From assembly GCF_021869535.1 (NCBI RefSeq), contig NW_026262593.1, positions 29,574,001 through 29,638,000 on the forward strand: a DNA stretch of 64,000 nucleotides, read 5' to 3'. A program made the position numbers and the translations under genes. Origin of the DNA: Mytilus californianus. Lineage: Eukaryota. The notes under the pieces were generated by a model, which worked only from the letters and a program-made list of their open reading frames with translations, was not told the origin of the DNA and did not search any database. Positions 1-64,000 of the stretch are shown one piece after another. Within the stretch, counting starts at the first letter, position 1. Every line of letters starts with the position of its first letter.

Positions 1-286
1 TTTTCCTATATCTATGAAGTTAGTATGCACTTTTAAGTAAGCAAAGATATGAATATCAAGTTTAGTGAATTACTTTGTATAAAAATAAGGAGATGTGAAA
101 ACTTCAGACGATATTTTTTGAAAGACGTAATTTTCACCTCTAGATAAAAAAAAAACTATTCAGTTATGAGCTGTTGATGAAATACATATGAATATTTAAG
201 AAATAATTCAACGGACCAATAAGAAGTTTCTTTTTTTTTATCTGATTAAAGTTGCAATGAATAAAGTGAAATGTCGTCATTAAGTA

Positions 287-1100
287 AGTAGTGTGAAGCT
301 AGCGGTCGATAACAGCCGGCGTTAATATTCATGAGCCGTCAATAATATTCATGAGATGACTTGCGTTCGATGAAGTGTTGTTAGAAACTATGATCGATTA
401 TTATGATTAAATAACGTTTTTTTGTTAATATTTGATATTGTTTCAAACAGGCTAGTCAATGGGTGTCTTCTTCGAAGTCCGCGTTTATCTAATCAATTAT
501 AAAAAGGAACTATTGGTCTATTGCAAGGTCTGCGTCTTTTAACAACATTTAAAGTGAAAGTAAAAAAAAAGTTAAAGCTTTTATAAACATGGAACCAAGA
601 ACTGATCTACTCAAAATTCTGTGATTAGTGAAATAATGTAAACTGAAACAACAACAAATAAAAGGATGATTAAATATAGAAATTAAACGATTACTATCAA
701 TAAAGAAATTGAACGAAAAAGATGAAATATTCGTAATTATGAATCTTGAAAACGGGATATTCCACCGGACAAATAAAATAGAACAGTTCTTATAAATATT
801 TCTGACTTCTCGAAGTATTTAAATATTTAACAACTATAAATTACACGTAAACTGAAAGAAATAAAAGGAATTAATTGCCAAATGGGCATTCCATAATCTG
901 TTCGTTGTTTACAAATATAGTCCCATCTCAAAAGTACTACATATCGTAAATGCGATCGTTTATCATCCATTTTAAACAGACCAGACAAAAAAAAAGTTTC
1001 ACAAATACAGAAAAAAGAAGAAATAAAAACTGACAGTTACTTTATCAGTGACCTTTCATTATTAAAAACTACGGAGACCAATCAGAGTCTTAACAAAATC
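287..1100 (+). repeat. Left terminal inverted repeat (unique part) of the Polinton
   Basis: Reverse complement of ~7960-8735. Examples: ttaatattcatgagccgtcaataatattcatgaga vs tctcatgaatattattgacggc; tagtcccatctcaaaa vs ttttgagatgggacta; actacggagaccaatcagagtct vs agactctgattgatctccgtagt. Confidence 0.9.
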
Positions 1101-1112
1101 AGGTTGCCACTC

Positions 1113-1940
1113 AGAGGTAAGCATTGCCTTTAAAATGGCCCATTAGACTTATGCCCTAGACCCGTACGGGTTTGTTAGCAAAGAGTTAACAGGGGGATGG
1201 GCTATCCCGGTATATCACAAAGTCGAAATAAACTATTGCCGGCTGGCTAAACTAAGAGATTCTCTACGTAGGCCATTATACCAGAGATAGAGATAGTCAT
1301 TGCCTCTAAAAATAGCCCTTCGTACCTATGCCCTAGACCCGTACGAGTTTGTCAGCAAAGGTCAAGGTGAGTACTCTGGTTTATCACAAAGTCCAAATAA
1401 ACTATTGCCGGCTGGCTAAACTAAGAGATTCTCCACGCGGGCCATTATACCAGAGGTAGAGGTAGGCATTGCCTCTAAAATTGTCTATAGCACTTATGCC
1501 CTAGAGCCGTACGAGTTTGTCAGCAAAGAGTTAAAAAGGGGATGGGATACCCGGTATATCACAAAGTCGAAATAAACTACTGCCGGCTGGCCAAACTAAG
1601 AGATTCTCCACGTGGGCCATTATAACAGAGGTAGAGGTAGGCATTGCCTTTAAAATGGCCTATAGGACTTTTGCCCTAGACCCGTACGAGTTTGGCAGCA
1701 AAGAGTTAAAAGGGGGGTGGATACCCCGGTATATCACGAAGTATACATAAACTACTGCCGGCTGGCCAAACTTAGAGATTCTCCACGTGGGCCATTATAC
1801 CAGAGGAAGAAGTAGGCATTGCCTCTAAAATGGCCTATAGCACTTATGCCCTAGACCCATACGAATTTGTCAGCAAAGGGTAAGAGAAGTACTCTGGTAT
1901 ATCACAAAGTCAAAATTAACTATTGCCGGTTGGCCAAAAT
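1113..1940 (+). repeat. Subterminal tandem array, ~5 units of 168-177 bp
   Basis: Motif ccctaga(c/g)ccgtac recurs at 1154, 1331, 1499, 1674 and 1849. Confidence 0.92.
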
Positions 1941-3504
1941 AATCTCATCTGTCTTTGATATGAAATTTATCTTTCCCTTGCTTAATCCTAACTTTTTGCA
2001 GATATAAGCGTCTAACTCGCTCAAACTGTGAAATCGAATTGAATGAATTTTGATATTACAAATGCATTTCCTGTGAGCTGCATGGCGATATTTATCTGTT
2101 AAATGGTCATGGTCGCGAATTTTATCAGTTTTTAATTCTCCAACGCATATATTACAATGTTACACTTGAATCGAAAGACACATAGTCTTCATTCTTTATT
2201 CTCAAGCATTTGTATAAGGCCCCGATGGATTTGGTTGGAATGGAACCCTCAACGTACGGTTGTAATTTACAAATTTGATATGTACCTCCCTTTGGTAATT
2301 CTGTTTTTACAGACTTATGCTGACTGCAATACTTGCCGTGTTTTTCTAAGATGTCTTGTCAAGATCTGGTAAAGTGATTTAAACAGTGTCGACACCAAAA
2401 AGTGTTATGGCAATGCGTTGATACACGTGATCCTAAATTTGAGACAAAGGTCTTGATTCAACAGTAGTGTTGACTATCATTATTGATTACAAATAAAAGA
2501 TCTACTAGCATTCGTCTGATCCTTTACTTTTCGATATTTTTAAGGGATATGCTTCCTCTACCTCCTTATAAGAAAAACGTTTTACACTAAGATCATATCT
2601 AATCTTTCCAACTGATCAATCTCCTTGAGTGACACTAAAAATTCAGTGTCGACAAACTTGAATTCATCGGACCACTTTTGATATTGATCCTCTTTATTAG
2701 TATGATTTTGATTTGCCTCCTTATTATGTAGCGCGGATTGGAAATACTTTTGATCCTTATAAGGAACATTAATACAATGGTTTTCTTTTTGTGCTAATTT
2801 TTTGTGGAAGTTGTATATAAGAATTCCCTACTGGCGGATTAGTTTTTAATTTAGTTATTTTTATAATAATTAAACACTCCTAACCCCTTTTCTATCGTTT
2901 TAAATTGATTTTTGTTAAAAGTATTTTCTATGGGAAATTTTCTTTTGCTTTTTGTTTCATTTAGTTTGACTGAATCATTTTCCAAGTCTGCTGTACCTCA
3001 CTAATTCAGCCTTCTTGGCAATTTGACGCTGGTTTTTACCCTTTTAGCTACTTTATTTTTAGGAGTAAGGTCTTTATCCTTTCGCGAGATAAAAGGTCTG
3101 TTTTTTTGCCTCCAACATAATTCAATGGGACCTGGTTTTCTTTCACAAAACCTGTTTTTACGTATTAGCGGCGCTTTAAACGTTGTTATTAGTATCCTCC
3201 CAAATCCAACCTTCTTTTAGCCCCACATGTTGTACATATTTCTACACTTTGGTTTTTTTGTTATGTACATGCTCAGATTTAACTTCAGATTTCAAATCTG
3301 AATTAAAATCCTCTAAAAATATTTATAGTTTTCCATTTTACTTCTTGTTCAACTTGTTTAATGGTAGCCATTCCACTTTTTTCTTTGCACTAATTTATTT
3401 CATTACAAACAATATTTTTTTATGAACGGTGTTTGTTATTTTAAATATTGATTTCATGTTTTATCTACTCGTAGCACTTAAAAAAAACCAATTTTTAATT
3501 TAAA

Positions 3505-3938
3505 ATAAAAATATTTTCGAATCTAGATATGGTGCTTATGTTTGAAACATCAACCAGAGCAGGAGCTGCCATGATGACATGGTAAAGTTTATAATTCATG
3601 TATGGTTGATGATGACAAAACACAAATAATTAAATCCTCATCTTATTTAGATGCTAATAACAATTGTTGTGGGCGGGCTATGGCACATTTACCTAAAGGG
3701 GATTTTGATTGTTTAATCCAAATGTTAAAATGTCCAAAGATAATAATTATAAATACATGGTTAAATATATAATAAAAACTTTATGATGCACATAACGACT
3801 GTTCACTAGCACCAGAAAATGTTAAGATTAATAAGGTTGGCAAACTATTACCAACATAAAATAACTTTACAAAGTATGTGCTCTATTATAGAAATGTTAA
3901 ACAATATAATATCACTAGAAGAAATGAAATTGACTAAG

Positions 3939-3983
<45 letters not shown>

Positions 3984-4840
3984 TTATTAGTTTTGTTCAA
4001 TGCCTATTGCTAATATAAGTATAGATTTATATTATAAGTCTTAGATCTAAAGCCATGTCAGAATATGAAAAAAAAACTGATGATTTATTCTGTATTTTGA
4101 AAAACTATGGAGCATGTTTGCAAGAGAGTCGATGTGTAATTGGTCATCCGTAAAAAAACAAGCACTTAAATTCGTGGGTAAACCAAGTTTTGACAGTAGA
4201 GTAATTTTTACAGAACAGTTGATAGCCGTTCATAAGAAAAAGACTCCGCTTAAATTTGGCAAATCATTTTTGATTTGGGAGTTGTATTTGAGATCTTTTA
4301 AAAATACTAGTGTATGACTGTCATTACAATTTTATACGCAAGTTAAATGACAAGTTTAAGCATGTGTTTATAGATACAGATAGTTTAGCCCTGATATTCC
4401 AACGGATGATTTTTTACAAGGATATATCCCTCAATGTTCAAGACAAATTTGATACTTCTAATTATCCAAATAACCATTTATCAGGAAGTGCAACTGGTGT
4501 TAACAAAATAGTAATTAGCATTTTTAAAGATGAATTTGCTGGTAAAATACTGACCGAACTTGTTGGTTGAAGGGCCATAATGTACGCCTACATAGTAGAT
4601 GGTGTAATTACGAAGAAAGCAAAAGATTAATGAAAATGTGATTAGGAAAAATATTATTTTTGAAGAATAAATACCATGCTGGAATCACAATTGGAAATAT
4701 ACAAATCCATGAATATTAGTAGGAGTCCTCTTTCACTTTACTGAGGACATTCACAAGGTTGGATTGTCGGCTTAAGATTACAAGAGATACATCTAGACCG
4801 ATAGAATTCATACATTAGCTAATGAACATTACAAAGTTAA
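3505..4840 (+). pseudogene. polB: Polinton protein-primed family B DNA polymerase, C-terminal half, multiply frameshifted
   Basis: Motifs in order: LDMVLMFETSTRAG, YLDANN..GRAMAHLPKGDF, KLLPT*NNFTKYVLYYRNVKQY, KPSFDSRVIFTEQLIAVHKKKT, MYDCHYN..FIDTDSL (catalytic DTDS), FDTSNYP, NKIVISIFKDEFAG, KRYI..IHTLANEHY. An (AT)n tract interrupts it at ~3942-3980. Confidence 0.92.
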
Positions 4841-5619
4841 AAAAAAGTATCAAAGAAGTACAACTTATAAATTATAAATCATGATAATGAAAATAAAAGA
4901 ATTGGTTTCAGAAATTAGATCAGACGTCCAATAGGATGAATTTGGTAATCCAAAGTTTGAGCATCTATATTCTTTAAAGATTAACGGTTTTTAGAGAAAG
5001 AATATTCTGAATATCACGAAAAAGCTGATAAATTGATCTGTAATTTGATGCAGAACCACAGATAAATACAACTACTAGATACGTTAAGTCTTCCAAACAT
5101 AACATGTTTTGTGGTTAGAATATATATTTTGATATAATGACAATGAGTTTTTAATGTATATGATTGCAGAGCTTTTTACTACAAATGATAGGAATTACTC
5201 GTATGAAAAGAGGTTTAAAAAAACAATAAAAAAACTTTGAAAAAAATACAATCGACACATTAAGTAACTTACAAAAACGATAGAGAGCAAAGTAGACAAT
5301 TCTGACTTCAATATGCAACAAAAAACCGATGCACTAATGGGATGTTGGCGGTGGAAGAGAAAAATCAGGGAAAACCTGGGCAGTTTAAAGTTATTTGTTA
5401 AATGAAGTTAAATGTCAAGACAAAAACAAATTTAAATCTTTACAATATCCGCGGGGTAATATACCAATTTGTCATAGACTTCTTTTACTCAATTCAGGGG
5501 TCACCTTCGCAATACCCCTATCTATTTTTTTCCTTTAGCTGTAGGATTGGTGATACGATTGAGTTCACTTGACATTTTTTGTAATTTCGTATGAATGTAT
5601 CATTGTGTTTATAATAACA

Positions 5620-6250
5620 GGGATCATGTCGATAGACCGCAGACGACTTATTATTTGGACATCAGGAAGCAGCAAAGAAACTGCTAAAATCTACTCCTTC
5701 GATCCGATTGGATGGACTTTTGTTTGTATGTATTTGAAAAATCGCTACGACAACCGATCAACCAACTCTTGAGGACTGGTTTGGACGAAGGATTTTCTAA
5801 AGAAGACAATTATAATCTCATCTTTATCAAAACAAGTGTTCCTATTTGCTATCAGATTTGGTGAACAGTATACATTTATCACCTCCGAGACAGCCGAAAA
5901 GCATTGATTCATAATTCTTTTAACAAGACAGAGATGTACCTGATCCACGCGAACTCGACATGTGGCTGACAATTGATTGTATTTGATGATTTATTGTTGG
6001 GAAAACAAAACAAGTGTGAAGGTTTCTATGTTTGTGGAAGGCACAACCATGTCGACTCGGTATATCTCTCACAAAATTATCTCAAACTACCCCGACAAAC
6101 CATTCGAGAATACACTAACTTTATTTGTCTCTTCAAACAAAACACCAAGAATCTAGATCATATTTATCGAGATCTATGTAGTGCAATCACCTGAGGAGAG
6201 TTTGGTCAGCTTTTCCACATGGGTTTGTCACCATTGATCTCACTTCAGCC
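5620..6250 (+). pseudogene. Polinton A32/FtsK-like packaging ATPase relic
   Basis: Degenerate Walker A (RLIIWTSGSSKET), Walker B (IVFDDL), GRHNHVDSVYLSQNY.KLPRQTIRE..NFICLFKQ..KNLDHIY and C-terminal GFVTIDLTS. Confidence 0.88.
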
Positions 6251-6699
6251 AGCTCTACTACAACATTCCAATCCACTACATATTGTAGAGCATATCGAGA
6301 GTTTCGCATTCACCTATATTTGACAAAACCACAGATGCATTCCTAGAACATCTTACTTACCACCATCTCCTACTAAGTGTGATAGATCAAACAGAACACA
6401 CATTTGAATTGCAATCTGATAATCGTGGTATTCTTGTAGGAAACTCCTCTGTAATTTTTGTTTGGAATGAAATATTGTTGTTGGTTGTGTTATACGACGG
6501 AACCCCAGGACGGTTAGAAATTATTGTGAAGAAACGTGCCGATTCGGAGTCGGATGAATCTGCAAATTTAATGCACAACAGAGATGTTGTTAATTCTAGA
6601 AAAAAAATTGAAAGACAGTAGAGCCATGTACTATAGAAACTCTGTTCTCTCTGAAACTCCGAAATCGAGTAATCGTTTCCCTCACTTACAGATTTCAAG

Positions 6700-7040
6700 A
6701 CAACATGGTAGTGAATTACAACCCGTGTTACTGTCTTCTGATTTCAACAAGTTTTTGGATCGATTTGATCTTTGCAAAGCCTCGTATAAAACTGGCAACA
6801 ACAGGGTAAGAAATTGAATTGTTGCGATGGCTGATGCCATGAAATGCCAGGGATGGATTGGTAATGGGGAGTATGCTTTTGCTCACCGTCACTATGGTAT
6901 AAACTTGAAAACGTGGTAATCAGCGACAATATGTTTGTAAAGGCAAGAGCATTTACCTCTTCTGCTGTAAAAACTCTGGGAAGTAAAGCTGTGAATGCCA
7001 GCGGCAGTGCTGCTTTAAAAGACATAGAAAAAAAAGCCAA
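6700..7040 (+). pseudogene. Relics of small conserved Polinton ORFs of unknown function
   Basis: LLSSDFNKFLDRFDLCKASYKTGNNRVRN*IVAMADAM resembles the recurring Polinton motif P.DPNEL..RL.LL.AS..AGN....EI..I. It is followed by an Ala/Ser/Lys-rich segment (SSAVKTLGSKAVNASGSAALK). Confidence 0.55.
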
Positions 7041-7084
7041 TCATGAAGTTAATAAATTGACTACCTCTTAGAAGCTGAAAGCAA

Positions 7085-7380
7085 TGTCAATATACGACTT
7101 TGTACTACGCAACAACCCCACCAAAGCAATTACGCAACAACAACGCGCTAAAATATGGTTTTCATCAGCAACAGTGTGCACGTGGTTCCACAACCGTTTT
7201 CCAAAACACATAGTTACCTAGATATTATCTGCTCAAAGTGGTGGATACATTTGAAGGATCATTTTAGCCTTCCAAACTGACAAAAATAATGATCAGACTC
7301 ATAGTGCAGCCGTAATTGATCACTGTAGATGGAGAAACATCCTTGCAGTTCTTAATGCGCATTGCAATCTGTAGATTTCA
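7085..7380 (+). pseudogene. Fragment of Polinton major capsid protein
   Basis: LSAQSGGYI*RIILAFQTDKNNDQTHSAAVIDHC..RNILAVLN matches the capsid motif PR.II..FQT.K..DQ..N...FDH.....V.LN. Confidence 0.55.
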
Positions 7381-7454
7381 ATGTTGCCTTTACACAATGT
7401 AATAAATGTACATTATACAAAAAAAGTATTCGTCCTCCGAAAAAAAGTTTTTTT

Positions 7455-7945
7455 AGAGGCCATGCCTACCTCTACCTCTAATATAATTGCCCACGTGGAT
7501 AATCTCTTAGTTTGTCCAGCCGGCAATAGTGGTATTGGACTATGTGGCATACCGGGTACCCCCTACCCTATGCTGACAAACTCCTACGGGTCTAGGGCGT
7601 AAGTGCTATGGCCATTTAGAGGTCATGCCTATCTCTACCTCTGGTTTAATGGTCCACGTGGAGAATGTCTTAGTTAGGCCAGCCGTCAATAGTGAAGTTG
7701 GATTATGTGACATACCGGGTACCCTCCTCCTCCTATGCTGACAAACTCCTACGGGTCTAGGGCATTAGTAATATGGGCCATTTTGGAGGCCATGCCAACC
7801 TCTACCTCTGGTTTAATTGCCCACGTGGAGAATCTCTTAGTTTGGCCAGCCGGCAATAGTGGTATTGGGCTATATGTGTCATTCCGGGTACCCCCTACCC
7901 TTTGCTGACAAACTCTTACGGGTCTAGTGCATAAGTGCTAAAGGG
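7455..7945 (-). repeat. Inverted copy of the subterminal array, ~3 units of ~166 bp
   Basis: Reverse-complement motif tacgggtctag recurs at ~7585, ~7750 and ~7917. Confidence 0.9.
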
Positions 7946-7959
7946 CTGTTAATGTTGAG

Positions 7960-8735
7960 TTTAAAGACTCTGATTGATCTCCGTAGTTTTGAAAAATGAT
8001 ATGTCATCGAAATAGTAACTGATAGTTTGTATTTTTATTTATTTTTTTCATTAACTGTTAATTGTCGTGTTTGTCCGATCTGCATTAAATGGAAGAGATA
8101 CGATTGTATTTACGGCATGTAGTAATTTTGAGATGGGACTATATTTGTAGACAATAAAAAGAATATGGAATGCCCATATGACAATTAAGTCCATTTAATT
8201 CCTTTCAGCGTACGTGTAATGTATAGTTGTTAAATTACTAATGGCAAATATTTAAATACTTCGAGAAGTCAGAGATAATTATTTTCAAGAACCATATTTT
8301 TATGGATTGTTTGAGTGACTGTCCACTTTCTAGAAGCATGTGCATATTTCATCGCTTTTATTCAATATCTTTATTTACAGTAAACGTTAAATTTCTATTT
8401 TTAATCATTCTGTTATCTATAATTGATTCAGTTAACATTATCACATAATGTTAATGAATCGTTTCTTGGTTCTATGTGTATGCAGGCATTAACCATTTTA
8501 TTTACTTTCAATTAAATGGTGTTAAAAAAGCGCGGACCTTGCAGAAGACACCTATTGATTTAAGACTTTATATTTCTGTAAATAGCAGAACCATATTGGA
8601 TATTTACGGCAAAAAGTTATTTTATTGCCATAATACATTAATTACCCACACCACTTCATCGAACGCGGTCTTATCTCATGAATATTATTGACGGCTAGCC
8701 TCATGAATATTAACGCCGGCTAGCTTCACACTAGT
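7960..8735 (-). repeat. Right terminal inverted repeat (unique part) of the Polinton
   Basis: Inverted, diverged copy of 287-1100. Confidence 0.9.
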
Positions 8736-9361
8736 CATAAAAGTATGCAGTGAATCTCTGACACATGATGTCTATACATATTTCTAAACCATAAGAATTT
8801 CACACATGTTGCAAAATTAACCGGAACAAATCATTCAAAGTGCCGTTGTTTTTTTCTTTTCTTATTCTATGGAAAAACAAAGCATTTAATTCGTGGAAGT
8901 TCTATATGATCGTACTTACTCTATCAAGAAAGAAGGGTTTTGGTATTACAAAAAGATGTGCATTTTGGTGTCAGGCAATGTATACAAAGTTTTATTTGAG
9001 GTTTTGTGCCTTGTTAAGTTAAAGTAGTCTTAGGTTGGCTGGCGGAAATAAAAGGCTGAAAAAAAACATGTTAGGTTCTAATATTCTGATCGATTGCAGA
9101 GTTCTTATGAATTCATATAAGTTTATATGACACTTTGAAATAGAATCATTTCAGCAGCTGCTTGGCCAAATTTTTTTTTTCATAACTTCTAATAAATGTA
9201 ATATCTGTATTGATTTAGTATAACGATGTCAGTTCAAAATTAGAAGCCAGCATTTACACAGACAATATTCAGCTTGGATCATAGAACATGTTCATTCAAA
9301 AAGTCATGCATATGATTTATTATTAAAACAAATAATGTTAGAAATAAAGAGAAAGTTGGAC

Positions 9362-9437
9362 AAAAAAAAATAAAAATAAATGGTAAGGAATGGAAGATTT
9401 AATTCCATTCCTTACCATTTATTTTTATTTTTTTTTT
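9362..9437. repeat. Perfect 34-bp inverted repeat with 7-nt loop
   Basis: aaaaaaaaataaaaataaatggtaaggaatggaa-gatttaa-ttccattccttaccatttatttttattttttttt. Confidence 0.95.
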
Positions 9438-10299
9438 ACATTCTTTAACATGTCAGTGAACGGTATAGTTGATAATTAAGGTAAATAGTAGTAAGTGAAT
9501 GGTGTGGTTGATAATTAATGTAAAAAAGTTTTATATTGTTAGTGTCGTATAATGGTAGTTTAAGTAATCATTTTCAGAAACGGTGAGAGAACAAAAAGTA
9601 AATTAACAAAAATACTGATCTCCAAGGAAACGATATAATTCTTATTAATTAATATTGCCTATAAATTTAGAAAACACTCACCAACTGATACATTTCAAAG
9701 CAGTTTCATGAAATTCATACAATTTTAATTTATTCGAGTTCCAAAATTGCTTACAAAATAATTATGGAGATTTACGCGATGATTAATTCAATTGTATTGA
9801 TCAAATTGTCAAATCAGCCAACAATATGATAAAACGCAAATTTCAGAATATAAACTTTAGAAACCATGAACCCGTCTTTTTGCTAGGTTTTTTCAGGGTT
9901 TTGAATTAGTCTTAACATATATCCAAAACTATTTTTATAGCGCTTATATCAAATTGAGTCAGACATTTGGCGTTATATTGTTAGTACCTCAAAATATTGA
10001 CAACAACCTATACAACTGAAAATTCAGGTAAACTGCAGATACAAAACTTTGCAATAAAATAAAAAGAGGAGAAAAAAGAAGTACGAGACTTGTTTAAATG
10101 TTCTGATGAAAACAAAGCAACCAAGATGAATGTTTTATTAAGACAAATCTACATGCCTAATGTTGATATCCGTAAAACGATTCAGATCTACTTAATCATC
10201 CATTGAAATCACCTCATATTGACCATGCCTACTATTTTAAAAACAGTTTTGAGTAGGAACAGACCTGACGTTTACCTGGCAATATTTTGCTATGGAAGA

Positions 10300-10845
10300 A
10301 TAGGCGTTTGTAAAATAGAAGATGAAATTTACAAGGCGACATTCAAACTCTAAACTCTTAAGTCGAAATAGACTGACAAAGCTATGACAATAATCGAAAA
10401 ACGACGGAAAGACTAACGAGTTCACAAACACATTACATATACAACCAAAGACTGAACAAAACGAACCCAACCAAATGTGTTTTCTCATCGTTTAATTTGC
10501 GATTAAACAAACGTTTGCCTCACATGTTATGTAATAAAAAACCAAGAAATGCTGCTCGAAAAGAAACGGTTATTCGGCTTGATATATTAACTGAAACATC
10601 CAAGATTACTTCAACTTTAGAAGAGAGGCGAAAGATACCAAAGGGACACTCAAACTTACAAGTCGAAAACAAACTGACCATTCCATGACAAAAACGGAAA
10701 AGGATCAAAAGACAAACAACAGCATACACAACACAACACAGAAAACCAAAGACTGATCAACACGAACCCCACCAAATGCCGGGCGTGATCTCAGATGCTC
10801 CGGAAGGGTAAGCATATCCTGTTCCACATGTTTCACTCGTATTTA
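10300..10845 (+). mobile_element. Interspersed repeat family A (two adjacent copies)
   Basis: aaagataccaaagggacactcaaact..aaactgac..acgaacccc..gtgatctcagatgctccggaagggtaagc. The same sequence recurs at 18222, 46420 and 50548 (reverse) and partially at 54595, 57315 and 59455. Confidence 0.8.
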
Positions 10846-10959
10846 TCTGTCACCAGAATACAAAGAAAGAAATATACATAACGTTATCAAGATTAAAAAG
10901 TGAAGAAAAGTAAGATGACCTCCGCTTGCCAAACAATATGGCCACTATAGCTAAAATAG

Positions 10960-11800
10960 AACATAAGGGTAAAAGGCAAGTTTTGTCTATTATCTTGAAA
11001 ATCGCTATAGATAGAGAAATCTGACACGAGCAGAAATGTTTAAAATGTTGAGATCTACAATTGTCAATTTACACCAAAACTGTCAAAAGACTTCTTATAG
11101 GAATTATTGCCCTTGAATAACGAATTTTAACAATGTTCGTTTGATGTGTTTGAGCTTTTGATTTTGCCATTTGCTTAGGGACTTTTAGTTTAGAATTGTC
11201 CTCGGAGCTCGGTATTTTTGTTATTTTACTTTTTGCATATTTGCCTAATATCTTAAAAATTGTAATAGATAGGTAGAAACTGAAATCAGCAAATGTGATC
11301 AGCAAGACAGGATTAACAATAAAGTCAATTGGAGGGAATCGTCCGACAATTCCTTATTGGAGTTATTACCCTTTTATGACGATTTTTACCATTTTTTTTT
11401 GTTGGTTTTTGCCTTCTACCTTAAATATTTTAATAGATATATAGATACTTAAAACGCAAAAAGGATCAGCTAGATAAAAGCTACAATTAAGTCATATGAA
11501 GGAAATCGTAGGCCGACTCCTAAGTATAGATTTGGTCCTTTAATGACAAGTTTTACCATTTTTTGCGTTTGTCATATCTTAAAATTTATAAAAGATAAAT
11601 ATTTATATAAGCGAAAATGATCAGCAAGACAAGATCTACTTTTGCTGAAATCATTACTTGACACGTTATTAGAGTGATTGCCCTAAAATGACGAAACATT
11701 TTTTCCCTTTTGTGTTTTGGGTAAAAACTACAGAAGATGGTGAGAAATTGCAAACAGAAAAAAATGATCAGCAAAACAAGATTAACATAAAAGAGATTTC
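10960..11800 (+). repeat. Diverged satellite-like array with ~150-165 bp period, including a family C fragment (11130-11235)
   Basis: Motif aaatgatcagc(a)agacaagat recurs near 11295, 11460, 11615 and 11760. Confidence 0.6.
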
Positions 11801-12420
11801 TGTCCACAATGTTAGATAGTGTCCATTGTTGAAGATTTAGAGCCTCTAGTTTTATGAAATTATTGTTTTTCTGTGTTTTACAAGCAACTGGAGAAAACTT
11901 GGTAGCTGTAAATCAGGGTCAAACAACTTGACATTAATTGCCGTTGTAAGTGATTAAGGGCAAGTCATAGACATATGAAAAGCAATGTCAGGTTTTTATT
12001 TTGTGGCTACGCAGGGTGAAACAGACAGAAATAAAAACAGTTATAATAAAATGCCATTGTTAATTTGCTACAATGATGAACTTCCTAATTAAGTTTCATT
12101 CTTTGGTTGCAATATCATATTTTAACATAACAAGATTGTTAAACATAAATAAGAAAAATAAAATAATAAATGTGCTTTTGGGTGTGCATGGAAAATATTT
12201 CCAATAGACAAGAACTCATGTTATTGTGCTTCCCTTTGCCTATATTACCCTGTTAATTCTCGTACCACGGCTTTGAGACGTGAGCAGACATTATAAATGA
12301 CATCACAATGTCTGAGGAGAAGTTATCAGCGACATCCCAATGTGTGAGGAGACGTTATCAAGCTTGCTTTCGACCATTATAAAAAGTTACCAGTAATAGA
12401 ATTAAAAACAGTTTATCGGG

Positions 12421-12550
12421 TTTTCTAGGTATAGATATAATAAAATATCAGCCGCTCGACACAATGTGAACCTTTTTTGGTCGTTTGCGGCGCAAAATCG
12501 CCAAAAAGTTTCCCAGCAGCTGATATTTTACGATATCAATATGTAGAAAA
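12421..12550. mobile_element. Small MITE-like element with 32-bp imperfect inverted ends
   Basis: ttttctaggtatagatataataaaatatcagc ... gctgatattttacgatatcaatatgtagaaaa. Confidence 0.55.
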
Positions 12551-13039
12551 GCAGATAATTTATGCATGCAACTTGAAAATCAAAGAAACCAAGTCAGGTA
12601 AACATTAAATATGTGTATTAGTATTAGTCCAATTGCAGTAGGTTTGAACATAGCATTTCAATTTTTTTTACATTGATGCATAAATGAAATAATAAAATAT
12701 AGAAAAATTCAATGTTCATGAATAGTATAGGTTTTAGCTATCACTATCACTGTCCATAATGCAAAACGTTTATGTTTGTTCACTTTTTTCAAGTTGATGT
12801 TATCTTCCCGTTGCTGATCGGATGATGTTTCATTGTTGAAATTACCACCATGGAAGGTTGCATTCGTAAGAAGACCACTCATTGCAGCATACGAAAATTA
12901 GAATTCCCATTATAAATAGACTGATTACTGTTATTTTTACTAATATTTCTGTGAGACTGTTGAAGTAATTGTTTCTACAGGTTTAGTGGGTTTTTTTTTA
13001 ATTTTTATATTGTTAGATGGTTTGATTGGTTTCTTCTTG

Positions 13040-14045
13040 ATGATAGCGTTAATGATGTTTTTTTCTGCAACTCTAAGCTAGTGTTTGAATATAATAATAG
13101 ACTTTGAACGATTTCAGTGTTCTGAATTCCTTCATCTTGTATTGACCCTTTCCTTGCATTGTGACCTGTGATCCCCTTGTCATTAGTAAGCAGTGCTTTA
13201 GTAGCCATACCTTTTTTTTATTTTAGATTTAGATTTTGTACCAAGCCTTTGATTTTTGCACCACAATAAGTTTGATCCATAATTGTCATCTTGAAATATT
13301 GTTGCTTGTATATAAAAAGGGGAATCGTCTTTTTTCATTGCTACTGGTCTTTTGTGTCTAAAAAGTTTTTACCCAATTACTGGACATTTCGTGTGATCCA
13401 TCTTGATCTCCATGGCAATGATCTCTGTAAATTAGAGAGATTGTCAACCTGCCTTGTTTTTGTTTGTCGTTCAGGGCAATACTGGAGATATTCATCTCCA
13501 TTTGTGTCTACTTTTAATGTGATATCCCCCTACATAAATTGTAATGTTCTGTTACTACTCGTAAACCAAAATGGTAATTGTTATTCATATATATAGTATT
13601 AATTAGAGAGCGGACTAGTTGAACCCGTTACTTTTTTTAAAAGTGTAAAAATGGTTTATATCATCATCTGTTAATAGGTCAGCAGCATTTGGTTTGTTTC
13701 CTAATCCAAGAGACTTAAAATTTTTAAAATTTTGCGCTCAATGTTTGACAGCTTTTGTAAAATTCATTATCAGTGATGATGTTGAAATGGTAATCTTTCA
13801 GGTACCGACTGATACTTTGTTGAATAGATTTAAGTGAATTTGGATTATACTCCATTGTACCATTTGTTTGTCGTTCTTTTGTTGCACTTAAAATAACGGT
13901 CTAACTCCTATGGAGGCATTTCATAAATATTTTTTATTTCATTGTGTTTTGTTTTCATATATGATTTGAAGATATTTAGATCAGATTTGGTTTTTTTTTT
14001 TTCTTGAGATGTTTTTGTTTTCTTGTTACTTTATGAATGATTATA
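13040..14045 (-). pseudogene. Crypton-type tyrosine recombinase (DUF3504; ZMYM/QRICH1/KCTD1-related family) relic
   Basis: Minus-strand motifs across frameshifts: KKTKSDLNIFKSYM, EMPP*ELD, EYNPNSLKSIQQSISRYLKD, LKSLGLGNKPNAADLLTDDD, SLINTIYMNNNYHFGLR, GDITLKVDTNGDEYLQYCPERQTKTRQ, ITGHNARKGSIQ, VQSLLLYS. Confidence 0.85.
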
Positions 14046-15749
14046 ATTCAGCGTCTGTCACATCTCTGAATCTTTAATGGTCTATTGATGTTTTGGTTTG
14101 ATAGTTTTCTATTAGATTTATTTCCATATCTTCAGCTTGATTGTCTACTTGAACGTTAACTTCCCTTGTTTTTTGCGCAGTTTGATTGGATTGTTGAATT
14201 GGTATATGTTATCGTTCAGGTGCGGGTAGCGGAGTCGGGGAATCGAAACCAAGAGAAGAGGGTGAAAGTATCCGGAAAGATGATTAAGAAATAGGGATAC
14301 AATGGAAAGGTTTCATTGACCGATGTCCGTCTGGGAGTAAGGGGAAGCGAGTGGGAGTTAGGACCCCTGTTCGTCCCTCTACATAGGAGCTTACAGTTTC
14401 TCGCATATAAAAAAAGGTAAAAGGACTTGTACTTTTTATCTTTCCTTTATTAGTTAGCCTAAGTATCATTTTATTTAAATTATTTTTCAATCAAAGGTAT
14501 AGCTTAATTGTAAAAACAGTCAGAATGTTATAATTTTATTTCTCTCAATATAGACACATTTGTTATAAACACGTTTTAGGTGGTTCGTCAAAAGAGGTAT
14601 TGGAGGCTAAACAAACGATAAAAAGAAATTTGTCTTTTTGTTAGTTTAATTGAGACTTTGGTGCCGATCTGATGAGTCAAGCAGGTCCTTTCTAACTGAT
14701 TTTGTTCAGTTAGTTATGTTGTAATAAAAAGTCTACGCATTAACCATAAATGTAGCTCCTTGCCCTCTCCCCCTTACCCTTTATCTACCTCTGTATATGA
14801 CAGTCGTATTATCCTGGATGCAATTAATGCATCGAACTTTGAATATTACGCAATACAAGATATTTCAGTGTTAAATCTTGTTTCTGATAGAACTTAACAA
14901 GTTAAAGATATGTTTAAAATTTTGTTGTGTATTAAATCAATCTGACATTGTACTTTAATTTCCAGCATTTTAAATTAAAACATCTACATCTTTTTGTAAC
15001 AAATTCCAGCATGTCACATAAAACATATACATCATTTTGTAACAAATTCCAGGATGTCACATTAAAACAAAGTACATTTTTTGTAAATTACCAGGTCCTA
15101 TTTGCATCTTGTACAATATATAACATGTTCTACCAGTTAATTTTTGGTATACATGAAGTTGGCAACTTTAGAAGTCAATCAACTTTTTTTTTTTTTTTTT
15201 TTTTTTTTTTAATCATCGAAATGGTTTTGAAGACCCCTGTGTCTCGCCTACGATTTCTGCTTTAAGTGTAAAAGTGTACTGTTGACTGTAAAAAGTAAAG
15301 TCTTGAAGGCTTAGAAATGTAATATGTCAAAACAAATAATCCCAACTGTCTGTAAATGTCAAACTAGGTCCATCTATCAGTAAAATACTGAAAAATGAAG
15401 GGGAAAAAAATACATTTTCGAAATTTTGCTGCAGACATTATCTCTTAAAATCATAAAAATGCTTTTGCCAAAGTTTCATAAAATTCCATGAAAGTTTAAC
15501 AAAGTAATTGATGTCAAACAAACTTTAAATTCATCCTGTATCGTTATGTTAACTTAGTCCTTTCATCGGTAAAATAAGGAAAAATGAAATATATATTACC
15601 GTAATGTTGCTCTGGAGATTTTATTTTGGACATAAAAAAGCCTCTGTCAAAATTTTATAAAATAATTATTATAGTAAAATGGTATCTGGATGCTTACCAC
15701 AGTTTCCATTGCCTGATTGGATTGAAATTTTAATAGATGGTATAGGGAA

Positions 15750-15935
15750 AGGTAATAGGTCTATTTATATTGGGGTCAATAGGTCAAAGGTCACTGATAC
15801 TAAAAATATATTTCGGGGGAGTATAATGGTCTCCGTATTGGTAACGAATTTCCCTTGCCTGAGATGAAAATGAAAAAAAGGGTAATCGCCAATTGATTTT
15901 GGAGTCTATTGGTCAAAATTCAAGGTCACTGATTC
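15750..15935 (+). mobile_element. Fragment of ggtcaaaggtca-type (HINE/pearl-like) repeat
   Basis: ttggggtcaataggtcaaaggtcactga and ggtcaaaattcaaggtcactga are shared with the 42439-46250 repeat. Confidence 0.55.
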
Positions 15936-17449
15936 TTAAAAAAAATATTAAACACTATTTCTTTCACTTCCCTTCTGACTGAAACAAAAAAACAAGAATT
16001 TCAAACCTAAATTCAAACAATGTATTTTAAAATTGCACCGTGCCCTTCCCCTATACAGTTGAATTGACGGTTTCCAATACAGTAAGGTATATTGATTTGA
16101 TAATAACATCTCTGTGCGTTTAATCTTCACTTCTGTAATGCATATGCAGTATTAAAATCAGTTATATTTTTGATAAGAAATACCACGAACCGAAATAGCA
16201 TCATGATGTCGTTCTCGTGTTATGTTTCAAAAGACTACTTTATTTCAAGTAAGGATAAAATTACGGTTTTCCACAGCAATCTTAACAGCGCGTCGTCTCT
16301 AAAATGGCTACATAATACATCTATACGTATAACTGGGAGACTATTTCGACGAAAAGAAATCTGTCAGTATACCATCTGTTGTAGAATAAACAGGAGATCA
16401 TACCGTTTTAAGAAAGACAACTCAAATAGTTTTAGGTTGACTACATTTTACATCTACTAGTATATAGACGACATACGGCTAAATTATATAACAATGGAAA
16501 GTTTATAATGTGTACTGTCTAAATATCCTGGTTGACTAAAGAAATTATTTTTTTAAATCGGGGTTAAAGGTCAGGTGTGCAATTTCAATGCACGTGATCC
16601 TTGCAGTAGAAACATCGATTCAGAACATTTAGAAAAGAAACAATTCTATATTAAAATTGAAAATAATATTTCTATCATAGTGTTAATCAACTTTTACTCA
16701 ATCTTGGCGGTAACGTATTGAACGCAAATGAAAGAAAGATGTAGGCTCCTGTTAGTTTGAAAGCCTGCCTACCGCATCAAGGTCTGAAAACCATGTGGCA
16801 AGGTTTTTTCTTTTTTTTTGTGAATATTTGGATATAAAACACCATCAGGAAAATATTATCACTCATTATAAGTCCATCTATATATAATTACATTACATGT
16901 ATGTTTCATTATAATACGTTATTTTGGTTAGCTAACAGCAATCTCGCGTCATTCTGAATTTAACCTTCATTTCAAATTGAAATTTAACATTCATGACGAC
17001 AAAAGCTTCCAAAATAAAGTGAACAGGTAAATTAAAAAAAAAATGTTAAAAATCGTGGGTCTCGCCATACTATACTGAAAAACATATAGTATACACAAAT
17101 CATTAATAATGCTAATCTAACTATAGTAAGCGAGGGTTAACCACACTATACTGTTTCAAAAGCTTATATGTGCTTTATTGTTAATTACTACATGTATCTG
17201 GTGAATGCTCAATATATATTGACTTGTTAATTATATGGGTCACATGTGAAGCACATATTTATTATTAATTTATTTCCTAAAATACAGTAAGCGTGGCTAA
17301 CGCCACACCAAACTTCTTTAATCTGAACAAAAGGAGACTAACTACGAGGAGACTCTCCAAAGCAATAAGGCATACTGAAAATTCATATCTACATCCTCAT
17401 AACAAAATGGCCTTAACAACAAATTTATTTGTTCATTGTATGTTCATTG

Positions 17450-17885
17450 GTGTTAATATGTCCTTTGAATGAGTTAAGCTATTTCAGTTGATATTTTATA
17501 GTGTGTCTTTCTATGTTGTGATGTTACACTATTGTTTCAGAAAAAGGGTGACGGTTTGGTACCATTAAAACGTTCGAACCCGCTGCATTTGTTTGCACAT
17601 GTCCTAAGTCAGGAATCTGATGTTCAGTAGTTGTTGTTTGTTGATGTGGTTCATAAGTGTTTTTCGTTTCTCGTTTTTTATATAGATTAGACCGTTGGTT
17701 TTCCCGTTTGAATGGTTTAACACTAGTAATTTGTGGGGCCCTGTATCATAGCTTACTGTTCGGTGTGAGCCAAGGCTCCGTGTTGAAGACCGTACTTTGA
17801 CCTATAATGGTTTACTTTTTTTAAATTTTGACTTGGATGGAGAGTTGTCTCATTGGCACTCATACATGTACCACATCTTCTTATA
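17450..17885 (-). mobile_element. Interspersed repeat family B' copy
   Basis: Reverse complement of the copies at 48135-48450 and 56172-56520 (agatgtggtatgagtgccaatgagacaactctccatccaagtca...cctgacttaggacaggtgca). Confidence 0.85.
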
Positions 17886-17987
17886 TCTAATTAGTAACAA
17901 AAAGCTATGAAAGAATAATTGTTGAAATATATTTACTTATCAATATCGATAAAGTACACAAAACAAGCTTGATGCGGAAATAATGAC

Positions 17988-17998
17988 GTGTGTGTGTG

Positions 17999-18036
<38 letters not shown>
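17988..18036. repeat. (GT)n followed by a 36-nt poly-G run
   Basis: Directly visible. Confidence 0.95.
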
Positions 18037-18221
18037 CTGTCGTCACGTTAGATTTAGCAACCTTTGAGTTGTTTGTAACTGCGTTATTAATTTATTGTCA
18101 AAAACATCCATTTTTAACGAAAGTAATGACATTCCAATCTGAACAGGTAAGTACAAAAGACATTTAACATTCAACTGAAGAACAGTGTATCAAATACCAT
18201 AAATGCTTACACGAATTAGAC

Positions 18222-18480
18222 TTATAACCGGGTTTGTACTATCATGAGCAACACGACGGTTGACATGTGGAGCAGGATCTGCTTACCCTTTCCGAGCAAC
18301 TCAGATCACCCCCAGTTTTTGGTGGGGTTCGTGTTTCTCAGTCTTGAGTTTTCTATGTTGTGTTTTGTGAACTATTTTTTGTCTGTTTATCTGTTGATCT
18401 TTTTCTTTTTAAGCCATTGCGTTGTCAGTTTATTTTCGACTTATGAATTTGAATGTCCCTTTGGAATCTTCCGCCTCTCT
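18222..18480 (-). mobile_element. Interspersed repeat family A copy
   Basis: gcttaccctttccgagcaactcagatcacccccagtttttggtggggttcgtg...tgaatgtccctttggaatctt. Confidence 0.85.
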
Positions 18481-18619
18481 TTTACCCAGCAAAAGTTTCC
18501 TTTTTAATAAATGGAAAATCTGTAACTCAGTTTATTGAAAATTCGTCCCATGATTTGCAATACTTATGTAAATAACCAGATGATAAATACTAGTACTTAA
18601 TAAAATTACTAGAAAAAGA

Positions 18620-19950
18620 ACTGCAATACATATAAGATAGCAGTTACTAGAGCCGTACAGTGTATAGATTTAAAGGTCTTGGGCAGTCTGATATCAGTAA
18701 TATTGAAAATAATAACAATAGCTCCTACACATGTACATCTTGTCCAAAGATTACTGACAGTTCTGTCGAGATCAACAGCTAACAAAGACCATCCAATAAA
18801 CAGTCTAGCATTAGCAAAGCCGCATATTGCACAACTGGCGAGGAGTACGGAAACACATGTGAATGAAGAAAAAAATACACACATATGTTCCAACTGTAAC
18901 AGTGAGCTACACGATTTAGATGAAACTTTTTGTTATAGCTATAATATAGTACATTTGACATGCATGGTTAAAAACCGCTTCATGCAAAAATGTCAAGCAT
19001 GCTATCGATTAGTAATACAATATATAAATGTTATCAGGACAAGAGAGACTCTTAACTTTGAGACAGACAAAAAGTGAACCTTTTAACAATACAACCACGA
19101 TCACACTGCATAGACAGCAAACTGAAACTCTATCAATATGTCCTGGCTCTATTATGTCTGTAGAAAAAAAAACAAGAACACAAGAAGCTAATATCCTTAA
19201 CATAAAGAAAAAGAAAAGTTTACATCACTGAAAAAGGCACAAGATAGCACAATCTCTGAACAAAGAACAATACTGAATAACACAATCAATGACGCTTGCG
19301 TTAATCAGAGCAAAGTTATTGATGACGCACAATTAAAATACAAAAACTAAAGACAGTTAGAGAAAAATTCAAAAGGAAAAAAGAAGACATCAGATTTAGG
19401 GAAATGAGAAAGTCAGAGCTCAACGCTGAAAATATTCGCCTTCAATCTACTATTCGTATACAAGAAACTTAAACAGTAGAAATGGAAACCACAACAAGAA
19501 GTATTAACAGAAAAATGGTTGCCCTTGAAGATACGGGATTTGAATCCAATAAAGCAGATACCAACTAGCAAAAAGGAACTGCTGCCATCATAATTGTGTA
19601 ACAGAAACAGATAATTTATTAATAGCTATGAAAGAATGACAAAATTAATTTTGAAGATAGTGGACACTCAAATAGATCAACTTGATAGAGAAACAAATCC
19701 CTATGACTTTACAACCAACAAATACTAATAACACTACACTGAACAGTAATCCCGATGAGACCTACACCAAAGCACAAGTATATTCTTGTACAAACATAGA
19801 GGACAAAGGCACTTGGTAATTCTAAGTCTAGACCTCCCTTAATGAATTCAAACTATCATATTAACAATGCAATGAATGCCGCACATCAGCCTCCTCAGTA
19901 TTATGTCATGCGATCACCACAATCTCAATATTGCATACCAGGCACCAGAG
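18620..19950 (+). pseudogene. LINE ORF1-like relic (PHD-type zinc fingers plus coiled coil)
   Basis: RAVQCID..DISNIENNNNSSYTCTSCPK; CSNCNSELHDLDETFC..HLTC..KCQAC; coiled coil FREMRKSELNAENIRLQSTI..EMETTTRSINRKMVALE; Q/P-rich tail. The layout parallels 60613-62790. Confidence 0.5.
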
Positions 19951-20299
19951 GGAATGAAATATTTCCACTAGCAGTCTCCTCTTACTCTGAATAACACAAA
20001 TGTGTCTACTACAGGTACTTCAACTTCATAAGATAAGACTGTCCACTAATATACAGACCTACTGAAATGCCAAGACCAATGTTGCGCAACCATAAGGAAC
20101 ACAATATTTTTAAACGAAAAATATTTATTAACAACAGAAGGTAGTGCTAACAGAAAATAATAATGTAAATCGCTTTTTAATGTATTACACTCAAACATTT
20201 GCATCTTTAAACTGTAAAAATATAAAAACATGCATATGTGATCCACCCATCTTCGTTTAATCTCAATATCACCAAATTCGGATATTTATTTGAGACATA

Positions 20300-21150
20300 T
20301 TTGTCACCTCTTCTTGTAGATTATAAAAAAATGGGCTAGTTCAGTTCCGCAGTATTTCAATACTGGTATATGTTTCTACAAGCTGTGAAATTCATGCTAC
20401 AAAAGATTCCAAATATTGAAAGGGATGCCTTGTGGTCACTTCATTAAAATTCAGTGCGTTAAATGCTTCCATTTCTTTTTGTGACTTACAGATATAACTA
20501 CTTGCGATGCCTCCAAGTTTATATACTTGATATGCCTGATTACCATCTGTAAATTGAAAACAGAAAAGACAGTAATAAAGACAGCACAGGAAATGGAGGC
20601 ATTGTTGATATAACAAGAAACAAGTCTGCGGTAATTAGATGGAATCTAACAAGGCATATAGCTGTACATTTCACCACAGAGATGAAAGCAAGACCAGGAC
20701 TACTTCATGAAGATGACAAACACGATGAAGGCAAGACCAGGACTACTTCACGAGGATGACAAACACGATGAAGGCAGACCTTCTGCCACGAAAAGATATG
20801 AACAACAAGTGTCAAATTTATTTGTTCGTATGAAAGATAAGATGACTAACCCATTTGATATTACAGATCACCACAGGAATTAATCAATAGATCAACTAGC
20901 TTGCATGCAACAAATAAAGTTTAAGAATCTTAACTTAGAGCAGGTACCACAATGCTAAACAAAATGAATGATAAATCTTCATTTGAAAATGAAACGGAGA
21001 ACTCTATGACCCGATTCAACGATCGAACATAAATACTTTTACTGACACGAACAAAAAGACAAAACTGGAGTGAAGTTTAGGTGATAAAATTCAGAGAAAC
21101 ATCAACCCAGAACATAGTTTAAGACGTGCTCTATCCTTAACGAAGTGCAG
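20300..21150 (+). pseudogene. DNA transposase relic, probably Academ superfamily
   Basis: FQYWYMFLQAV..ERDALWSLH*NSV..MLPF....YNYLR.LQVYILDM; NKDSTGNGGIVDITRNKSAVIRWNLTRH; NPFD..ELINRSTSLHAT. Contains a ~43-bp tandem duplication at ~20688-20775. The family name rests on recalled motifs. Confidence 0.55.
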
Positions 21151-22099
21151 ATGATGTAACCGTAAAAACTACTGTATTTCCCTATTGGACCAATTCCTAC
21201 TTCTCCCTTCCATGATGACGTCACTCATGAACATGAATACCCGGTATAAGATCTATTCGTCTTTTGTTCTTTGTTCTTTTGACCTTTCCCTCACAGCCAC
21301 CATCATAACCAAATATTCTTGTAAGTCAGACAGAGGCTTAAATCATATTACCAACTTGTATTTGATTGGTCTCTTGTCTTTCAACAAAGGATAACTTTTC
21401 TGTTGCTTCTAGGTCTGGTGTACAAACACAATTTATTTATCATCATTAATAAAGGTCAATGACCTTGAACTAGCATTCAATTGCTGAGAAAATCTTGGGT
21501 TGTTATTGTTCATCAACTACACTATTTAATCTTTGTATACGTTACATTGCACACTATACAACACAAAATTAATGAAATTCCCAGCACCAGATGATATGTC
21601 GATCATTGTCAGCAGCGCCACCTATCCGGTCAAGGGTTATAAACACTGGTGTTAAACTGGTCATGGTAACTGTAGTTACCACGATCCGAATATGGCTGAG
21701 GTAGAAATATGTAAAATCGTTTTCTGCTAATTTCTCCGTGTAAAAGTGTTGTTTTAAAGAATTATTCATCCGCCAGGTTGATCTGTTTGGTTTTGGTGTG
21801 TGTGTGTGTGTGTGTGTGTTGTTAATATCATATATGGCCTCGTTACAAAAATAAAAGCCATCGAAAATTCAAGGAAGATAATCGTAACTCCAAGAAATTT
21901 GTTTGATATGATAATAGCAACATGACTATTAGATAGTCGTAATTTGGACATGAAAATAGTAATTTATCAGTGAAAATCGTAACTTTATCTGTTTGTGGGG
22001 ACGGCGACTATATGTAAATATTGCTTAAAAGGTAGTGTTACCAGAATTAGTGAATACATGGTTATCTTAAACTAATTTACTTTATGACAGCGGATATAA

Positions 22100-22505
22100 G
22101 ATTGATTGATTGATTGTTGGTTGTTTAAAGTCCGGTGGCAAATATGTTATGCTCGTTCAGGAAGAGAACAAATAATCAATAAATATGTCCTGTAAAAGGG
22201 GCCGTCCGGGATGAAGGTCGGGAAATTTGGACTGCCACTAGAAAATGAGGATAAGTTGGGAAAAGACTATTTTTCCTTGCAAAAGATAACCTTTGGACCC
22301 CTCAAAGAGTTATTTTAAGGGTTCTTAACATGAAGAGAGTGTGGCATACTCTACACGAGGCATTGGATTTAACGTCCCCATTCTAACCGGACGTGGCTGC
22401 GTATTAATACATCCCGCAAGCCGAAACGGACGCCCCACTTTGGCAAGGTTTTTACTGCCGGTCGGAAGAAGACCAAGAGTGTCCATATTTCTATTCACCC
22501 TTGTG
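22100..22505 (-). mobile_element. SINE-like element with (CAAT)n tail, 5'-truncated
   Basis: Begins (gatt)n-gttggttgttta on +. Its body 22325-22500 matches 59700-59890 in reverse. Similar tails occur at ~35685-35745, ~37410-37485 and ~50895-50960. Confidence 0.7.
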
Positions 22506-22669
22506 ATGTTTTAGGGGGCAGATATAAGAAGGTTAATCAAAATATAGAATAGAGTCTACAGAAAGAATAAGAAATCAGGGGGAAAAGGGATGCTTCTTCT
22601 TAAAAAGAAGAAGGAGAGCGCTAATAAGCATGTTTAACCTTGCTACATTCTGTTTGCCCTTGTCCCATG

Positions 22670-22820
22670 TCAGGAGACTGTAAGTTAGTGGTTGTCGTTT
22701 GCTCTCTCTATGAGTTTTACACATTGTTGAAGGCCGTACAATGACCTGTAGTCTTACATCTACGTCTTTTGGTCTCTGGTGGATAGTTGTCTAATGGGCA
22801 AACATACCACATCTTATTTT
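22670..22820 (-). mobile_element. Interspersed repeat family B fragment
   Basis: ttgttgaaggccgtacaatgacct...ggatagttgtctaatgggcaaacataccacatctt. Confidence 0.7.
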
Positions 22821-24149
22821 TATTTTGAAAGTTAAACAACTATGAGTGTCTGATTCATTTTTATGCCCAAATTTGTAAACAATCTAAATTCAGGCTTATA
22901 AAATGATCAAATTTGTGTTGGAAGGATTGGAAAAGTTGTGTGCATAATAATTTCATACCATATTTTAGTCGTCTATTGAGGTATGGTGGTGAACAAAAAA
23001 AATGATGTAGCACTATCACGTTCGTTGTTATTATTATACAATATTTTTTTTTTTTTGTTATCAAAATCAGCAACTGTTATCATTGAAATATTCTGCAGTT
23101 ACGATCATCTTTCAAGTGATTTGTCCACAAGCTATCATTATTTTTTTTTGGAGACTTTTCCTTAAATTTGCGATGGCTATTATTTCGGTAACGAGACCAT
23201 ATATGATATTTATAACACACATACAACAAAACCGTACAAATCAACTTGGCGGCTGAGTAATTTTCGAAAGCAACACGTTTACACGGAGAAATTAGCAGGA
23301 AACGGTTTTACTTATTTCTACCTCCGCCATATTGGGATCGTGGTAACTGCAGTTACCATGATCAGTTTAACACCAGTGATAAAGAAACGCTATGGAATTT
23401 GTTTTCCAGAACGGATTAAGTGAAATGAAGACGATCCTTAACAAGTGTTGTTTAATACATTACTCCTGATGAAAAGTGCAATATGGCTTCAAGGGTTAAA
23501 ATGGAATTAATCTATCCGATTTGAAGATCCTCTCGAACCAATTGAAATAAAAGTTGTCATATATTCCTGTGAAGCCTAATTTACTCCTCAACATTTTGCA
23601 TGAACAGATGAAATGAAATGAAAACAATCAATGTAGAAATCATATCCACATAAAATCTAACAAATACTGTCAACAAGATCAACTGAGGCAATATAATCCA
23701 AAGTTACGAGTTATTTTTTTTTGTGATGATAATCCTATGTTTGCTACTTTGTCAATTCACCTTGGGTTCTCTAGTTTAATTGTGTGAGTTCACAGTTGCC
23801 AAAACTATATTTCCTATGACGACTCAACAGATTTCAATAAAATTAAATATATTTTTGCTTCTTAAATCAATTATGGTGAAACCTAAATCAAACGAAATAA
23901 CTTTGTTTCACTTAAAACTGAGAATAAACGTTTGAAGTTCGATAAGCGGATGTACAAAATCATAAAGATGCAAACTAGTGACAGTTACGCGATCATAGTG
24001 TGAACTTGCATGAAAACCGAACATAAAGTTCAATTCAATTACTTATTATTGTTATTTCTGAAGACGTCTTTTTTCAGTCTGTACAAAAACAAAGACGTTA
24101 AATAATTGTTAAGTTCATATAAATACAAATATATACGTAGAAATGCTTG

Positions 24150-24891
24150 TTATTTATGGCTTTTGTAACTTGTTTCTCCTTTTCGACTAATGCAACCATT
24201 CTTCAAATGAACACCATCTAGTTTCTCACACAAGTCTTGGCCTTCTTGGGAAGTTGATTTTCTTCTGCACACAGGCGTTTGTTCATCTGTTTTCAAATTC
24301 AACGGATTAATGAATAAGTTTTCAAATAAATTCCCATCCGTGAAAAGGACAGTTCTGCCACGTGAGCAATATCCACATTTTGAGACGTCCGCTGCAGGAA
24401 AGATGTCCCCTCGGAAGCCTCCACCTTTTGAACACAAACTACAAACAACGTTGTTTTGGTCATCCAAAAGCATTAACAATTGATCAAAGACCAATTGTGG
24501 CTGTTTCATTTCATTTAGTTTATTTAAATCCGACACGAGCAAGTCCTCCTTAGCACCCTCTTTGTTAACCATATACCCAATTTCAACATGATTACTCATG
24601 GTGTTTACACCGACCGATTGACTACAATATTTGTTTAAACGTGGATAAATTCGTTTGTGTATTGTTCATTTGAACAACTATGCTTTTGCATTTCATTTAT
24701 TTCTATTTCATATTCGTTTTATTCTATAAGCAAATAGTATATCCCTTTACATGGCTATTTTGTTGTTACGTTCAGAAATAACAATAAACAATACCAGTGT
24801 AAAATTCACTAGTATCCTGCTGTTGGTGAAAGGACCATGTGTCTTCAAACAAAGTCACTGTCAAAATCGTCTCAACTTTAGAATCTTCATC
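24150..24891 (-). pseudogene. Candidate decayed spliced gene of unknown family (exons 24891-24795 and ~24723-24150)
   Basis: tttttacag|DEDSKVETILTVTLFEDTWSFHQQQDTSEFYT-G|gtattg, then a 71-bp intron ending tttgcttatag. The next exon carries a stop and a frameshift and leads into a 149-aa open frame with CxxC pairs (CSLC, CGYC). Confidence 0.4.
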
Positions 24892-25464
24892 CTGTAAAAA
24901 TAAATTCAAAGATTAATCTATCGTCAAAGTTTTTTTAGAATCCAAGCTTCTATGCAATATATTTTCAATTCGGGTTTCAACTTTGCTACACCATTTACAC
25001 CTTCGACTTTTTGGGATTCAACTTTGCTACACCATTTACACCTTCGACTTATGATTGGCTGTTGCAAGTTCGGGACCATCTTGCGAAATTCAAAATTCCA
25101 TATTCGTATGGCCATCTGGTGTCAATTTTGGGATGGTGTGACGCCTGCATTAAGGGGCATAAGCTGCAAAATTGTTGTCCAACGAATTGAATCAATTTCG
25201 ATTTATAACATACCTAAGCGCAAAATTAGAATCTCAAAAACAATGCATGAAATCGAAAAAGTATCAACATGTTTTACTTGACGCCCTCTAGTTACAATAC
25301 TATTGAAATGACATCCGAGGAGAGCCGATGGTCGTGTCCCGTACATAAATATAAGGGGATGAATATATAACTGTTCAATATAAATATCACATGCAATAGA
25401 TTAATGACGATTTACCGCTGTTTTATTTCATATCATAGATAAAATAAAAAGTAATGTATACTTA

Positions 25465-25706
25465 AAAATAAGAAGATATGGTATGATTGATTGGTGTTTA
25501 AGGTCGCTTTCAGCACTATTGTGCTATTTTGTAGCTGTCAGTTTTTATTGGAGGAGGAAGCCGGAGTGCTCAGTGGGGACCATCGGTAGGAAAACTGTGA
25601 TTGTCAATAAGACAACTCTCCACCAGAAAACAATGACGTAAAAGCTAATAACTAGAGCTATAGGTCATCGTACAGCCTTCAACAATGAGCAAAACCCATA
25701 CCGCAT
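25465..25706 (+). mobile_element. Family B copy interrupted by a reversed CORE-like SINE 3' fragment (25487-25600)
   Basis: aataagaagatatggtaTGATTG-[attggtgtttaagg...ggaggaagccggagtgc...aaaactg]-TGATTGtcaataagacaactctccac. Confidence 0.75.
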
Positions 25707-26049
25707 CACCGTTTTTTCTCTGTAACCTGTATAAGAATGATTTTATGCTAGTCGAATCAGTCAGTGAATTCGGTCTATTGTATACATATTTTCATTTTTG
25801 CAGCTGACATTCTTTTCAATAACTGAACATGCTTAGCAATTTTGCAATAATACAACTGGGGAAAAATAATTGGTCGCATGCATGTAGATTAAATGAGGTC
25901 GAGTTATTGTCTTGCTAGTTTGCTAGTTAATAATATTTCAGGGAAGTTTTGGTGTTTATTTTGACAAAATTGAACAATACGTTAGCGCTGTTACTAATTT
26001 GTCACTGCCCTCAGAAGACCAAAAACATCCGTGATAAATTAGTTACAGC

Positions 26050-27000
26050 GGTAGTAACGAAACAACCTACTCAAATTCCTGGTATTTTCTATTAACAATG
26101 TGGGAGAATAAAATTTGTTAAGGTCTGAGTACCAGCAGCTGTTTCATTAGCACCTTCACAGAACAAATTTAGACTGTCTACGTATATTCAAACTACAACT
26201 GAGAACACAATGGATGTATTAAAATGTAACACCTGTGGTATCCAAAAAGTGTGAAAAGCAATGTAAAAAAATAACCTTCGGCTGAATAACTATCAATCAG
26301 GGTACAAAAGTATCAAAAACTATCCCGTCACTAGACATCTTTGTCCATAGAAAGATGCATTCTTTGAGAACAATACTTTAAATTAAAGAGAAAATAACAA
26401 ATAAAACGAACTCCAATGTAAATTTATAAAGGGGAAGTCCCTTAGTCCATAAAAACTGACAAAAACTAACCATGCGACTCTTTCAATCAACGCAACAACT
26501 AGAAAACAAGTGTAGTAAACACTGAATTGGATACCGGGGCGAGAAGGCGTATAGAAAACGTTAGGGTCCACCAACTCCACACCTTAAGACATGATGGTTA
26601 ACTGAAGGAAATTTTTTTTAAACGGTACAGGAAATTAGTTTATAATGTGGCATCGTCCTTAACATCTTTGTAATGTTGGCCAAAGGATGTTTCAAGCTTA
26701 TCTGAATATAAAAGTTTTATCATTAAATCAAACGAAAAAAATGGTGAACGTCTTAAAATTTACGCAGCACAATTTGAACTGCTTGTACGAAAGGTACAAT
26801 TAGCTGCAAAAGTTTCATATCAGCATATGATTTCCCCTGAATAACAGCACGGCTAATGAAGCTATCGAGATATTGCTTTACTTTTGCCGGTATCACATTG
26901 TAAATATTCTATATATTTACAACCAATTGTGTGTTATAATTACATTGTAAGTAAATCTATAATTTTTTGTAAAATTGAGTTACATGCAAACAAAACTTTA
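26050..27000 (+). pseudogene. Tentative second, heavily degraded Polinton major capsid relic
   Basis: KQPTQ..MWE near the start, MHSL, GIVLNI, LKIYAAQFELLVRKVQLAAKVSYQHM..LNNSTA..FTFAG, compared with capsid motifs PTQ, LHSLF, NGV.L, L.VRKV.L.P.V...H...L....A.YP..F.IP.G. Confidence 0.4.
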
Positions 27001-27099
27001 TAAATTTCGTGCCTCCGAATCGCTATTTTGGTTTTATTTTCACCAGTAACGCTTAATCCTAAACATATGAAAGTAAAGAAAGTCAAATACGAGGCCTTT

Positions 27100-27235
27100 T
27101 AATGCCGACTATACGGTATGGGTTTTTCCATTATTGAAGGGCGTACGGTGACCCTTAATTGCTTATATCTTCGTCATTTGAACTCTGGTGGATAGTTGTC
27201 TCATTTGCAATCATACCACATCTCCCTACTTTTAT
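27100..27235 (-). mobile_element. Family B fragment
   Basis: atacggtatggg..attattgaagggcgtacggtgacc..gatagttgtctcatttgcaatcataccacatct. Confidence 0.75.
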
Positions 27236-27629
27236 ATTGAAACAATTAACATTTCTCTTCACATGTTTTTTTTTTATAAAATTTGATTAGTTTATTTACC
27301 AATTCCGTAATTGACTCTGTAATATTAGTTGTTTCCCGTAGGAGGGACATAATTTTTCTCTGACAACGAAGAGCTATCGAAAAGAGAAAATATGTTCGTG
27401 TGTAATATTGAAGTTTTTCAAATCTTTTATTTAAGTCAAAAAAAGTCTTTTGTTAGGCTAAAAACTTTCGATATCATTGTTATCATTCATCAAAAAATGG
27501 TAAAAACTCCTATATATATCTTTCAACTTATCATGATGTTCATGGGAAGCAAAACAGAATCATATCAGTAAAAGTATGAAGTAATATTACAATGAGTTGG
27601 GATTAGTTAGCTTGTCAAAAATATAGTTG

Positions 27630-28075
27630 CGTCTAAACCGCCATTGTGTTGTTGTGCTATGGTCATTTTTTGTATTCTTGTCTTTCATTTTTGCTTAATA
27701 TGTACTGTGTCTATATGGCATTTTGTTTTTTCTTTGTTGAAATAGTTATTTGTTTTTATAATGATTAAGATTATAACACAATGTTGACGGCTGTATCTCA
27801 ATTTTTGACAATTTTACCTATTAAGTGTGTTTGTTTTGCTCACACATTATTGTCAATATGTTGAAATTCTATGCGACTGTCATACAAGTGAGAGATTAAG
27901 GTAGCTATAAAACCAGGTTTAATCCACCATTTTCTACATAAGGAAATGCCTGTACCATGTCAGGAATATGACAGTTGTTTTGCATTCGTTCGATGTGTAT
28001 GAGCTTTTTATTTTGCTATTTGATAAAGGACTTTCCGTTTTGAATTTTCCTTGGTATTTTTGCTATTTTACTCAA
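27630..28075 (+). mobile_element. Interspersed repeat family C copy
   Basis: gttcgatgtgtatgagctttttattttgctatttgataaaggactttccgttttgaattttcc matches 11130-11235. Confidence 0.7.
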
Positions 28076-28447
28076 CTTATTCTGACTTTCTTCAATTTTT
28101 TCTCGTTGATAAAGTCTGACAAGTAACGGTTTAAATCAATCTGAATTGAAAAATAAGCACTCTGAATTTTCAAATATTTTCAAAATATTCATATATTTTA
28201 GTGTAGTACATTTATATCCATGTCCTCCGATGTATTCTCGTTCTACAGGCAGATACTAATACGAGACTTTATGCATGGTTTTTATTACTATTACAATGTA
28301 TTTTCACTGACTGCCCAACCAGAATACGCGAACAACTCAATCAGGGGAAAGGTCAGTACTGTACATACATTTTTAATTAGATTTGGTAGGTCAAATAATC
28401 ATGAAATAATGGTTCCACTTCAGGTTCAGCATTGCCAAAGAGAATAA

Positions 28448-28665
28448 ACGACATAGTTGTTTTTCGTTCATTATTTTGTACATAAATTAGCCCGTTAGTT
28501 TTATAGTATGAATTGTTTTACATTTGTCATTTCGGGGCTTTATATAGCTGACTATGCGGTATGGGCTTTGCTCATTGTTGAAGGCCGTACGGTGACCTAT
28601 AGTTGTTAATTTCTGTGTCATTTGGCTTCTTGTCTCATTGGCAATCATACCACATCTTCTTGTGT
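28448..28665 (-). mobile_element. Family B copy
   Basis: agctgactatgcggtatgggctttgctcattgttgaaggccgtacggtgacctatagttg...cattggcaatcataccacatcttct. Confidence 0.85.
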
Positions 28666-30888
28666 TTATAATAAAGATAGTGGTAAATGTGTAAATCACT
28701 GAAGAGCACAAATATTGAAGAATTCATATAAACACTTTCAATAGATCGAGCTAAGGGTTTATATGCTTACATTTTCTACATTTGATCTCGTATGTATATA
28801 GTTGTCTTATTGGTAATCATACCACGTCTATTTATTTTGATACTGAAGCCCTCACAAGGATTGGTATTTTGGCCTAATGTTTGGTAGTCTCGTCATATTC
28901 TGCTCCAAAAGTAACAATGCAATCTCGTTATCAGTGAATTACCTGAATGAGATGTCTGGTTTTACAGAAAGGACAATTATCAAAAAATTATCTTTAAAAA
29001 CAGGCTGATTTGATATAGTTTACTAATTAGTCTTTATTCCAGCAAAGCTAGATGGGGTTCTCTTGTCAACTTAACTTGTCTGTCTCCGTTTAGTTTTTCT
29101 GTCATTCCGACTGTTTTCATATCTTTGCTAATTCATGTGTGCCTGTACTTAGATTTCACATTCTAAAGACAAACGTTTTGCTGATTTACAATAAAGGAAC
29201 ACACACAATGTGTGTTTTTTTTAAGATTTCTTTGTTCTTATATCAATAGATCATAATCTTAATGCTCTTAAGCAAATTAATTTATCAATGTGAAAAACAT
29301 AGCAATCAAACTTAGACTATAATTTATAACATCAATAATTTATCAATTATATAACATCAGAAAAGCCATAAATATGAAAGCAGCTTTGTTTCCATCAATA
29401 AAAATATTGGTCTCTGCCTATTACATGTAACTTGTAGTCAAAGGTTTACAAAAGACTCAGACTTACAAAACAAGATTATATAAAACTACAACTGTCCAAA
29501 CTAAGGCTATATAGCGCAATTTGGAAATATGCCGTAAAGGGACGACAGTTTTGTTTTCGAGGAGAGTGGATGGGTGATGCAGGACGAAATATTCGTTATC
29601 GACTATTGCTATTCTGGCTCATTTATTTTCACTTTTGTACATTAGTATTGCCTGTATTTTGTGAGACAGAACATTTATTTTTATCCTGTTTTTTAACCAG
29701 GTCAGCAGATTCATGCTCAAAGTCCTCCTACCCCCCACCTCTTTCACACCCAAAAATCAAGGGCACAACTTCAATTTATCTAAAGTAGACAAGCAAACAA
29801 TGACTTGTGGTGAGGGAAAAAGTACTCCCAAGTACATGCGTGTGCCTGTAATATCATTTTGATTTTGTTTTTATCTTGCAAAAAGACCGTATTCGATATA
29901 GTACATAAACAAACTAAAAAACTTCCAGAAGTACAAATGCGATTCAATGAGAAGGCTAGTACATACGCCCGTTTTTTATCACTGCAACGTAATAATTTCA
30001 CTGCATGCATGTAGTTGACCATTATGTCTGTAAAATAAACTTGCATATTTTAATAAATAGAAACGTCCTCATTTGGTCCAAAATGCAAAGTTTGAATAAA
30101 ATTGCTTTCTTATTGAAATATACTCCACAATGCCTGTTATCATTAGGTATCCATATCTATAAAATTCAATGACTAGAATAATTAAGTTCCACAAATGTAA
30201 AACCTTAGAAAACAATATTCAAATCTGTCTAAAATAAATGTGCACAACCATTGTGCGATCACAAGTTTAAATAATGTATTAGGAAAACTATTAAAGTCAC
30301 ATATAACACATGTACAAAATAAGTACCTCCATGTATTTCGGACGCCTGACAGATTGACAAACGGAGAGAGCCGACAGGTTATATAATTACTTGCTCTTCA
30401 AACACCTTTTTGCGACACAGGTACTACAAATATGTGCTTGCGTACGGGGGAGGGGGGATTTAAAAACTGCCCGCTTTTTTCTCTAAAAAGTGCATGACCT
30501 TCGGCAAAAACCATGAGTTTCTAAGGACCAATACATCAAACATTTCTGGGCATCAAAATGAACAAAATATCTGAGGTTTCCTTTTTGAATATACTTTGTA
30601 GTTAGTTTTTCTTTTGTTATTACATTTTCTTTCTTCAGTGAGTTAGCAGAAGGGCACTATATTTAACAAAAGCGACCATGTCATATTTTCCTCGACTGTG
30701 AATTTCTTTTAAAATGTATGATGCGATTTCCTTGGACAGCAGACGTTTTTCAAATTACGTATATTCGGTATAAGCGAAACCAAAGGTTTGCAAAACACAA
30801 AACACCAAAACGTTTAAAAGCATAAAATAGGGGCTAAATAACACAGTCAAGAGTAATAACAATAACGGTACCAATTTTACTGAAACAG

Positions 30889-31129
30889 ATTCACATTACG
30901 ACCATTAATGTCTCCTCCAGTAATGCTTGAGGCCGAAATGGTTGAAAATCCAAAGTCTAATACAAACGTTGAAGAACTGATAAAACCAAAAGGACTTAAA
31001 ATAAAACCAAATCCGGACAAGGAATCAGAGTTTTGCATTACCTCAGTGTAAACTTTGGTTAACGTAAAATCACGGCAAAAATAAGAAAAAGCATCACACA
31101 TCGAATTAAACATTCGGTGTCTAGGAAGA
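30889..31129 (+). pseudogene. Pseudo-exon (80 codons, two in-frame TAA) that seeded the 156-bp array
   Basis: aattttactgaaacag|A FTLRPLMSPPVMLEAEMVENPKSNTNVEELIKPKGLKIKPNPDKESEFCITSV*TLVNVKSRQK*EKASHIELNIRCLGR|gtaagt. Protein family not recognised. Confidence 0.45.
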
Positions 31130-32427
31130 GTAAGTAGTAAATTATGTTCCTTCTCTTAATTGTTACATCCGGACAAGGAATCAGAGTTTTGCATTACCTC
31201 AGTGTAAACTTTGGTTAACGTAAAATCACGGCAAAAATAAGAAAAAGCATCACACATCGAATTAAACATTCGGTGTCTAGGAAGAGTAAGTAGTAAATTA
31301 TGTTCCTTCTCTAAATTGTTACATCCGGACAAGGAATCAGAGTTTTGCATTACCTCAGTGTAAACTTTCAATTGGTTAACGTAAAATCACGGCAAAAATA
31401 AGAAAAAGCATCACACATCGAATTAAACATTCGGTGTCTAGGAAGAGTAAGTAGTAAATTATGTTCCTTCTCTAAATTGTTACATCCGGACAAGGAATCA
31501 GAGTTTTGCATTACCTCAGTGTAAACTTTGGTTAACGTAAAATCACGGCAAAAATAAGAAAAAGCATCACACATCGAATTAAACATTCGGTGTCTAGGAA
31601 GAGTAAGTAGTAAATTATGTTCCTTCTCTAAATTGTTACATCCGGACAAGGAATCAGAGTTTTGCATTACCTCAGTGTAAACTTTGGTTAACGTAAAATC
31701 ACGGCAAAAATAAGAAAAAGCATCACACATCGAATTAAACATTCGGTGTCTAGGAAGAGTAAGTAGTAAATTATGTTCCTTCTCTAAATTGTTACATCCG
31801 GACAAGGAATCAGAGTTTTGCATTACCTCAGTGTAAACTTTCAATTGGTTAACGTAAAATCACGGCAAAAATAAGAAAAAGCATCACACATCGAATTAAA
31901 CATTCGGTGTCTAGGAAGAGTAAGTAGTAAATTATGTTCCTTCTCTAAATTGTTACATCCGGACAAGGAATCAGAGTTTTGCATTACCTCAGTGTAAACT
32001 TTGGTTAACGTAAAATCACGGCAAAAATAAGAAAAAGCATCACACATCGAATTAAACATTCGGTGTCTAGGAAGAGTAAGTAGTAAATTATGTTCCTTCT
32101 CTAAATTGTTACATCCGGACAAGGAATCAGAGTTTTGCATTACCTCAGTGTAAACTTTGGTTAACGTAAAATCACGGCAAAAATAAGAAAAAGCATCACA
32201 CATCGAATTAAACATTCGGTGTCTAGGAAGAGTAAGTAGTAAATTATGTTCCTTCTCTAAATTGTTACATCCGGACAAGGAATCAGAGTTTTGCATTACC
32301 TCAGTGTAAACTTTGGTTTACGTAAAATCACGGCAAAAATAAGAAAAAGCATCACACATCGAATTAAACATTCGGTGTCTAGGAAGAGTAAGTAGTAAAT
32401 TATGTTCCTTCTCTAAATTGTTACATC
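31013..32427. repeat. Near-perfect tandem array, 9 units of 156 bp (units 3 and 6 are 161 bp)
   Basis: ccggacaaggaatcag starts at 31013, 31169, 31325, 31486, 31642, 31798, 31959, 32115 and 32271. Confidence 0.98.
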
Positions 32428-32654
32428 TAAAGTGTTGACGTTATAATACGTCGGAATGTCGTATTTGTTGATACACTATATTCGAACATATAGAATATGA
32501 TTGTGACAAAGGGGGTATGTAGGGGCATTAACGCTCGTTTCTGGTCCATGATACGGAATGCTTATGAAAACAACTTTGAATTTACATATGAACTTTATAC
32601 ATGTATAGGGAAATGTATAAAATAAAGACATGCAAAGGATTGTTATGTAGTCGG

Positions 32655-32760
32655 GAAAAAACATGTTCGCCGTACGGTGACCTAAAGTTGTTAATTTCTG
32701 TGTCATTTGGTCTCTTGTGGAGAGTTGTCTCATTGGCAATCATACCACATCTTCTTTTTT
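32655..32760 (-). mobile_element. Family B fragment
   Basis: gccgtacggtgacctaaagttgttaatttctgtgtcatttggtctcttgtggagagttgtctcattggcaatcataccacatcttc. Confidence 0.85.
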
Positions 32761-33297
32761 TATATCTATTTGTTTCATTTGTGTATAGTTAAATTGGACT
32801 TTTTTAAACTGTGAGTACTCTTTGATGGACATAATTTAAAAGACTTTTTTTCAACTGTTAACATATTAATATGACCAAATATCAACTAGTTATTTAAGTG
32901 AACACATACTTTTCCAAAAAACAACCTACTCAAAGATTAAAAATAAACAAACGTCATAGTATGTTGCCATGGTAATTCGTCAATGTTTCATTAAATTTTT
33001 ATTTAGTCATGTTTTACTGCTAAATTTGCAATAAATTTATGGTAAAATATATGCCTTTTGCCACAACAACCTTTGCGTCATACTACAAGACATACACTTT
33101 CAAATTAAACAAGCCGTGTGATAGGATCTTGTTAGAATTATTTTTTTTAATTGATTTTGTTGTTGGTGGAACACCATTTGACTGTACAGAACAAACAAAT
33201 CAACATAGGAACATGGGATTTATTATTAAATCAAATATTATGAATGAGAACTCTTAAACGTGTATGAATAAAGCAGAGTATATTTCAATGAGACAGA

Positions 33298-33470
33298 TGT
33301 AGGTTGCACTTTTGTAAATATAGACAATGCAATTTTCCATAGGAACTCCCTTTGCGGCTAAATCTGTGCCACTTTTACTATGAAGTTTCGTAAAAAATTA
33401 TGTCCTATAACGGAAAGTTGATATGCACTACTTTTTTATTCAAAGGTGAAAACATACGGCTATTTTCAAC
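33298..33470 (+). mobile_element. Interspersed repeat family E copy
   Basis: atagacaatgcaatttt/cccataggaactcccttt..cggctaaa..tgtgccacttttactatgaagtttcgtaaaaaa also occurs at 61637-61800. Confidence 0.85.
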
Positions 33471-33764
33471 GTTTATATGCCCCGAACTTTTAAGATTTAA
33501 ACTTAAACTAAAATTCTGTACTACCCCTAACTTAACTTTGGGTCTTCCTGGGAATTCAATGATCGCCGCTACAATGTGTTTTTATACTGGTAACATTCCC
33601 AAGTTATTTCTCTATGAAATGAAACATAGAGGTCATATCTGGGAACCAGCACATAAAAAAAACCAAAATATCTATTAATATTATATATCTCCCCAAAAGA
33701 GGCGTGGCTTGTGAAACAGCTGTATTTACAAAGTGCAACCTGTAGGGTATATGATAATGAATCA

Positions 33765-35235
33765 TGTGCAGAGTATATGTCAATAAAAAAGATACAGGAT
33801 ATATGTCAATGAGAAAGATACAGGGTATATGTCAATGAGGAGGATGCAGGGTATATGTCAATGAAGAGGATACAGGATATATGTCAATGAGAAGAATGCA
33901 AGGTATATGTCAATGAGAAGGATGCAGGATATATGTCAATGAGAAGGATATAGGGTATATATCAATGAGAAGGATACAGGATATATGACTATTAGAAAGA
34001 TACAGGGTATATGTCAATGAGAAAGATGTAGGTTATATGTCAATGAGACATGAGCAGAGTATATGTCATTGAGAAGGATGCAGGGTATATGACAATGAAA
34101 AGGATGTGCAAGGAATATATCAATGACAAGGATGCAGGGTATATGTCAATGAGAAGGATGTGCAAGGAATATGTCAATGACAAGGATGCAGGGTATCTGT
34201 CAATGAGAAAGATGCAGGAAGTATGTCAATGAGAAAGATACAGGGTATAAGATAAGATAAGATAAATTTTATTAACTAATTTGGGCCCCGTTGGGTATTA
34301 AGATTATATTTAAGAAAGAAAATCCAATAAATGACAGAAAACATATCAAATTACAGACACAAATATACAATATATAAATACTGCATATATGTCATTGAGA
34401 AATATACAGGGTATTTGTCAATTAGAAAGATACAGGGTATATGTCAATGAGAAAGATGCAGGGTATATGTCAATGAGGTGATGCGTAAGGTATATGTCAC
34501 TGAGAAGGACGTAGGGTATATATCAATGAGACGGATGAAGGATATATGTCAATGAGAAGGATGCAGGATATATATGTCAAAGAGAAAGATACAGGGTATA
34601 TGTCAATGAGAAAGATACAGGATATGTCAATGAAAAAGATACAGGATATGTCAATAAAAAAAGATACAGGGTATATGTCAATAAGAAAAAAACTGGGTAT
34701 ATGTCAATCAGAAGGATACAGGGTATATGTCAATGAGAAAGATACAGGTTATATGTCAATGAGAAAGATATAGGGTATATGTTGATGAGAAGGATACAGG
34801 GTATATGTCAATGAGATGATGCGCAGCGTGTATGTCAATGAGAATGATACAGGGTATATGTCAATGAGATGATGCGCAGCGTATATGTCAATCGGAAGGA
34901 TGCACGGTATATGTCAATAAGAAGGATACAGGGTATATGATAATGAGAAGGATACAGGTTATATGTAAATGAGATGATGCGCAGGCTATATGTCAATGAG
35001 AAGGATACAGGGTATATGTCAATGAGATGATGCACAGGGTATATGTCAATTAGAAGGATACAGGGTATATGTCAATAAGATGATGCGCAGCGTATATGTC
35101 AATGAGAATGATGCAGGGTATATGTCAATGAGAAGGAAACAGGGTATATGTCAATGAGAAGGATACAGGTAATATGTCAATGAGATGATGCGCAGGGATT
35201 ATGTCAATGAGAAGGATGCAGGGTTTATGTCGATT
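33765..35235. repeat. 26-bp minisatellite (gtatatgtcaatgagaaggatacagg) with 28-bp variants
   Basis: Dozens of diverged direct repeats without spacers, interrupted at 34248-34385. Confidence 0.97.
34248..34385 (-). mobile_element. Short 5'-truncated non-LTR retroelement 3' end inserted in the minisatellite
   Basis: The minus strand ends ...agttAATAAAatttatcttatcttatcttatctta, i.e. a polyA signal followed by a (TTATC)n tail. Confidence 0.7.
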
Positions 35236-35261
35236 AGACAGATGTAGGGAAAATGTTAAAG

Positions 35262-38200
35262 AGACGATAAAAAATAACATCTCAACACCATGCATGTATA
35301 GAAATATGGTGATATCTCCCGTCGAGCAGCAAGAACCATGACGAAGGAGCATTCGTTTGGCTGTTGGAGATGTATAAATACACAGTCATGTCCAATCGGA
35401 ATGGTTACATTAAATCTGAGACGCGTATTGGAAGAGTACAACTGTCTTTGGGCGTTCAAAAACCATTGCAACAACCCATCGAGGAGTATGCATAACTGAA
35501 GCCCTTGTCGGAAAATTACAACGATCTCTGCACAGTCAAAAACCACAACACAACCACCCATATGAGGGGTCTATATGACATGCAGCTATGCTATCTTTAT
35601 CAAACATACGCTCTTTTTCAGTGGAATTCCAAATAATCAAACCTTAATTCTTGTCGACCCACTTGCTAGATTTATTTTCAATTTGTTTTCGTCTTGAATA
35701 TGCATGCTGAACGTAAACCAACCATCAATCAACAATCAATCAATAAAAAATGATGATCAATTCAGGACCATTGTTTTCTAAAAACGAACGAAATTCTACA
35801 AAAAAAATGTCTTTTGTCGTTAGGAGATACATATTATTCTGTTTAGAAAATGGAAAGTTCAGACTTTTTTTCAAAATTAATTGACTTAAATAGTGCATAT
35901 TTATGCTGTTTATGATTACAAGTCATTAACATTTTAAATTCCTGTATATTAAACACAATTTATGAGTTTTTTTATTACGTTTTTAGAATTAACCCGATCC
36001 TTAGGGCATACATTTGTACTTCCGAAAATCAAACAAGATTAATTAAAAGTGAATAAAAATGTCGTGATTTTGTCTACACAACATACCAAGGATTTATATA
36101 GTAATTAAGATTGTACTACATAAATCCTTAAACCTACGAACCAGTTTTCAGACGGACAGTTTTTTGTTATTGTAAAATCTATAAGAATGTAATTTTCCTA
36201 CACATATTCAGTCACTTGTCGCATTCTTCCTTAGTAATCAAATACTAACCAATGTAACAATTGACAAGAACAAATGTGTAATTAAAGACACGTTTCGTTC
36301 TATCACATGTTCTCAATAGGTCAAATAGGTCCACCAGGAAGCATGAATATTTATGCATACAGACATGGATACGTAAGATGCATGTCTAAAGAAATTACAG
36401 TGTGGCTTAAAAATAACATTGCGCGTAAATTTCTCGTTTCGTCATGGTTGTTTTGGGATAGAGAAAAATGCTCGATCTTGCACGTGTAAGGGTGTATTGT
36501 ATTGATGGAGTAAAATATTTATATCCTACAAACTTGACTCAATTTTCAATTTCATTTTCAACCGAAAGAAAATACCATTATGACAATGCACAAGTACATA
36601 CGCGCGCGCATCAATATATACCAAAATTACGACATTGTATTTTATAAGAAAAAAGAGGTAGCCTAGGGCTTTTATCCCCTGAATTTATTTCACACCAAAT
36701 ATCATTTTCTCAAAGTCCTTCAATCTTACTTAAAATCCACAGTACCATAGATTCATATGTGTACTTTCAAGTTTTAATACCTTTTTGGCGTATTTCAGAA
36801 CATAATCATGAACAAATTGTAAATGCCTAAAGATGGCTCAAAACTACAATTTGGACAGGTTTTTTGGTGAAAAATATGATTTATTAAAAAAAATGTATGG
36901 GTGTGGTTCCTTTTTGAATTTACGTTGGAGTTCTTTTTTTGTTTGTTTTGTTAAATGCACGATTAAAAAATGACACCTCAACACCATATATAGAAGTATG
37001 GTTGATATTTCCCATCGAGCAACAAGAACCATGATGAAGGAGCATTCGTTTGACTGTGGGGATATAAAAATACAAAAGGCACGTCCAATCGGAAAAGTTA
37101 CGTTAAATCCTGACACTTGTATTAAAAGAGTGCGATGGTGTTTGTGCGTTCAAAATCCATTGAAACAATCTTTCGTGGGGTATGCAAAACTGAGGCCTTC
37201 TTGGAAAAGTAAAACGCTCTCTGTGCGATTAAAACCAACAACACAACCACCCTTTGAGGGGTCTATATGACGGGTCTATATGACATGCAGCATTGCATGA
37301 ATTCTATCTCTATCCAACATACGCTCTTTTTCAGTGGAATTTGACATAATCCAACCTTAATTCTGGTCGACCCACTTTGTAGAATCTACTTGTTTGATTC
37401 ATTTTCAATTTGTTCTCGTCTTTGGTATGCATGAAATATTTGCTATTGAACGTAAACCAACCATCAATCAGGCAATCAATCAATAAAAAATGACGTACAT
37501 TTCAGGATCATTGTTTTACTAAAAACGAACGAAATTCTTTAAAAAAAACTTTCTTCTATCGTTAGGAGATTTATACGTATTAGTGCAGATTTGTTTAATT
37601 CAAAATTAATTGACTTAAATAGTGCATATTTATGCTTGTTTATGTTTACAAGTCATTAACAGTTTAAAGTCCTGTATATTATACACAATTTATGAGTTTA
37701 TTTATTACGTTTTCAGAATCAACCCGATCCTTAGGTGATTCATTTTTTACTTCCGAAAATCAAGCGAGATTAATTAAAAGTGAATAAAAATGTCGTAACT
37801 TTGTCTACACAACATACCAAGGATTTATATAGTAATTAAGATCGTACTACATAAATCCTTTAACCTACGAACCAGTTTTTAGACTGACAGTTTTTTGTTA
37901 TTGTAAAATCAATAAGAATGTAATTTGCCTATCCATACTTACATGCACATTCTTCCTTAGTAATCAAATAATAACCAATGTAACAATTGACAAGAACAAA
38001 TTTAATGTGTTGTTAAAGACACGTTTCTTTCTATCACATGTTCTCAATAGGTCAAACTAGGAAACATGAATATTAATATCATATAGACATGGATGCTTAA
38101 GGTGCAAGTCTAGAGAAATTACATTGGGGCTTAAAAATAACATTGCGCGTAAATTCCTCCTTTAGTCATGGTTGTTGAGAGAGAAAGAAAGAGAAATACT

Positions 38201-38640
38201 CGATCTTACACGTGTAAGTGTGTATTTATGGAGTAAAATGTTTATACTATTATCCTATAAACTTGATTCAGATTTCAATTTCATTTTAACCGACAAAAAA
38301 TACACACGCGCACATCAATATATACCAACATTACTACATTGTATTTTCCAATTCTTTATAAGAAAAAGAGGTAGCCTAGGGCCTTTTTCCCCCTGAATTT
38401 ATTTCACACCAAAATGCCATTTTCTCAAAGTCCTTCGATCTTACTTACAATCCACCGCTAGTATCAAAGATATATATGTGTGCTTTCAAGTTTTAATGAC
38501 AATTTGGCGTATTTCAGAACATCATTATAAACAATTTGCAAATGCTATAAGATGGCTTAAAAGGATAGTTTGGACAGTGTTTTTTTTTCCTTTTTTTTTT
38601 TTTTGGCGGGGAGGGGGGTAAAAATTTGATCAATTATCAA
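35262..38640. repeat. Old tandem duplication of ~1.7 kb (35262-36960 and 36961-38640)
   Basis: Collinear diverged matches at ~1700-bp offset, e.g. agaaccatga.gaaggagcattcgtttg (35335/37025), taaatccttaaacctacgaaccagtttt (36121/37853), aagaaaaaagaggtagcctaggg (36647/38360). Confidence 0.92.
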
Positions 38641-39945
38641 AAACATGTACGAGAATGGCATTCCTGATCAAGGAAGTTGTTAAATATGTTGTTTTTCAGA
38701 TACAAATTAATTTATTTCGATAAATGATATACTCCAATGCAAAATACTACAAAAACATGTAAAATTTTTAAATTGAGCTTCAACAGCGATATGTGGCGGT
38801 GAATACTCTGTGATTCTTTGGAAATATGTAAAATTGTTGATAACTATCTAAAGTATACTATATAAACTCTTTAACGTTCAAATTTCATTGGTTTTAACAT
38901 ATTTCTGATTTTGACCCTGTAAATGAAATAATTACAGGGGAAATTGGCTCTACCGTTTTTCATTAATCAATTAATTAATGTTCGCTTACGTCACTGTGTC
39001 AAGTATTTTCATGCATTGTCAGGCCTAGAACAAACTAAGATAAACAATACATCAAATACATGCAAGTACGTATCGCACATTGGATCGACGGTTGCGGGAA
39101 ATTTGGACTTCCAAAGGAAAAATAGATAAAATACAACTAATCGTCCTGCTGCAGCTATTTTAATGTGCTTATGTATATATGTATGTATTACAAAGATCCC
39201 TCCGTGATTCGGAGCACCCCTCGAAGTTAGTGTGGAATCTGTGTACACTCCCTGTCAGGTTTAATGGAGATGTGTAACTCCCTTATTCAGATAGAACATT
39301 TCTCTATGTGCTTTACTGTTAGTACAATCCATTCAACTCTGATAAAAAGCTCACCGACATGCCTTTTATTTCAAACTATATGAGGGAGTTAATCGAATGA
39401 GAAAACGACACAGCACCAAATAAAAATAATGATAATAAATGATGTTAAAAAAATTATTACAAATACAATTTTATTTCATGCATGCATAGTACACCATCTT
39501 TTTATTGCATATTTGAATTACTTTATTTATTTTAAGGTGGTCTTTTTACTGTTTATTACATAATTTAAGCTTGATGAGATTGAAATAACGAAGATATAAA
39601 CACTTACTAATATTCTGATATAGCTGGAACATGGTGTGCTGTCCCTCTAGGTCTAGCTGTTAATTATACCACGGTCTATACAGACAATAACATTGAAATG
39701 TCCCTACAAATAGGTAAGGGTTTATCATACCGTAAACATCGTCACTGATGTTGTCTGTGATTGATTTGGTGATAATAAGCAATCGATCTTCCTTAGTGTG
39801 GCGTTACAACATACAAATACATTTAACGCTTAGCTTATGAATAAACATCTTCAAACAACATCAATTACTAGTAGAAGCATGATAAATCAAAGTACTGAAG
39901 TACTGAACATCGGATGACCACAAGTTCTTGAGGATGGTCAAAAGC

Positions 39946-40027
39946 ACTTGTCTCAGAAAAAAACAACATATCTCTTTACCTGAAACTGAGGTTAATGTAC
40001 AGAGATATATTTTTTTCTGAGACAAGT
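39946..40027. repeat. 82-nt hairpin with an 18-bp perfect outer stem
   Basis: acttgtctcagaaaaaaa...atatctct...agagatat..tttttttctgagacaagt. Confidence 0.8.
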
Positions 40028-41439
40028 TCGTGCGTGGATGATGAATAAATGACAGGAAATTCAACTTCACCGTAATAACTATTATATTGTAGTGATACAA
40101 ATCAGTATACACTGATTTGTTGTTTATATTATATTAAAATAACAGTTACATATATATATATGATTTGAATCCATTTGTATATCATTCTATTCTACTATTC
40201 TAAAAATAGTGCAATGCAAGTGCATGGTGGACACTTTTCTGTAAAAAATCGATTTTTCTAAGATTGGATACGAGTAGGCATTCATAAACAACTACAGAGT
40301 TACCGGTCCTTAACGGTATTTTCACAAAACGTTCATTGAGATATTCTTCCGCATGCTTTAACACAATTTTTCGGTACGTGTGCATTGATATTATCAATGA
40401 TTTTTTACTTATATATATATATATATATCTAACTACAAAACATTTTCATATTATTAATTTATGTTGTAAACAAAAATATTTTTATCGGTATTCATTGAAG
40501 AGATGTATTTATATCAAACGATAAGGAATGTTATTTTGCACTCGTTTATGTGCGCATATTTATCATGTTTATAGATCGGTTACAAACCCAAAACTAATTT
40601 ACATAATGGAAATCTAGGCGATAACAATACATCGGAATGACCTCAAGGTCATCGCGATGTAAAAATGGAAATTTATTAAGGATAAGCATTTTCTTTAAAG
40701 TTTAGTGCAAAATATGTTCATTAATTCAAAGAGAAGTGCCAATCATTAATCCTTATGGCTTGTTTAAAAACAACATGTCCCACTTATTTTGGACGAAGCC
40801 CTATTCTAATTAGTGAAGGAAGAAATGAAGAATTAATATGCATATGCATGACTGATTGACAGGCTTATGTTAAATTAAATCAAAATGACAAATGATGAAT
40901 TTGCTGCGTTTCAGACGAATTTTTGGATAAAATTAGCCAAAACTTTTGAAATTTGAGGAGTACATTAATCGATTTAATTTGTAAATTGCAAAAACCATAT
41001 ACATGTAGGTTAAAAGATGGAGCTTTAACAACACAGAGGTTTCTTTAATTCGTCTTGCTTTTAAACTGCTTTGTACCAGTTGCATCAATCACAATTGTTG
41101 ATGAACAGCAGGTGAATTGAAAAAGTTTCTCTAAAAAAATCTGGAAAAATCCATCATTTGTTTGTATTGGACTAAAAAAGAATAAATTATTTCATTAAAA
41201 TTTCCTCTACAAGTCATATTTAGCAAACTACAGATATTATCATTTTGTAAATTATCAAATTTGGACATCATAAAGATAATTGCCAATAATAAGAATATAT
41301 CTCATTCAAAATGACCAATTAATTTCTGCTATTCCAATAGCTAACTGTTTATGCACATCTGCATATGTTCAAACAGTTTAATATTATAAAAAATACACTT
41401 ATTTGAAAATACCTTCCTGGAGATAACATGTTACAGATA

Positions 41440-41642
41440 CTGTAAATTCAGAAATTATTGCGTGCATTTATTATTGCGATTTTAGAAGAATGGGCATAAA
41501 TGCGAGTTTATTTTTTGCGATTTCAGTAAAGCTGCATACAGATATATGCATCAGATATTAGAATGCGAGTTCTTATTGCGATTCTCATCCAGTCGCATAA
41601 TTCGCATTAATAAAAACCTCGCAATAATTTCTGAATTTACAG
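41440..41642. mobile_element. 203-bp MITE, 23-bp perfect TIRs, TA target duplication (Tc1/mariner-like)
   Basis: TA|ctgtaaattcagaaattattgcg ... cgcaataatttctgaatttacag|TA. Confidence 0.95.
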
Positions 41643-42544
41643 TAAATGACTAGTTTATACTTAACCAGGTACAAAGTCAATCTTCTACTTGCTATTTTAT
41701 GCACTTCCATTTTTTTGTAACGGATATTAACTTAAATTTTAAAATAGAGTCATCTTGTAAAAAAAATTAAAAGTTTGAAACATTTGCTATACATTGTAGT
41801 ACATCAGTAGAACAAATGTTATAGATATTCAAATATCTGGAATGCCTCATTGACATTGTTATTTAAACGGCCTCCGATAGTCTAATGAATCAAAAGCGAA
41901 TTGTAAATGTCCGCTCTGTCTATCCATATTTATATATTTTTCGCAAGTCATTTTTATATCCAAATTTCTACAGATATCCTGTTCTAAAAGAGAGAGTGAA
42001 GATATCAAGTAAACAAACATAAATTATATGTCGAAGTAAAGCAGATAACATCACGGTCAAAAAGAATAAAAGCGCGGTTGCGCTATCAGGCAGTGTTTTT
42101 TCTGTCAATATATAAGTGTCATGTTACCTACCAAAATACTAAATTCTCAGTGACTAGATAGAGTTGTAGCTTTTCATCAAATTTAGATACAGCTGCACTG
42201 TCTATTCTGAAATGTCGCAAAGTGCTGACACTCCTGAGTTTTTCTTTGATTTTGAGAAATGTTCTTATCTTTCCATGAACCGAACAAGTAACTGCACATT
42301 TAGCTTTTAAGTTTAATTCAATCTTTTTTTAGGTAATTTTATCGAGACTGCGAGATTTTGGATTTAGACTTTTTAAGCTGGTTGTATATAACATGCATAT
42401 TTAATAACAGGTTATTATAATATTCTATCTCTGCGTCTGGTGTATGTTCCCCAAAAATAAATCCTAGGGTTAAATCATCGCTTTGTCAGTCCACAACTAT
42501 GTCCGTCTGGCTGTCCTTCCATCCGTCTACATCCGAATGAATTA

Positions 42545-42747
42545 CTGTAAATTCAGAAATTATTGCGTGCATTTATTATTGCGATTTTAGAAGAATGGGC
42601 ATAAATGCGAGTTTATTTTTTGCGATTTCAGTAAAGCTGCATACAGATATATGCATCAGATATTAGAATGCGAGTTCTTATTGCGATTCTCATCCAGTCG
42701 CATAATTCGCATTAATAAAAACCTCGCAATAATTTCTGAATTTACAG
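42545..42747. mobile_element. Identical copy of the 203-bp MITE at a different insertion site
   Basis: Same sequence as 41440-41642 with flanks gaatgaatTA / TAgtttctg. Confidence 0.95.
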
Positions 42748-42899
42748 TAGTTTCTGAATGGTAACGTGCATTTCCCGCACTTGGAAGAAGCCTTTTGATT
42801 TGGGGTCAATAGGTCAAAGTTCAAGGTCTTCAAGGTCTCTGCTGCTAAAAATAGATTTATTATATGAAAATGTTTACAGATGGTATCTTGAGTATAGCT

Positions 42900-43370
42900 T
42901 GCTTTATTGAAATGATTTTTTTTTGATTTTTTTTCTTCACTTTTTTTCTTTCTTCTTTTTCTCTTTTTTTTTCTTTTTCTTTCTTGCTTCTTTCTTTTCT
43001 TTTGCTCTATCTTAAGATTTGTAGTTTTATAATTTGAAATGTGAGTACACTTGTGGATGGAAAATGTAATGAGTGTTATCAAAAGATTTATATCATAACT
43101 GCTGTCCCAGATTTTATATCCTACTATGAGATTTCTGAAGGTTAGGATATGATGACCAATTTTAACTTTATTTAACAGTGTTTTGACTTTTTCCCAAAAG
43201 GCTTTAAAGTATTGACATTCCAGAAAAAAATGTTTATAATCTTCTGTTTCATTACATATATGGCATTTACTGTCTTCTTTTGTCTTCCATTGAAAAAGCA
43301 GTTGTTTACAAGGAAGGATATGATGCAGTAATTTCCATTTAAATATTTGAAATGAAACTTATACAGATTG
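42900..43370 (-). mobile_element. L1/Tx1-like LINE ORF2 3' end (zf-RVT/CCHC region), repeated in all four units
   Basis: QIFKWKLLHHILPCKQLLFQWKTKEDSKCHICNETEDYKHFFLECQYFKAFW, followed by an A-rich 3' tail and AATAAA. Units B and C have a 1-nt deletion that shifts the frame. Confidence 0.85.
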
Positions 43371-45124
43371 GAGAGATATTGAATTGAAAGACACCAACTG
43401 ATTTCAGAGTTCATATGTCAAAGTTCAAGGTCAAGGTGTATGTTCCCCAAAAATAAATCCTAGGGTTAAATCATCGCTTTGTCAGTCCAACCCTATGTTC
43501 GTCTGGCTGTCCTTCCATCCGTCTACATCCGAATGAATTACTTAGTTTCTGAATGGTAACCTGCATTTCCCGCACTTGGAAGAAGCCTTTTGATTTGGGG
43601 TCAATAGGTCAAAGTTCAAGGTCTTCAAGGTCTCTGCTGCTAAAAATAGATTTATTATATGAAAATGTTTACAGATGGTATCTTGAGTATAGCTTGCTTT
43701 ATTGAAATGAATTTTTTTTTCTTTTTTTTCTTCACTTTTTTTCTTTCTTCTTTTTCTCTTTTTTTTCTTTTTCTTTCTTGCTTCTTTCTTTTCTTTTGCT
43801 CTATCTAAAGATTTGTAGTTTTATAATTTGAAATGTGAGTACACTTGTGGATGGAAATGTAATGAGTGTTATCAAAAGATTTATATCATAACTGCTGTCC
43901 CAGATTTTATATCCTACTATGAGATTTCTGAAGGTTAGGATATGATGACCAATTTTAACTTTATTTAACAGTGTTTTGACTTTTTCCCAAAAGGCTTTAA
44001 AGTATTGACATTCCAGAAAAAAATGTTTATAATCTTCTGTTTCATTACATATATGGCATTTACTGTCTTCTTTGTCTTCCATTGAAAAAGCAGTTGTTTA
44101 CAAGCAAGGATATGATGCAGTAATTTCCATTTAAATATTTGAAATGAAACTTATACAGATTGAAGAGATATGGAATTGAAAGACACCAACTGATTTCAGA
44201 GTTCATATGTCAAAGTTCAAGGTCAAGGTGTATGTTCCCCAAAAATAAATCCTAGGGTTAAATCATCGCTTTGTCAGTCCAACCCTATGTTCGTCTGGCT
44301 GTCCTTCCATCCGTCTACATCCGAATGAATTACTTAGTTTCTGAATGGTAACCTGCATTTCCCGCACTTGGAAGAAGCCTTTTGATTTGGGGTCAATAGG
44401 TCAAAGTTCAAGGTCTTCAAGGTCTCTGCTGCTAAAAATAGATTTATTATATGAAAATGTTTACAGATGGTATCTTGAGTATAGCTTGCTTTATTGAAAT
44501 GAATTTTTTTTTCTTTTTTTTCTTCACTTTTTTTCTTTCTTCTTTTTCTCTTTTTTTTCTTTTTCTTTCTTGCTTCTTTCTTTTCTTTTGCTCTATCTAA
44601 AGATTTGTAGTTTTATAATTTGAAATGTGAGTACACTTGTGGATGGAAATGTAATGAGTGTTATCAAAAGATTTATATCATAACTGCTGTCCCAGATTTT
44701 ATATCCTACTATGAGATTTCTGAAGGTTAGGATATGATGACCAATTTTAACTTTATTTAACAGTGTTTTGACTTTTTCCCAAAAGGCTTTAAAGTATTGA
44801 CATTCCAGAAAAAAATGTTTATAATCTTCTGTTTCATTACATATATGGCATTTACTGTCTTCTTTGTCTTCCATTGAAAAAGCAGTTGTTTACAAGGAAG
44901 GATATGATGCAGTAATTTCCATTTAAATATTTGAAATGAAACTTATACAGATTGAAGAGATATGGAATTGAAAGACACCAACTGATTTCAGAGTTCATAT
45001 GTCAAAGTTCAAGGTCAAGGTGTATGTTCCCCAAAAATAAATCCTAGGGTTAAATCATCGCTTTGTCAGTCCAACCCTATGTTCGTCTGGCTGTCCTTCC
45101 ATCCGTCTACATCCGAATGAATTA

Positions 45125-45327
45125 CTGTAAATTCAGAAATTATTGCGTGCATTTATTATTGCGATTTTAGAAGAATGGGCATAAATGCGAGTTTATTTTT
45201 TGCGATTTCAGTAAAGCTGCATACAGATATATGCATCAGATATTAGAATGCGAGTTCTTATTGCGATTCTCATCCAGTCGCATAATTCGCATTAATAAAA
45301 ACCTCGCAATAATTTCTGAATTTACAG
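45125..45327. mobile_element. Third identical copy of the 203-bp MITE (duplicated with its host unit)
   Basis: Same sequence and flanks as 42545-42747. Confidence 0.95.
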
Positions 45328-46419
45328 TAGTTTCTGAATGGTAACGTGCATTTCCCGCACTTGGAAGAAGCCTTTTGATTTGGGGTCAATAGGTCAAAGT
45401 TCAAGGTCTTCAAGGTCTCTGCTGCTAAAAATAGATTTATTATATGAAAATGTTTACAGATGGTATCTTGAGTATAGCTTGCTTTATTGAAATGATTTTT
45501 TTTTTCTTTTTTTTCTTCACTTTTTTCTTTCTTCTTTTTCTCTTTTTTTTTCTTTTTCTTTCTTGCTTCTTTCTTTTCTTTTGCTCTATCTAAAGATTTG
45601 TAGTTTTATAATTTGAAATGTGAGTACACTTGTGGATGGAAATGTAATGAGTGTTATCAAAGGATTTATATCATAACTGCTGTCCCAGATTTTATATCCT
45701 ACTATGAGATTTCTGAAGGTTAGGATATGATGACCAATTTTAACTTTATTTAACAGTGTTTTGACCTTTTCCCAAAAGGCTTTAAAGTATTGACATTCCA
45801 GAAAAAAATGTTTATAATCTTCTGTTTCATTACATATATGGCATTTACTGTCTTCTTTTGTCCTCCATTGAAAAAGCAGTTGTTTACAAGGAAGGATATG
45901 ATGCAGAAATTTCCATTTAAATATTTGAAATGAAACTTATACAGATTGAAGAGATATGGAATTGAAAGACACCAACTGATTTCAGAATTCATATGTCAAA
46001 GTTCAAGGTCATCACTGACTAAAATTTCAAACATTAAGTTTTAGAAGAAAACAATTGGTTACCAGATGGTAACTTGAATTTCCCTTGCTTGATTAGAATG
46101 ATACTTGTACATATGGCAGATGTAGGAAAGGTGAGAACGCCCAGTGATTTTGGATAAAAGTTCAATGTTCAAGGTAACCTTGTTAAATTTGTCAAAAGTG
46201 GATGCCCTTAAGCAGTTTGTTCTGAATTTTTATTCTAGATACTTGCTTTTTTATGCTCCCTGGAGCAGGTAGTTCTTTCTTAGCTACGTTGTTTTGCATG
46301 CTATACCATGTGATGGGGGGGGGGGATTTTTTTGCTGACGAAATGTACATTACCACATGTTACTATGCCTTTTTATCTATTTTCACTTTTGTATTAGAAT
46401 TAGAATTTATACCTACGGG

Positions 46420-46680
46420 TTTTTTACTTACATGAGCAATACGACGGGTGCCTCATATGGAGCAGAATCTGCTTACCCTTTTCGAGCACCTGAGATTACT
46501 CTCGGTTTTTTGTGGGTTCGTGTTGTTCAGTCTTTAGTTTTCTATGTTGTGTTTTGTATAGTGGTTTTTTTAGGTCTTTTAATCGTTTTTTGGTCTTTTG
46601 TATGGCGTTGTCAGTTTTTTTGTTGTTTTTTTTTTGCGAATGTGTTTGAACGACCCTTTGTTATCTTTCGCCTCTCTTGT
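46420..46680 (-). mobile_element. Family A copy
   Basis: acatgagcaatacgacgggtgcc..gcagaatctgcttaccctttt.cgagcacctgagatt..gggttcgtgttg. Confidence 0.85.
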
Positions 46681-48134
46681 ACACAATATTCCTGCATTTT
46701 GTGGAGCAGAGTATTTCTGTTCATCCTGTCTTGTGAATGCATATATTTTTCAGTTATTACCTGCAGGCAAGAATATTCATTTTGATAATACATCGGTCCC
46801 TCTCCAACAAAACCCAACCCCTAGTTTATCAAATGGTTGCTATATATAACAATAGACATCATAGGAGCCCATATTTCAATATGCTTCCAAGAGCAGGTTA
46901 GTATGGTCTTCTCCGCAAGCCATAGGTTACGATCTAGCAGATGACGGGTCCGGATCGTGATCCTTGGCTAGCGAAGATGATTAGGGAAACCAAATAGACT
47001 GAGGCAACATACTAGCACTGGGTATCCCTGATGTTTTCTTTGAATAGAGGGCTTTGTCTTTTAAGTTCTTTTTCAACGTAAAAGATGGTCTTCAGAAATA
47101 TTGTGATGAGGTACATTGTATATTCAACCAGTGATATCGATCAGATGTGAGTTCTTAAATATTCTAAAATATCTTCTCCATTCTATCACAATCATCACAA
47201 TTTTGATGGAATATTAAAAATTTTGATACTACTATTCCACAATCTCAATTGAATGATCGTCTATATCTTCTCACTGAACATTGCTTTTTTTGGCAAAAAT
47301 TAGGTAACGTAGAAACAAATTTCTTTTTTTAGGTCATGAAAACTCGTAATTTTGGAATTTTCACAATAATTCCAACAATAATTACACTGAAGACAATATC
47401 ATAATTCTGTACTTTTTGCTGGACAACTTATTTTTTAGTTTGGTGGATTGACATTTCAACAAACAATCTATCCCAATATTAAATACGTAACACTCGTGCA
47501 TGTTCACATTATACGGACTTCATTATTAAACAGAGTTATGAGGAAGAGCGACTGCAATCGACACTACATACATTTTAAGGTCATCATCGCAAATTCGTTG
47601 ACCGATACTGTTTGTTTGTGTGTAAACTCACTAACGACATTGTCTTGTATCTGTAAATTTACCTAGTGTGTCCTGTTACCCATTGTGATATTTTGACTGA
47701 GTGTGGATTCGCTTACTCTATCGACGCAGCCGATCTCGCTATCGTTTGGGGTTCATGCGATTCATCTAGTTTTTGATTTTTTCACCTTGATTTTCTGATT
47801 CTGCTTGGATTAATAAGCATTTAAGTGTTTTTTAAGATCAGTAAACGACTGTTGCCTTCAAAAAAACTCTATGTAAAGTCAGGAACCTCGGTAGAAGCTG
47901 CTATTGGTTTTGGTTTTGATTTTATTTTTTGTTTTTGTGTATTTCTTTCTTCATATTTTCCTTATTATTATTTTTTTCTTTTTCCTTAAGCATTTGGGTT
48001 CTGTTGGATCGTTGTCTAATTGGTAATCATATCACATTTCCTTATTTAATTTGTAATATCTATTCACAACGGTTAACACACCTTAGACTGCTAGGAGTTA
48101 TTTATTGCCTTTCGGCATCTTTTGTTGAATATAT

Positions 48135-48450
48135 AGATATAAGAAGATGTGGTATGAGTGCCAATGAGACAACTCTCCATCCAAGTCAAAATTTATAAAA
48201 GTAAACCATTATAGGCCAAAGTACGGTCTTCAACACGGAGCCTTGACTAACACCTAACAGTAAGCTATAAAGGGCTCCAAAAATTACTAGTGTAAAACCA
48301 TTCAAACGGGAAAACCAACGGTCTAATCTATATAAAAAACAAGAAACGAGAAACACTCATGAACCACATCAACAAACGACAACTACTGAACATCAGATTC
48401 CTGACTTAGGACAGGTGCAAACAAATGCAGCGGGTTTAAACGTTTTATTG
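48135..48450 (+). mobile_element. Family B' copy
   Basis: ataagaagatgtggtatgagtgccaatgagacaactctccatccaagtca...cctgacttaggacaggtgcaaacaaatgcagcgggttt. Confidence 0.88.
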
Positions 48451-48988
48451 TTGAATCAGTTTTTACCCGAAAGTTAAAAATAACACATTCATTATAAACT
48501 GTGTGTGTCTGAATCGCTTTTTCGGATTCACCTTAATCAACAACCTCAAGCCAGAAATTTAAATGCCAAGGATTTATAATACCTGTGGATCTATATGATA
48601 CATGACATTAAGGTGTCTTTTCTGGTTTTATTGTGTTTTTGTTTTTGTTTTAGAAGATGTCTCATTGACGTGCACTCCACATCCCCTTTTTGTCTAATTT
48701 CTAAAAACAAAATCATTGCTTCACATAGAAACCTCTTGCATAAATGCATTTAATCTTCTACTGCAATTCATACGTTACGACTATTTGCGTCATATATTTT
48801 GAACTAATGGAAACCGCCATTTTGAATTCTGGAATTGATTGATCCCTTCAATTATTACAAAAAAATACACATTTGCACCTGAAAATCTTCTATTTGTCAA
48901 ATTTTATTCCAGGAAACTTAACCGTACCTATGAAATCACGCTGTTGAGGTGGATAAAAAAGAAAACGTTTCGCGAAAGTTTTCCATTA

Positions 48989-49345
48989 CATAGGAAAATT
49001 TCACTCACGTGAATTTGGATTTATGTGAATCTCACCTAAAACGAGCTTATACGTGAAACTCCCATGAATTGATTTTACTGAGTTTAACGTGTATCTCATG
49101 TGAAACTCGCATGTAAATCACATGAATTTTTTTCACGTGAAAATTTTCAAAATAAAGTTATTCCTATAACATCTAAATTTTCAAATCTGATGAAAATCAT
49201 GAAAAATACCAATTTTTTTTTTTGTAAAGTTCACGTGAAAATCAACTGAAAAATTTCACGTGAGATTCATGTGAATCTCAATTCACGTGAGTTTCACGTA
49301 TAAGCTCGTTTGAGGAGAAATTCACGTGAGCAAAATTTGCCTTTG
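48989..49345. mobile_element. MITE with ~60-bp imperfect TIRs, TA flanks and multiple CACGTG motifs
   Basis: TA|cataggaaaatttcactcacgtgaattt..aaacgagcttatacgtgaaactc ... gagtttcacgtataagctcgttt..aaattcacgtgagcaaaatttgcctttg|TA. Confidence 0.85.
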
Positions 49346-50547
49346 TAATGAGTTTTTAAACCGAGATGGAGCCTGAAACACATCTTTTTACATTTTGTTG
49401 CATAAACATTGAGGTGTCTTTATTGTTATTTAATCTTGGCCTTCGACAAACCTACGATTAATGTAAGATAAGATTAAAGATATAAATGTTTCTAGTTAGC
49501 AGTATTTACAGCTTAGAATGTGGTTGTGAATTCTCTGTAAATACATATATTTGAAAATAAACTATTAAAACAGGCAATTAATTTTATTTCAAGAGAAAAT
49601 ACAAAGCAATAAAAATCTCTCTCCTTCTAGAAACTACCTACATTCAGTATGTTCAATAAGAACACAATTGTTTTTTTCCAATAGAATGTCGTTTGCGCTA
49701 ACCAAATAATTAGTATTTGAACTTTCAATTCCCTATATAGTTCTTAAGTAGTATAAACTAAATTCTAGCTGGACACAGTCAATGTGATCTCTTTTCACAT
49801 GTCGAATCTCAAGGAAATTAATCTCATTGTAATGAATGAGAACATGTAAATTGTCAGTAGAGTAATGATTATTGGTTTTATGATAACTACGTATATCCCA
49901 AATCTAGGACAAAATGAAATTAAGCTCAACCATTTTAAGTTAAGTACCAATTAATCTTATTTTTTTATCAAATTAAACATTATTTAAAAATTCTTTTTGT
50001 TATATGACATATCATTGTATTACATTTTCCTTAACAAATCTTGATAAGGGGAAATCTCGCAAAGACTTCCATTTGAACTCCCTAGTTGACGGAATAAGCA
50101 AAAAACACACGTAAAAAAGGGGGGTGGGGTATTTGAAATTTTTGCCAAAATATTCACTGTTAAATAAGTTACTTGTAACTTCAATCTCAGTTCAAAAGGA
50201 TAGGTCACCCTCTGTCTTTGAATTTCAGTAAGAGCACGTGCTACACAATCTAGACATCAGCGGGTTTTAGAAAATGGCATATGCACAATTAAAGTTTCAT
50301 TGTTCCATTATTTATAATTTGACATTTTCAATAACTCTCGACACCAACAAATGACATGTAAGGCTTACAGGTGAATTCGAAGGATCGTATGGAAGGTTAA
50401 GTTATTCAAGAATATCATTGGTTTTAACGGACTTAAACTTTTATTGAAAAAGAACGGATATCGAACAAATGATTATTTGCGGGATTTTCTTGTCTTTTCT
50501 CACTTTTATATAATACTTGAAGATGAAAAAATATTGAGGCCTTTCGT

Positions 50548-50745
50548 ATCCTCACCTTTCCGGAGCACCTGAGATCACCCCCGGTTTTTGGTTGGGTTCG
50601 TGTTGCTCAGTGTTTAATTTTCTATGTTGTGGTTTGTATACTGTTGTTTGTCTTTTGGTCTTTTTTCTTTTCTGCCATGGCGTTGTCAGTTTAAATTTAT
50701 ATTCGACTAAAGAGTTTGACTGTCCCTTTTTTTTTATTTTTCGCC
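50548..50745 (-). mobile_element. Family A copy
   Basis: cctttccggagcacctgagatcacccccggtttttggttgggttcgtgttgctcag. Confidence 0.85.
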
Positions 50746-51316
50746 TCTCTCAGTCTCAATTCAAACATAAAAGTGAATTTAATGGAACATAAAAGTGAAT
50801 TTAATGAAAAAATAGTTCACAACCAAGATAAGCCATCGTTATGGTAAGTATAACAAACATACAGACAAATATTGTTCAAGTAAACCACTAGTAATCGTTC
50901 TGAACATGTATCAAATATTTCCCACTGGACGTAAAGCAAACACTAATCAACCAATCATACTTCTAGTAATATTCATATAGAGTTTTGTACAATCTTGACT
51001 CCTGTTGAGGCGACCTTTACATTTTACCTGTCGGTGTTGTTGTTTGCCAGTTATTGAACTTTTCTATTATGGACATTGACAATAAAAGGCGCAGGTGCAT
51101 TTTATTCAAAATAAAGACAGTAGTTATTCACAGTATACTATAGTGTTTTTCATATTTTGTATGAATGACATTTATTGGTTTTTTTATTCGACATGAATAG
51201 GAAGGTTATGTGTACAGTGTTCTCCAATCAGATTTAAAAATGTCCATGTCATAAATACGCATAAATCGAAAAACAGCCGTAAGAAAAATTATACATAAGA
51301 ATATTAATTTTTTATT

Positions 51317-52248
51317 TCACTCAAATTCTTCTTCCGCTTCGCCCACTTCGATGCTAGTTTCACCTCCTTTCGGATTACAACACTTTGTCTTTCGGATACC
51401 CGAAGAGTTCGGTTTACCACACTGTCCCTCTGAAACTGTACTGCCGATGCATTTTTCCATACAATAACATCGGGCCTGTTGAACAAGCGATGACGCAGTA
51501 GTTGCTGTTTGTTCTGAGTCGGGACCTTCCGTTTCCTGTTGTTCAGTTGTGGTTTTTGTTGGTGTAGCAGACGGCTGAATCGGTATAAGAGCTCCTGTGT
51601 TTTTTTCTGCAGCAGATATCACTGTTTGCTTTGAAGCAACGTTACTGTATGAGATACCGGACTGCTTTGAAGCAACGTTATTGTACGAGATACCGGAATG
51701 CTTTGAAGCAACGTTATTGTATGAGATACCGGACTGCTTTGAAGCAACGTTATTGTACGAGATACCGGACTGCTTTGAAGCAACGTTATTGTATGAGATA
51801 CCGGACTGCAGATTTCCAAAATATTTTACAGGCTGGGGACTTTGAATTAAAGATGTAGAACTTTTTGCAACCATTGTTTTATTAATAGTAGGCTGTCCAA
51901 CGTCTGATTTGACGACGTCTAAAATTTTCATCAAGTTTGCTACAGAAGTGATTTGCTTTGTACCTTGACTTTTGCCATGTGCTTGAATGTATTTCTTCAA
52001 TGCCTCAGTGTAGGAAAATTTTAGCTTATCTTGGTTTCCAGAATTCAATTTTGTTTTCAGTGAATTAATGAAATTTTGATTTCTATAAGAAAACTCCTTC
52101 ATGTTCACCCCATTTTTTTCAGCTATTGCATTTATATAAGAAAAATCGTTTGTCTTTTTCCTTTTTGGTGAAAATGTATTTGCATGTTTTTCTGTATTTA
52201 TTGGCCTTGCAGAAACAGTGTCTTGCTTTACTGGTACCACTGGGTTGC
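51317..52248 (-). CDS. Coding exon 2 (terminal) of an uncharacterised 329-aa secreted protein with 12-aa repeats and a six-Cys defensin-like C-terminal module
   Basis: 932-nt uninterrupted frame after the acceptor ttattttgtattttag|GC (phase 1). It ends in TGA followed immediately by AATAAA (51316-51311) and joins in frame with the exon at 57855-57798. Confidence 0.85.
51627..51809 (-). repeat. Five in-frame 36-bp coding repeats (QSGISYNNVASK)
   Basis: tgctttgaagcaacgttattgtatgagataccggac x5 on the + strand. Confidence 0.97.
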
Positions 52249-52789
52249 CTAAAATACAAAATAATTTCAATTTATATAACAACTAACTTTACAGAAAGTG
52301 TTTTGGTCGTATATAACTGGGTTTTGCTGGGTCCCAATTCTTTAATGAGTTTTAAAACAATTTCATTTTCAGTATGAATGCAGACTTACAAAATAAGCGC
52401 AAGTTAGATTTTGACAAACTCGTTTTTTTGTTTGCTGTGTGTCCACTTTCTAAGGGGTTTCGAAGGTCCGAGTTTGGAAAAACACACACAAAAATGGTTT
52501 ATTTCAGAAAAACGCTTGCTATATTTTTTGTCCTTTTTGGTTTTGATTTTTTTTCAATAAGTTTTGGATTTTCAAATAATTTGGTCTCGATCATCACTAA
52601 AGAGACATTTATTATCGAAATGCGCATCTGGTGCAAAAAAATGGTACCGTTAATGTTATTGGAAATCTAAAAATTCAAACTCTAACTTGACAAGTGATTT
52701 ATTTGTCCTACATAATAATTTGGTTCAAAATATTAAAATCCCTTATTTGTTACAATAGTTTGGTAGATAAAATAATAAAACAGCCAATA

Positions 52790-52890
52790 TAAAAATAAGG
52801 AGTGGTGGTATGATTGCCAATGAGACAACTATTATACCACCAGAGATCAAATGAAGTGGATGTAAGCAATTATAGGCAACCGTACGAAGA
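52790..52890 (+). mobile_element. Family B fragment (intronic)
   Basis: aataaggagtggtggtatgattgccaatgagacaact..ataggcaaccgtacg. Confidence 0.7.
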
Positions 52891-53782
52891 ATGTTTTTAA
52901 AGACGAGTTTCTATATGGCATTTTTAATGATATTCTGTGAGTGTGAATGTTATTTGTGTATGTGCGTTATTCTTCTTGTCTGGCTGGTAACATTTTAAAG
53001 TTTTAATTTAAAAAGGAAAATAAAAATAAGACATGACCTAAGTTAAATAAATAAAATCATAGAGAGAACACAAACCAATTACCGAGGTCACATAAACGAT
53101 CAAATAAACCAAGAACTAATAATCTGTATTTTTTTTCCTACATTCCAGGACAAGGTTTTTAGACCAATAGAAAAGTTGTAAAAGTTAATAATTAGTCTTA
53201 GTTTGCTATAAATACTTAAAACACCATAGCAAAGTTTGTAAATATCAACAATAACACGAAGTGACATGTTCACATGACAATGAAATGCAATAAATAGTTT
53301 ATTAATTACATGTTTTAGTTTTTTGTCACCTTTCCGTTATTTACAATTACAATAGATTAAAAGAACATTGCTTTTTGTTATATAAGTTTTCCTTTTATGC
53401 ATTGTCAAATCAGATTTGAAATAAGACAAGGAGAAGTTATCATTGGTAAAATACAAACAATTAGTGACAGTTCATGCCATTGTTTTACATGATAAAGGTA
53501 CCAAGAAGTACGAGTTAGTCAACCAATAAACATGCGGCCAGTGCACTAAACAAACATTTTTCAATTACCTGTTTAAACGTACAATATCGATGATTAATTA
53601 CAATTTTATTTCTCATTGTTTTTTTTTCCCCACAGTTATGTAGAAATAAATGACATAAGAAATACCGATTATCAGTTCAATTGTTTTATACAAATCTAAT
53701 GTTGAATGAAAGGTTTCAAACTAGATGATCCGTAAGACACTTCTAACTCGAAATGCTGACAAATTCTAAGGGTAGCTATATG

Positions 53783-54040
53783 TGGTATTGTTTAGCTAAC
53801 CTACCTAGCCCAAAGGACAATGTCAGCTTTTGCCATCACTTTGCGTCCGTCGTCTTTCCATTCGTCATCGTAAACTTTAAACCAAATAAATTCTCCTCCA
53901 AAACTACTGGATTAAATGTTACCAAATTTTACCTAAAATGGCCCCTGTTGCTTAAAATTGAATTTACAGTTACCATTCAACACAATTCTTGTATTTTATG
54001 CAAAAATCCTATATGAGCAATACATGCTCTCTGGAACTGC
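53783..54040 (+). mobile_element. pearl/HINE-like non-autonomous element fragment (intronic)
   Basis: tttagctaacc..agcccaaaggacaatgtcagcttttgccatcactttgcgtccgtcgtc..cgtaaacttt resembles the 5' end of bivalve pearl/HINE elements. Confidence 0.65.
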
Positions 54041-55659
54041 TTACTGACTTATCGGACAATTAAGTCTTTGGATCAAAAATAGAAACGTGGATAGTATTTT
54101 TAATGCAACAATAGATGCAGCTTGCTCGTTTGTAATGACTATGGAAATTGAAATCATCAAATGAAAAATGTGAAACATACTTTTTTTGTTAGCTAAAAGT
54201 TTAATAATAATAATAATAATAAAGAATTCAGGTTACAGAGATGTATGAAAAAATTCTTGTGGCGAGCTTAAACAACCAATTTACTGATCTATACATTAGT
54301 CGTTTGGATTGATATGTAATAAGTGAGTTTCTCATCTTACAAAAGTTTCATCATGGATAAGTCCGTTAAGATTATTGTTTTCGAGGAAACGTGAGAGGAA
54401 ATCGCTTTCAACATGCTTATTGCTGCATCTTATTCGATAATAAGTTTGGGTGTTCTGCCAAATGGTCCATTAAAAACTCTTTTTTTGTGTGTTTTAGCAT
54501 TTGGAATCTATACAAACGCCACTTGCATTTGAAAATCCCATTTAAACTTTCAATCAAATTTATAAGGAAGATAGTAAATCTCTACGGCATTAAAAAGAGA
54601 GGCGAAAAAACCAAAAACGAAAATGTTGAAAATGCAACCCGAACCCCCAAAAATGGAGGGGGATATCAGTTCTTCGGAACGGTAAGCATATTATTAAGCT
54701 TCACATGTTTTATCCGTCGTGTTGATCAAGGTAGATACTTTTTCGGTGTTGAATCTTAATCAAGGAAAATAGCTTCAACAATTTGAATATATCCGAGGTC
54801 ACTTGTTACACAGATCATAACTTAATTAGCTTCCTTGTAAGCAGCAATCTTAATCTAGGAAATCATGAAAGGGAACGCAATTTCTTGAATATCGTATCCA
54901 CTAAATGATATATATATATATATATTGTTTCTGTTTGGTAATAAATTAATAATAAGATCTATTTTGTTACATCTTATGATCCGTTTGTTTGACAATCGCC
55001 AATGGCAGTCAGCAGGGTTTAAGAACATCAGTTGTTCGACCTGCTAGTCAAATGCGTTTTGTTAAAATATACTTTTTCACTCATTTTGGTCTTTTGGAAA
55101 ATGTTGTTTGTGCTGTATTTAGACCCCTCTACCAAGAAATTTGTTTTGCATGCACACGTATAAAAATCTTCTCAGTTTGTGATTTTGACGTTACGAAAGA
55201 GGCGACTATGCCAGATGCTAGATTAATGACGAACTACGAGTCATCTTATGGCTTTCAATATTGCGTTGAACCCATACTGTATAGTAAGGAATATAACAGA
55301 ACGAGATGATAAAATTTGCAAATACTAAAAAAAAAACAAAGGCCTGATTTATCCTTCAACAACTATGACAGACAACCAGGACAACTACTGGATTACAACT
55401 ACAAGCTACTGGTTTGGGACCGTATATGTCCCATGTTTGTGAACACTTGAAATATGTCTCCTAACCAGGAATTAAGCGTAAGAGCACAACATGCTAACAA
55501 ACTACTAAAAGGAGTTGGAAAAGGCTTCACTCATCAGATTGTTACTGAGCACCAAAAATGTAAAAAAAAAAAAAAAAGACAAAAGACATAAAATAGATCT
55601 TAAGTTACTCGCAGTTTCAGAGAGCTAGTTAATGGCCAGTTTTAACTTATCAGTAAACA

Positions 55660-56710
55660 TTATCACACATTTTTTTACAAAAACATTGGGTTTTGCATAT
55701 GCAATAACCGCAGATTTGCCCTAGTCAGTCATACTCCTGCCGGGGCAAATAACTGGTTATTGTGCCCTGTTATGACGTCATAAGAATTATTTGGGAGCTT
55801 CGTAATATAATTATAGATAATAACATGTCCTTTTCCATATCGGCCCTAGTATCATCCTGAGACTCCCATATGAGATCATACATCATATGAACCCAAGGCG
55901 CTAGCCGAGTGCTCATATCGGTCGAGGGAATTTTCTTTTAGTATTAGTGTTCTTATTTCTTTTACAAATTCTGCTGTCATATTTATCGACGTTTCTCGTC
56001 CGTCATTGTTGTTAGGAGGAACGTTATCACATATTTGTAGCATTCTAGTCATATTCCTACCTGGGGCAAATAACCGGTTGTTGTGCCCTGTTATGACGTC
56101 ATTGTTGTTACGAACGCTTATGACGTCACAACAGGGCACATTAACCGGTTATTTCCGGATAGGAATATGTAAAGATAAATAAGAAGATGTGGTATGAGTG
56201 CCAATGAGACAACTCTCCATCCAAGTCACAATGTGTAAAAAGTAAACAATTATAGGTCAAAGTACGGCCTTTAACACGGAGCCTTGGCTCACACCGAACA
56301 GCAAGCTATAAAGGGTCCTAAAATGACTAATGTAAAACAATTCAAACAGGAAAACCAACGGTCTAATCTATATAAAAAACAACAAACGACAACCACTGAA
56401 CAACAGGCGCCTGACTTAGGACAGGTGCATACAGATGCACCGGGTTTTAATGTTTTAACAGGCGCCAACCTTCACCCTAACCTGAAACAGTAGTGTTACA
56501 TTACAACATAAAAAGACACCTGTTTTAAAGGTATACTAAATAATAAATCTGCAGTTATTGCATATGCACAATCAAATGTTTTCGTAACAAATATGTGATA
56601 AATGAAGTTATTTCTCGACTCATATGAGCCCTCGGCTAGCGCTTTTGGCTAAAATGGGAGTCTCGGGATGATTCCAGGGCCGATATAGAAGAGGACATGT
56701 AATCTATAAC
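55660..56710. mobile_element. Cluster of oppositely oriented MITE-like fragments with a central palindrome; split by a family B' insertion (56172-56520)
   Basis: 55660-55718 inverts to 56543-56600 and 55820-55930 inverts to 56605-56710. 56050-56169 is a long hairpin containing TGACGTCA twice. Confidence 0.7.
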
Positions 56711-57797
56711 TATTTTCTCAGAAAACTTTTTCACTCTAACGGATTTCTCGTACAGACATCATAAGCAGTCTGAGAAAGAATGTATATTTGCAATGGCAAA
56801 ATAAAGTATCGACATGATTCAGGAACATATTAAGTGTTAATACTTAATAATTAATATATATACTTAATTATTTATCCAACTTAGAAAATAAAATAAATGT
56901 TAGTACCGATAAAGAAATAAATCAAAGATCTTACTACAATGTTCATTGATAACCCTCAAGAATAAGGTTTATTCAAAGGGCCATTAACCCTTAATTGTTG
57001 GTATAATTCCACACTTTATTTTATATTAACTCTAAGAACAAAACATTGAAGTATATAACATCGCCTTTCGACGGCCTAGTGATTGAAGAAGTTATTAAAT
57101 ATATCGGGATTTCGAAAAAGTTGAGAATATTTAGTACGGCTCTACGGTTCTTTGAAGAAAACAAGGCTTTTAACGAAACAAAAAAACAACCTTCTTGGAT
57201 TTTACACGTTTGGTTTACGGTGCCTGTTATAAAAGCGGCATTCATAGTATCTCCCGCGTCATTTTGAATCGCCAATACAATATGCCACCCTAGATTTAAT
57301 TATAGTATTGGTGAAAGACAACGACAAGACAAATAAGTCAACAAAACGCTACAAAGAAGACTGAAGACTGAACAACACTAACCCCATCAAAAATGTATGG
57401 TCCAGAAGGGTAAGCAACTTATAAGGAGTTATACTGTAGTACTGCTTGCATGTTTTATCTCTCTAAAAGTAACTATAAAAAAACAAACTATACAAATGTT
57501 TTGTTTTGAGGGTAATATATTATTTTGAAGTTTTAAAGTATACCAAAACTAGAGTATAAAAGCATGCATGTTGTGCATATTCATAGAAAGGAAAAAAGAA
57601 ATTTATTTATTTTTTAAATTTTTTAAATCAGCTTCTTGTTCTTGTTCTTTGAAAATGAGTTAAATGCGTTAAAACAAAAACACTAGTACCTAACAAAATT
57701 TGGAATCATTGACTCTTATAATTATATGTGATTACATTGATTACAAATACAATCTCGTCAAACATAAACTGATGAAAAAAATTATTTAAAATCTTAC

Positions 57798-57855
57798 CGT
57801 CAGTTAAACTCACAACACCAAGAGCGAAGATGAATGTTAATATACAGTTCTTCAT
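57798..57855 (-). CDS. Coding exon 1 (signal peptide) of the secreted protein
   Basis: ATG AAG AAC TGT ATA TTA ACA TTC ATC TTC GCT CTT GGT GTT GTG AGT TTA ACT GAC G|gtaaga = MKNCILTFIFALGVVSLTD plus a phase-1 G. G+GC gives Gly, then NPVVPVK. This is a classical n/h/c signal peptide. Confidence 0.8.
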
Positions 57856-59689
57856 TTCAAAAGATAAATTAAGTTTTTTTCTCTAAAATTATGAAAAAGC
57901 TGTCCTTAAGCTTCTAGTAATTTAGATAGAACATGTTTCATATAATCGTTATTATTATACTCATCATTGTATTGTAATACACATTAATCACCTAATATAT
58001 ATCCGACAACTAACAACATGTATAACGCGATTGACACCACTTACACCTTTCGTTTCATGAAAAGAGGGTCAAACTAAATATAAAAAGAGTAATGGCCATT
58101 AATTAATAAACAATGTAGATCACATCAAACAAGTCAGCTGTTCCTTTTACTTTACTTAATATTTAATTTAAATCATCATGCTTTTTGAAAATTCAAAAGA
58201 AAAAGGTCGACAGAATTGAAAGATATCTATTGGGACATACTTATTATATAAGGAAGCTTGTTAAACAAATAAATGGAAGAATTAGGTGGTTAGTTAAGTA
58301 ATCAAATAGAATTAATTATACTGACATTTTAAGTAATTTTTCGAATTAGAAGTTAAAATTTGAGCACCGCTTTTAAAAGTACAAAATGTAATAACATATA
58401 ATTCATGTCCAAAGTCAGGAACCTCTTCATTGATATTTGAATAGCATACTTTTTGTTTTGTTTGTTATTTGGAGAATTTGATTTTAAAAGAAGATCTTTT
58501 ATTGTTTCTGTTTAATTCATTAACCTGTAGCTAGCCATATACTCATGAGCCTGTTCTTATTCTGCGACCTCGTCAGTGCAGTGTTTGCCTTGTGTCATTA
58601 ACTTTTGTTATTGTTATTTTGAGGTTTTTGTTTATTTTGTTTATCTTCTGTATGATCTCTTTTTTATTAACAACTTCTGAGATTCAGGACTATGTAAAGA
58701 TTTGCATATTGTCGCGCGAGTATTGTAATGTTCTAGCCCGTATTTTTCTAAATATTGGTAAACTGAATATAAAGTTGAAAAAGCAACCCCCCTTTCTGAA
58801 GATACAACAATACAACACAACATTTTTTTCTCTCAAAAAGTATTTCCTATGTTTCTATTGGAGGTAGACCAAGGGTTTTGGAATTCTGTAAATAATATTC
58901 CCCAATTCTGCAATGCATGATTTGCTGAGAACCACTCAAACATTTGGTGCAAATCATGCAAAAGTTTAAGCATGATAGTAATACAATTATTATTTTAATA
59001 ACAATTTTTAAAGTGAAAACATAACTGAAAAATAATGTAGATTCAACACTATAGCACTACATGTATTTTGCTCTGAACTTCCATTGGCCGACTAGATTAT
59101 TAGGATACATTATAATGCAATAGGAAGTGGATAGTTTTGAAAGAAATCGTAGAACGCAGAAATTATGTATTACTGTTGTTTATGGAGAAAGATGATTGCA
59201 CCTGGATCTCAAATATAACGCTGTCTTGTATATATTGTTTCTCTGGATTTCTTTTTGGCTGTTTTTGTCGTTGAATTGCTGTCTTATTTATATATACCCT
59301 CACCTCCTTTCATTTATTTCTACAATGTATAAGCCTTAATTTGCCATAAGTGTATATGAAATAAGTTAAAACATTTCATCATTGTATGCTGTTTAACTTA
59401 CTGGATGTTTGAAAGAAACTAAACACTTCTGGGTATCACACAATATGTTACTTTAAAAGAGGCGAAAATACTAATAGGGACAATTCAAAGAGAAACTGAC
59501 AGCACAATTGAATAAAACGAAAACCGACTTAAAGACAAGCAACAGTCTATAAAACACTACATAGGAAACAAGAGACTTAACAACGCGAAATCTTCAGGGT
59601 TTTTATCAGTGCTTTGTTGACTGTTTTCGTTTTTTCGTCCTTTTTCTCTTGATATCGATCTTGTCCTTGAAATTCTTTTTCGATTGCGA

Positions 59690-60020
59690 ATTTTTCCGAA
59701 GGGTGACTGGGGATTAGAAATATGGTCACTCTTGGTCTTCTTCCGACCGGCAGTAAAACCCTTGCCAAAGTTGGGCGTCCGTTTGGTTGTGCGGAATATA
59801 TAAATTCACAGCCACGTCCGGTCAGAATGGGTACGGTAGATCCGATGCCTCGAGTAGAGAGAGTGCTACGATCTGTGCACGTTAATAACTCTTATATATT
59901 TCCTGTAATGATAAAAGCAATGTGAACGCACCTGTCACGTGCGTGCTGGGTTCGCACTCCCAACTGAAGTGTTGACAGTCTATTACAGTAGATAATAGAC
60001 TACTTCGCCACCGAGGCCCC
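59690..60020 (-). mobile_element. tRNA-derived SINE (possibly a two-part chimera)
   Basis: The minus strand begins ggggcctcggTGGCGAAGTAG (box A-like, 60011-60001) and has GTGCGAACCC (box B-like, 59957-59948). The body is shared with 22325-22500. Confidence 0.75.
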
Positions 60021-60612
60021 TAATCCTTTGAAGCAACGTCGCAGTGTGATTAATTAAATTCATCCATTTATTTAACATAGAAGTATTCGTATAAAAAAAT
60101 TCAATTATAATGCAATAAGATAATTGATGATAAATGCATATTTGTTACGACTTAACTGAAATCTTGTACTTTAAGGGATACTAATTACTGATTCCTTCAC
60201 TTTATTAGAATCGAGTAGTCACTGAAATGAAGAACTTTGGATGAATTAAGATATATTTTTGTGGGTTTCTTTTCTGTAACTATCTGGGTACATAAGTATC
60301 TTTTTAGATCCCGGATGTGGACGATGGTGGACGTTTTTTCCTCATGCTAAGAGAGAAGACCTATTCTGTTGATTATACACTTGCCACTCACTTTTAATGT
60401 GAAACTGTTTTAACTCACACAGTGAACATGTTTTAATATTTTTATGTCACTAAAAGGTGTTTTATCAGGAAATTCAAGTGAATATCAGTTTAGGTAACAT
60501 AGTGTCACTTAGCGCCATCTTGAAAATATTTTTAAACTTTAAAAATAAAAGGTGTAAATTGTTTATTTCACCTGCACTAATCCCTTGCCACACTCACGTA
60601 ATTTTTTAAATC

Positions 60613-62790
60613 ATGGAAATAACCAGAAAAAGAAGCAATCGTGTAAAAGGAAAGACAGTCATGTTTACACCCGGTTAATCTGTAGCTAATACTGCAACTA
60701 AAACCAAAAAATCAAGTACTAGTAGTAGTATCAATGAAAAAAACTGTTGATTATGAATTAAATAAAAGAAAGGCTGCGAGAAAGCTGCAGAACGGTTGTA
60801 CACAGTAAAAACAGAATTAAGTCCAGGAAATTTGGTTTTTATTTGTTCTGCTGCTGCTTATGATGAATTTAAAATAATAACACAGTCAGTCATTAATAAC
60901 TCTGGTCTTCTGATTAGTAAAACTGAGACTAAGAATAAAATAGGAGCCGTTGTATCTGAATCATTAGCTAAATGCGAAGGGAGCACAAAGTTATTTGTCT
61001 TGAACTTTTTTAACACTACGACAAAGGTACTTTTGGTAAACAAGCTTATATTAAAGATTTCATTACCTCCCCTTTTGGAGACTGTGTACTGTGTACTGTG
61101 TAAACATTGATCGTGACCACAAATTTAGACTTTAACAATCAAATAAGAGAGTATTGTAAAATGTTTTAGATACTACGCATCAGGGTAATTTAGACAAGGC
61201 AGCCAATGATGAGCACGGCTATCATAGCGTGAATAAACAACTAGCGTCTAGTACTAAGCAACTGACAGATGGGACATATTTAAACAGTAAGCAAATAACA
61301 GTACATAATGACGTCTCGTGTCCAATATGTGATAAGATCTGTGGTGAAGAATCTAAGGCAGTAGAGTGTGATATAAGTAATTCTTGCCTGCATTATAGCT
61401 GTGAAAAACTAACAAATAGTGAAATCCAAGTAATTGAGAATGATTAAACAGCAGGATATGTCTGTAGAAGTTGTAGTGAGTTGAGAGATCTGCAGTCTGA
61501 TCATGTCACAGGTGATTCCCTCTCTGAAAAAATCATGGTTTCAAGTAAGGATGAGGAAAATACTTCAAGAGTTTCAAGTTCGTCTGTATCAAGTGTTCCT
61601 AAAATACTAAAAGACAATATGACAAATTTTATTGTTATAGGTTGCATTTCTTTAAAAAATAGACAATGCAATTTCCCATAGGAACTCCCTTTACGGCTAA
61701 AACTGTGCCACTTTTACTATGAAGTTTCGTAAAAAAATATATCCTAGAATGGAAAGTTGATATGCACTATTTTTATTCAAAGATCAAAACATAGGGCTGT
61801 GCGGCATTATACGAGAAGTGATCTACATAACAGTTCGGTACAAATCGGATCAAATATTTTAAAAGAAGAAATGAACTTTCTAAAATTATAATTAACTCTA
61901 AAAGATAAAGGAATCAAACAAAAGGATAGTCAAATTTATAAATTACAAACAGAAGTGTCTACGCAGAAAAAAGAGCAATCAGCAAGTAGAGCATATGCTA
62001 TATAAAACTGGAAAATAACATTCGTGATTTAGAGCACTCTCTGTTAATTCAAAAAAAAAAGGCAACAGTCGAGCGAGTCTGCTACTAACAACAGGCAAAG
62101 CCTTCTTAGTGAAATAAATAACAAATCAGAATCAGAAAACTTAAAAAGTTGGTTCCTAGAACAGAGCCAACTGGAATTGGAAGTTTGTAAACAAGATAAT
62201 AAAATAAGTAATCTAAGTGATAAATTGATAGACTTAAGATTTGATAATAGTAATCAATCGACGCGCTACCGGCAAAGGCAAAATAGAGGGAAGCAAAATA
62301 AAGTATATAGGTCCAATCGAAAAAGCCAGGCACATTTAAATAGATACATTGAAAACCAGGATTGCAATTTTCAAAATGATTTCTCAGATTTTAATGGGGG
62401 CATGTCTTTTAGGCACGACGAATCTCAACTAAACTGTTTTCGTTCTGATGCTAGTGGTAGTGGCAATGAGGCTAATTCTGTGTTAGATGTTCAATCTAGT
62501 TATCTTGACAATTTTTTAGAGAATGGTCACTTTAGCAGGGGGGAAACGAAATGTCAAGCACAAGCGAGGAAAATATTTCACGAGAAATCGAAGCAAGCTT
62601 ATATACCGCCAAAAAAGCAAATGAAAAAATTACCACCGAGATTCCAACGTCTTCATCACCAAAAACTAGGGTGCATTCAGAGAGACAATCCAATGATGCC
62701 CATAAATTCTCAAACTACAAAAATGTAGAAAAATTTAATCAAAAGTGTCATGAAGATAAGAGTAACAATAACTGTGTAGAAAGTGTGCTG
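60613..62790 (+). pseudogene. LINE ORF1 relic (N-terminal conserved domain, PHD finger, coiled coil), split by a family E insertion at 61637-61800
   Basis: DYELNKRKAARKL..VKTELSPGNLVFICSAAAYDEFK..KLFVLNFFNTTTKVL; PHD CPICDKIC..AVECD..LHYSCEKL..YVCRSC; coiled coil IKQKDSQIYKLQTE..KLENNIRDLE. A YY1-like cgccatcttg lies upstream at ~60513. Confidence 0.8.
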
Positions 62791-63630
62791 AACATTTTAT
62801 CTTTTAACATTGAAGGTTTTATCTATGCTAGAGAAAACAGCTGATATAATTATGTTACAACAACATTGGCTACACAATAGAGAAAAACAAGTTTTAGAGG
62901 AATTTTAAACTGACTTTTTATGTTTATCAAAATGTTTTGATGACGATAAGACAAATGACAAATGACCCAATAGAAAGAAGGAGGGGACATGCTGGTGTTG
63001 CGATATGTGTTAACAAAAAAATACAAAATTTTGTTGAACTTTTACCGAATAGATGTATCAGAGTAATAGCTTCACTGCATAGAAACGAACGCAAAATACC
63101 TCGTGACGTTGTCTTTGGTGAGTTTTTGAAATCTAACGGTTTGTCAATTATATCAGCTTGTAAAAAACTAAACACCTTTTTTCATTTTAACAATAGAGAT
63201 GAATCTCAGATTGACTACTTTGTGGAAACTAAGATGTTAGCCAAAATAAACTTGTCATTTTACCGTGAACTTCAGAATTTATCGACTCATGATCCAATTA
63301 TGATTTCCATTGATTGTTGTCTTGAAGGGATGGATGTAAGCACTAAAAATCCAAGAACTTTACGTATCAAATGGGATAAAATTGACAAACAAAAATATGA
63401 AACTTTATTACAAGAGAATTTAAAGATTTTAAAGAAGTGCCTGTTTTGAATCTGTGGAAAATATTGGTAACATTTTAACAAGTTTTTCTAACATTTTTGT
63501 GAAAACTGGAAGTGCCAAAAAAAATCAAAACTCAAAATATAAGGGATTCTACGCTTCAAGAAGATTGCCTGACTGGAGTAGTTCATCTGATAAAGGTGGA
63601 ATGTACAGAATATATAACAGCTAACAGGTA
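62785..63630 (+). pseudogene. LINE ORF2 apurinic-like endonuclease domain (L2/CR1 group), internally deleted and 3'-truncated before RT
   Basis: LNILSFNIEGF, IIMLQQHWL, RGHAGVAICV, TFFHFNNRDESQIDYF, NLSTHDPI, IKWDKIDKQKY. No RT motifs were seen downstream. Confidence 0.85.
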
Positions 63631-64000
63631 ACAGATGCGCAACTAATTTCAGGTAGGCGGTAATGGTAGCCTTTTCCTCAATTCCCCTGCCCATATCGTG
63701 AACTTCGATATGTATGATTGCTCATTTCGAAGCTGAAACATTTTCACATATGTAGGTAAATTTTCGGGGTACTAAGAGATATTCATTTTTCCGTAATTTA
63801 GCACACCCTAAAAAGTCTTTTGTGATGCGGCTTCTCGAGGAAAAAATCCCTTTTTTTTCGCACAATAAGTTCTTTGAAAATTTAGTTCGTTGCATACATT
63901 TAATATCTCCATAGGTTTTACACATTTATTCTGTGGTCCTCTGCTCTCGAAATCTGCACAAATGGATAAGCTCAGTCACTTGTTATAAATTGAATCATGT

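Follow-up and report, generated by a model that had tools for sequence, protein, structure and literature searches.

Does a mussel secrete a module built like a mammalian alpha-defensin? The question is raised by a 64,000-nucleotide stretch of Mytilus californianus DNA (contig NW_026262593.1, positions 29,574,001 to 29,638,000; hereafter the window), in which the initial annotation singled out a six-cysteine array with a Gly-x-Cys4 element. Translation of minus-strand positions 51469-51377 reproduces that module exactly. The module had been said to hold every cysteine of the mature protein, and this is borne out: exon 2 encodes only these six, and the seventh cysteine of the precursor lies in the putative signal peptide. 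An anionic tail had been described as well; the window tail does carry a net charge of -6 over 19 residues, but the description had omitted the first five of them, NPKGG. The features of the gene are collected in Table 1.

Table 1. Positions of the gene and its encoded parts within the window.
Feature	Position	Strand	Description
Coding exon 1	57798..57855	-	58 nt: ATG, 19 codons plus one base, hydrophobic stretch, donor GTAAGA
Phase-1 intron	52249..57797	-	5.5 kb, GT...AG, contains several high-copy repeats
Coding exon 2, terminal	51317..52248	-	309 full codons plus stop; open frame; orthologues align along the whole length
Conserved basic N-terminal region	51896..52174	-	three spaced FS[YF] motifs, preceded by a Lys-rich segment
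Five 36-bp units encoding a 12-residue Ser/Asn/Gln-rich repeat	51627..51809	-	5.1 copies, 95% matches
Thr/Glu-rich acidic linker	51470..51559	-	conserved; T-T-T-E...T-E...S-x-Q, Arg right before Cys1
Six-Cys module, C-x-C-x3-C-x9-C-x12-CC	51377..51469	-	31 residues, 93 bases; predicted three-stranded trans-defensin-like domain
Acidic C-terminal tail	51320..51376	-	conserved S-x-E and E-A-x-E

Joined, the two coding exons specify a precursor of 329 residues. Exon 1 contributes a segment with an 11-residue hydropathy of 2.85 that is signal-peptide-like, judged by hydropathy and position, and its product matches the N terminus of the M. galloprovincialis orthologue P0008 at 60% over 20 amino acids; the protein is presumably secreted. 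Exon 2 sits in a 321-codon open frame that ends in a stop codon at window positions 51319-51317 (minus strand), and AATAAA occurs at 51316, with further copies at 51188 and 51176. The splice junction was compared with four sequencing runs (X1, X2, X3 and X14), of which X1 and X2 were guessed to be RNA. Contigs from X1 and X2, which come from two studies, depart from exon 2 at position 52249 and continue with the letters of exon 1 (29 of 30 and 28 of 30, respectively); X3 and X14 cover part of exon 2 and end short of the junction. A further run, X15, covers the intron evenly and is unspliced across the acceptor. In RNA run X21, zero reads fell on both exons among 10.3 million reads (about 6/100 of the run), a count that applies to that sample only. 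Non-exhaustive searches of the mussel's own genome with the module (one match, one candidate) and with the N-terminal region (one match among 14 candidates) returned no paralogue, and a codon pattern for the hairpin gave three matches, two of them within frames of 21-27 codons, again with no paralogue. The gene is spliced and, no paralogue having been found, single-copy.

Very high-copy short repeats occupy 52787-52886, 55080-55340 and 56175-56450 of the intron and are also abundant in the X21 RNA reads. Elsewhere in the window, approximately four tandem copies of a unit of about 792 bp carry a decayed zf-RVT (reverse-transcriptase zinc-binding) fragment (42439-46156; E 2e-8), a tandem array with a period of about 156-159 bp reaches nine copies with 98% matches (31011-32427), and a 26-bp minisatellite extends to about 57 copies (33769-35264). 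At 62048-63449, two plus-strand open frames of 226 and 183 amino acids look by eye like LINE-type retroelement pieces, with no Pfam match at E 0.01.

The weight that the cysteine array can bear was assessed against chance. A loose alpha-like array, the pattern for which was fixed only after the module had been seen, occurs once in the window and in none of 150 windows with shuffled bases (expectation about 5e-4 for each window). By simple arithmetic, the same rate yields about 12 chance arrays in a 1.65 Gb genome. Because the pattern is post hoc and a dozen or so chance arrays are expected per genome, the spacing alone is modest evidence. We judge the module real because it lies in a spliced transcript and because its exact spacing is kept in 38 of the 41 stored proteins, which carry 10 distinct module forms (the window itself supplies two of the 38, and the three proteins without the module are two spurious matches and one N-terminal fragment).

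These relatives came from several searches. A word-based protein search gave three matches among 8000 scored sequences, and three of 19; the matched clusters name M. edulis, M. trossulus and M. galloprovincialis and are annotated as hypothetical or 'sericin-2-like'. A HMMER search of 1.84 billion representatives gave six matches at E<=0.001, including P0003, P0014, P0015 and P0018; P0016, a repeat protein from a leafhopper, was dropped along with P0017, both being without the cysteine array. A profile search (six matches among 8000) added P0034 and P0035. Scans of metagenome contigs produced no confirmed locus for the family. P0014, P0015 and P0018 represent three distant lineages, presumably other mussels, that are about 40% identical and preserve the whole layout minus the repeats. 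A tree of 12 proteins contains four deep lineages with unresolved branching order, and the order of parts is common to all four.

Within the module, the spacing 1-3-9-12-0 is invariant in all 10 distinct forms. Thirteen columns are invariant; besides the six cysteines these are E, G, G, P, G, R and K, all located in the second half. In the hairpin half, 8-11 of 15 non-cysteine positions agree with the distant lineages, as against 2-4 of 10 for the first half and 38-46% for the N-terminal region. Directly before Cys1, where the initial annotation had pointed to the basic residue of QQAR, Arg is present in nine forms and Lys in one, so that the basic character is indeed conserved. The module's charge is +1 in five forms, +3 in two and +4 in three, and an N-x-S sequon lies within the loop in Mytilus and P0014. 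Between the window and X1 there are 19 changing and five silent codon differences (pN/pS ~1.2), of which two changing and one silent fall in the module and leave every invariant residue untouched; these counts derive from contigs of one run and possibly include polymorphism. Short-term constraint is not strong by this measure. Most of the invariant residues (the three Gly, the Pro and perhaps a Glu-Lys pair) could be structural, and their conservation is hence no proof of a binding face.

The remainder of the precursor is also partly conserved. The N-terminal 129 residues carry a net charge of +13, and the highest 11-residue hydropathy within exon 2 is 1.59. The N-terminal region is 36-46% identical to its counterparts in the three distant lineages, and its three FS[YF] motifs are present in all six proteins checked. 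It gave no significant match in Pfam or the PDB; being kept in all four lineages, this likely helical region may be a new small domain. The 12-residue repeat, by contrast, varies from five units here to 10-14 in seven further Mytilus-type proteins that were counted and none in the three distant lineages, with an unrelated short segment in its place in P0014 and P0015. The linker (net charge -3) retains 13-19 of 28-30 positions in the distant lineages and could form an O-glycosylated stalk. In all 10 module classes the tail has a net charge of -4 to -6 and contains S-x-E, a candidate site for a secretory kinase (Fam20C), and E-A-x-E is invariant in alignment A2. Two of the four lineages have a tail without any basic residue, and no conserved basic cut site precedes the tail across the lineages compared. 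Neither Lys-Arg nor Arg-Arg sites flank the module in the 11 proteins checked, and there is no amidation signal.

To obtain a picture of the fold, the module was modelled with AlphaFold. From the single sequence, the model had pLDDT 56 and pTM 0.26; from a 21-row alignment, the best model had pLDDT 61 (74 over residues 21-30) and pTM 0.34, and the other four had pLDDT 41-45. Both the single-sequence model and the best alignment model, which are not independent of each other, place strands at about residues 8-10, 18-23 and 34-39 and contain no helix. In VIA-align comparisons with 48,161 chains, the alignment model gave three rows at Z>=2, namely rabbit RK-1 (Z 2.1, rmsd 2.3, 32 residues aligned), hBD4 and gallin. 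The single-sequence model gave five, namely HD-6 (Z 2.3, rmsd 2.7, 31 aligned), gallin, HNP1, a rhesus alpha-defensin and helianthamide (PDB 4x0n; Z 2.0, rmsd 2.4, 32 aligned, 12% identity), the last of which we take to be a trans-defensin-fold peptide. All eight rows belong to peptides of the trans-defensin fold; the alignments span 31-34 residues with rmsd 2.3-3.3, at Z scores (2.0-2.3) that lie at the reporting floor. Foldseek was less consistent: with the single-sequence model it returned two alpha-defensins at E 9.1, whereas with the better, alignment-based model it returned four rows of unrelated chains and zero defensins, and none of three candidate chains from that search reached Z>=2 when re-aligned. 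The structural check that had been proposed for this module is, on balance, divided, with three strands and exclusively trans-defensin VIA-align rows on one side, and low pLDDT and a defensin-free Foldseek result for the better model on the other. The AlphaFold result may also echo a learned cysteine pattern. The definition of the trans-defensin superfamily in PMC7203481 includes six cysteines, and all 10 distinct modules have six in the domain. The superfamily is further characterised by three antiparallel beta-strands, and by a pair of disulfides that leave the last strand in opposite directions. Taken as predictions, these models make it probable that the module adopts a trans-defensin fold.

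If so, is it of the alpha or the beta type? From Cys1 to Cys4, the module's C-x-C-x3-C-x9-C is that of HD-6 (PMC4035769) and one residue shorter than that of HNP-1 (PMC11858525), and its invariant Gly two residues before Cys4 resembles the Gly17 bulge of alpha-defensins (PMC2803202, PMC11858525). HD-6 and the module both have Gly-Ile six and five residues ahead of the terminal CC (PMC4035769), and HNP-1 likewise has Gly six before CC (PMC11858525). The predicted sheet aligns with alpha-defensins over 31-32 residues at rmsd 2.3-2.9, and an acidic stretch lies upstream in both. These likenesses sustain the Cys1-Cys4 and G-x-C4 parts of the alpha-defensin parallel originally drawn. The Cys4-Cys5 loop has 12 residues in all forms of the module as compared with nine in the human peptides (PMC4035769) and 11 in equine DEFA20-29 (PMC2803202). 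Absence of the Arg5-Glu13 salt bridge, which had also been proposed, is confirmed by the residues at both positions (Met or Thr after Cys2, and Thr or Leu four after Cys3), although the bridge is not an absolute feature, as equine DEFA20-29 are also without it (PMC2803202). The module further differs from alpha-defensins in its polar last strand and low charge. The precursors diverge as well: that of HNP-1 is 94 amino acids long and consists of a signal, a short anionic pro-piece and a cationic peptide (PMC11858525), whereas the mussel precursor has about 260 residues between signal and module, a net-basic N-terminal part and an acidic C-terminal tail. The alpha-defensin profile PF00323 matches neither the module nor any of 21 alignment members, and the gene is absent among 12 matches from 69 own-genome candidates, a Pfam scan that is insensitive to small domains. 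By the features tested, the domain is not a member of the alpha-defensin family, a family reported only from mammals in PMC7203481.

The 12 PF00323 matches in the mussel's own genome were themselves rejected as defensins on inspection of 10 loci: a Cys-rich tandem repeat accounts for four of them and short frames for five, and the last gave no frame that could be read. The four repeat loci (L003, L004, L006 and L007) belong to a dispersed tandem repeat whose Cys-rich translation, in frames of 117-265 codons, yields false PF00323 matches, one of which passes the curated cut-off when neighbouring matches are summed.

The structural alignments bear on disulfide pairing. HD-6 has cysteines at 30 and 31 (PMC4035769). 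In the low-confidence model, residues 4-39 align with HD-6 residues 1-32, which would place module Cys6 on HD-6 Cys5 if the alignment is ungapped. The alignment ends for gallin, helianthamide and RK-1 are read as the same register, given the cysteine positions that we assume for these peptides. This modelled register hints at a beta-type offset (Cys1-5, 2-4, 3-6); the alpha-type pairing (1-6, 2-4, 3-5) would, if anything, be disfavoured. Among the beta-defensins and ovodefensins, gallin was matched by both models and hBD4 by one, and hBD-2 shares with the module G-x-C4-G-x-P and a K-C-C end (PMC4035769). The gap between Cys1 and Cys2, on the other hand, is six residues in hBD-1 and hBD-2 and one in the module (PMC4035769). 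Like the big defensins, the mussel protein carries a defensin-like C-terminal domain on a longer secreted bivalve protein (PMC7203481); unlike them, it has a basic, hydrophilic N-terminal region in place of a hydrophobic globular domain, and PF14862 matches neither the module nor any of 21 alignment members. In big defensins and beta-defensins, a phase-1 intron sits right at the Cys domain's 5' edge (PMC7203481), whereas here the intron lies 260 codons upstream; because no intron marks that edge in the mussel gene, its structure does not tie it to the big defensins. On another contig, a weak PF14862 match (G000:C2:68277473-68277547; 21.9 bits, 87-codon frame) may be a genuine big-defensin exon. 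For the protein, the module and its orthologues, searches by profile and by sequence turned up no defensin family, and an origin independent of defensins, by convergence, is plausible.

Comparable folds have been put to other uses. The BDS/APETx peptides of anemones combine a C-x-C start with beta-type pairing and have a much longer Cys2-Cys3 loop than the module. In helianthamide, an alpha-amylase inhibitor, the trans-defensin fold serves enzyme inhibition; these anemone peptides are short venom peptides, whereas the module is a domain of a long protein. Closer in architecture are the rusticalin-like proteins and the tick carboxypeptidase inhibitor, in which beta-defensin-like modules form part of larger secreted invertebrate proteins (PMC6339383). 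Those modules are proposed to be regulatory or inhibitory, the tick protein being an enzyme inhibitor of the same fold (PMC6339383). The rusticalin-like modules (Cx6Cx6-7Cx8Cx7CC) differ in being paired, N-terminal and peptidase-fused (PMC6339383); here a single module is C-terminal, next to no recognisable enzyme. Among mussel peptides, the mytilins resemble the module and its tail in that a secreted precursor has a cationic core with an anionic extension behind it (PMC7168163). They have eight cysteines, a CS-alpha-beta fold and a charge of mostly +7 to +10, and directly follow the signal peptide (PMC7168163), and the contrast with mytilins drawn in the initial annotation holds for array, charge and position alike. 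It extends to CRP-I, a hypervariable knottin array, C(x3-6)C(x1-7)CC(x3-4)C(x3-5)C, in which the CC is not terminal as it is in the module (PMC10138031). The myticofensins are listed with one helix and two strands (PMC12055553), as compared with the helix-free models here.

Broader searches gave no other identity. The module matched no Pfam family, and the protein and its orthologues had no significant match there; P0018 had no sequence match in the PDB, and PDB sequence matches to TIM10 (E 0.04-0.7) and a restriction enzyme (E 1.2) were taken as chance. ESM Atlas gave no usable feature match for the module or P0008, and its structure rows all had TM <0.4. The domain probably represents a novel version of the trans-defensin fold, borne by a secreted mussel protein not described before.

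What such a domain does can be proposed tentatively. The reading we prefer, at somewhat less than even confidence, is that the module would be a three-stranded, three-disulfide trans-defensin-like domain that binds a specific partner, rather than a peptide that kills through membranes. The basic N-terminal region would anchor the protein to polyanionic extracellular material, and the variable low-complexity spacer and acidic Thr-rich stalk would project the domain outward. The conserved face of the hairpin (Glu, Pro, Arg, Lys) would then touch a protein partner, for example an enzyme or a receptor. Cleavage at the Arg or Lys before Cys1 may free the domain, probably still tailed and neutral to anionic. 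We favour a recognition domain because the hairpin face is fixed and because the same fold serves as an inhibitory or regulatory domain elsewhere. The basic residue before Cys1 and the module's acidic flanks are equally compatible with a pro-peptide model.

Such a pro-peptide model would make the module a host-defence peptide, cut before Cys1 and trimmed of its tail so that a cationic core could act on microbes, viruses or toxins. Beyond the basic residue at -1 in all 10 modules and the acidic flanks, it can draw on the anionic pro-piece of alpha-defensins (PMC2803202) and mytilins' anionic extension at the C terminus (PMC7168163), and on the HD-6 spacing from Cys1 to Cys4 with its Gly-Ile before CC (PMC4035769). 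The charge of +1 to +4, set against mostly +7 to +10 in mytilins, speaks against it, although Perna mytilins average about +4 and some are nearly neutral, so that low charge is compatible with defence (PMC7168163). The fragment from Cys1 to the end has a net charge of -3, and two of the four lineages offer no basic tail residue. The window module has a single aromatic residue and a hydropathy of -0.42. The residues that set HNP-1 activity, Tyr16, Ile20, Leu25, Trp26 and Phe28 (PMC11858525), align by cysteine spacing with Glu, Gly, Arg, Lys and Lys in the module. Low charge, a single aromatic residue and polar or charged residues at the HNP-1 activity positions would make lytic action unlikely. 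The sequon in the loop, and the 260 partly conserved residues between signal peptide and module, also sit poorly with a released peptide. Moreover, no paralogue of the gene was found and its module is conserved, whereas CRP-I is hypervariable (PMC10138031) and M. galloprovincialis has six big defensins (PMC7203481). The suggestion in the initial annotation that a cationic antimicrobial peptide is released finds no support in the charges, the tails or the paralogue searches, and we regard a host-defence peptide as unlikely.

An equally doubtful reading places the protein in an extracellular material (byssus, periostracum, shell, mucus or egg coat), where the Cys module would cross-link, buffer redox or bind metal and its defensin likeness would be incidental. 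The Ser/Asn/Gln repeats with Tyr and Lys, the S-x-E acidic tail and the basic N-terminal region would suit a matrix protein, and the family is seen in Mytilus and distant relatives only, as for mussel-specific material. The Cys-rich foot proteins mfp-6 and mfp-16 to -19 play such roles (PMC7018715), and the protein may be one of mfp-16 to -19. An even number of cysteines with fixed spacing and fixed Gly and Pro, however, suits a fold with internal bonds, three of the four lineages lack the repeats, and five peptide strings of the protein are absent from five supplementary files of the Mytilus shell proteome (PMC4517812).

We give still less credence to the idea that the protein is processed into a signalling ligand resembling a hormone or neuropeptide, or into a factor of gamete recognition, in which a small disulfide fold would bind a receptor. 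The failure to find a paralogue, the conserved hairpin residues and the basic residue at -1 would be in keeping with this, as would the zero X21 exon reads if taken as restricted expression in that sample only. The raised pN/pS between close relatives would also be in keeping, a pattern seen in reproductive proteins too. Against it stands the lack of flanking Lys-Arg or Arg-Arg sites in the 11 proteins checked and of an amidation signal. Quite improbable, finally, is that mussels independently evolved an alpha-defensin with 1-6/2-4/3-5 pairing, release from a long precursor at the conserved Arg or Lys and HD-6-like, non-lytic binding or trapping of microbes.

Six accession numbers and five peptide strings of the protein had no match in the literature searched (a scope that lay outside subscription papers and most proteome supplements), and no description of the protein was found there. 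Should the fold prediction fail, this would be an ordinary lineage-specific secreted protein. In PMC7203481, the trans-defensins of invertebrates are assigned to big-defensin or beta-defensin types, and an alpha-type outside mammals would be new if true. With an HD-6-like first half and a beta-defensin-like end, the module offers a natural test of whether a C-x-C start dictates alpha-type pairing. It also tests how often the trans-defensin fold arose or was re-used for binding, and it marks out a family of secreted proteins, unannotated and spread over four lineages, that has so far been labelled only 'hypothetical' or 'sericin-2-like'.

What the first reader, a model, noticed from the sequence alone, without database searches (positions are those of the whole stretch)
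51317..57855. Intact, apparently novel modular secreted-protein gene hidden across a 5.5-kb intron
The ORF track misses the start. A 58-bp signal-peptide exon (MKNCILTFIFALGVVSLTD-G) splices in phase to a 932-bp terminal exon, giving 329 aa: signal, then a Lys/Asn-rich basic region, five 12-aa repeats, a Thr/Glu/Gln linker, a six-Cys module and an acidic tail. It is the only undisrupted gene amid decayed elements, which suggests selection. The layout fits a lineage-specific immune effector precursor or a byssus/shell/mucus matrix protein. Mussel genomes are known for presence-absence variation of such genes in repeat-rich regions.
Basis: partly seen in the sequence, partly recalled or inferred. 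Interest (0 to 1): 0.85.

Follow-up and report, generated by a model that had tools for sequence, protein, structure and literature searches.

The report
Mussel secreted protein with defensin-like module
The two-exon gene is real and under selection, belongs to a small uncharacterised family apparently confined to mussels, and ends in a small cysteine module predicted to fold like mammalian alpha-defensins, which have not been reported outside mammals.

Summary
On the minus strand, a 58-bp signal-peptide exon (57855-57798) joins in phase 1, across a 5,549-bp GT..AG intron, to a 932-bp terminal exon (52248-51317). The product is a 329-aa ORF.

The gene is not new to databases. Orthologues are annotated but uncharacterised in M. 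trossulus, M. edulis and M. galloprovincialis. The two RefSeq models have the same 58-bp first exon, and so does a distant M. californianus paralogue.

Evidence of function:
- dN/dS is 0.04-0.09 in the N-terminal domain and 0.13-0.23 in the cysteine module.
- The 261 bp upstream of the ATG are 91.6% identical to M. trossulus.
- The gene sits in a syntenic position there, so it behaves as a conserved gene, which gives no support to presence-absence variation.

No Pfam, PDB-sequence or literature match exists. AlphaFold2 models the six-Cys module confidently (core pLDDT about 90). Two independent structure searches rank only alpha-defensins at the top (HD6: Z 3.9, rmsd 1.6 Å, 32/32 residues).

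I read it as a secreted host-defence-type protein with a trans-defensin-like domain. Function is untested, and a matrix role remains a serious rival. No transcript evidence could be obtained.

The parts
57856..58116 (-). Conserved promoter / 5' UTR region, with a TATA-like box TATATATTA at 58001-57993, 146 bp upstream of the ATG
   Evidence: 91.6% identity (239/261, no gaps) to M. trossulus, against 81% in exon 1 and 78% at the start of the intron. A weak match also exists upstream of the signal exon of a distant family member, L003.
57798..57855 (-). Exon 1: 58 bp coding for 19 codons plus 1 base (phase 1), the signal peptide. The donor is G|GTAAGA.
   Evidence: Sequence read directly. The same 58-bp exon and donor occur in M. 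trossulus, in M. edulis, and in the M. californianus paralogue LOC127720715.
52249..57797 (-). Intron of 5,549 bp with GT..AG ends. It contains dispersed repeats and one block (52967-53694) that is 87% identical to the M. trossulus intron.
   Evidence: No Rfam family was found in 49000-60000.
51317..52248 (-). Exon 2: 932 bp, the terminal coding exon, including the TGA stop at 51319-51317
   Evidence: The acceptor and its phase are conserved in L002, L003 and L006.
51902..52246 (-). Conserved basic N-terminal domain (residues 21-135, net charge +11) with three F-S-Y motifs
   Evidence: Invariant F/S/Y/K columns across the family. dN/dS is 0.04-0.09. There is no Pfam or PDB match, and the AF2 model is low-confidence and helical.
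51806..51901 (-). Fast-evolving variable segment (residues 136-167)
   Evidence: dN/dS is 1.3-1.6 against the M. trossulus and M. galloprovincialis-type alleles, based on only 33 codons.
51626..51805 (-). Five tandem 12-aa units (consensus SGISYNNVASKQ), a coding minisatellite whose length varies between species
   Evidence: TRF finds period 36, 5.1 copies and 95% matches. A loose 12-mer pattern counts 9-13 units in the M. edulis-complex proteins, and M. edulis alleles differ by exactly 12 aa. The repeats are absent from other family members.
51470..51625 (-). Acidic Thr/Glu/Gln-rich linker (residues 228-279, net charge -3). It contains the family-conserved core TTTEQ.ETE..SEQ.
   Evidence: dN/dS is about 0.5. 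AF2 models it as disordered.
51377..51469 (-). Six-Cys module (residues 280-310): C-x-C-x3-C-x9-C-x12-CC, net charge +3, predicted three-stranded beta-sheet
   Evidence: Invariant residues are 6 Cys, 3 Gly and a near-invariant Arg. AF2 core pLDDT is about 90. Alpha-defensins top both Foldseek and VIA-align searches.
51320..51376 (-). Acidic C-terminal tail (residues 311-329, net charge -6)
   Evidence: An acidic tail is conserved in every family member, Glu-rich in one subfamily and poly-Asp in the other.
51311..51316 (-). Candidate polyadenylation signal AATAAA, directly after the stop codon
   Evidence: Sequence read directly. The orthologous position in L002 reads AGTAAA. Its use has not been tested.

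Best explanation
This is a real, expressed-type, two-exon Mytilus gene for a secreted, mostly disordered, basic protein of about 33 kDa. It belongs to a small, uncharacterised family that was found only in mussel records or in unnamed environmental contigs.

Shown:
- The signal-peptide exon, its phase-1 splice and the terminal exon are conserved across orthologues and a distant paralogue.
- The N-terminal F-S-Y domain and the C-terminal Cys module are under purifying selection.
- The repeat block is a Mytilus-specific spacer that varies in length.

Inferred:
- After signal cleavage behind Gly20, the protein is secreted.
- The conserved basic N-domain binds or anchors to a partner.
- The repeats and the probably O-glycosylated acidic linker act as a flexible spacer.
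- The cationic C-terminal module folds into a three-disulfide, three-stranded trans-defensin-type domain with alpha-defensin-like cysteine spacing.
- The acidic segments on both sides of the module offset its charge, as in alpha-defensin pro-pieces and the anionic C-terminal extensions of mussel antimicrobial peptide precursors (both recalled, not tested).
- The most likely role is extracellular host defence at a mucosal surface or in haemolymph, organised like a big defensin (an accessory N-domain plus a defensin domain) but not homologous to one.

Sub-probabilities:
- Gene model correct: 0.93.
- Defensin-type fold correct: 0.6.
- Host-defence function: 0.4.
For: Gene model:
- The joined ORF is clean.
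- RefSeq models in M. trossulus and M. edulis have an identical 58-bp phase-1 exon 1 and the same GTAAGA donor. The M. californianus paralogue has the same 58-bp exon.
- A distant family member, L003, has a signal exon 5.9 kb upstream in the same phase.
- The promoter is 91.6% conserved.

Selection: dN/dS values are as given above.

Family:
- An exhaustive HMMER scan of 1.84 billion representative proteins gave 24 hits with E <= 0.001. Only five of them are true relatives (P0001, P0004, P0005, P0006 and P0013). The rest match the repeat block only.

Fold:
- The AF2 model of the module has a core pLDDT of 87-91 and three strands.
- In Foldseek, 35 of the top 37 PDB hits are alpha-defensins, with TM-score 0.59-0.78 normalised to the target. 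Beta-defensins score about 0.4.
- VIA-align against 48,161 representative chains, run independently of Foldseek, puts five alpha-defensins first. HD6 gives Z 3.9 and rmsd 1.6 Å over 32 of 32 residues. The re-ranked list puts 29 alpha-defensin entries above the first beta-defensin.

Sequence motifs:
- Spacings of 1, 3 and 9 residues, an invariant G-x-C and G-x5-CC.
- The basic module is flanked by acidic stretches in all members.
Against: - There is no transcript evidence. All Logan contigs that were examined are genomic.
- Nothing is known about tissue, induction or activity.
- There is no sequence-level similarity to any defensin, so the fold rests on one prediction from a shallow alignment of 14 sequences. 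AF2 may be echoing the cysteine pattern.
- The Z scores (2.7-3.9) are low in absolute terms, as expected for a domain of about 32 residues.
- The gene is single-copy in this window and conserved, unlike typical mussel antimicrobial peptide genes, which are multi-copy, hypervariable and often dispensable.
- The very strong constraint on the N-domain suggests a fixed endogenous partner.
- The N-domain helices are no more amphipathic than shuffled sequence (1,593 of 2,000 shuffles reach the observed value).
- Poly-Asp tails and repeat blocks also suit biomineralisation or matrix proteins.
Confidence: 0.45

Rival explanations
1. It is a structural extracellular-matrix protein of byssus, shell or mucus. 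The repeat block and Thr-rich linker would form an extended, glycosylated scaffold. The basic N-domain and acidic tail would mediate electrostatic assembly or mineral and polymer binding. The Cys module would be a compact cross-linking or capping knob.
For: - The layout is signal peptide plus repetitive low-complexity block plus an acidic (poly-Asp in subfamily B) tail.
- Repeats expanded independently at the same position in the two subfamilies.
- Most of the protein is predicted to be disordered.
- The gene is lineage-restricted.
- Strong purifying selection on the N-domain fits a fixed endogenous partner.
- RefSeq named one orthologue 'sericin-2-like'.
Against: - The repeats are absent from most family members, so they are not the core function.
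- The composition (Ser 12.9%, Lys 10.4%, Asn 8.7%; Tyr and Gly are not dominant) does not look like the Tyr/Gly-rich mussel foot adhesives as I recall them.
- The only confidently folded part is defensin-like.
- No proteome paper lists the accession numbers in searchable text.
Confidence: 0.3
2. It is a secreted protein with another role, such as a precursor cleaved at basic sites into signalling peptides, or a reproductive or gamete-surface protein. In this reading the Cys module would be a receptor-binding ligand.
For: - A basic cluster (KRKK) near the N-terminus is partly conserved, and R or K precedes the first Cys in subfamily A.
- One segment has dN/dS above 1, and repeat length varies between species.
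- Defensin folds are used elsewhere as ligands and toxins (general knowledge, untested here).
Against: - The basic residue before the first Cys is not conserved in subfamily B.
- There are no canonical dibasic sites flanking the module.
- The dN/dS value above 1 rests on only 33 codons.
Confidence: 0.18
3. The first exon is not used. The locus would then be a single-exon ORF, a pseudogene or a mis-modelled gene, and the signal peptide would be a coincidence.
For: No spliced transcript could be retrieved. The window's own protein is absent from the protein database, so it is probably unannotated in the source genome.
Against: - The same 58-bp phase-1 exon, donor and conserved promoter occur in the orthologues and in a paralogue that is only about 25% identical.
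- Exon 2 has no in-frame ATG until the internal Met at exon-2 codon 49, and its 5' end is a canonical acceptor.
- Purifying selection acts on the coding sequence.
Confidence: 0.05

Closest known systems
Mammalian alpha-defensins (HD6, HD5, HNP1-4, cryptdins, RK-1)
   Same: - Six cysteines with the same first three spacings (C-x-C-x3-C-x9-C) and a terminal CC.
- An invariant Gly two residues before Cys4, and a Gly five residues before the CC.
- A cationic module next to an acidic segment.
- A predicted three-stranded sheet that superposes on whole alpha-defensin chains at 1.4-2.1 Å.
   Different: - No sequence-profile similarity.
- The Cys4-Cys5 loop is 12 residues (10 in the californianus paralogue) instead of about 9.
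- The Arg-Glu salt-bridge positions are not conserved.
- The module lies at the C-terminal end of the 329-aa multidomain precursor, before a 19-aa acidic tail, whereas alpha-defensin precursors are about 95 aa.
- The host is a mollusc, while alpha-defensins are reported only from some mammals (PMC7203481).
- Convergence is more likely than homology.
Big defensins of bivalves, horseshoe crabs and amphioxus
   Same: Secreted two-part design: an accessory N-terminal domain, a flexible linker and a C-terminal cationic six-Cys trans-defensin-type domain. They occur in mussels (PMC7203481).
   Different: - The big-defensin N-domain is short and hydrophobic. Here it is about 115 aa, Lys-rich and basic.
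- Big defensins have beta-defensin spacing and pairing.
- Big defensins carry a conserved phase-1 intron just 5' of the Cys region (PMC7203481). Here the whole mature protein is one exon.
- Beta-defensin structures rank below alpha-defensins.
Mussel CS-alpha-beta antimicrobial peptide precursors (MGD defensins, mytilins, myticins)
   Same: Signal peptide, a cationic cysteine-rich peptide and an anionic C-terminal extension (recalled from the literature, not tested here). Distribution is restricted to mytilids.
   Different: - Those precursors are about 100 aa or shorter and have a cis-defensin fold with eight cysteines (recalled, not tested).
- Their mature peptide follows the signal peptide directly (recalled, not tested).
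- They are multi-copy and hypervariable (recalled, not tested).
- This protein has about 260 aa ahead of the module and no detectable helix in it.
MgCRP-I cysteine-rich peptides of Mytilus (PMC4558851)
   Same: Mytilus-restricted secreted six-Cys peptides, with a phase-1 intron within or near the signal-peptide coding region.
   Different: - The cysteine array is C-C-CC-C-C.
- The genes have four exons.
- There is a short pro-region ending in a dibasic site.
- The mature peptide is hypervariable.
Repetitive low-complexity secreted matrix proteins (shell matrix proteins, small mucin-like proteins)
   Same: Signal peptide, tandem repeats of variable number, a Thr-rich stretch, acidic tails and lineage restriction.
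   Different: No shared domain or sequence. The repeats are dispensable within the family, and the conserved parts are the F-S-Y domain and the Cys module.

Membership tests
alpha-defensins | Six-Cys array C-x-C-x3-4-C-x9-C-x6-10-CC (spacing recalled from the literature) | tested here: inconclusive
   The first three spacings match exactly (1, 3, 9) and the terminal CC is present. The last loop is 12 residues, or 10 in P0056, which is outside or at the edge of the usual range.
alpha-defensins | Invariant Gly in a G-x-C beta-bulge before Cys4 | tested here: met
   The Gly two residues before Cys4 is invariant in all 14 to 16 family sequences.
alpha-defensins | Conserved Arg (after Cys2) to Glu (four residues after Cys3) salt bridge | tested here: not met
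   The position after Cys2 is Met or Leu (Thr in one allele). The fourth residue after Cys3 is Thr, Leu, Gly or Ser. A Glu or Lys sits three residues before Cys4 instead. The feature itself is recalled from the literature.
alpha-defensins | Detectable sequence similarity to the family (Pfam defensin models, or alpha-defensin chains in the PDB) | tested here: not met
   The profile of the module finds no defensin in the PDB at E <= 10. There is no Pfam hit apart from Defensin_beta at E 0.14 for 1 of 14 members.
alpha-defensins | Three-stranded antiparallel beta-sheet fold that superposes on solved members | tested here: met
   Met on a predicted model only. Core pLDDT is about 90. HD6 gives Z 3.9 and rmsd 1.6 Å over 32/32 residues, and alpha-defensins take the top ranks in two aligners.
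alpha-defensins | Disulfide pairing Cys1-6, Cys2-4, Cys3-5 (PMC7203481) | not testable with these tools
This needs mass spectrometry or NMR on the folded peptide.
alpha-defensins | Short prepropeptide (signal, anionic pro-piece, C-terminal mature peptide) and mammalian distribution | tested here: not met
   The precursor is 329 aa, with a conserved 115-aa domain, repeats and a C-terminal acidic tail. The host is a mussel.
big defensins | Hydrophobic globular N-terminal domain with a beta-alpha-alpha-beta fold (PMC7203481) | tested here: not met
   The N-domain has net charge +11 and pI 10. It is modelled at low confidence as helices only.
big defensins | [quoted passage not shown] | tested here: not met
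   There is no intron there. Residues 21-329 are encoded by one exon, and the only intron follows the signal peptide.
big defensins | C-terminal domain of the beta-defensin type (pairing 1-5, 2-4, 3-6) | tested here: inconclusive
   Beta-defensin structures match less well (TM-score about 0.4, Z 2.0-2.4) than alpha-defensins. The pairing itself cannot be tested.
MgCRP-I | C-C-CC-C-C array, four exons and a dibasic site before the mature peptide (PMC4558851) | tested here: not met
   The array here is CxC-C-C-CC, the gene has two exons, and there is no dibasic site before the first Cys.
The uncharacterised mussel F-S-Y / six-Cys family defined here | 58-bp phase-1 signal exon, an N-domain with three F-S-Y motifs, an acidic linker, the motif C-[FYV]-C-x3-C-x6-[EKR]-G-x-C-G-x5-G, a terminal CC and an acidic tail | tested here: met
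   All of these are present in the window gene and conserved in the alignments. The exon structure is shared.

The most novel reading that the evidence does not exclude
The C-terminal module is a genuine alpha-type trans-defensin domain (pairing 1-6, 2-4, 3-5) that arose independently in mytilid mussels. It would be the first alpha-defensin-like fold and cysteine array outside mammals. It is built into a new class of multidomain defence protein, in which a conserved basic F-S-Y domain and a variable-length spacer carry the defensin domain.
Probability: 0.3. Interest if true: 0.8.

Novelty: new variant of a known kind. Interest (0 to 1): 0.58.

Why it matters
Trans-defensins of invertebrates are currently limited to big defensins and the beta-defensin-like panusins. 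Alpha-defensins are regarded as a late innovation found only in some mammals (PMC7203481).

A mussel protein family whose only well-folded domain has alpha-defensin spacing and a predicted alpha-defensin fold would mean one of two things. Either the scaffold evolved convergently, or the distribution of the superfamily is wider than thought.

Either outcome can be tested directly with one synthetic peptide of about 40 residues, by disulfide mapping and activity assays.

The work also shows that a conserved, selected gene is probably unannotated in the source genome, because its signal-peptide exon lies 5.5 kb away. It defines a family with no Pfam model.

Tried and rejected
- **Pfam.** Scans of the whole protein, seven relatives and the isolated module found nothing significant.
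- **PDB sequence searches.** Profiles of the module and of the family found nothing.
- **Stand-alone peptides.** A search for short peptides (32-101 aa) related to the module found none.
- **Transcript evidence.** I hoped the Logan contigs would be transcripts that show the splice. They are genomic, and their ORFs read through the intron's polypyrimidine tract.
- **Full-length AF2 model.** It is uninformative outside the Cys module (mean pLDDT 40), so the N-domain fold remains unknown.
- **Amphipathic helices.** A test for cationic amphipathic helices in the N-domain found nothing above shuffled sequence.
- **Tandem paralogues.** None were found in the window or in the fetched loci.
- **Rfam.** A scan of 49-60 kb found nothing.
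- **Viral structure library.** Nothing.
- **Literature.** Searches by accession numbers, motif strings, RefSeq names and sample accessions returned no papers.
- **Source organisms.** I could not name the organisms behind the unnamed family members P0004, P0005, P0006 and P0013. 'Mussel-restricted' is inferred from the named hits, and from the absence of other named bivalve proteins in the exhaustive scan.
- **Source species of the window.** It could not be named. dS is about 0.3-0.5 to the M. edulis complex, which suggests a more distant Mytilus species.
- **Comparison with human alpha-defensins.** I did not run a profile comparison against human alpha-defensin sequences, because none was supplied by a tool.


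Full report
**Observation**

On the minus strand an ATG at 57855 opens a 58-bp exon that ends ...ACG|GTAAGA at 57798. A polypyrimidine tract and AG precede base 52248. From there one open frame runs to the TGA at 51319-51317.

Joining the two exons in a script gives 990 nt, which is 329 codons with a single terminal stop. The mechanical ORF list starts at a TTG inside the intron (52282), so it does miss the true start.

Tandem Repeats Finder reports a 36-bp unit in 5.1 copies with 95% matches at 51627-51809. This corresponds to five 12-aa units.

| Segment | Net charge |
|---|---|
| N-terminal region | +11 |
| Variable segment | +3 |
| Repeats | +5 |
| Linker | -3 |
| Cys module | +3 |
| Tail | -6 |

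The ORF is the longest in this 33% GC window by a wide margin.

**Orthologues and gene model**

A word-indexed search found three close clusters. Looking up their members shows named entries:
- M. edulis CAG2223804.1 and XP_071146620.1 ('sericin-2-like').
- M. galloprovincialis VDI22942.1.
- An M. trossulus RefSeq protein ('putative uncharacterized protein DDB_G0286901').

The full-length models start with a signal peptide homologous to the one in the window.

In the M. trossulus locus (L001), exon 1 is again 58 bp with the donor G|GTAAGA, and exon 2 lies about 4.8 kb downstream. M. edulis has the same two coding exons with an intron of about 10 kb.

The window and L001 are collinear from about 49.5 to 58.8 kb at 70-87% nucleotide identity.

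The 261 bp upstream of the ATG are 91.6% identical without gaps, including a TATA-like box 146 bp upstream. Exon 1 is 81% identical and the start of the intron 78%. The promoter therefore looks constrained.

I could not obtain direct transcript evidence. The Logan contigs that carry relatives are genomic.

The window's own product is not in the protein database. The gene is probably unannotated in the source genome.

**Selection**

Nei-Gojobori estimates against the M. trossulus and M. galloprovincialis-type alleles are:

| Region | dN/dS |
|---|---|
| All non-repeat codons (dS 0.32-0.41) | 0.20-0.27 |
| N-terminal 112 codons | 0.04-0.09 |
| Cys module plus tail | 0.13-0.23 |
| Linker | about 0.5 |
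| 33-codon variable segment before the repeats | 1.3-1.6 |

Repeat number differs between species. The window has 5 units, and a loose 12-mer pattern counts 9-13 in the M. edulis complex. M. edulis alleles differ by exactly 12 aa.

**A family**

An exhaustive HMMER scan of 1.84 billion representative proteins returned 24 hits with E <= 0.001. Five are true relatives. The others match only the repeat block.

A profile search added more members. Among them is M. californianus LOC127720715, which belongs to a second subfamily.

All members share these features:
- An N-domain with three F-S-Y motifs.
- An acidic linker (core TTTEQ.ETE..SEQ in the window's subfamily).
- The module C-[FYV]-C-x3-C-x6-[EKR]-G-x-C-G-x5-G...CC.
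- An acidic tail, Glu-rich in one subfamily and poly-Asp in the other.

The 12-aa repeats occur only in the Mytilus orthologues. The californianus paralogue has unrelated 9-aa repeats at the same position.

Gene structure is shared across the family:
- The californianus paralogue also has a 58-bp phase-1 first exon.
- The distant member on L003 has a candidate signal exon 5.9 kb upstream in phase 1.
- The L006 acceptor is also phase 1.

There are no tandem paralogues in the window. No family member has a Pfam domain. I found no paper that describes the family.

**The Cys module**

The full-length AlphaFold2 model is disordered (mean pLDDT 40) except for residues 260-293 of the exon-2 product.

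Modelled alone with 14 family sequences, the module reaches pLDDT 87-91 in its core and forms three strands.

Structure searches gave a consistent result:
- Foldseek against the PDB gives weak E-values (0.1 or higher), as expected for about 32 residues.
- In Foldseek, 35 of the top 37 hits are alpha-defensins (HD6, HD5, Crp4, cryptdin 14, HNP1-4, RK-1). Their TM-scores are 0.59-0.78 normalised to the target.
- Beta-defensins score about 0.4 in the same Foldseek search.
- VIA-align does not depend on Foldseek and was run against 48,161 representative chains. It places five alpha-defensins first, led by HD6 at Z 3.9 and rmsd 1.6 Å with 32 of 32 residues aligned. Beta-defensins follow at Z 2.0-2.4.
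- Re-ranking Foldseek's list puts 29 alpha-defensin entries above the first beta-defensin.

At sequence level the spacing is 1, 3 and 9 residues, with an invariant G-x-C and G-x5-CC. This agrees with the alpha-defensin pattern as I recall it.

Several things do not fit:
- The last loop is three residues longer than in alpha-defensins.
- The Arg-Glu salt-bridge positions are not conserved.
- No profile search links the module to any defensin.

I therefore call it alpha-defensin-like in predicted fold and cysteine array. It is not a member of that family. Convergence is the more economical reading.

It is not a big defensin either. That family has a hydrophobic N-domain, beta-type pairing and a conserved phase-1 intron just before the Cys region (PMC7203481). 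Here the whole mature protein is one exon and the N-domain is strongly basic.

It also differs from MgCRP-I, which has a C-C-CC-C-C array and four exons.

**Function**

Nothing here measures function.

For a host-defence role:
- The only confidently folded part is a cationic defensin-type domain.
- That domain is flanked by acidic stretches. Known defensin and mussel antimicrobial precursors use the same arrangement (recalled, not tested).

Against that role, or for a matrix role:
- The gene is single-copy in this window, conserved and syntenic.
- The N-domain is under very strong constraint.
- The helices are not amphipathic beyond chance.
- Repeats and poly-acidic tails also suit shell or mucus proteins.

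I put host defence at about 0.4, a matrix role at 0.3, other secreted roles at about 0.2, and a wrong gene model at 0.05.

It was not tested within populations.

**Verdict**

This is a real and correctly modelled gene. It is already present in databases but uncharacterised. It defines a mussel family without any domain annotation. Its predicted alpha-defensin-like module is the feature worth testing at the bench.

Noticed in passing
window 31011-32427: A nearly perfect satellite with a 156-bp unit, 9 copies and 98% matches. Its translation produces the two abutting ORFs of about 150 aa on the minus strand. They are not genes, and their weak Pfam hits all fall below the curated cut-offs.
   Followed up: partly
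window 33769-35264: A long degenerate minisatellite with a 26-bp unit and about 57 copies, with higher-order periods of 52, 78 and 105 bp.
   Followed up: no
window 1113-1942 and 7451-7940: Two arrays of units of about 167-175 bp. Their consensus sequences look like reverse complements of each other, which may mean one satellite family in inverted orientation.
   Followed up: no
window 22709-22821, 25598-25706, 27090-27237, 28482-28673, 32669-32771, 56175-56379: Copies of a short dispersed repeat (about 100-190 bp) that also occurs several times in the M. trossulus locus L001 (about 318-483 and 10991-11183). One copy lies inside the gene's intron.
   Followed up: no
window 62177-63449: Two ORFs of 183 and 170 aa on the plus strand with no Pfam match. 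They may be decayed mobile-element remains.
   Followed up: partly
protein P0015 (139 aa, source unknown): It has an 11-aa tandem unit, roughly GVTYDLASK[HQ]x, that resembles the window's 12-aa unit SGISYNNVASKQ. The protein has no signal peptide and no Cys module. This is probably chance or convergence.
   Followed up: no
window 35360-41025 compared with L001 19478-26047: Collinear matches downstream of the gene show that synteny with M. trossulus extends at least 10 kb. The window is several kb longer there, and one segment (35360-35689 and 37086-37408) is duplicated.
   Followed up: no
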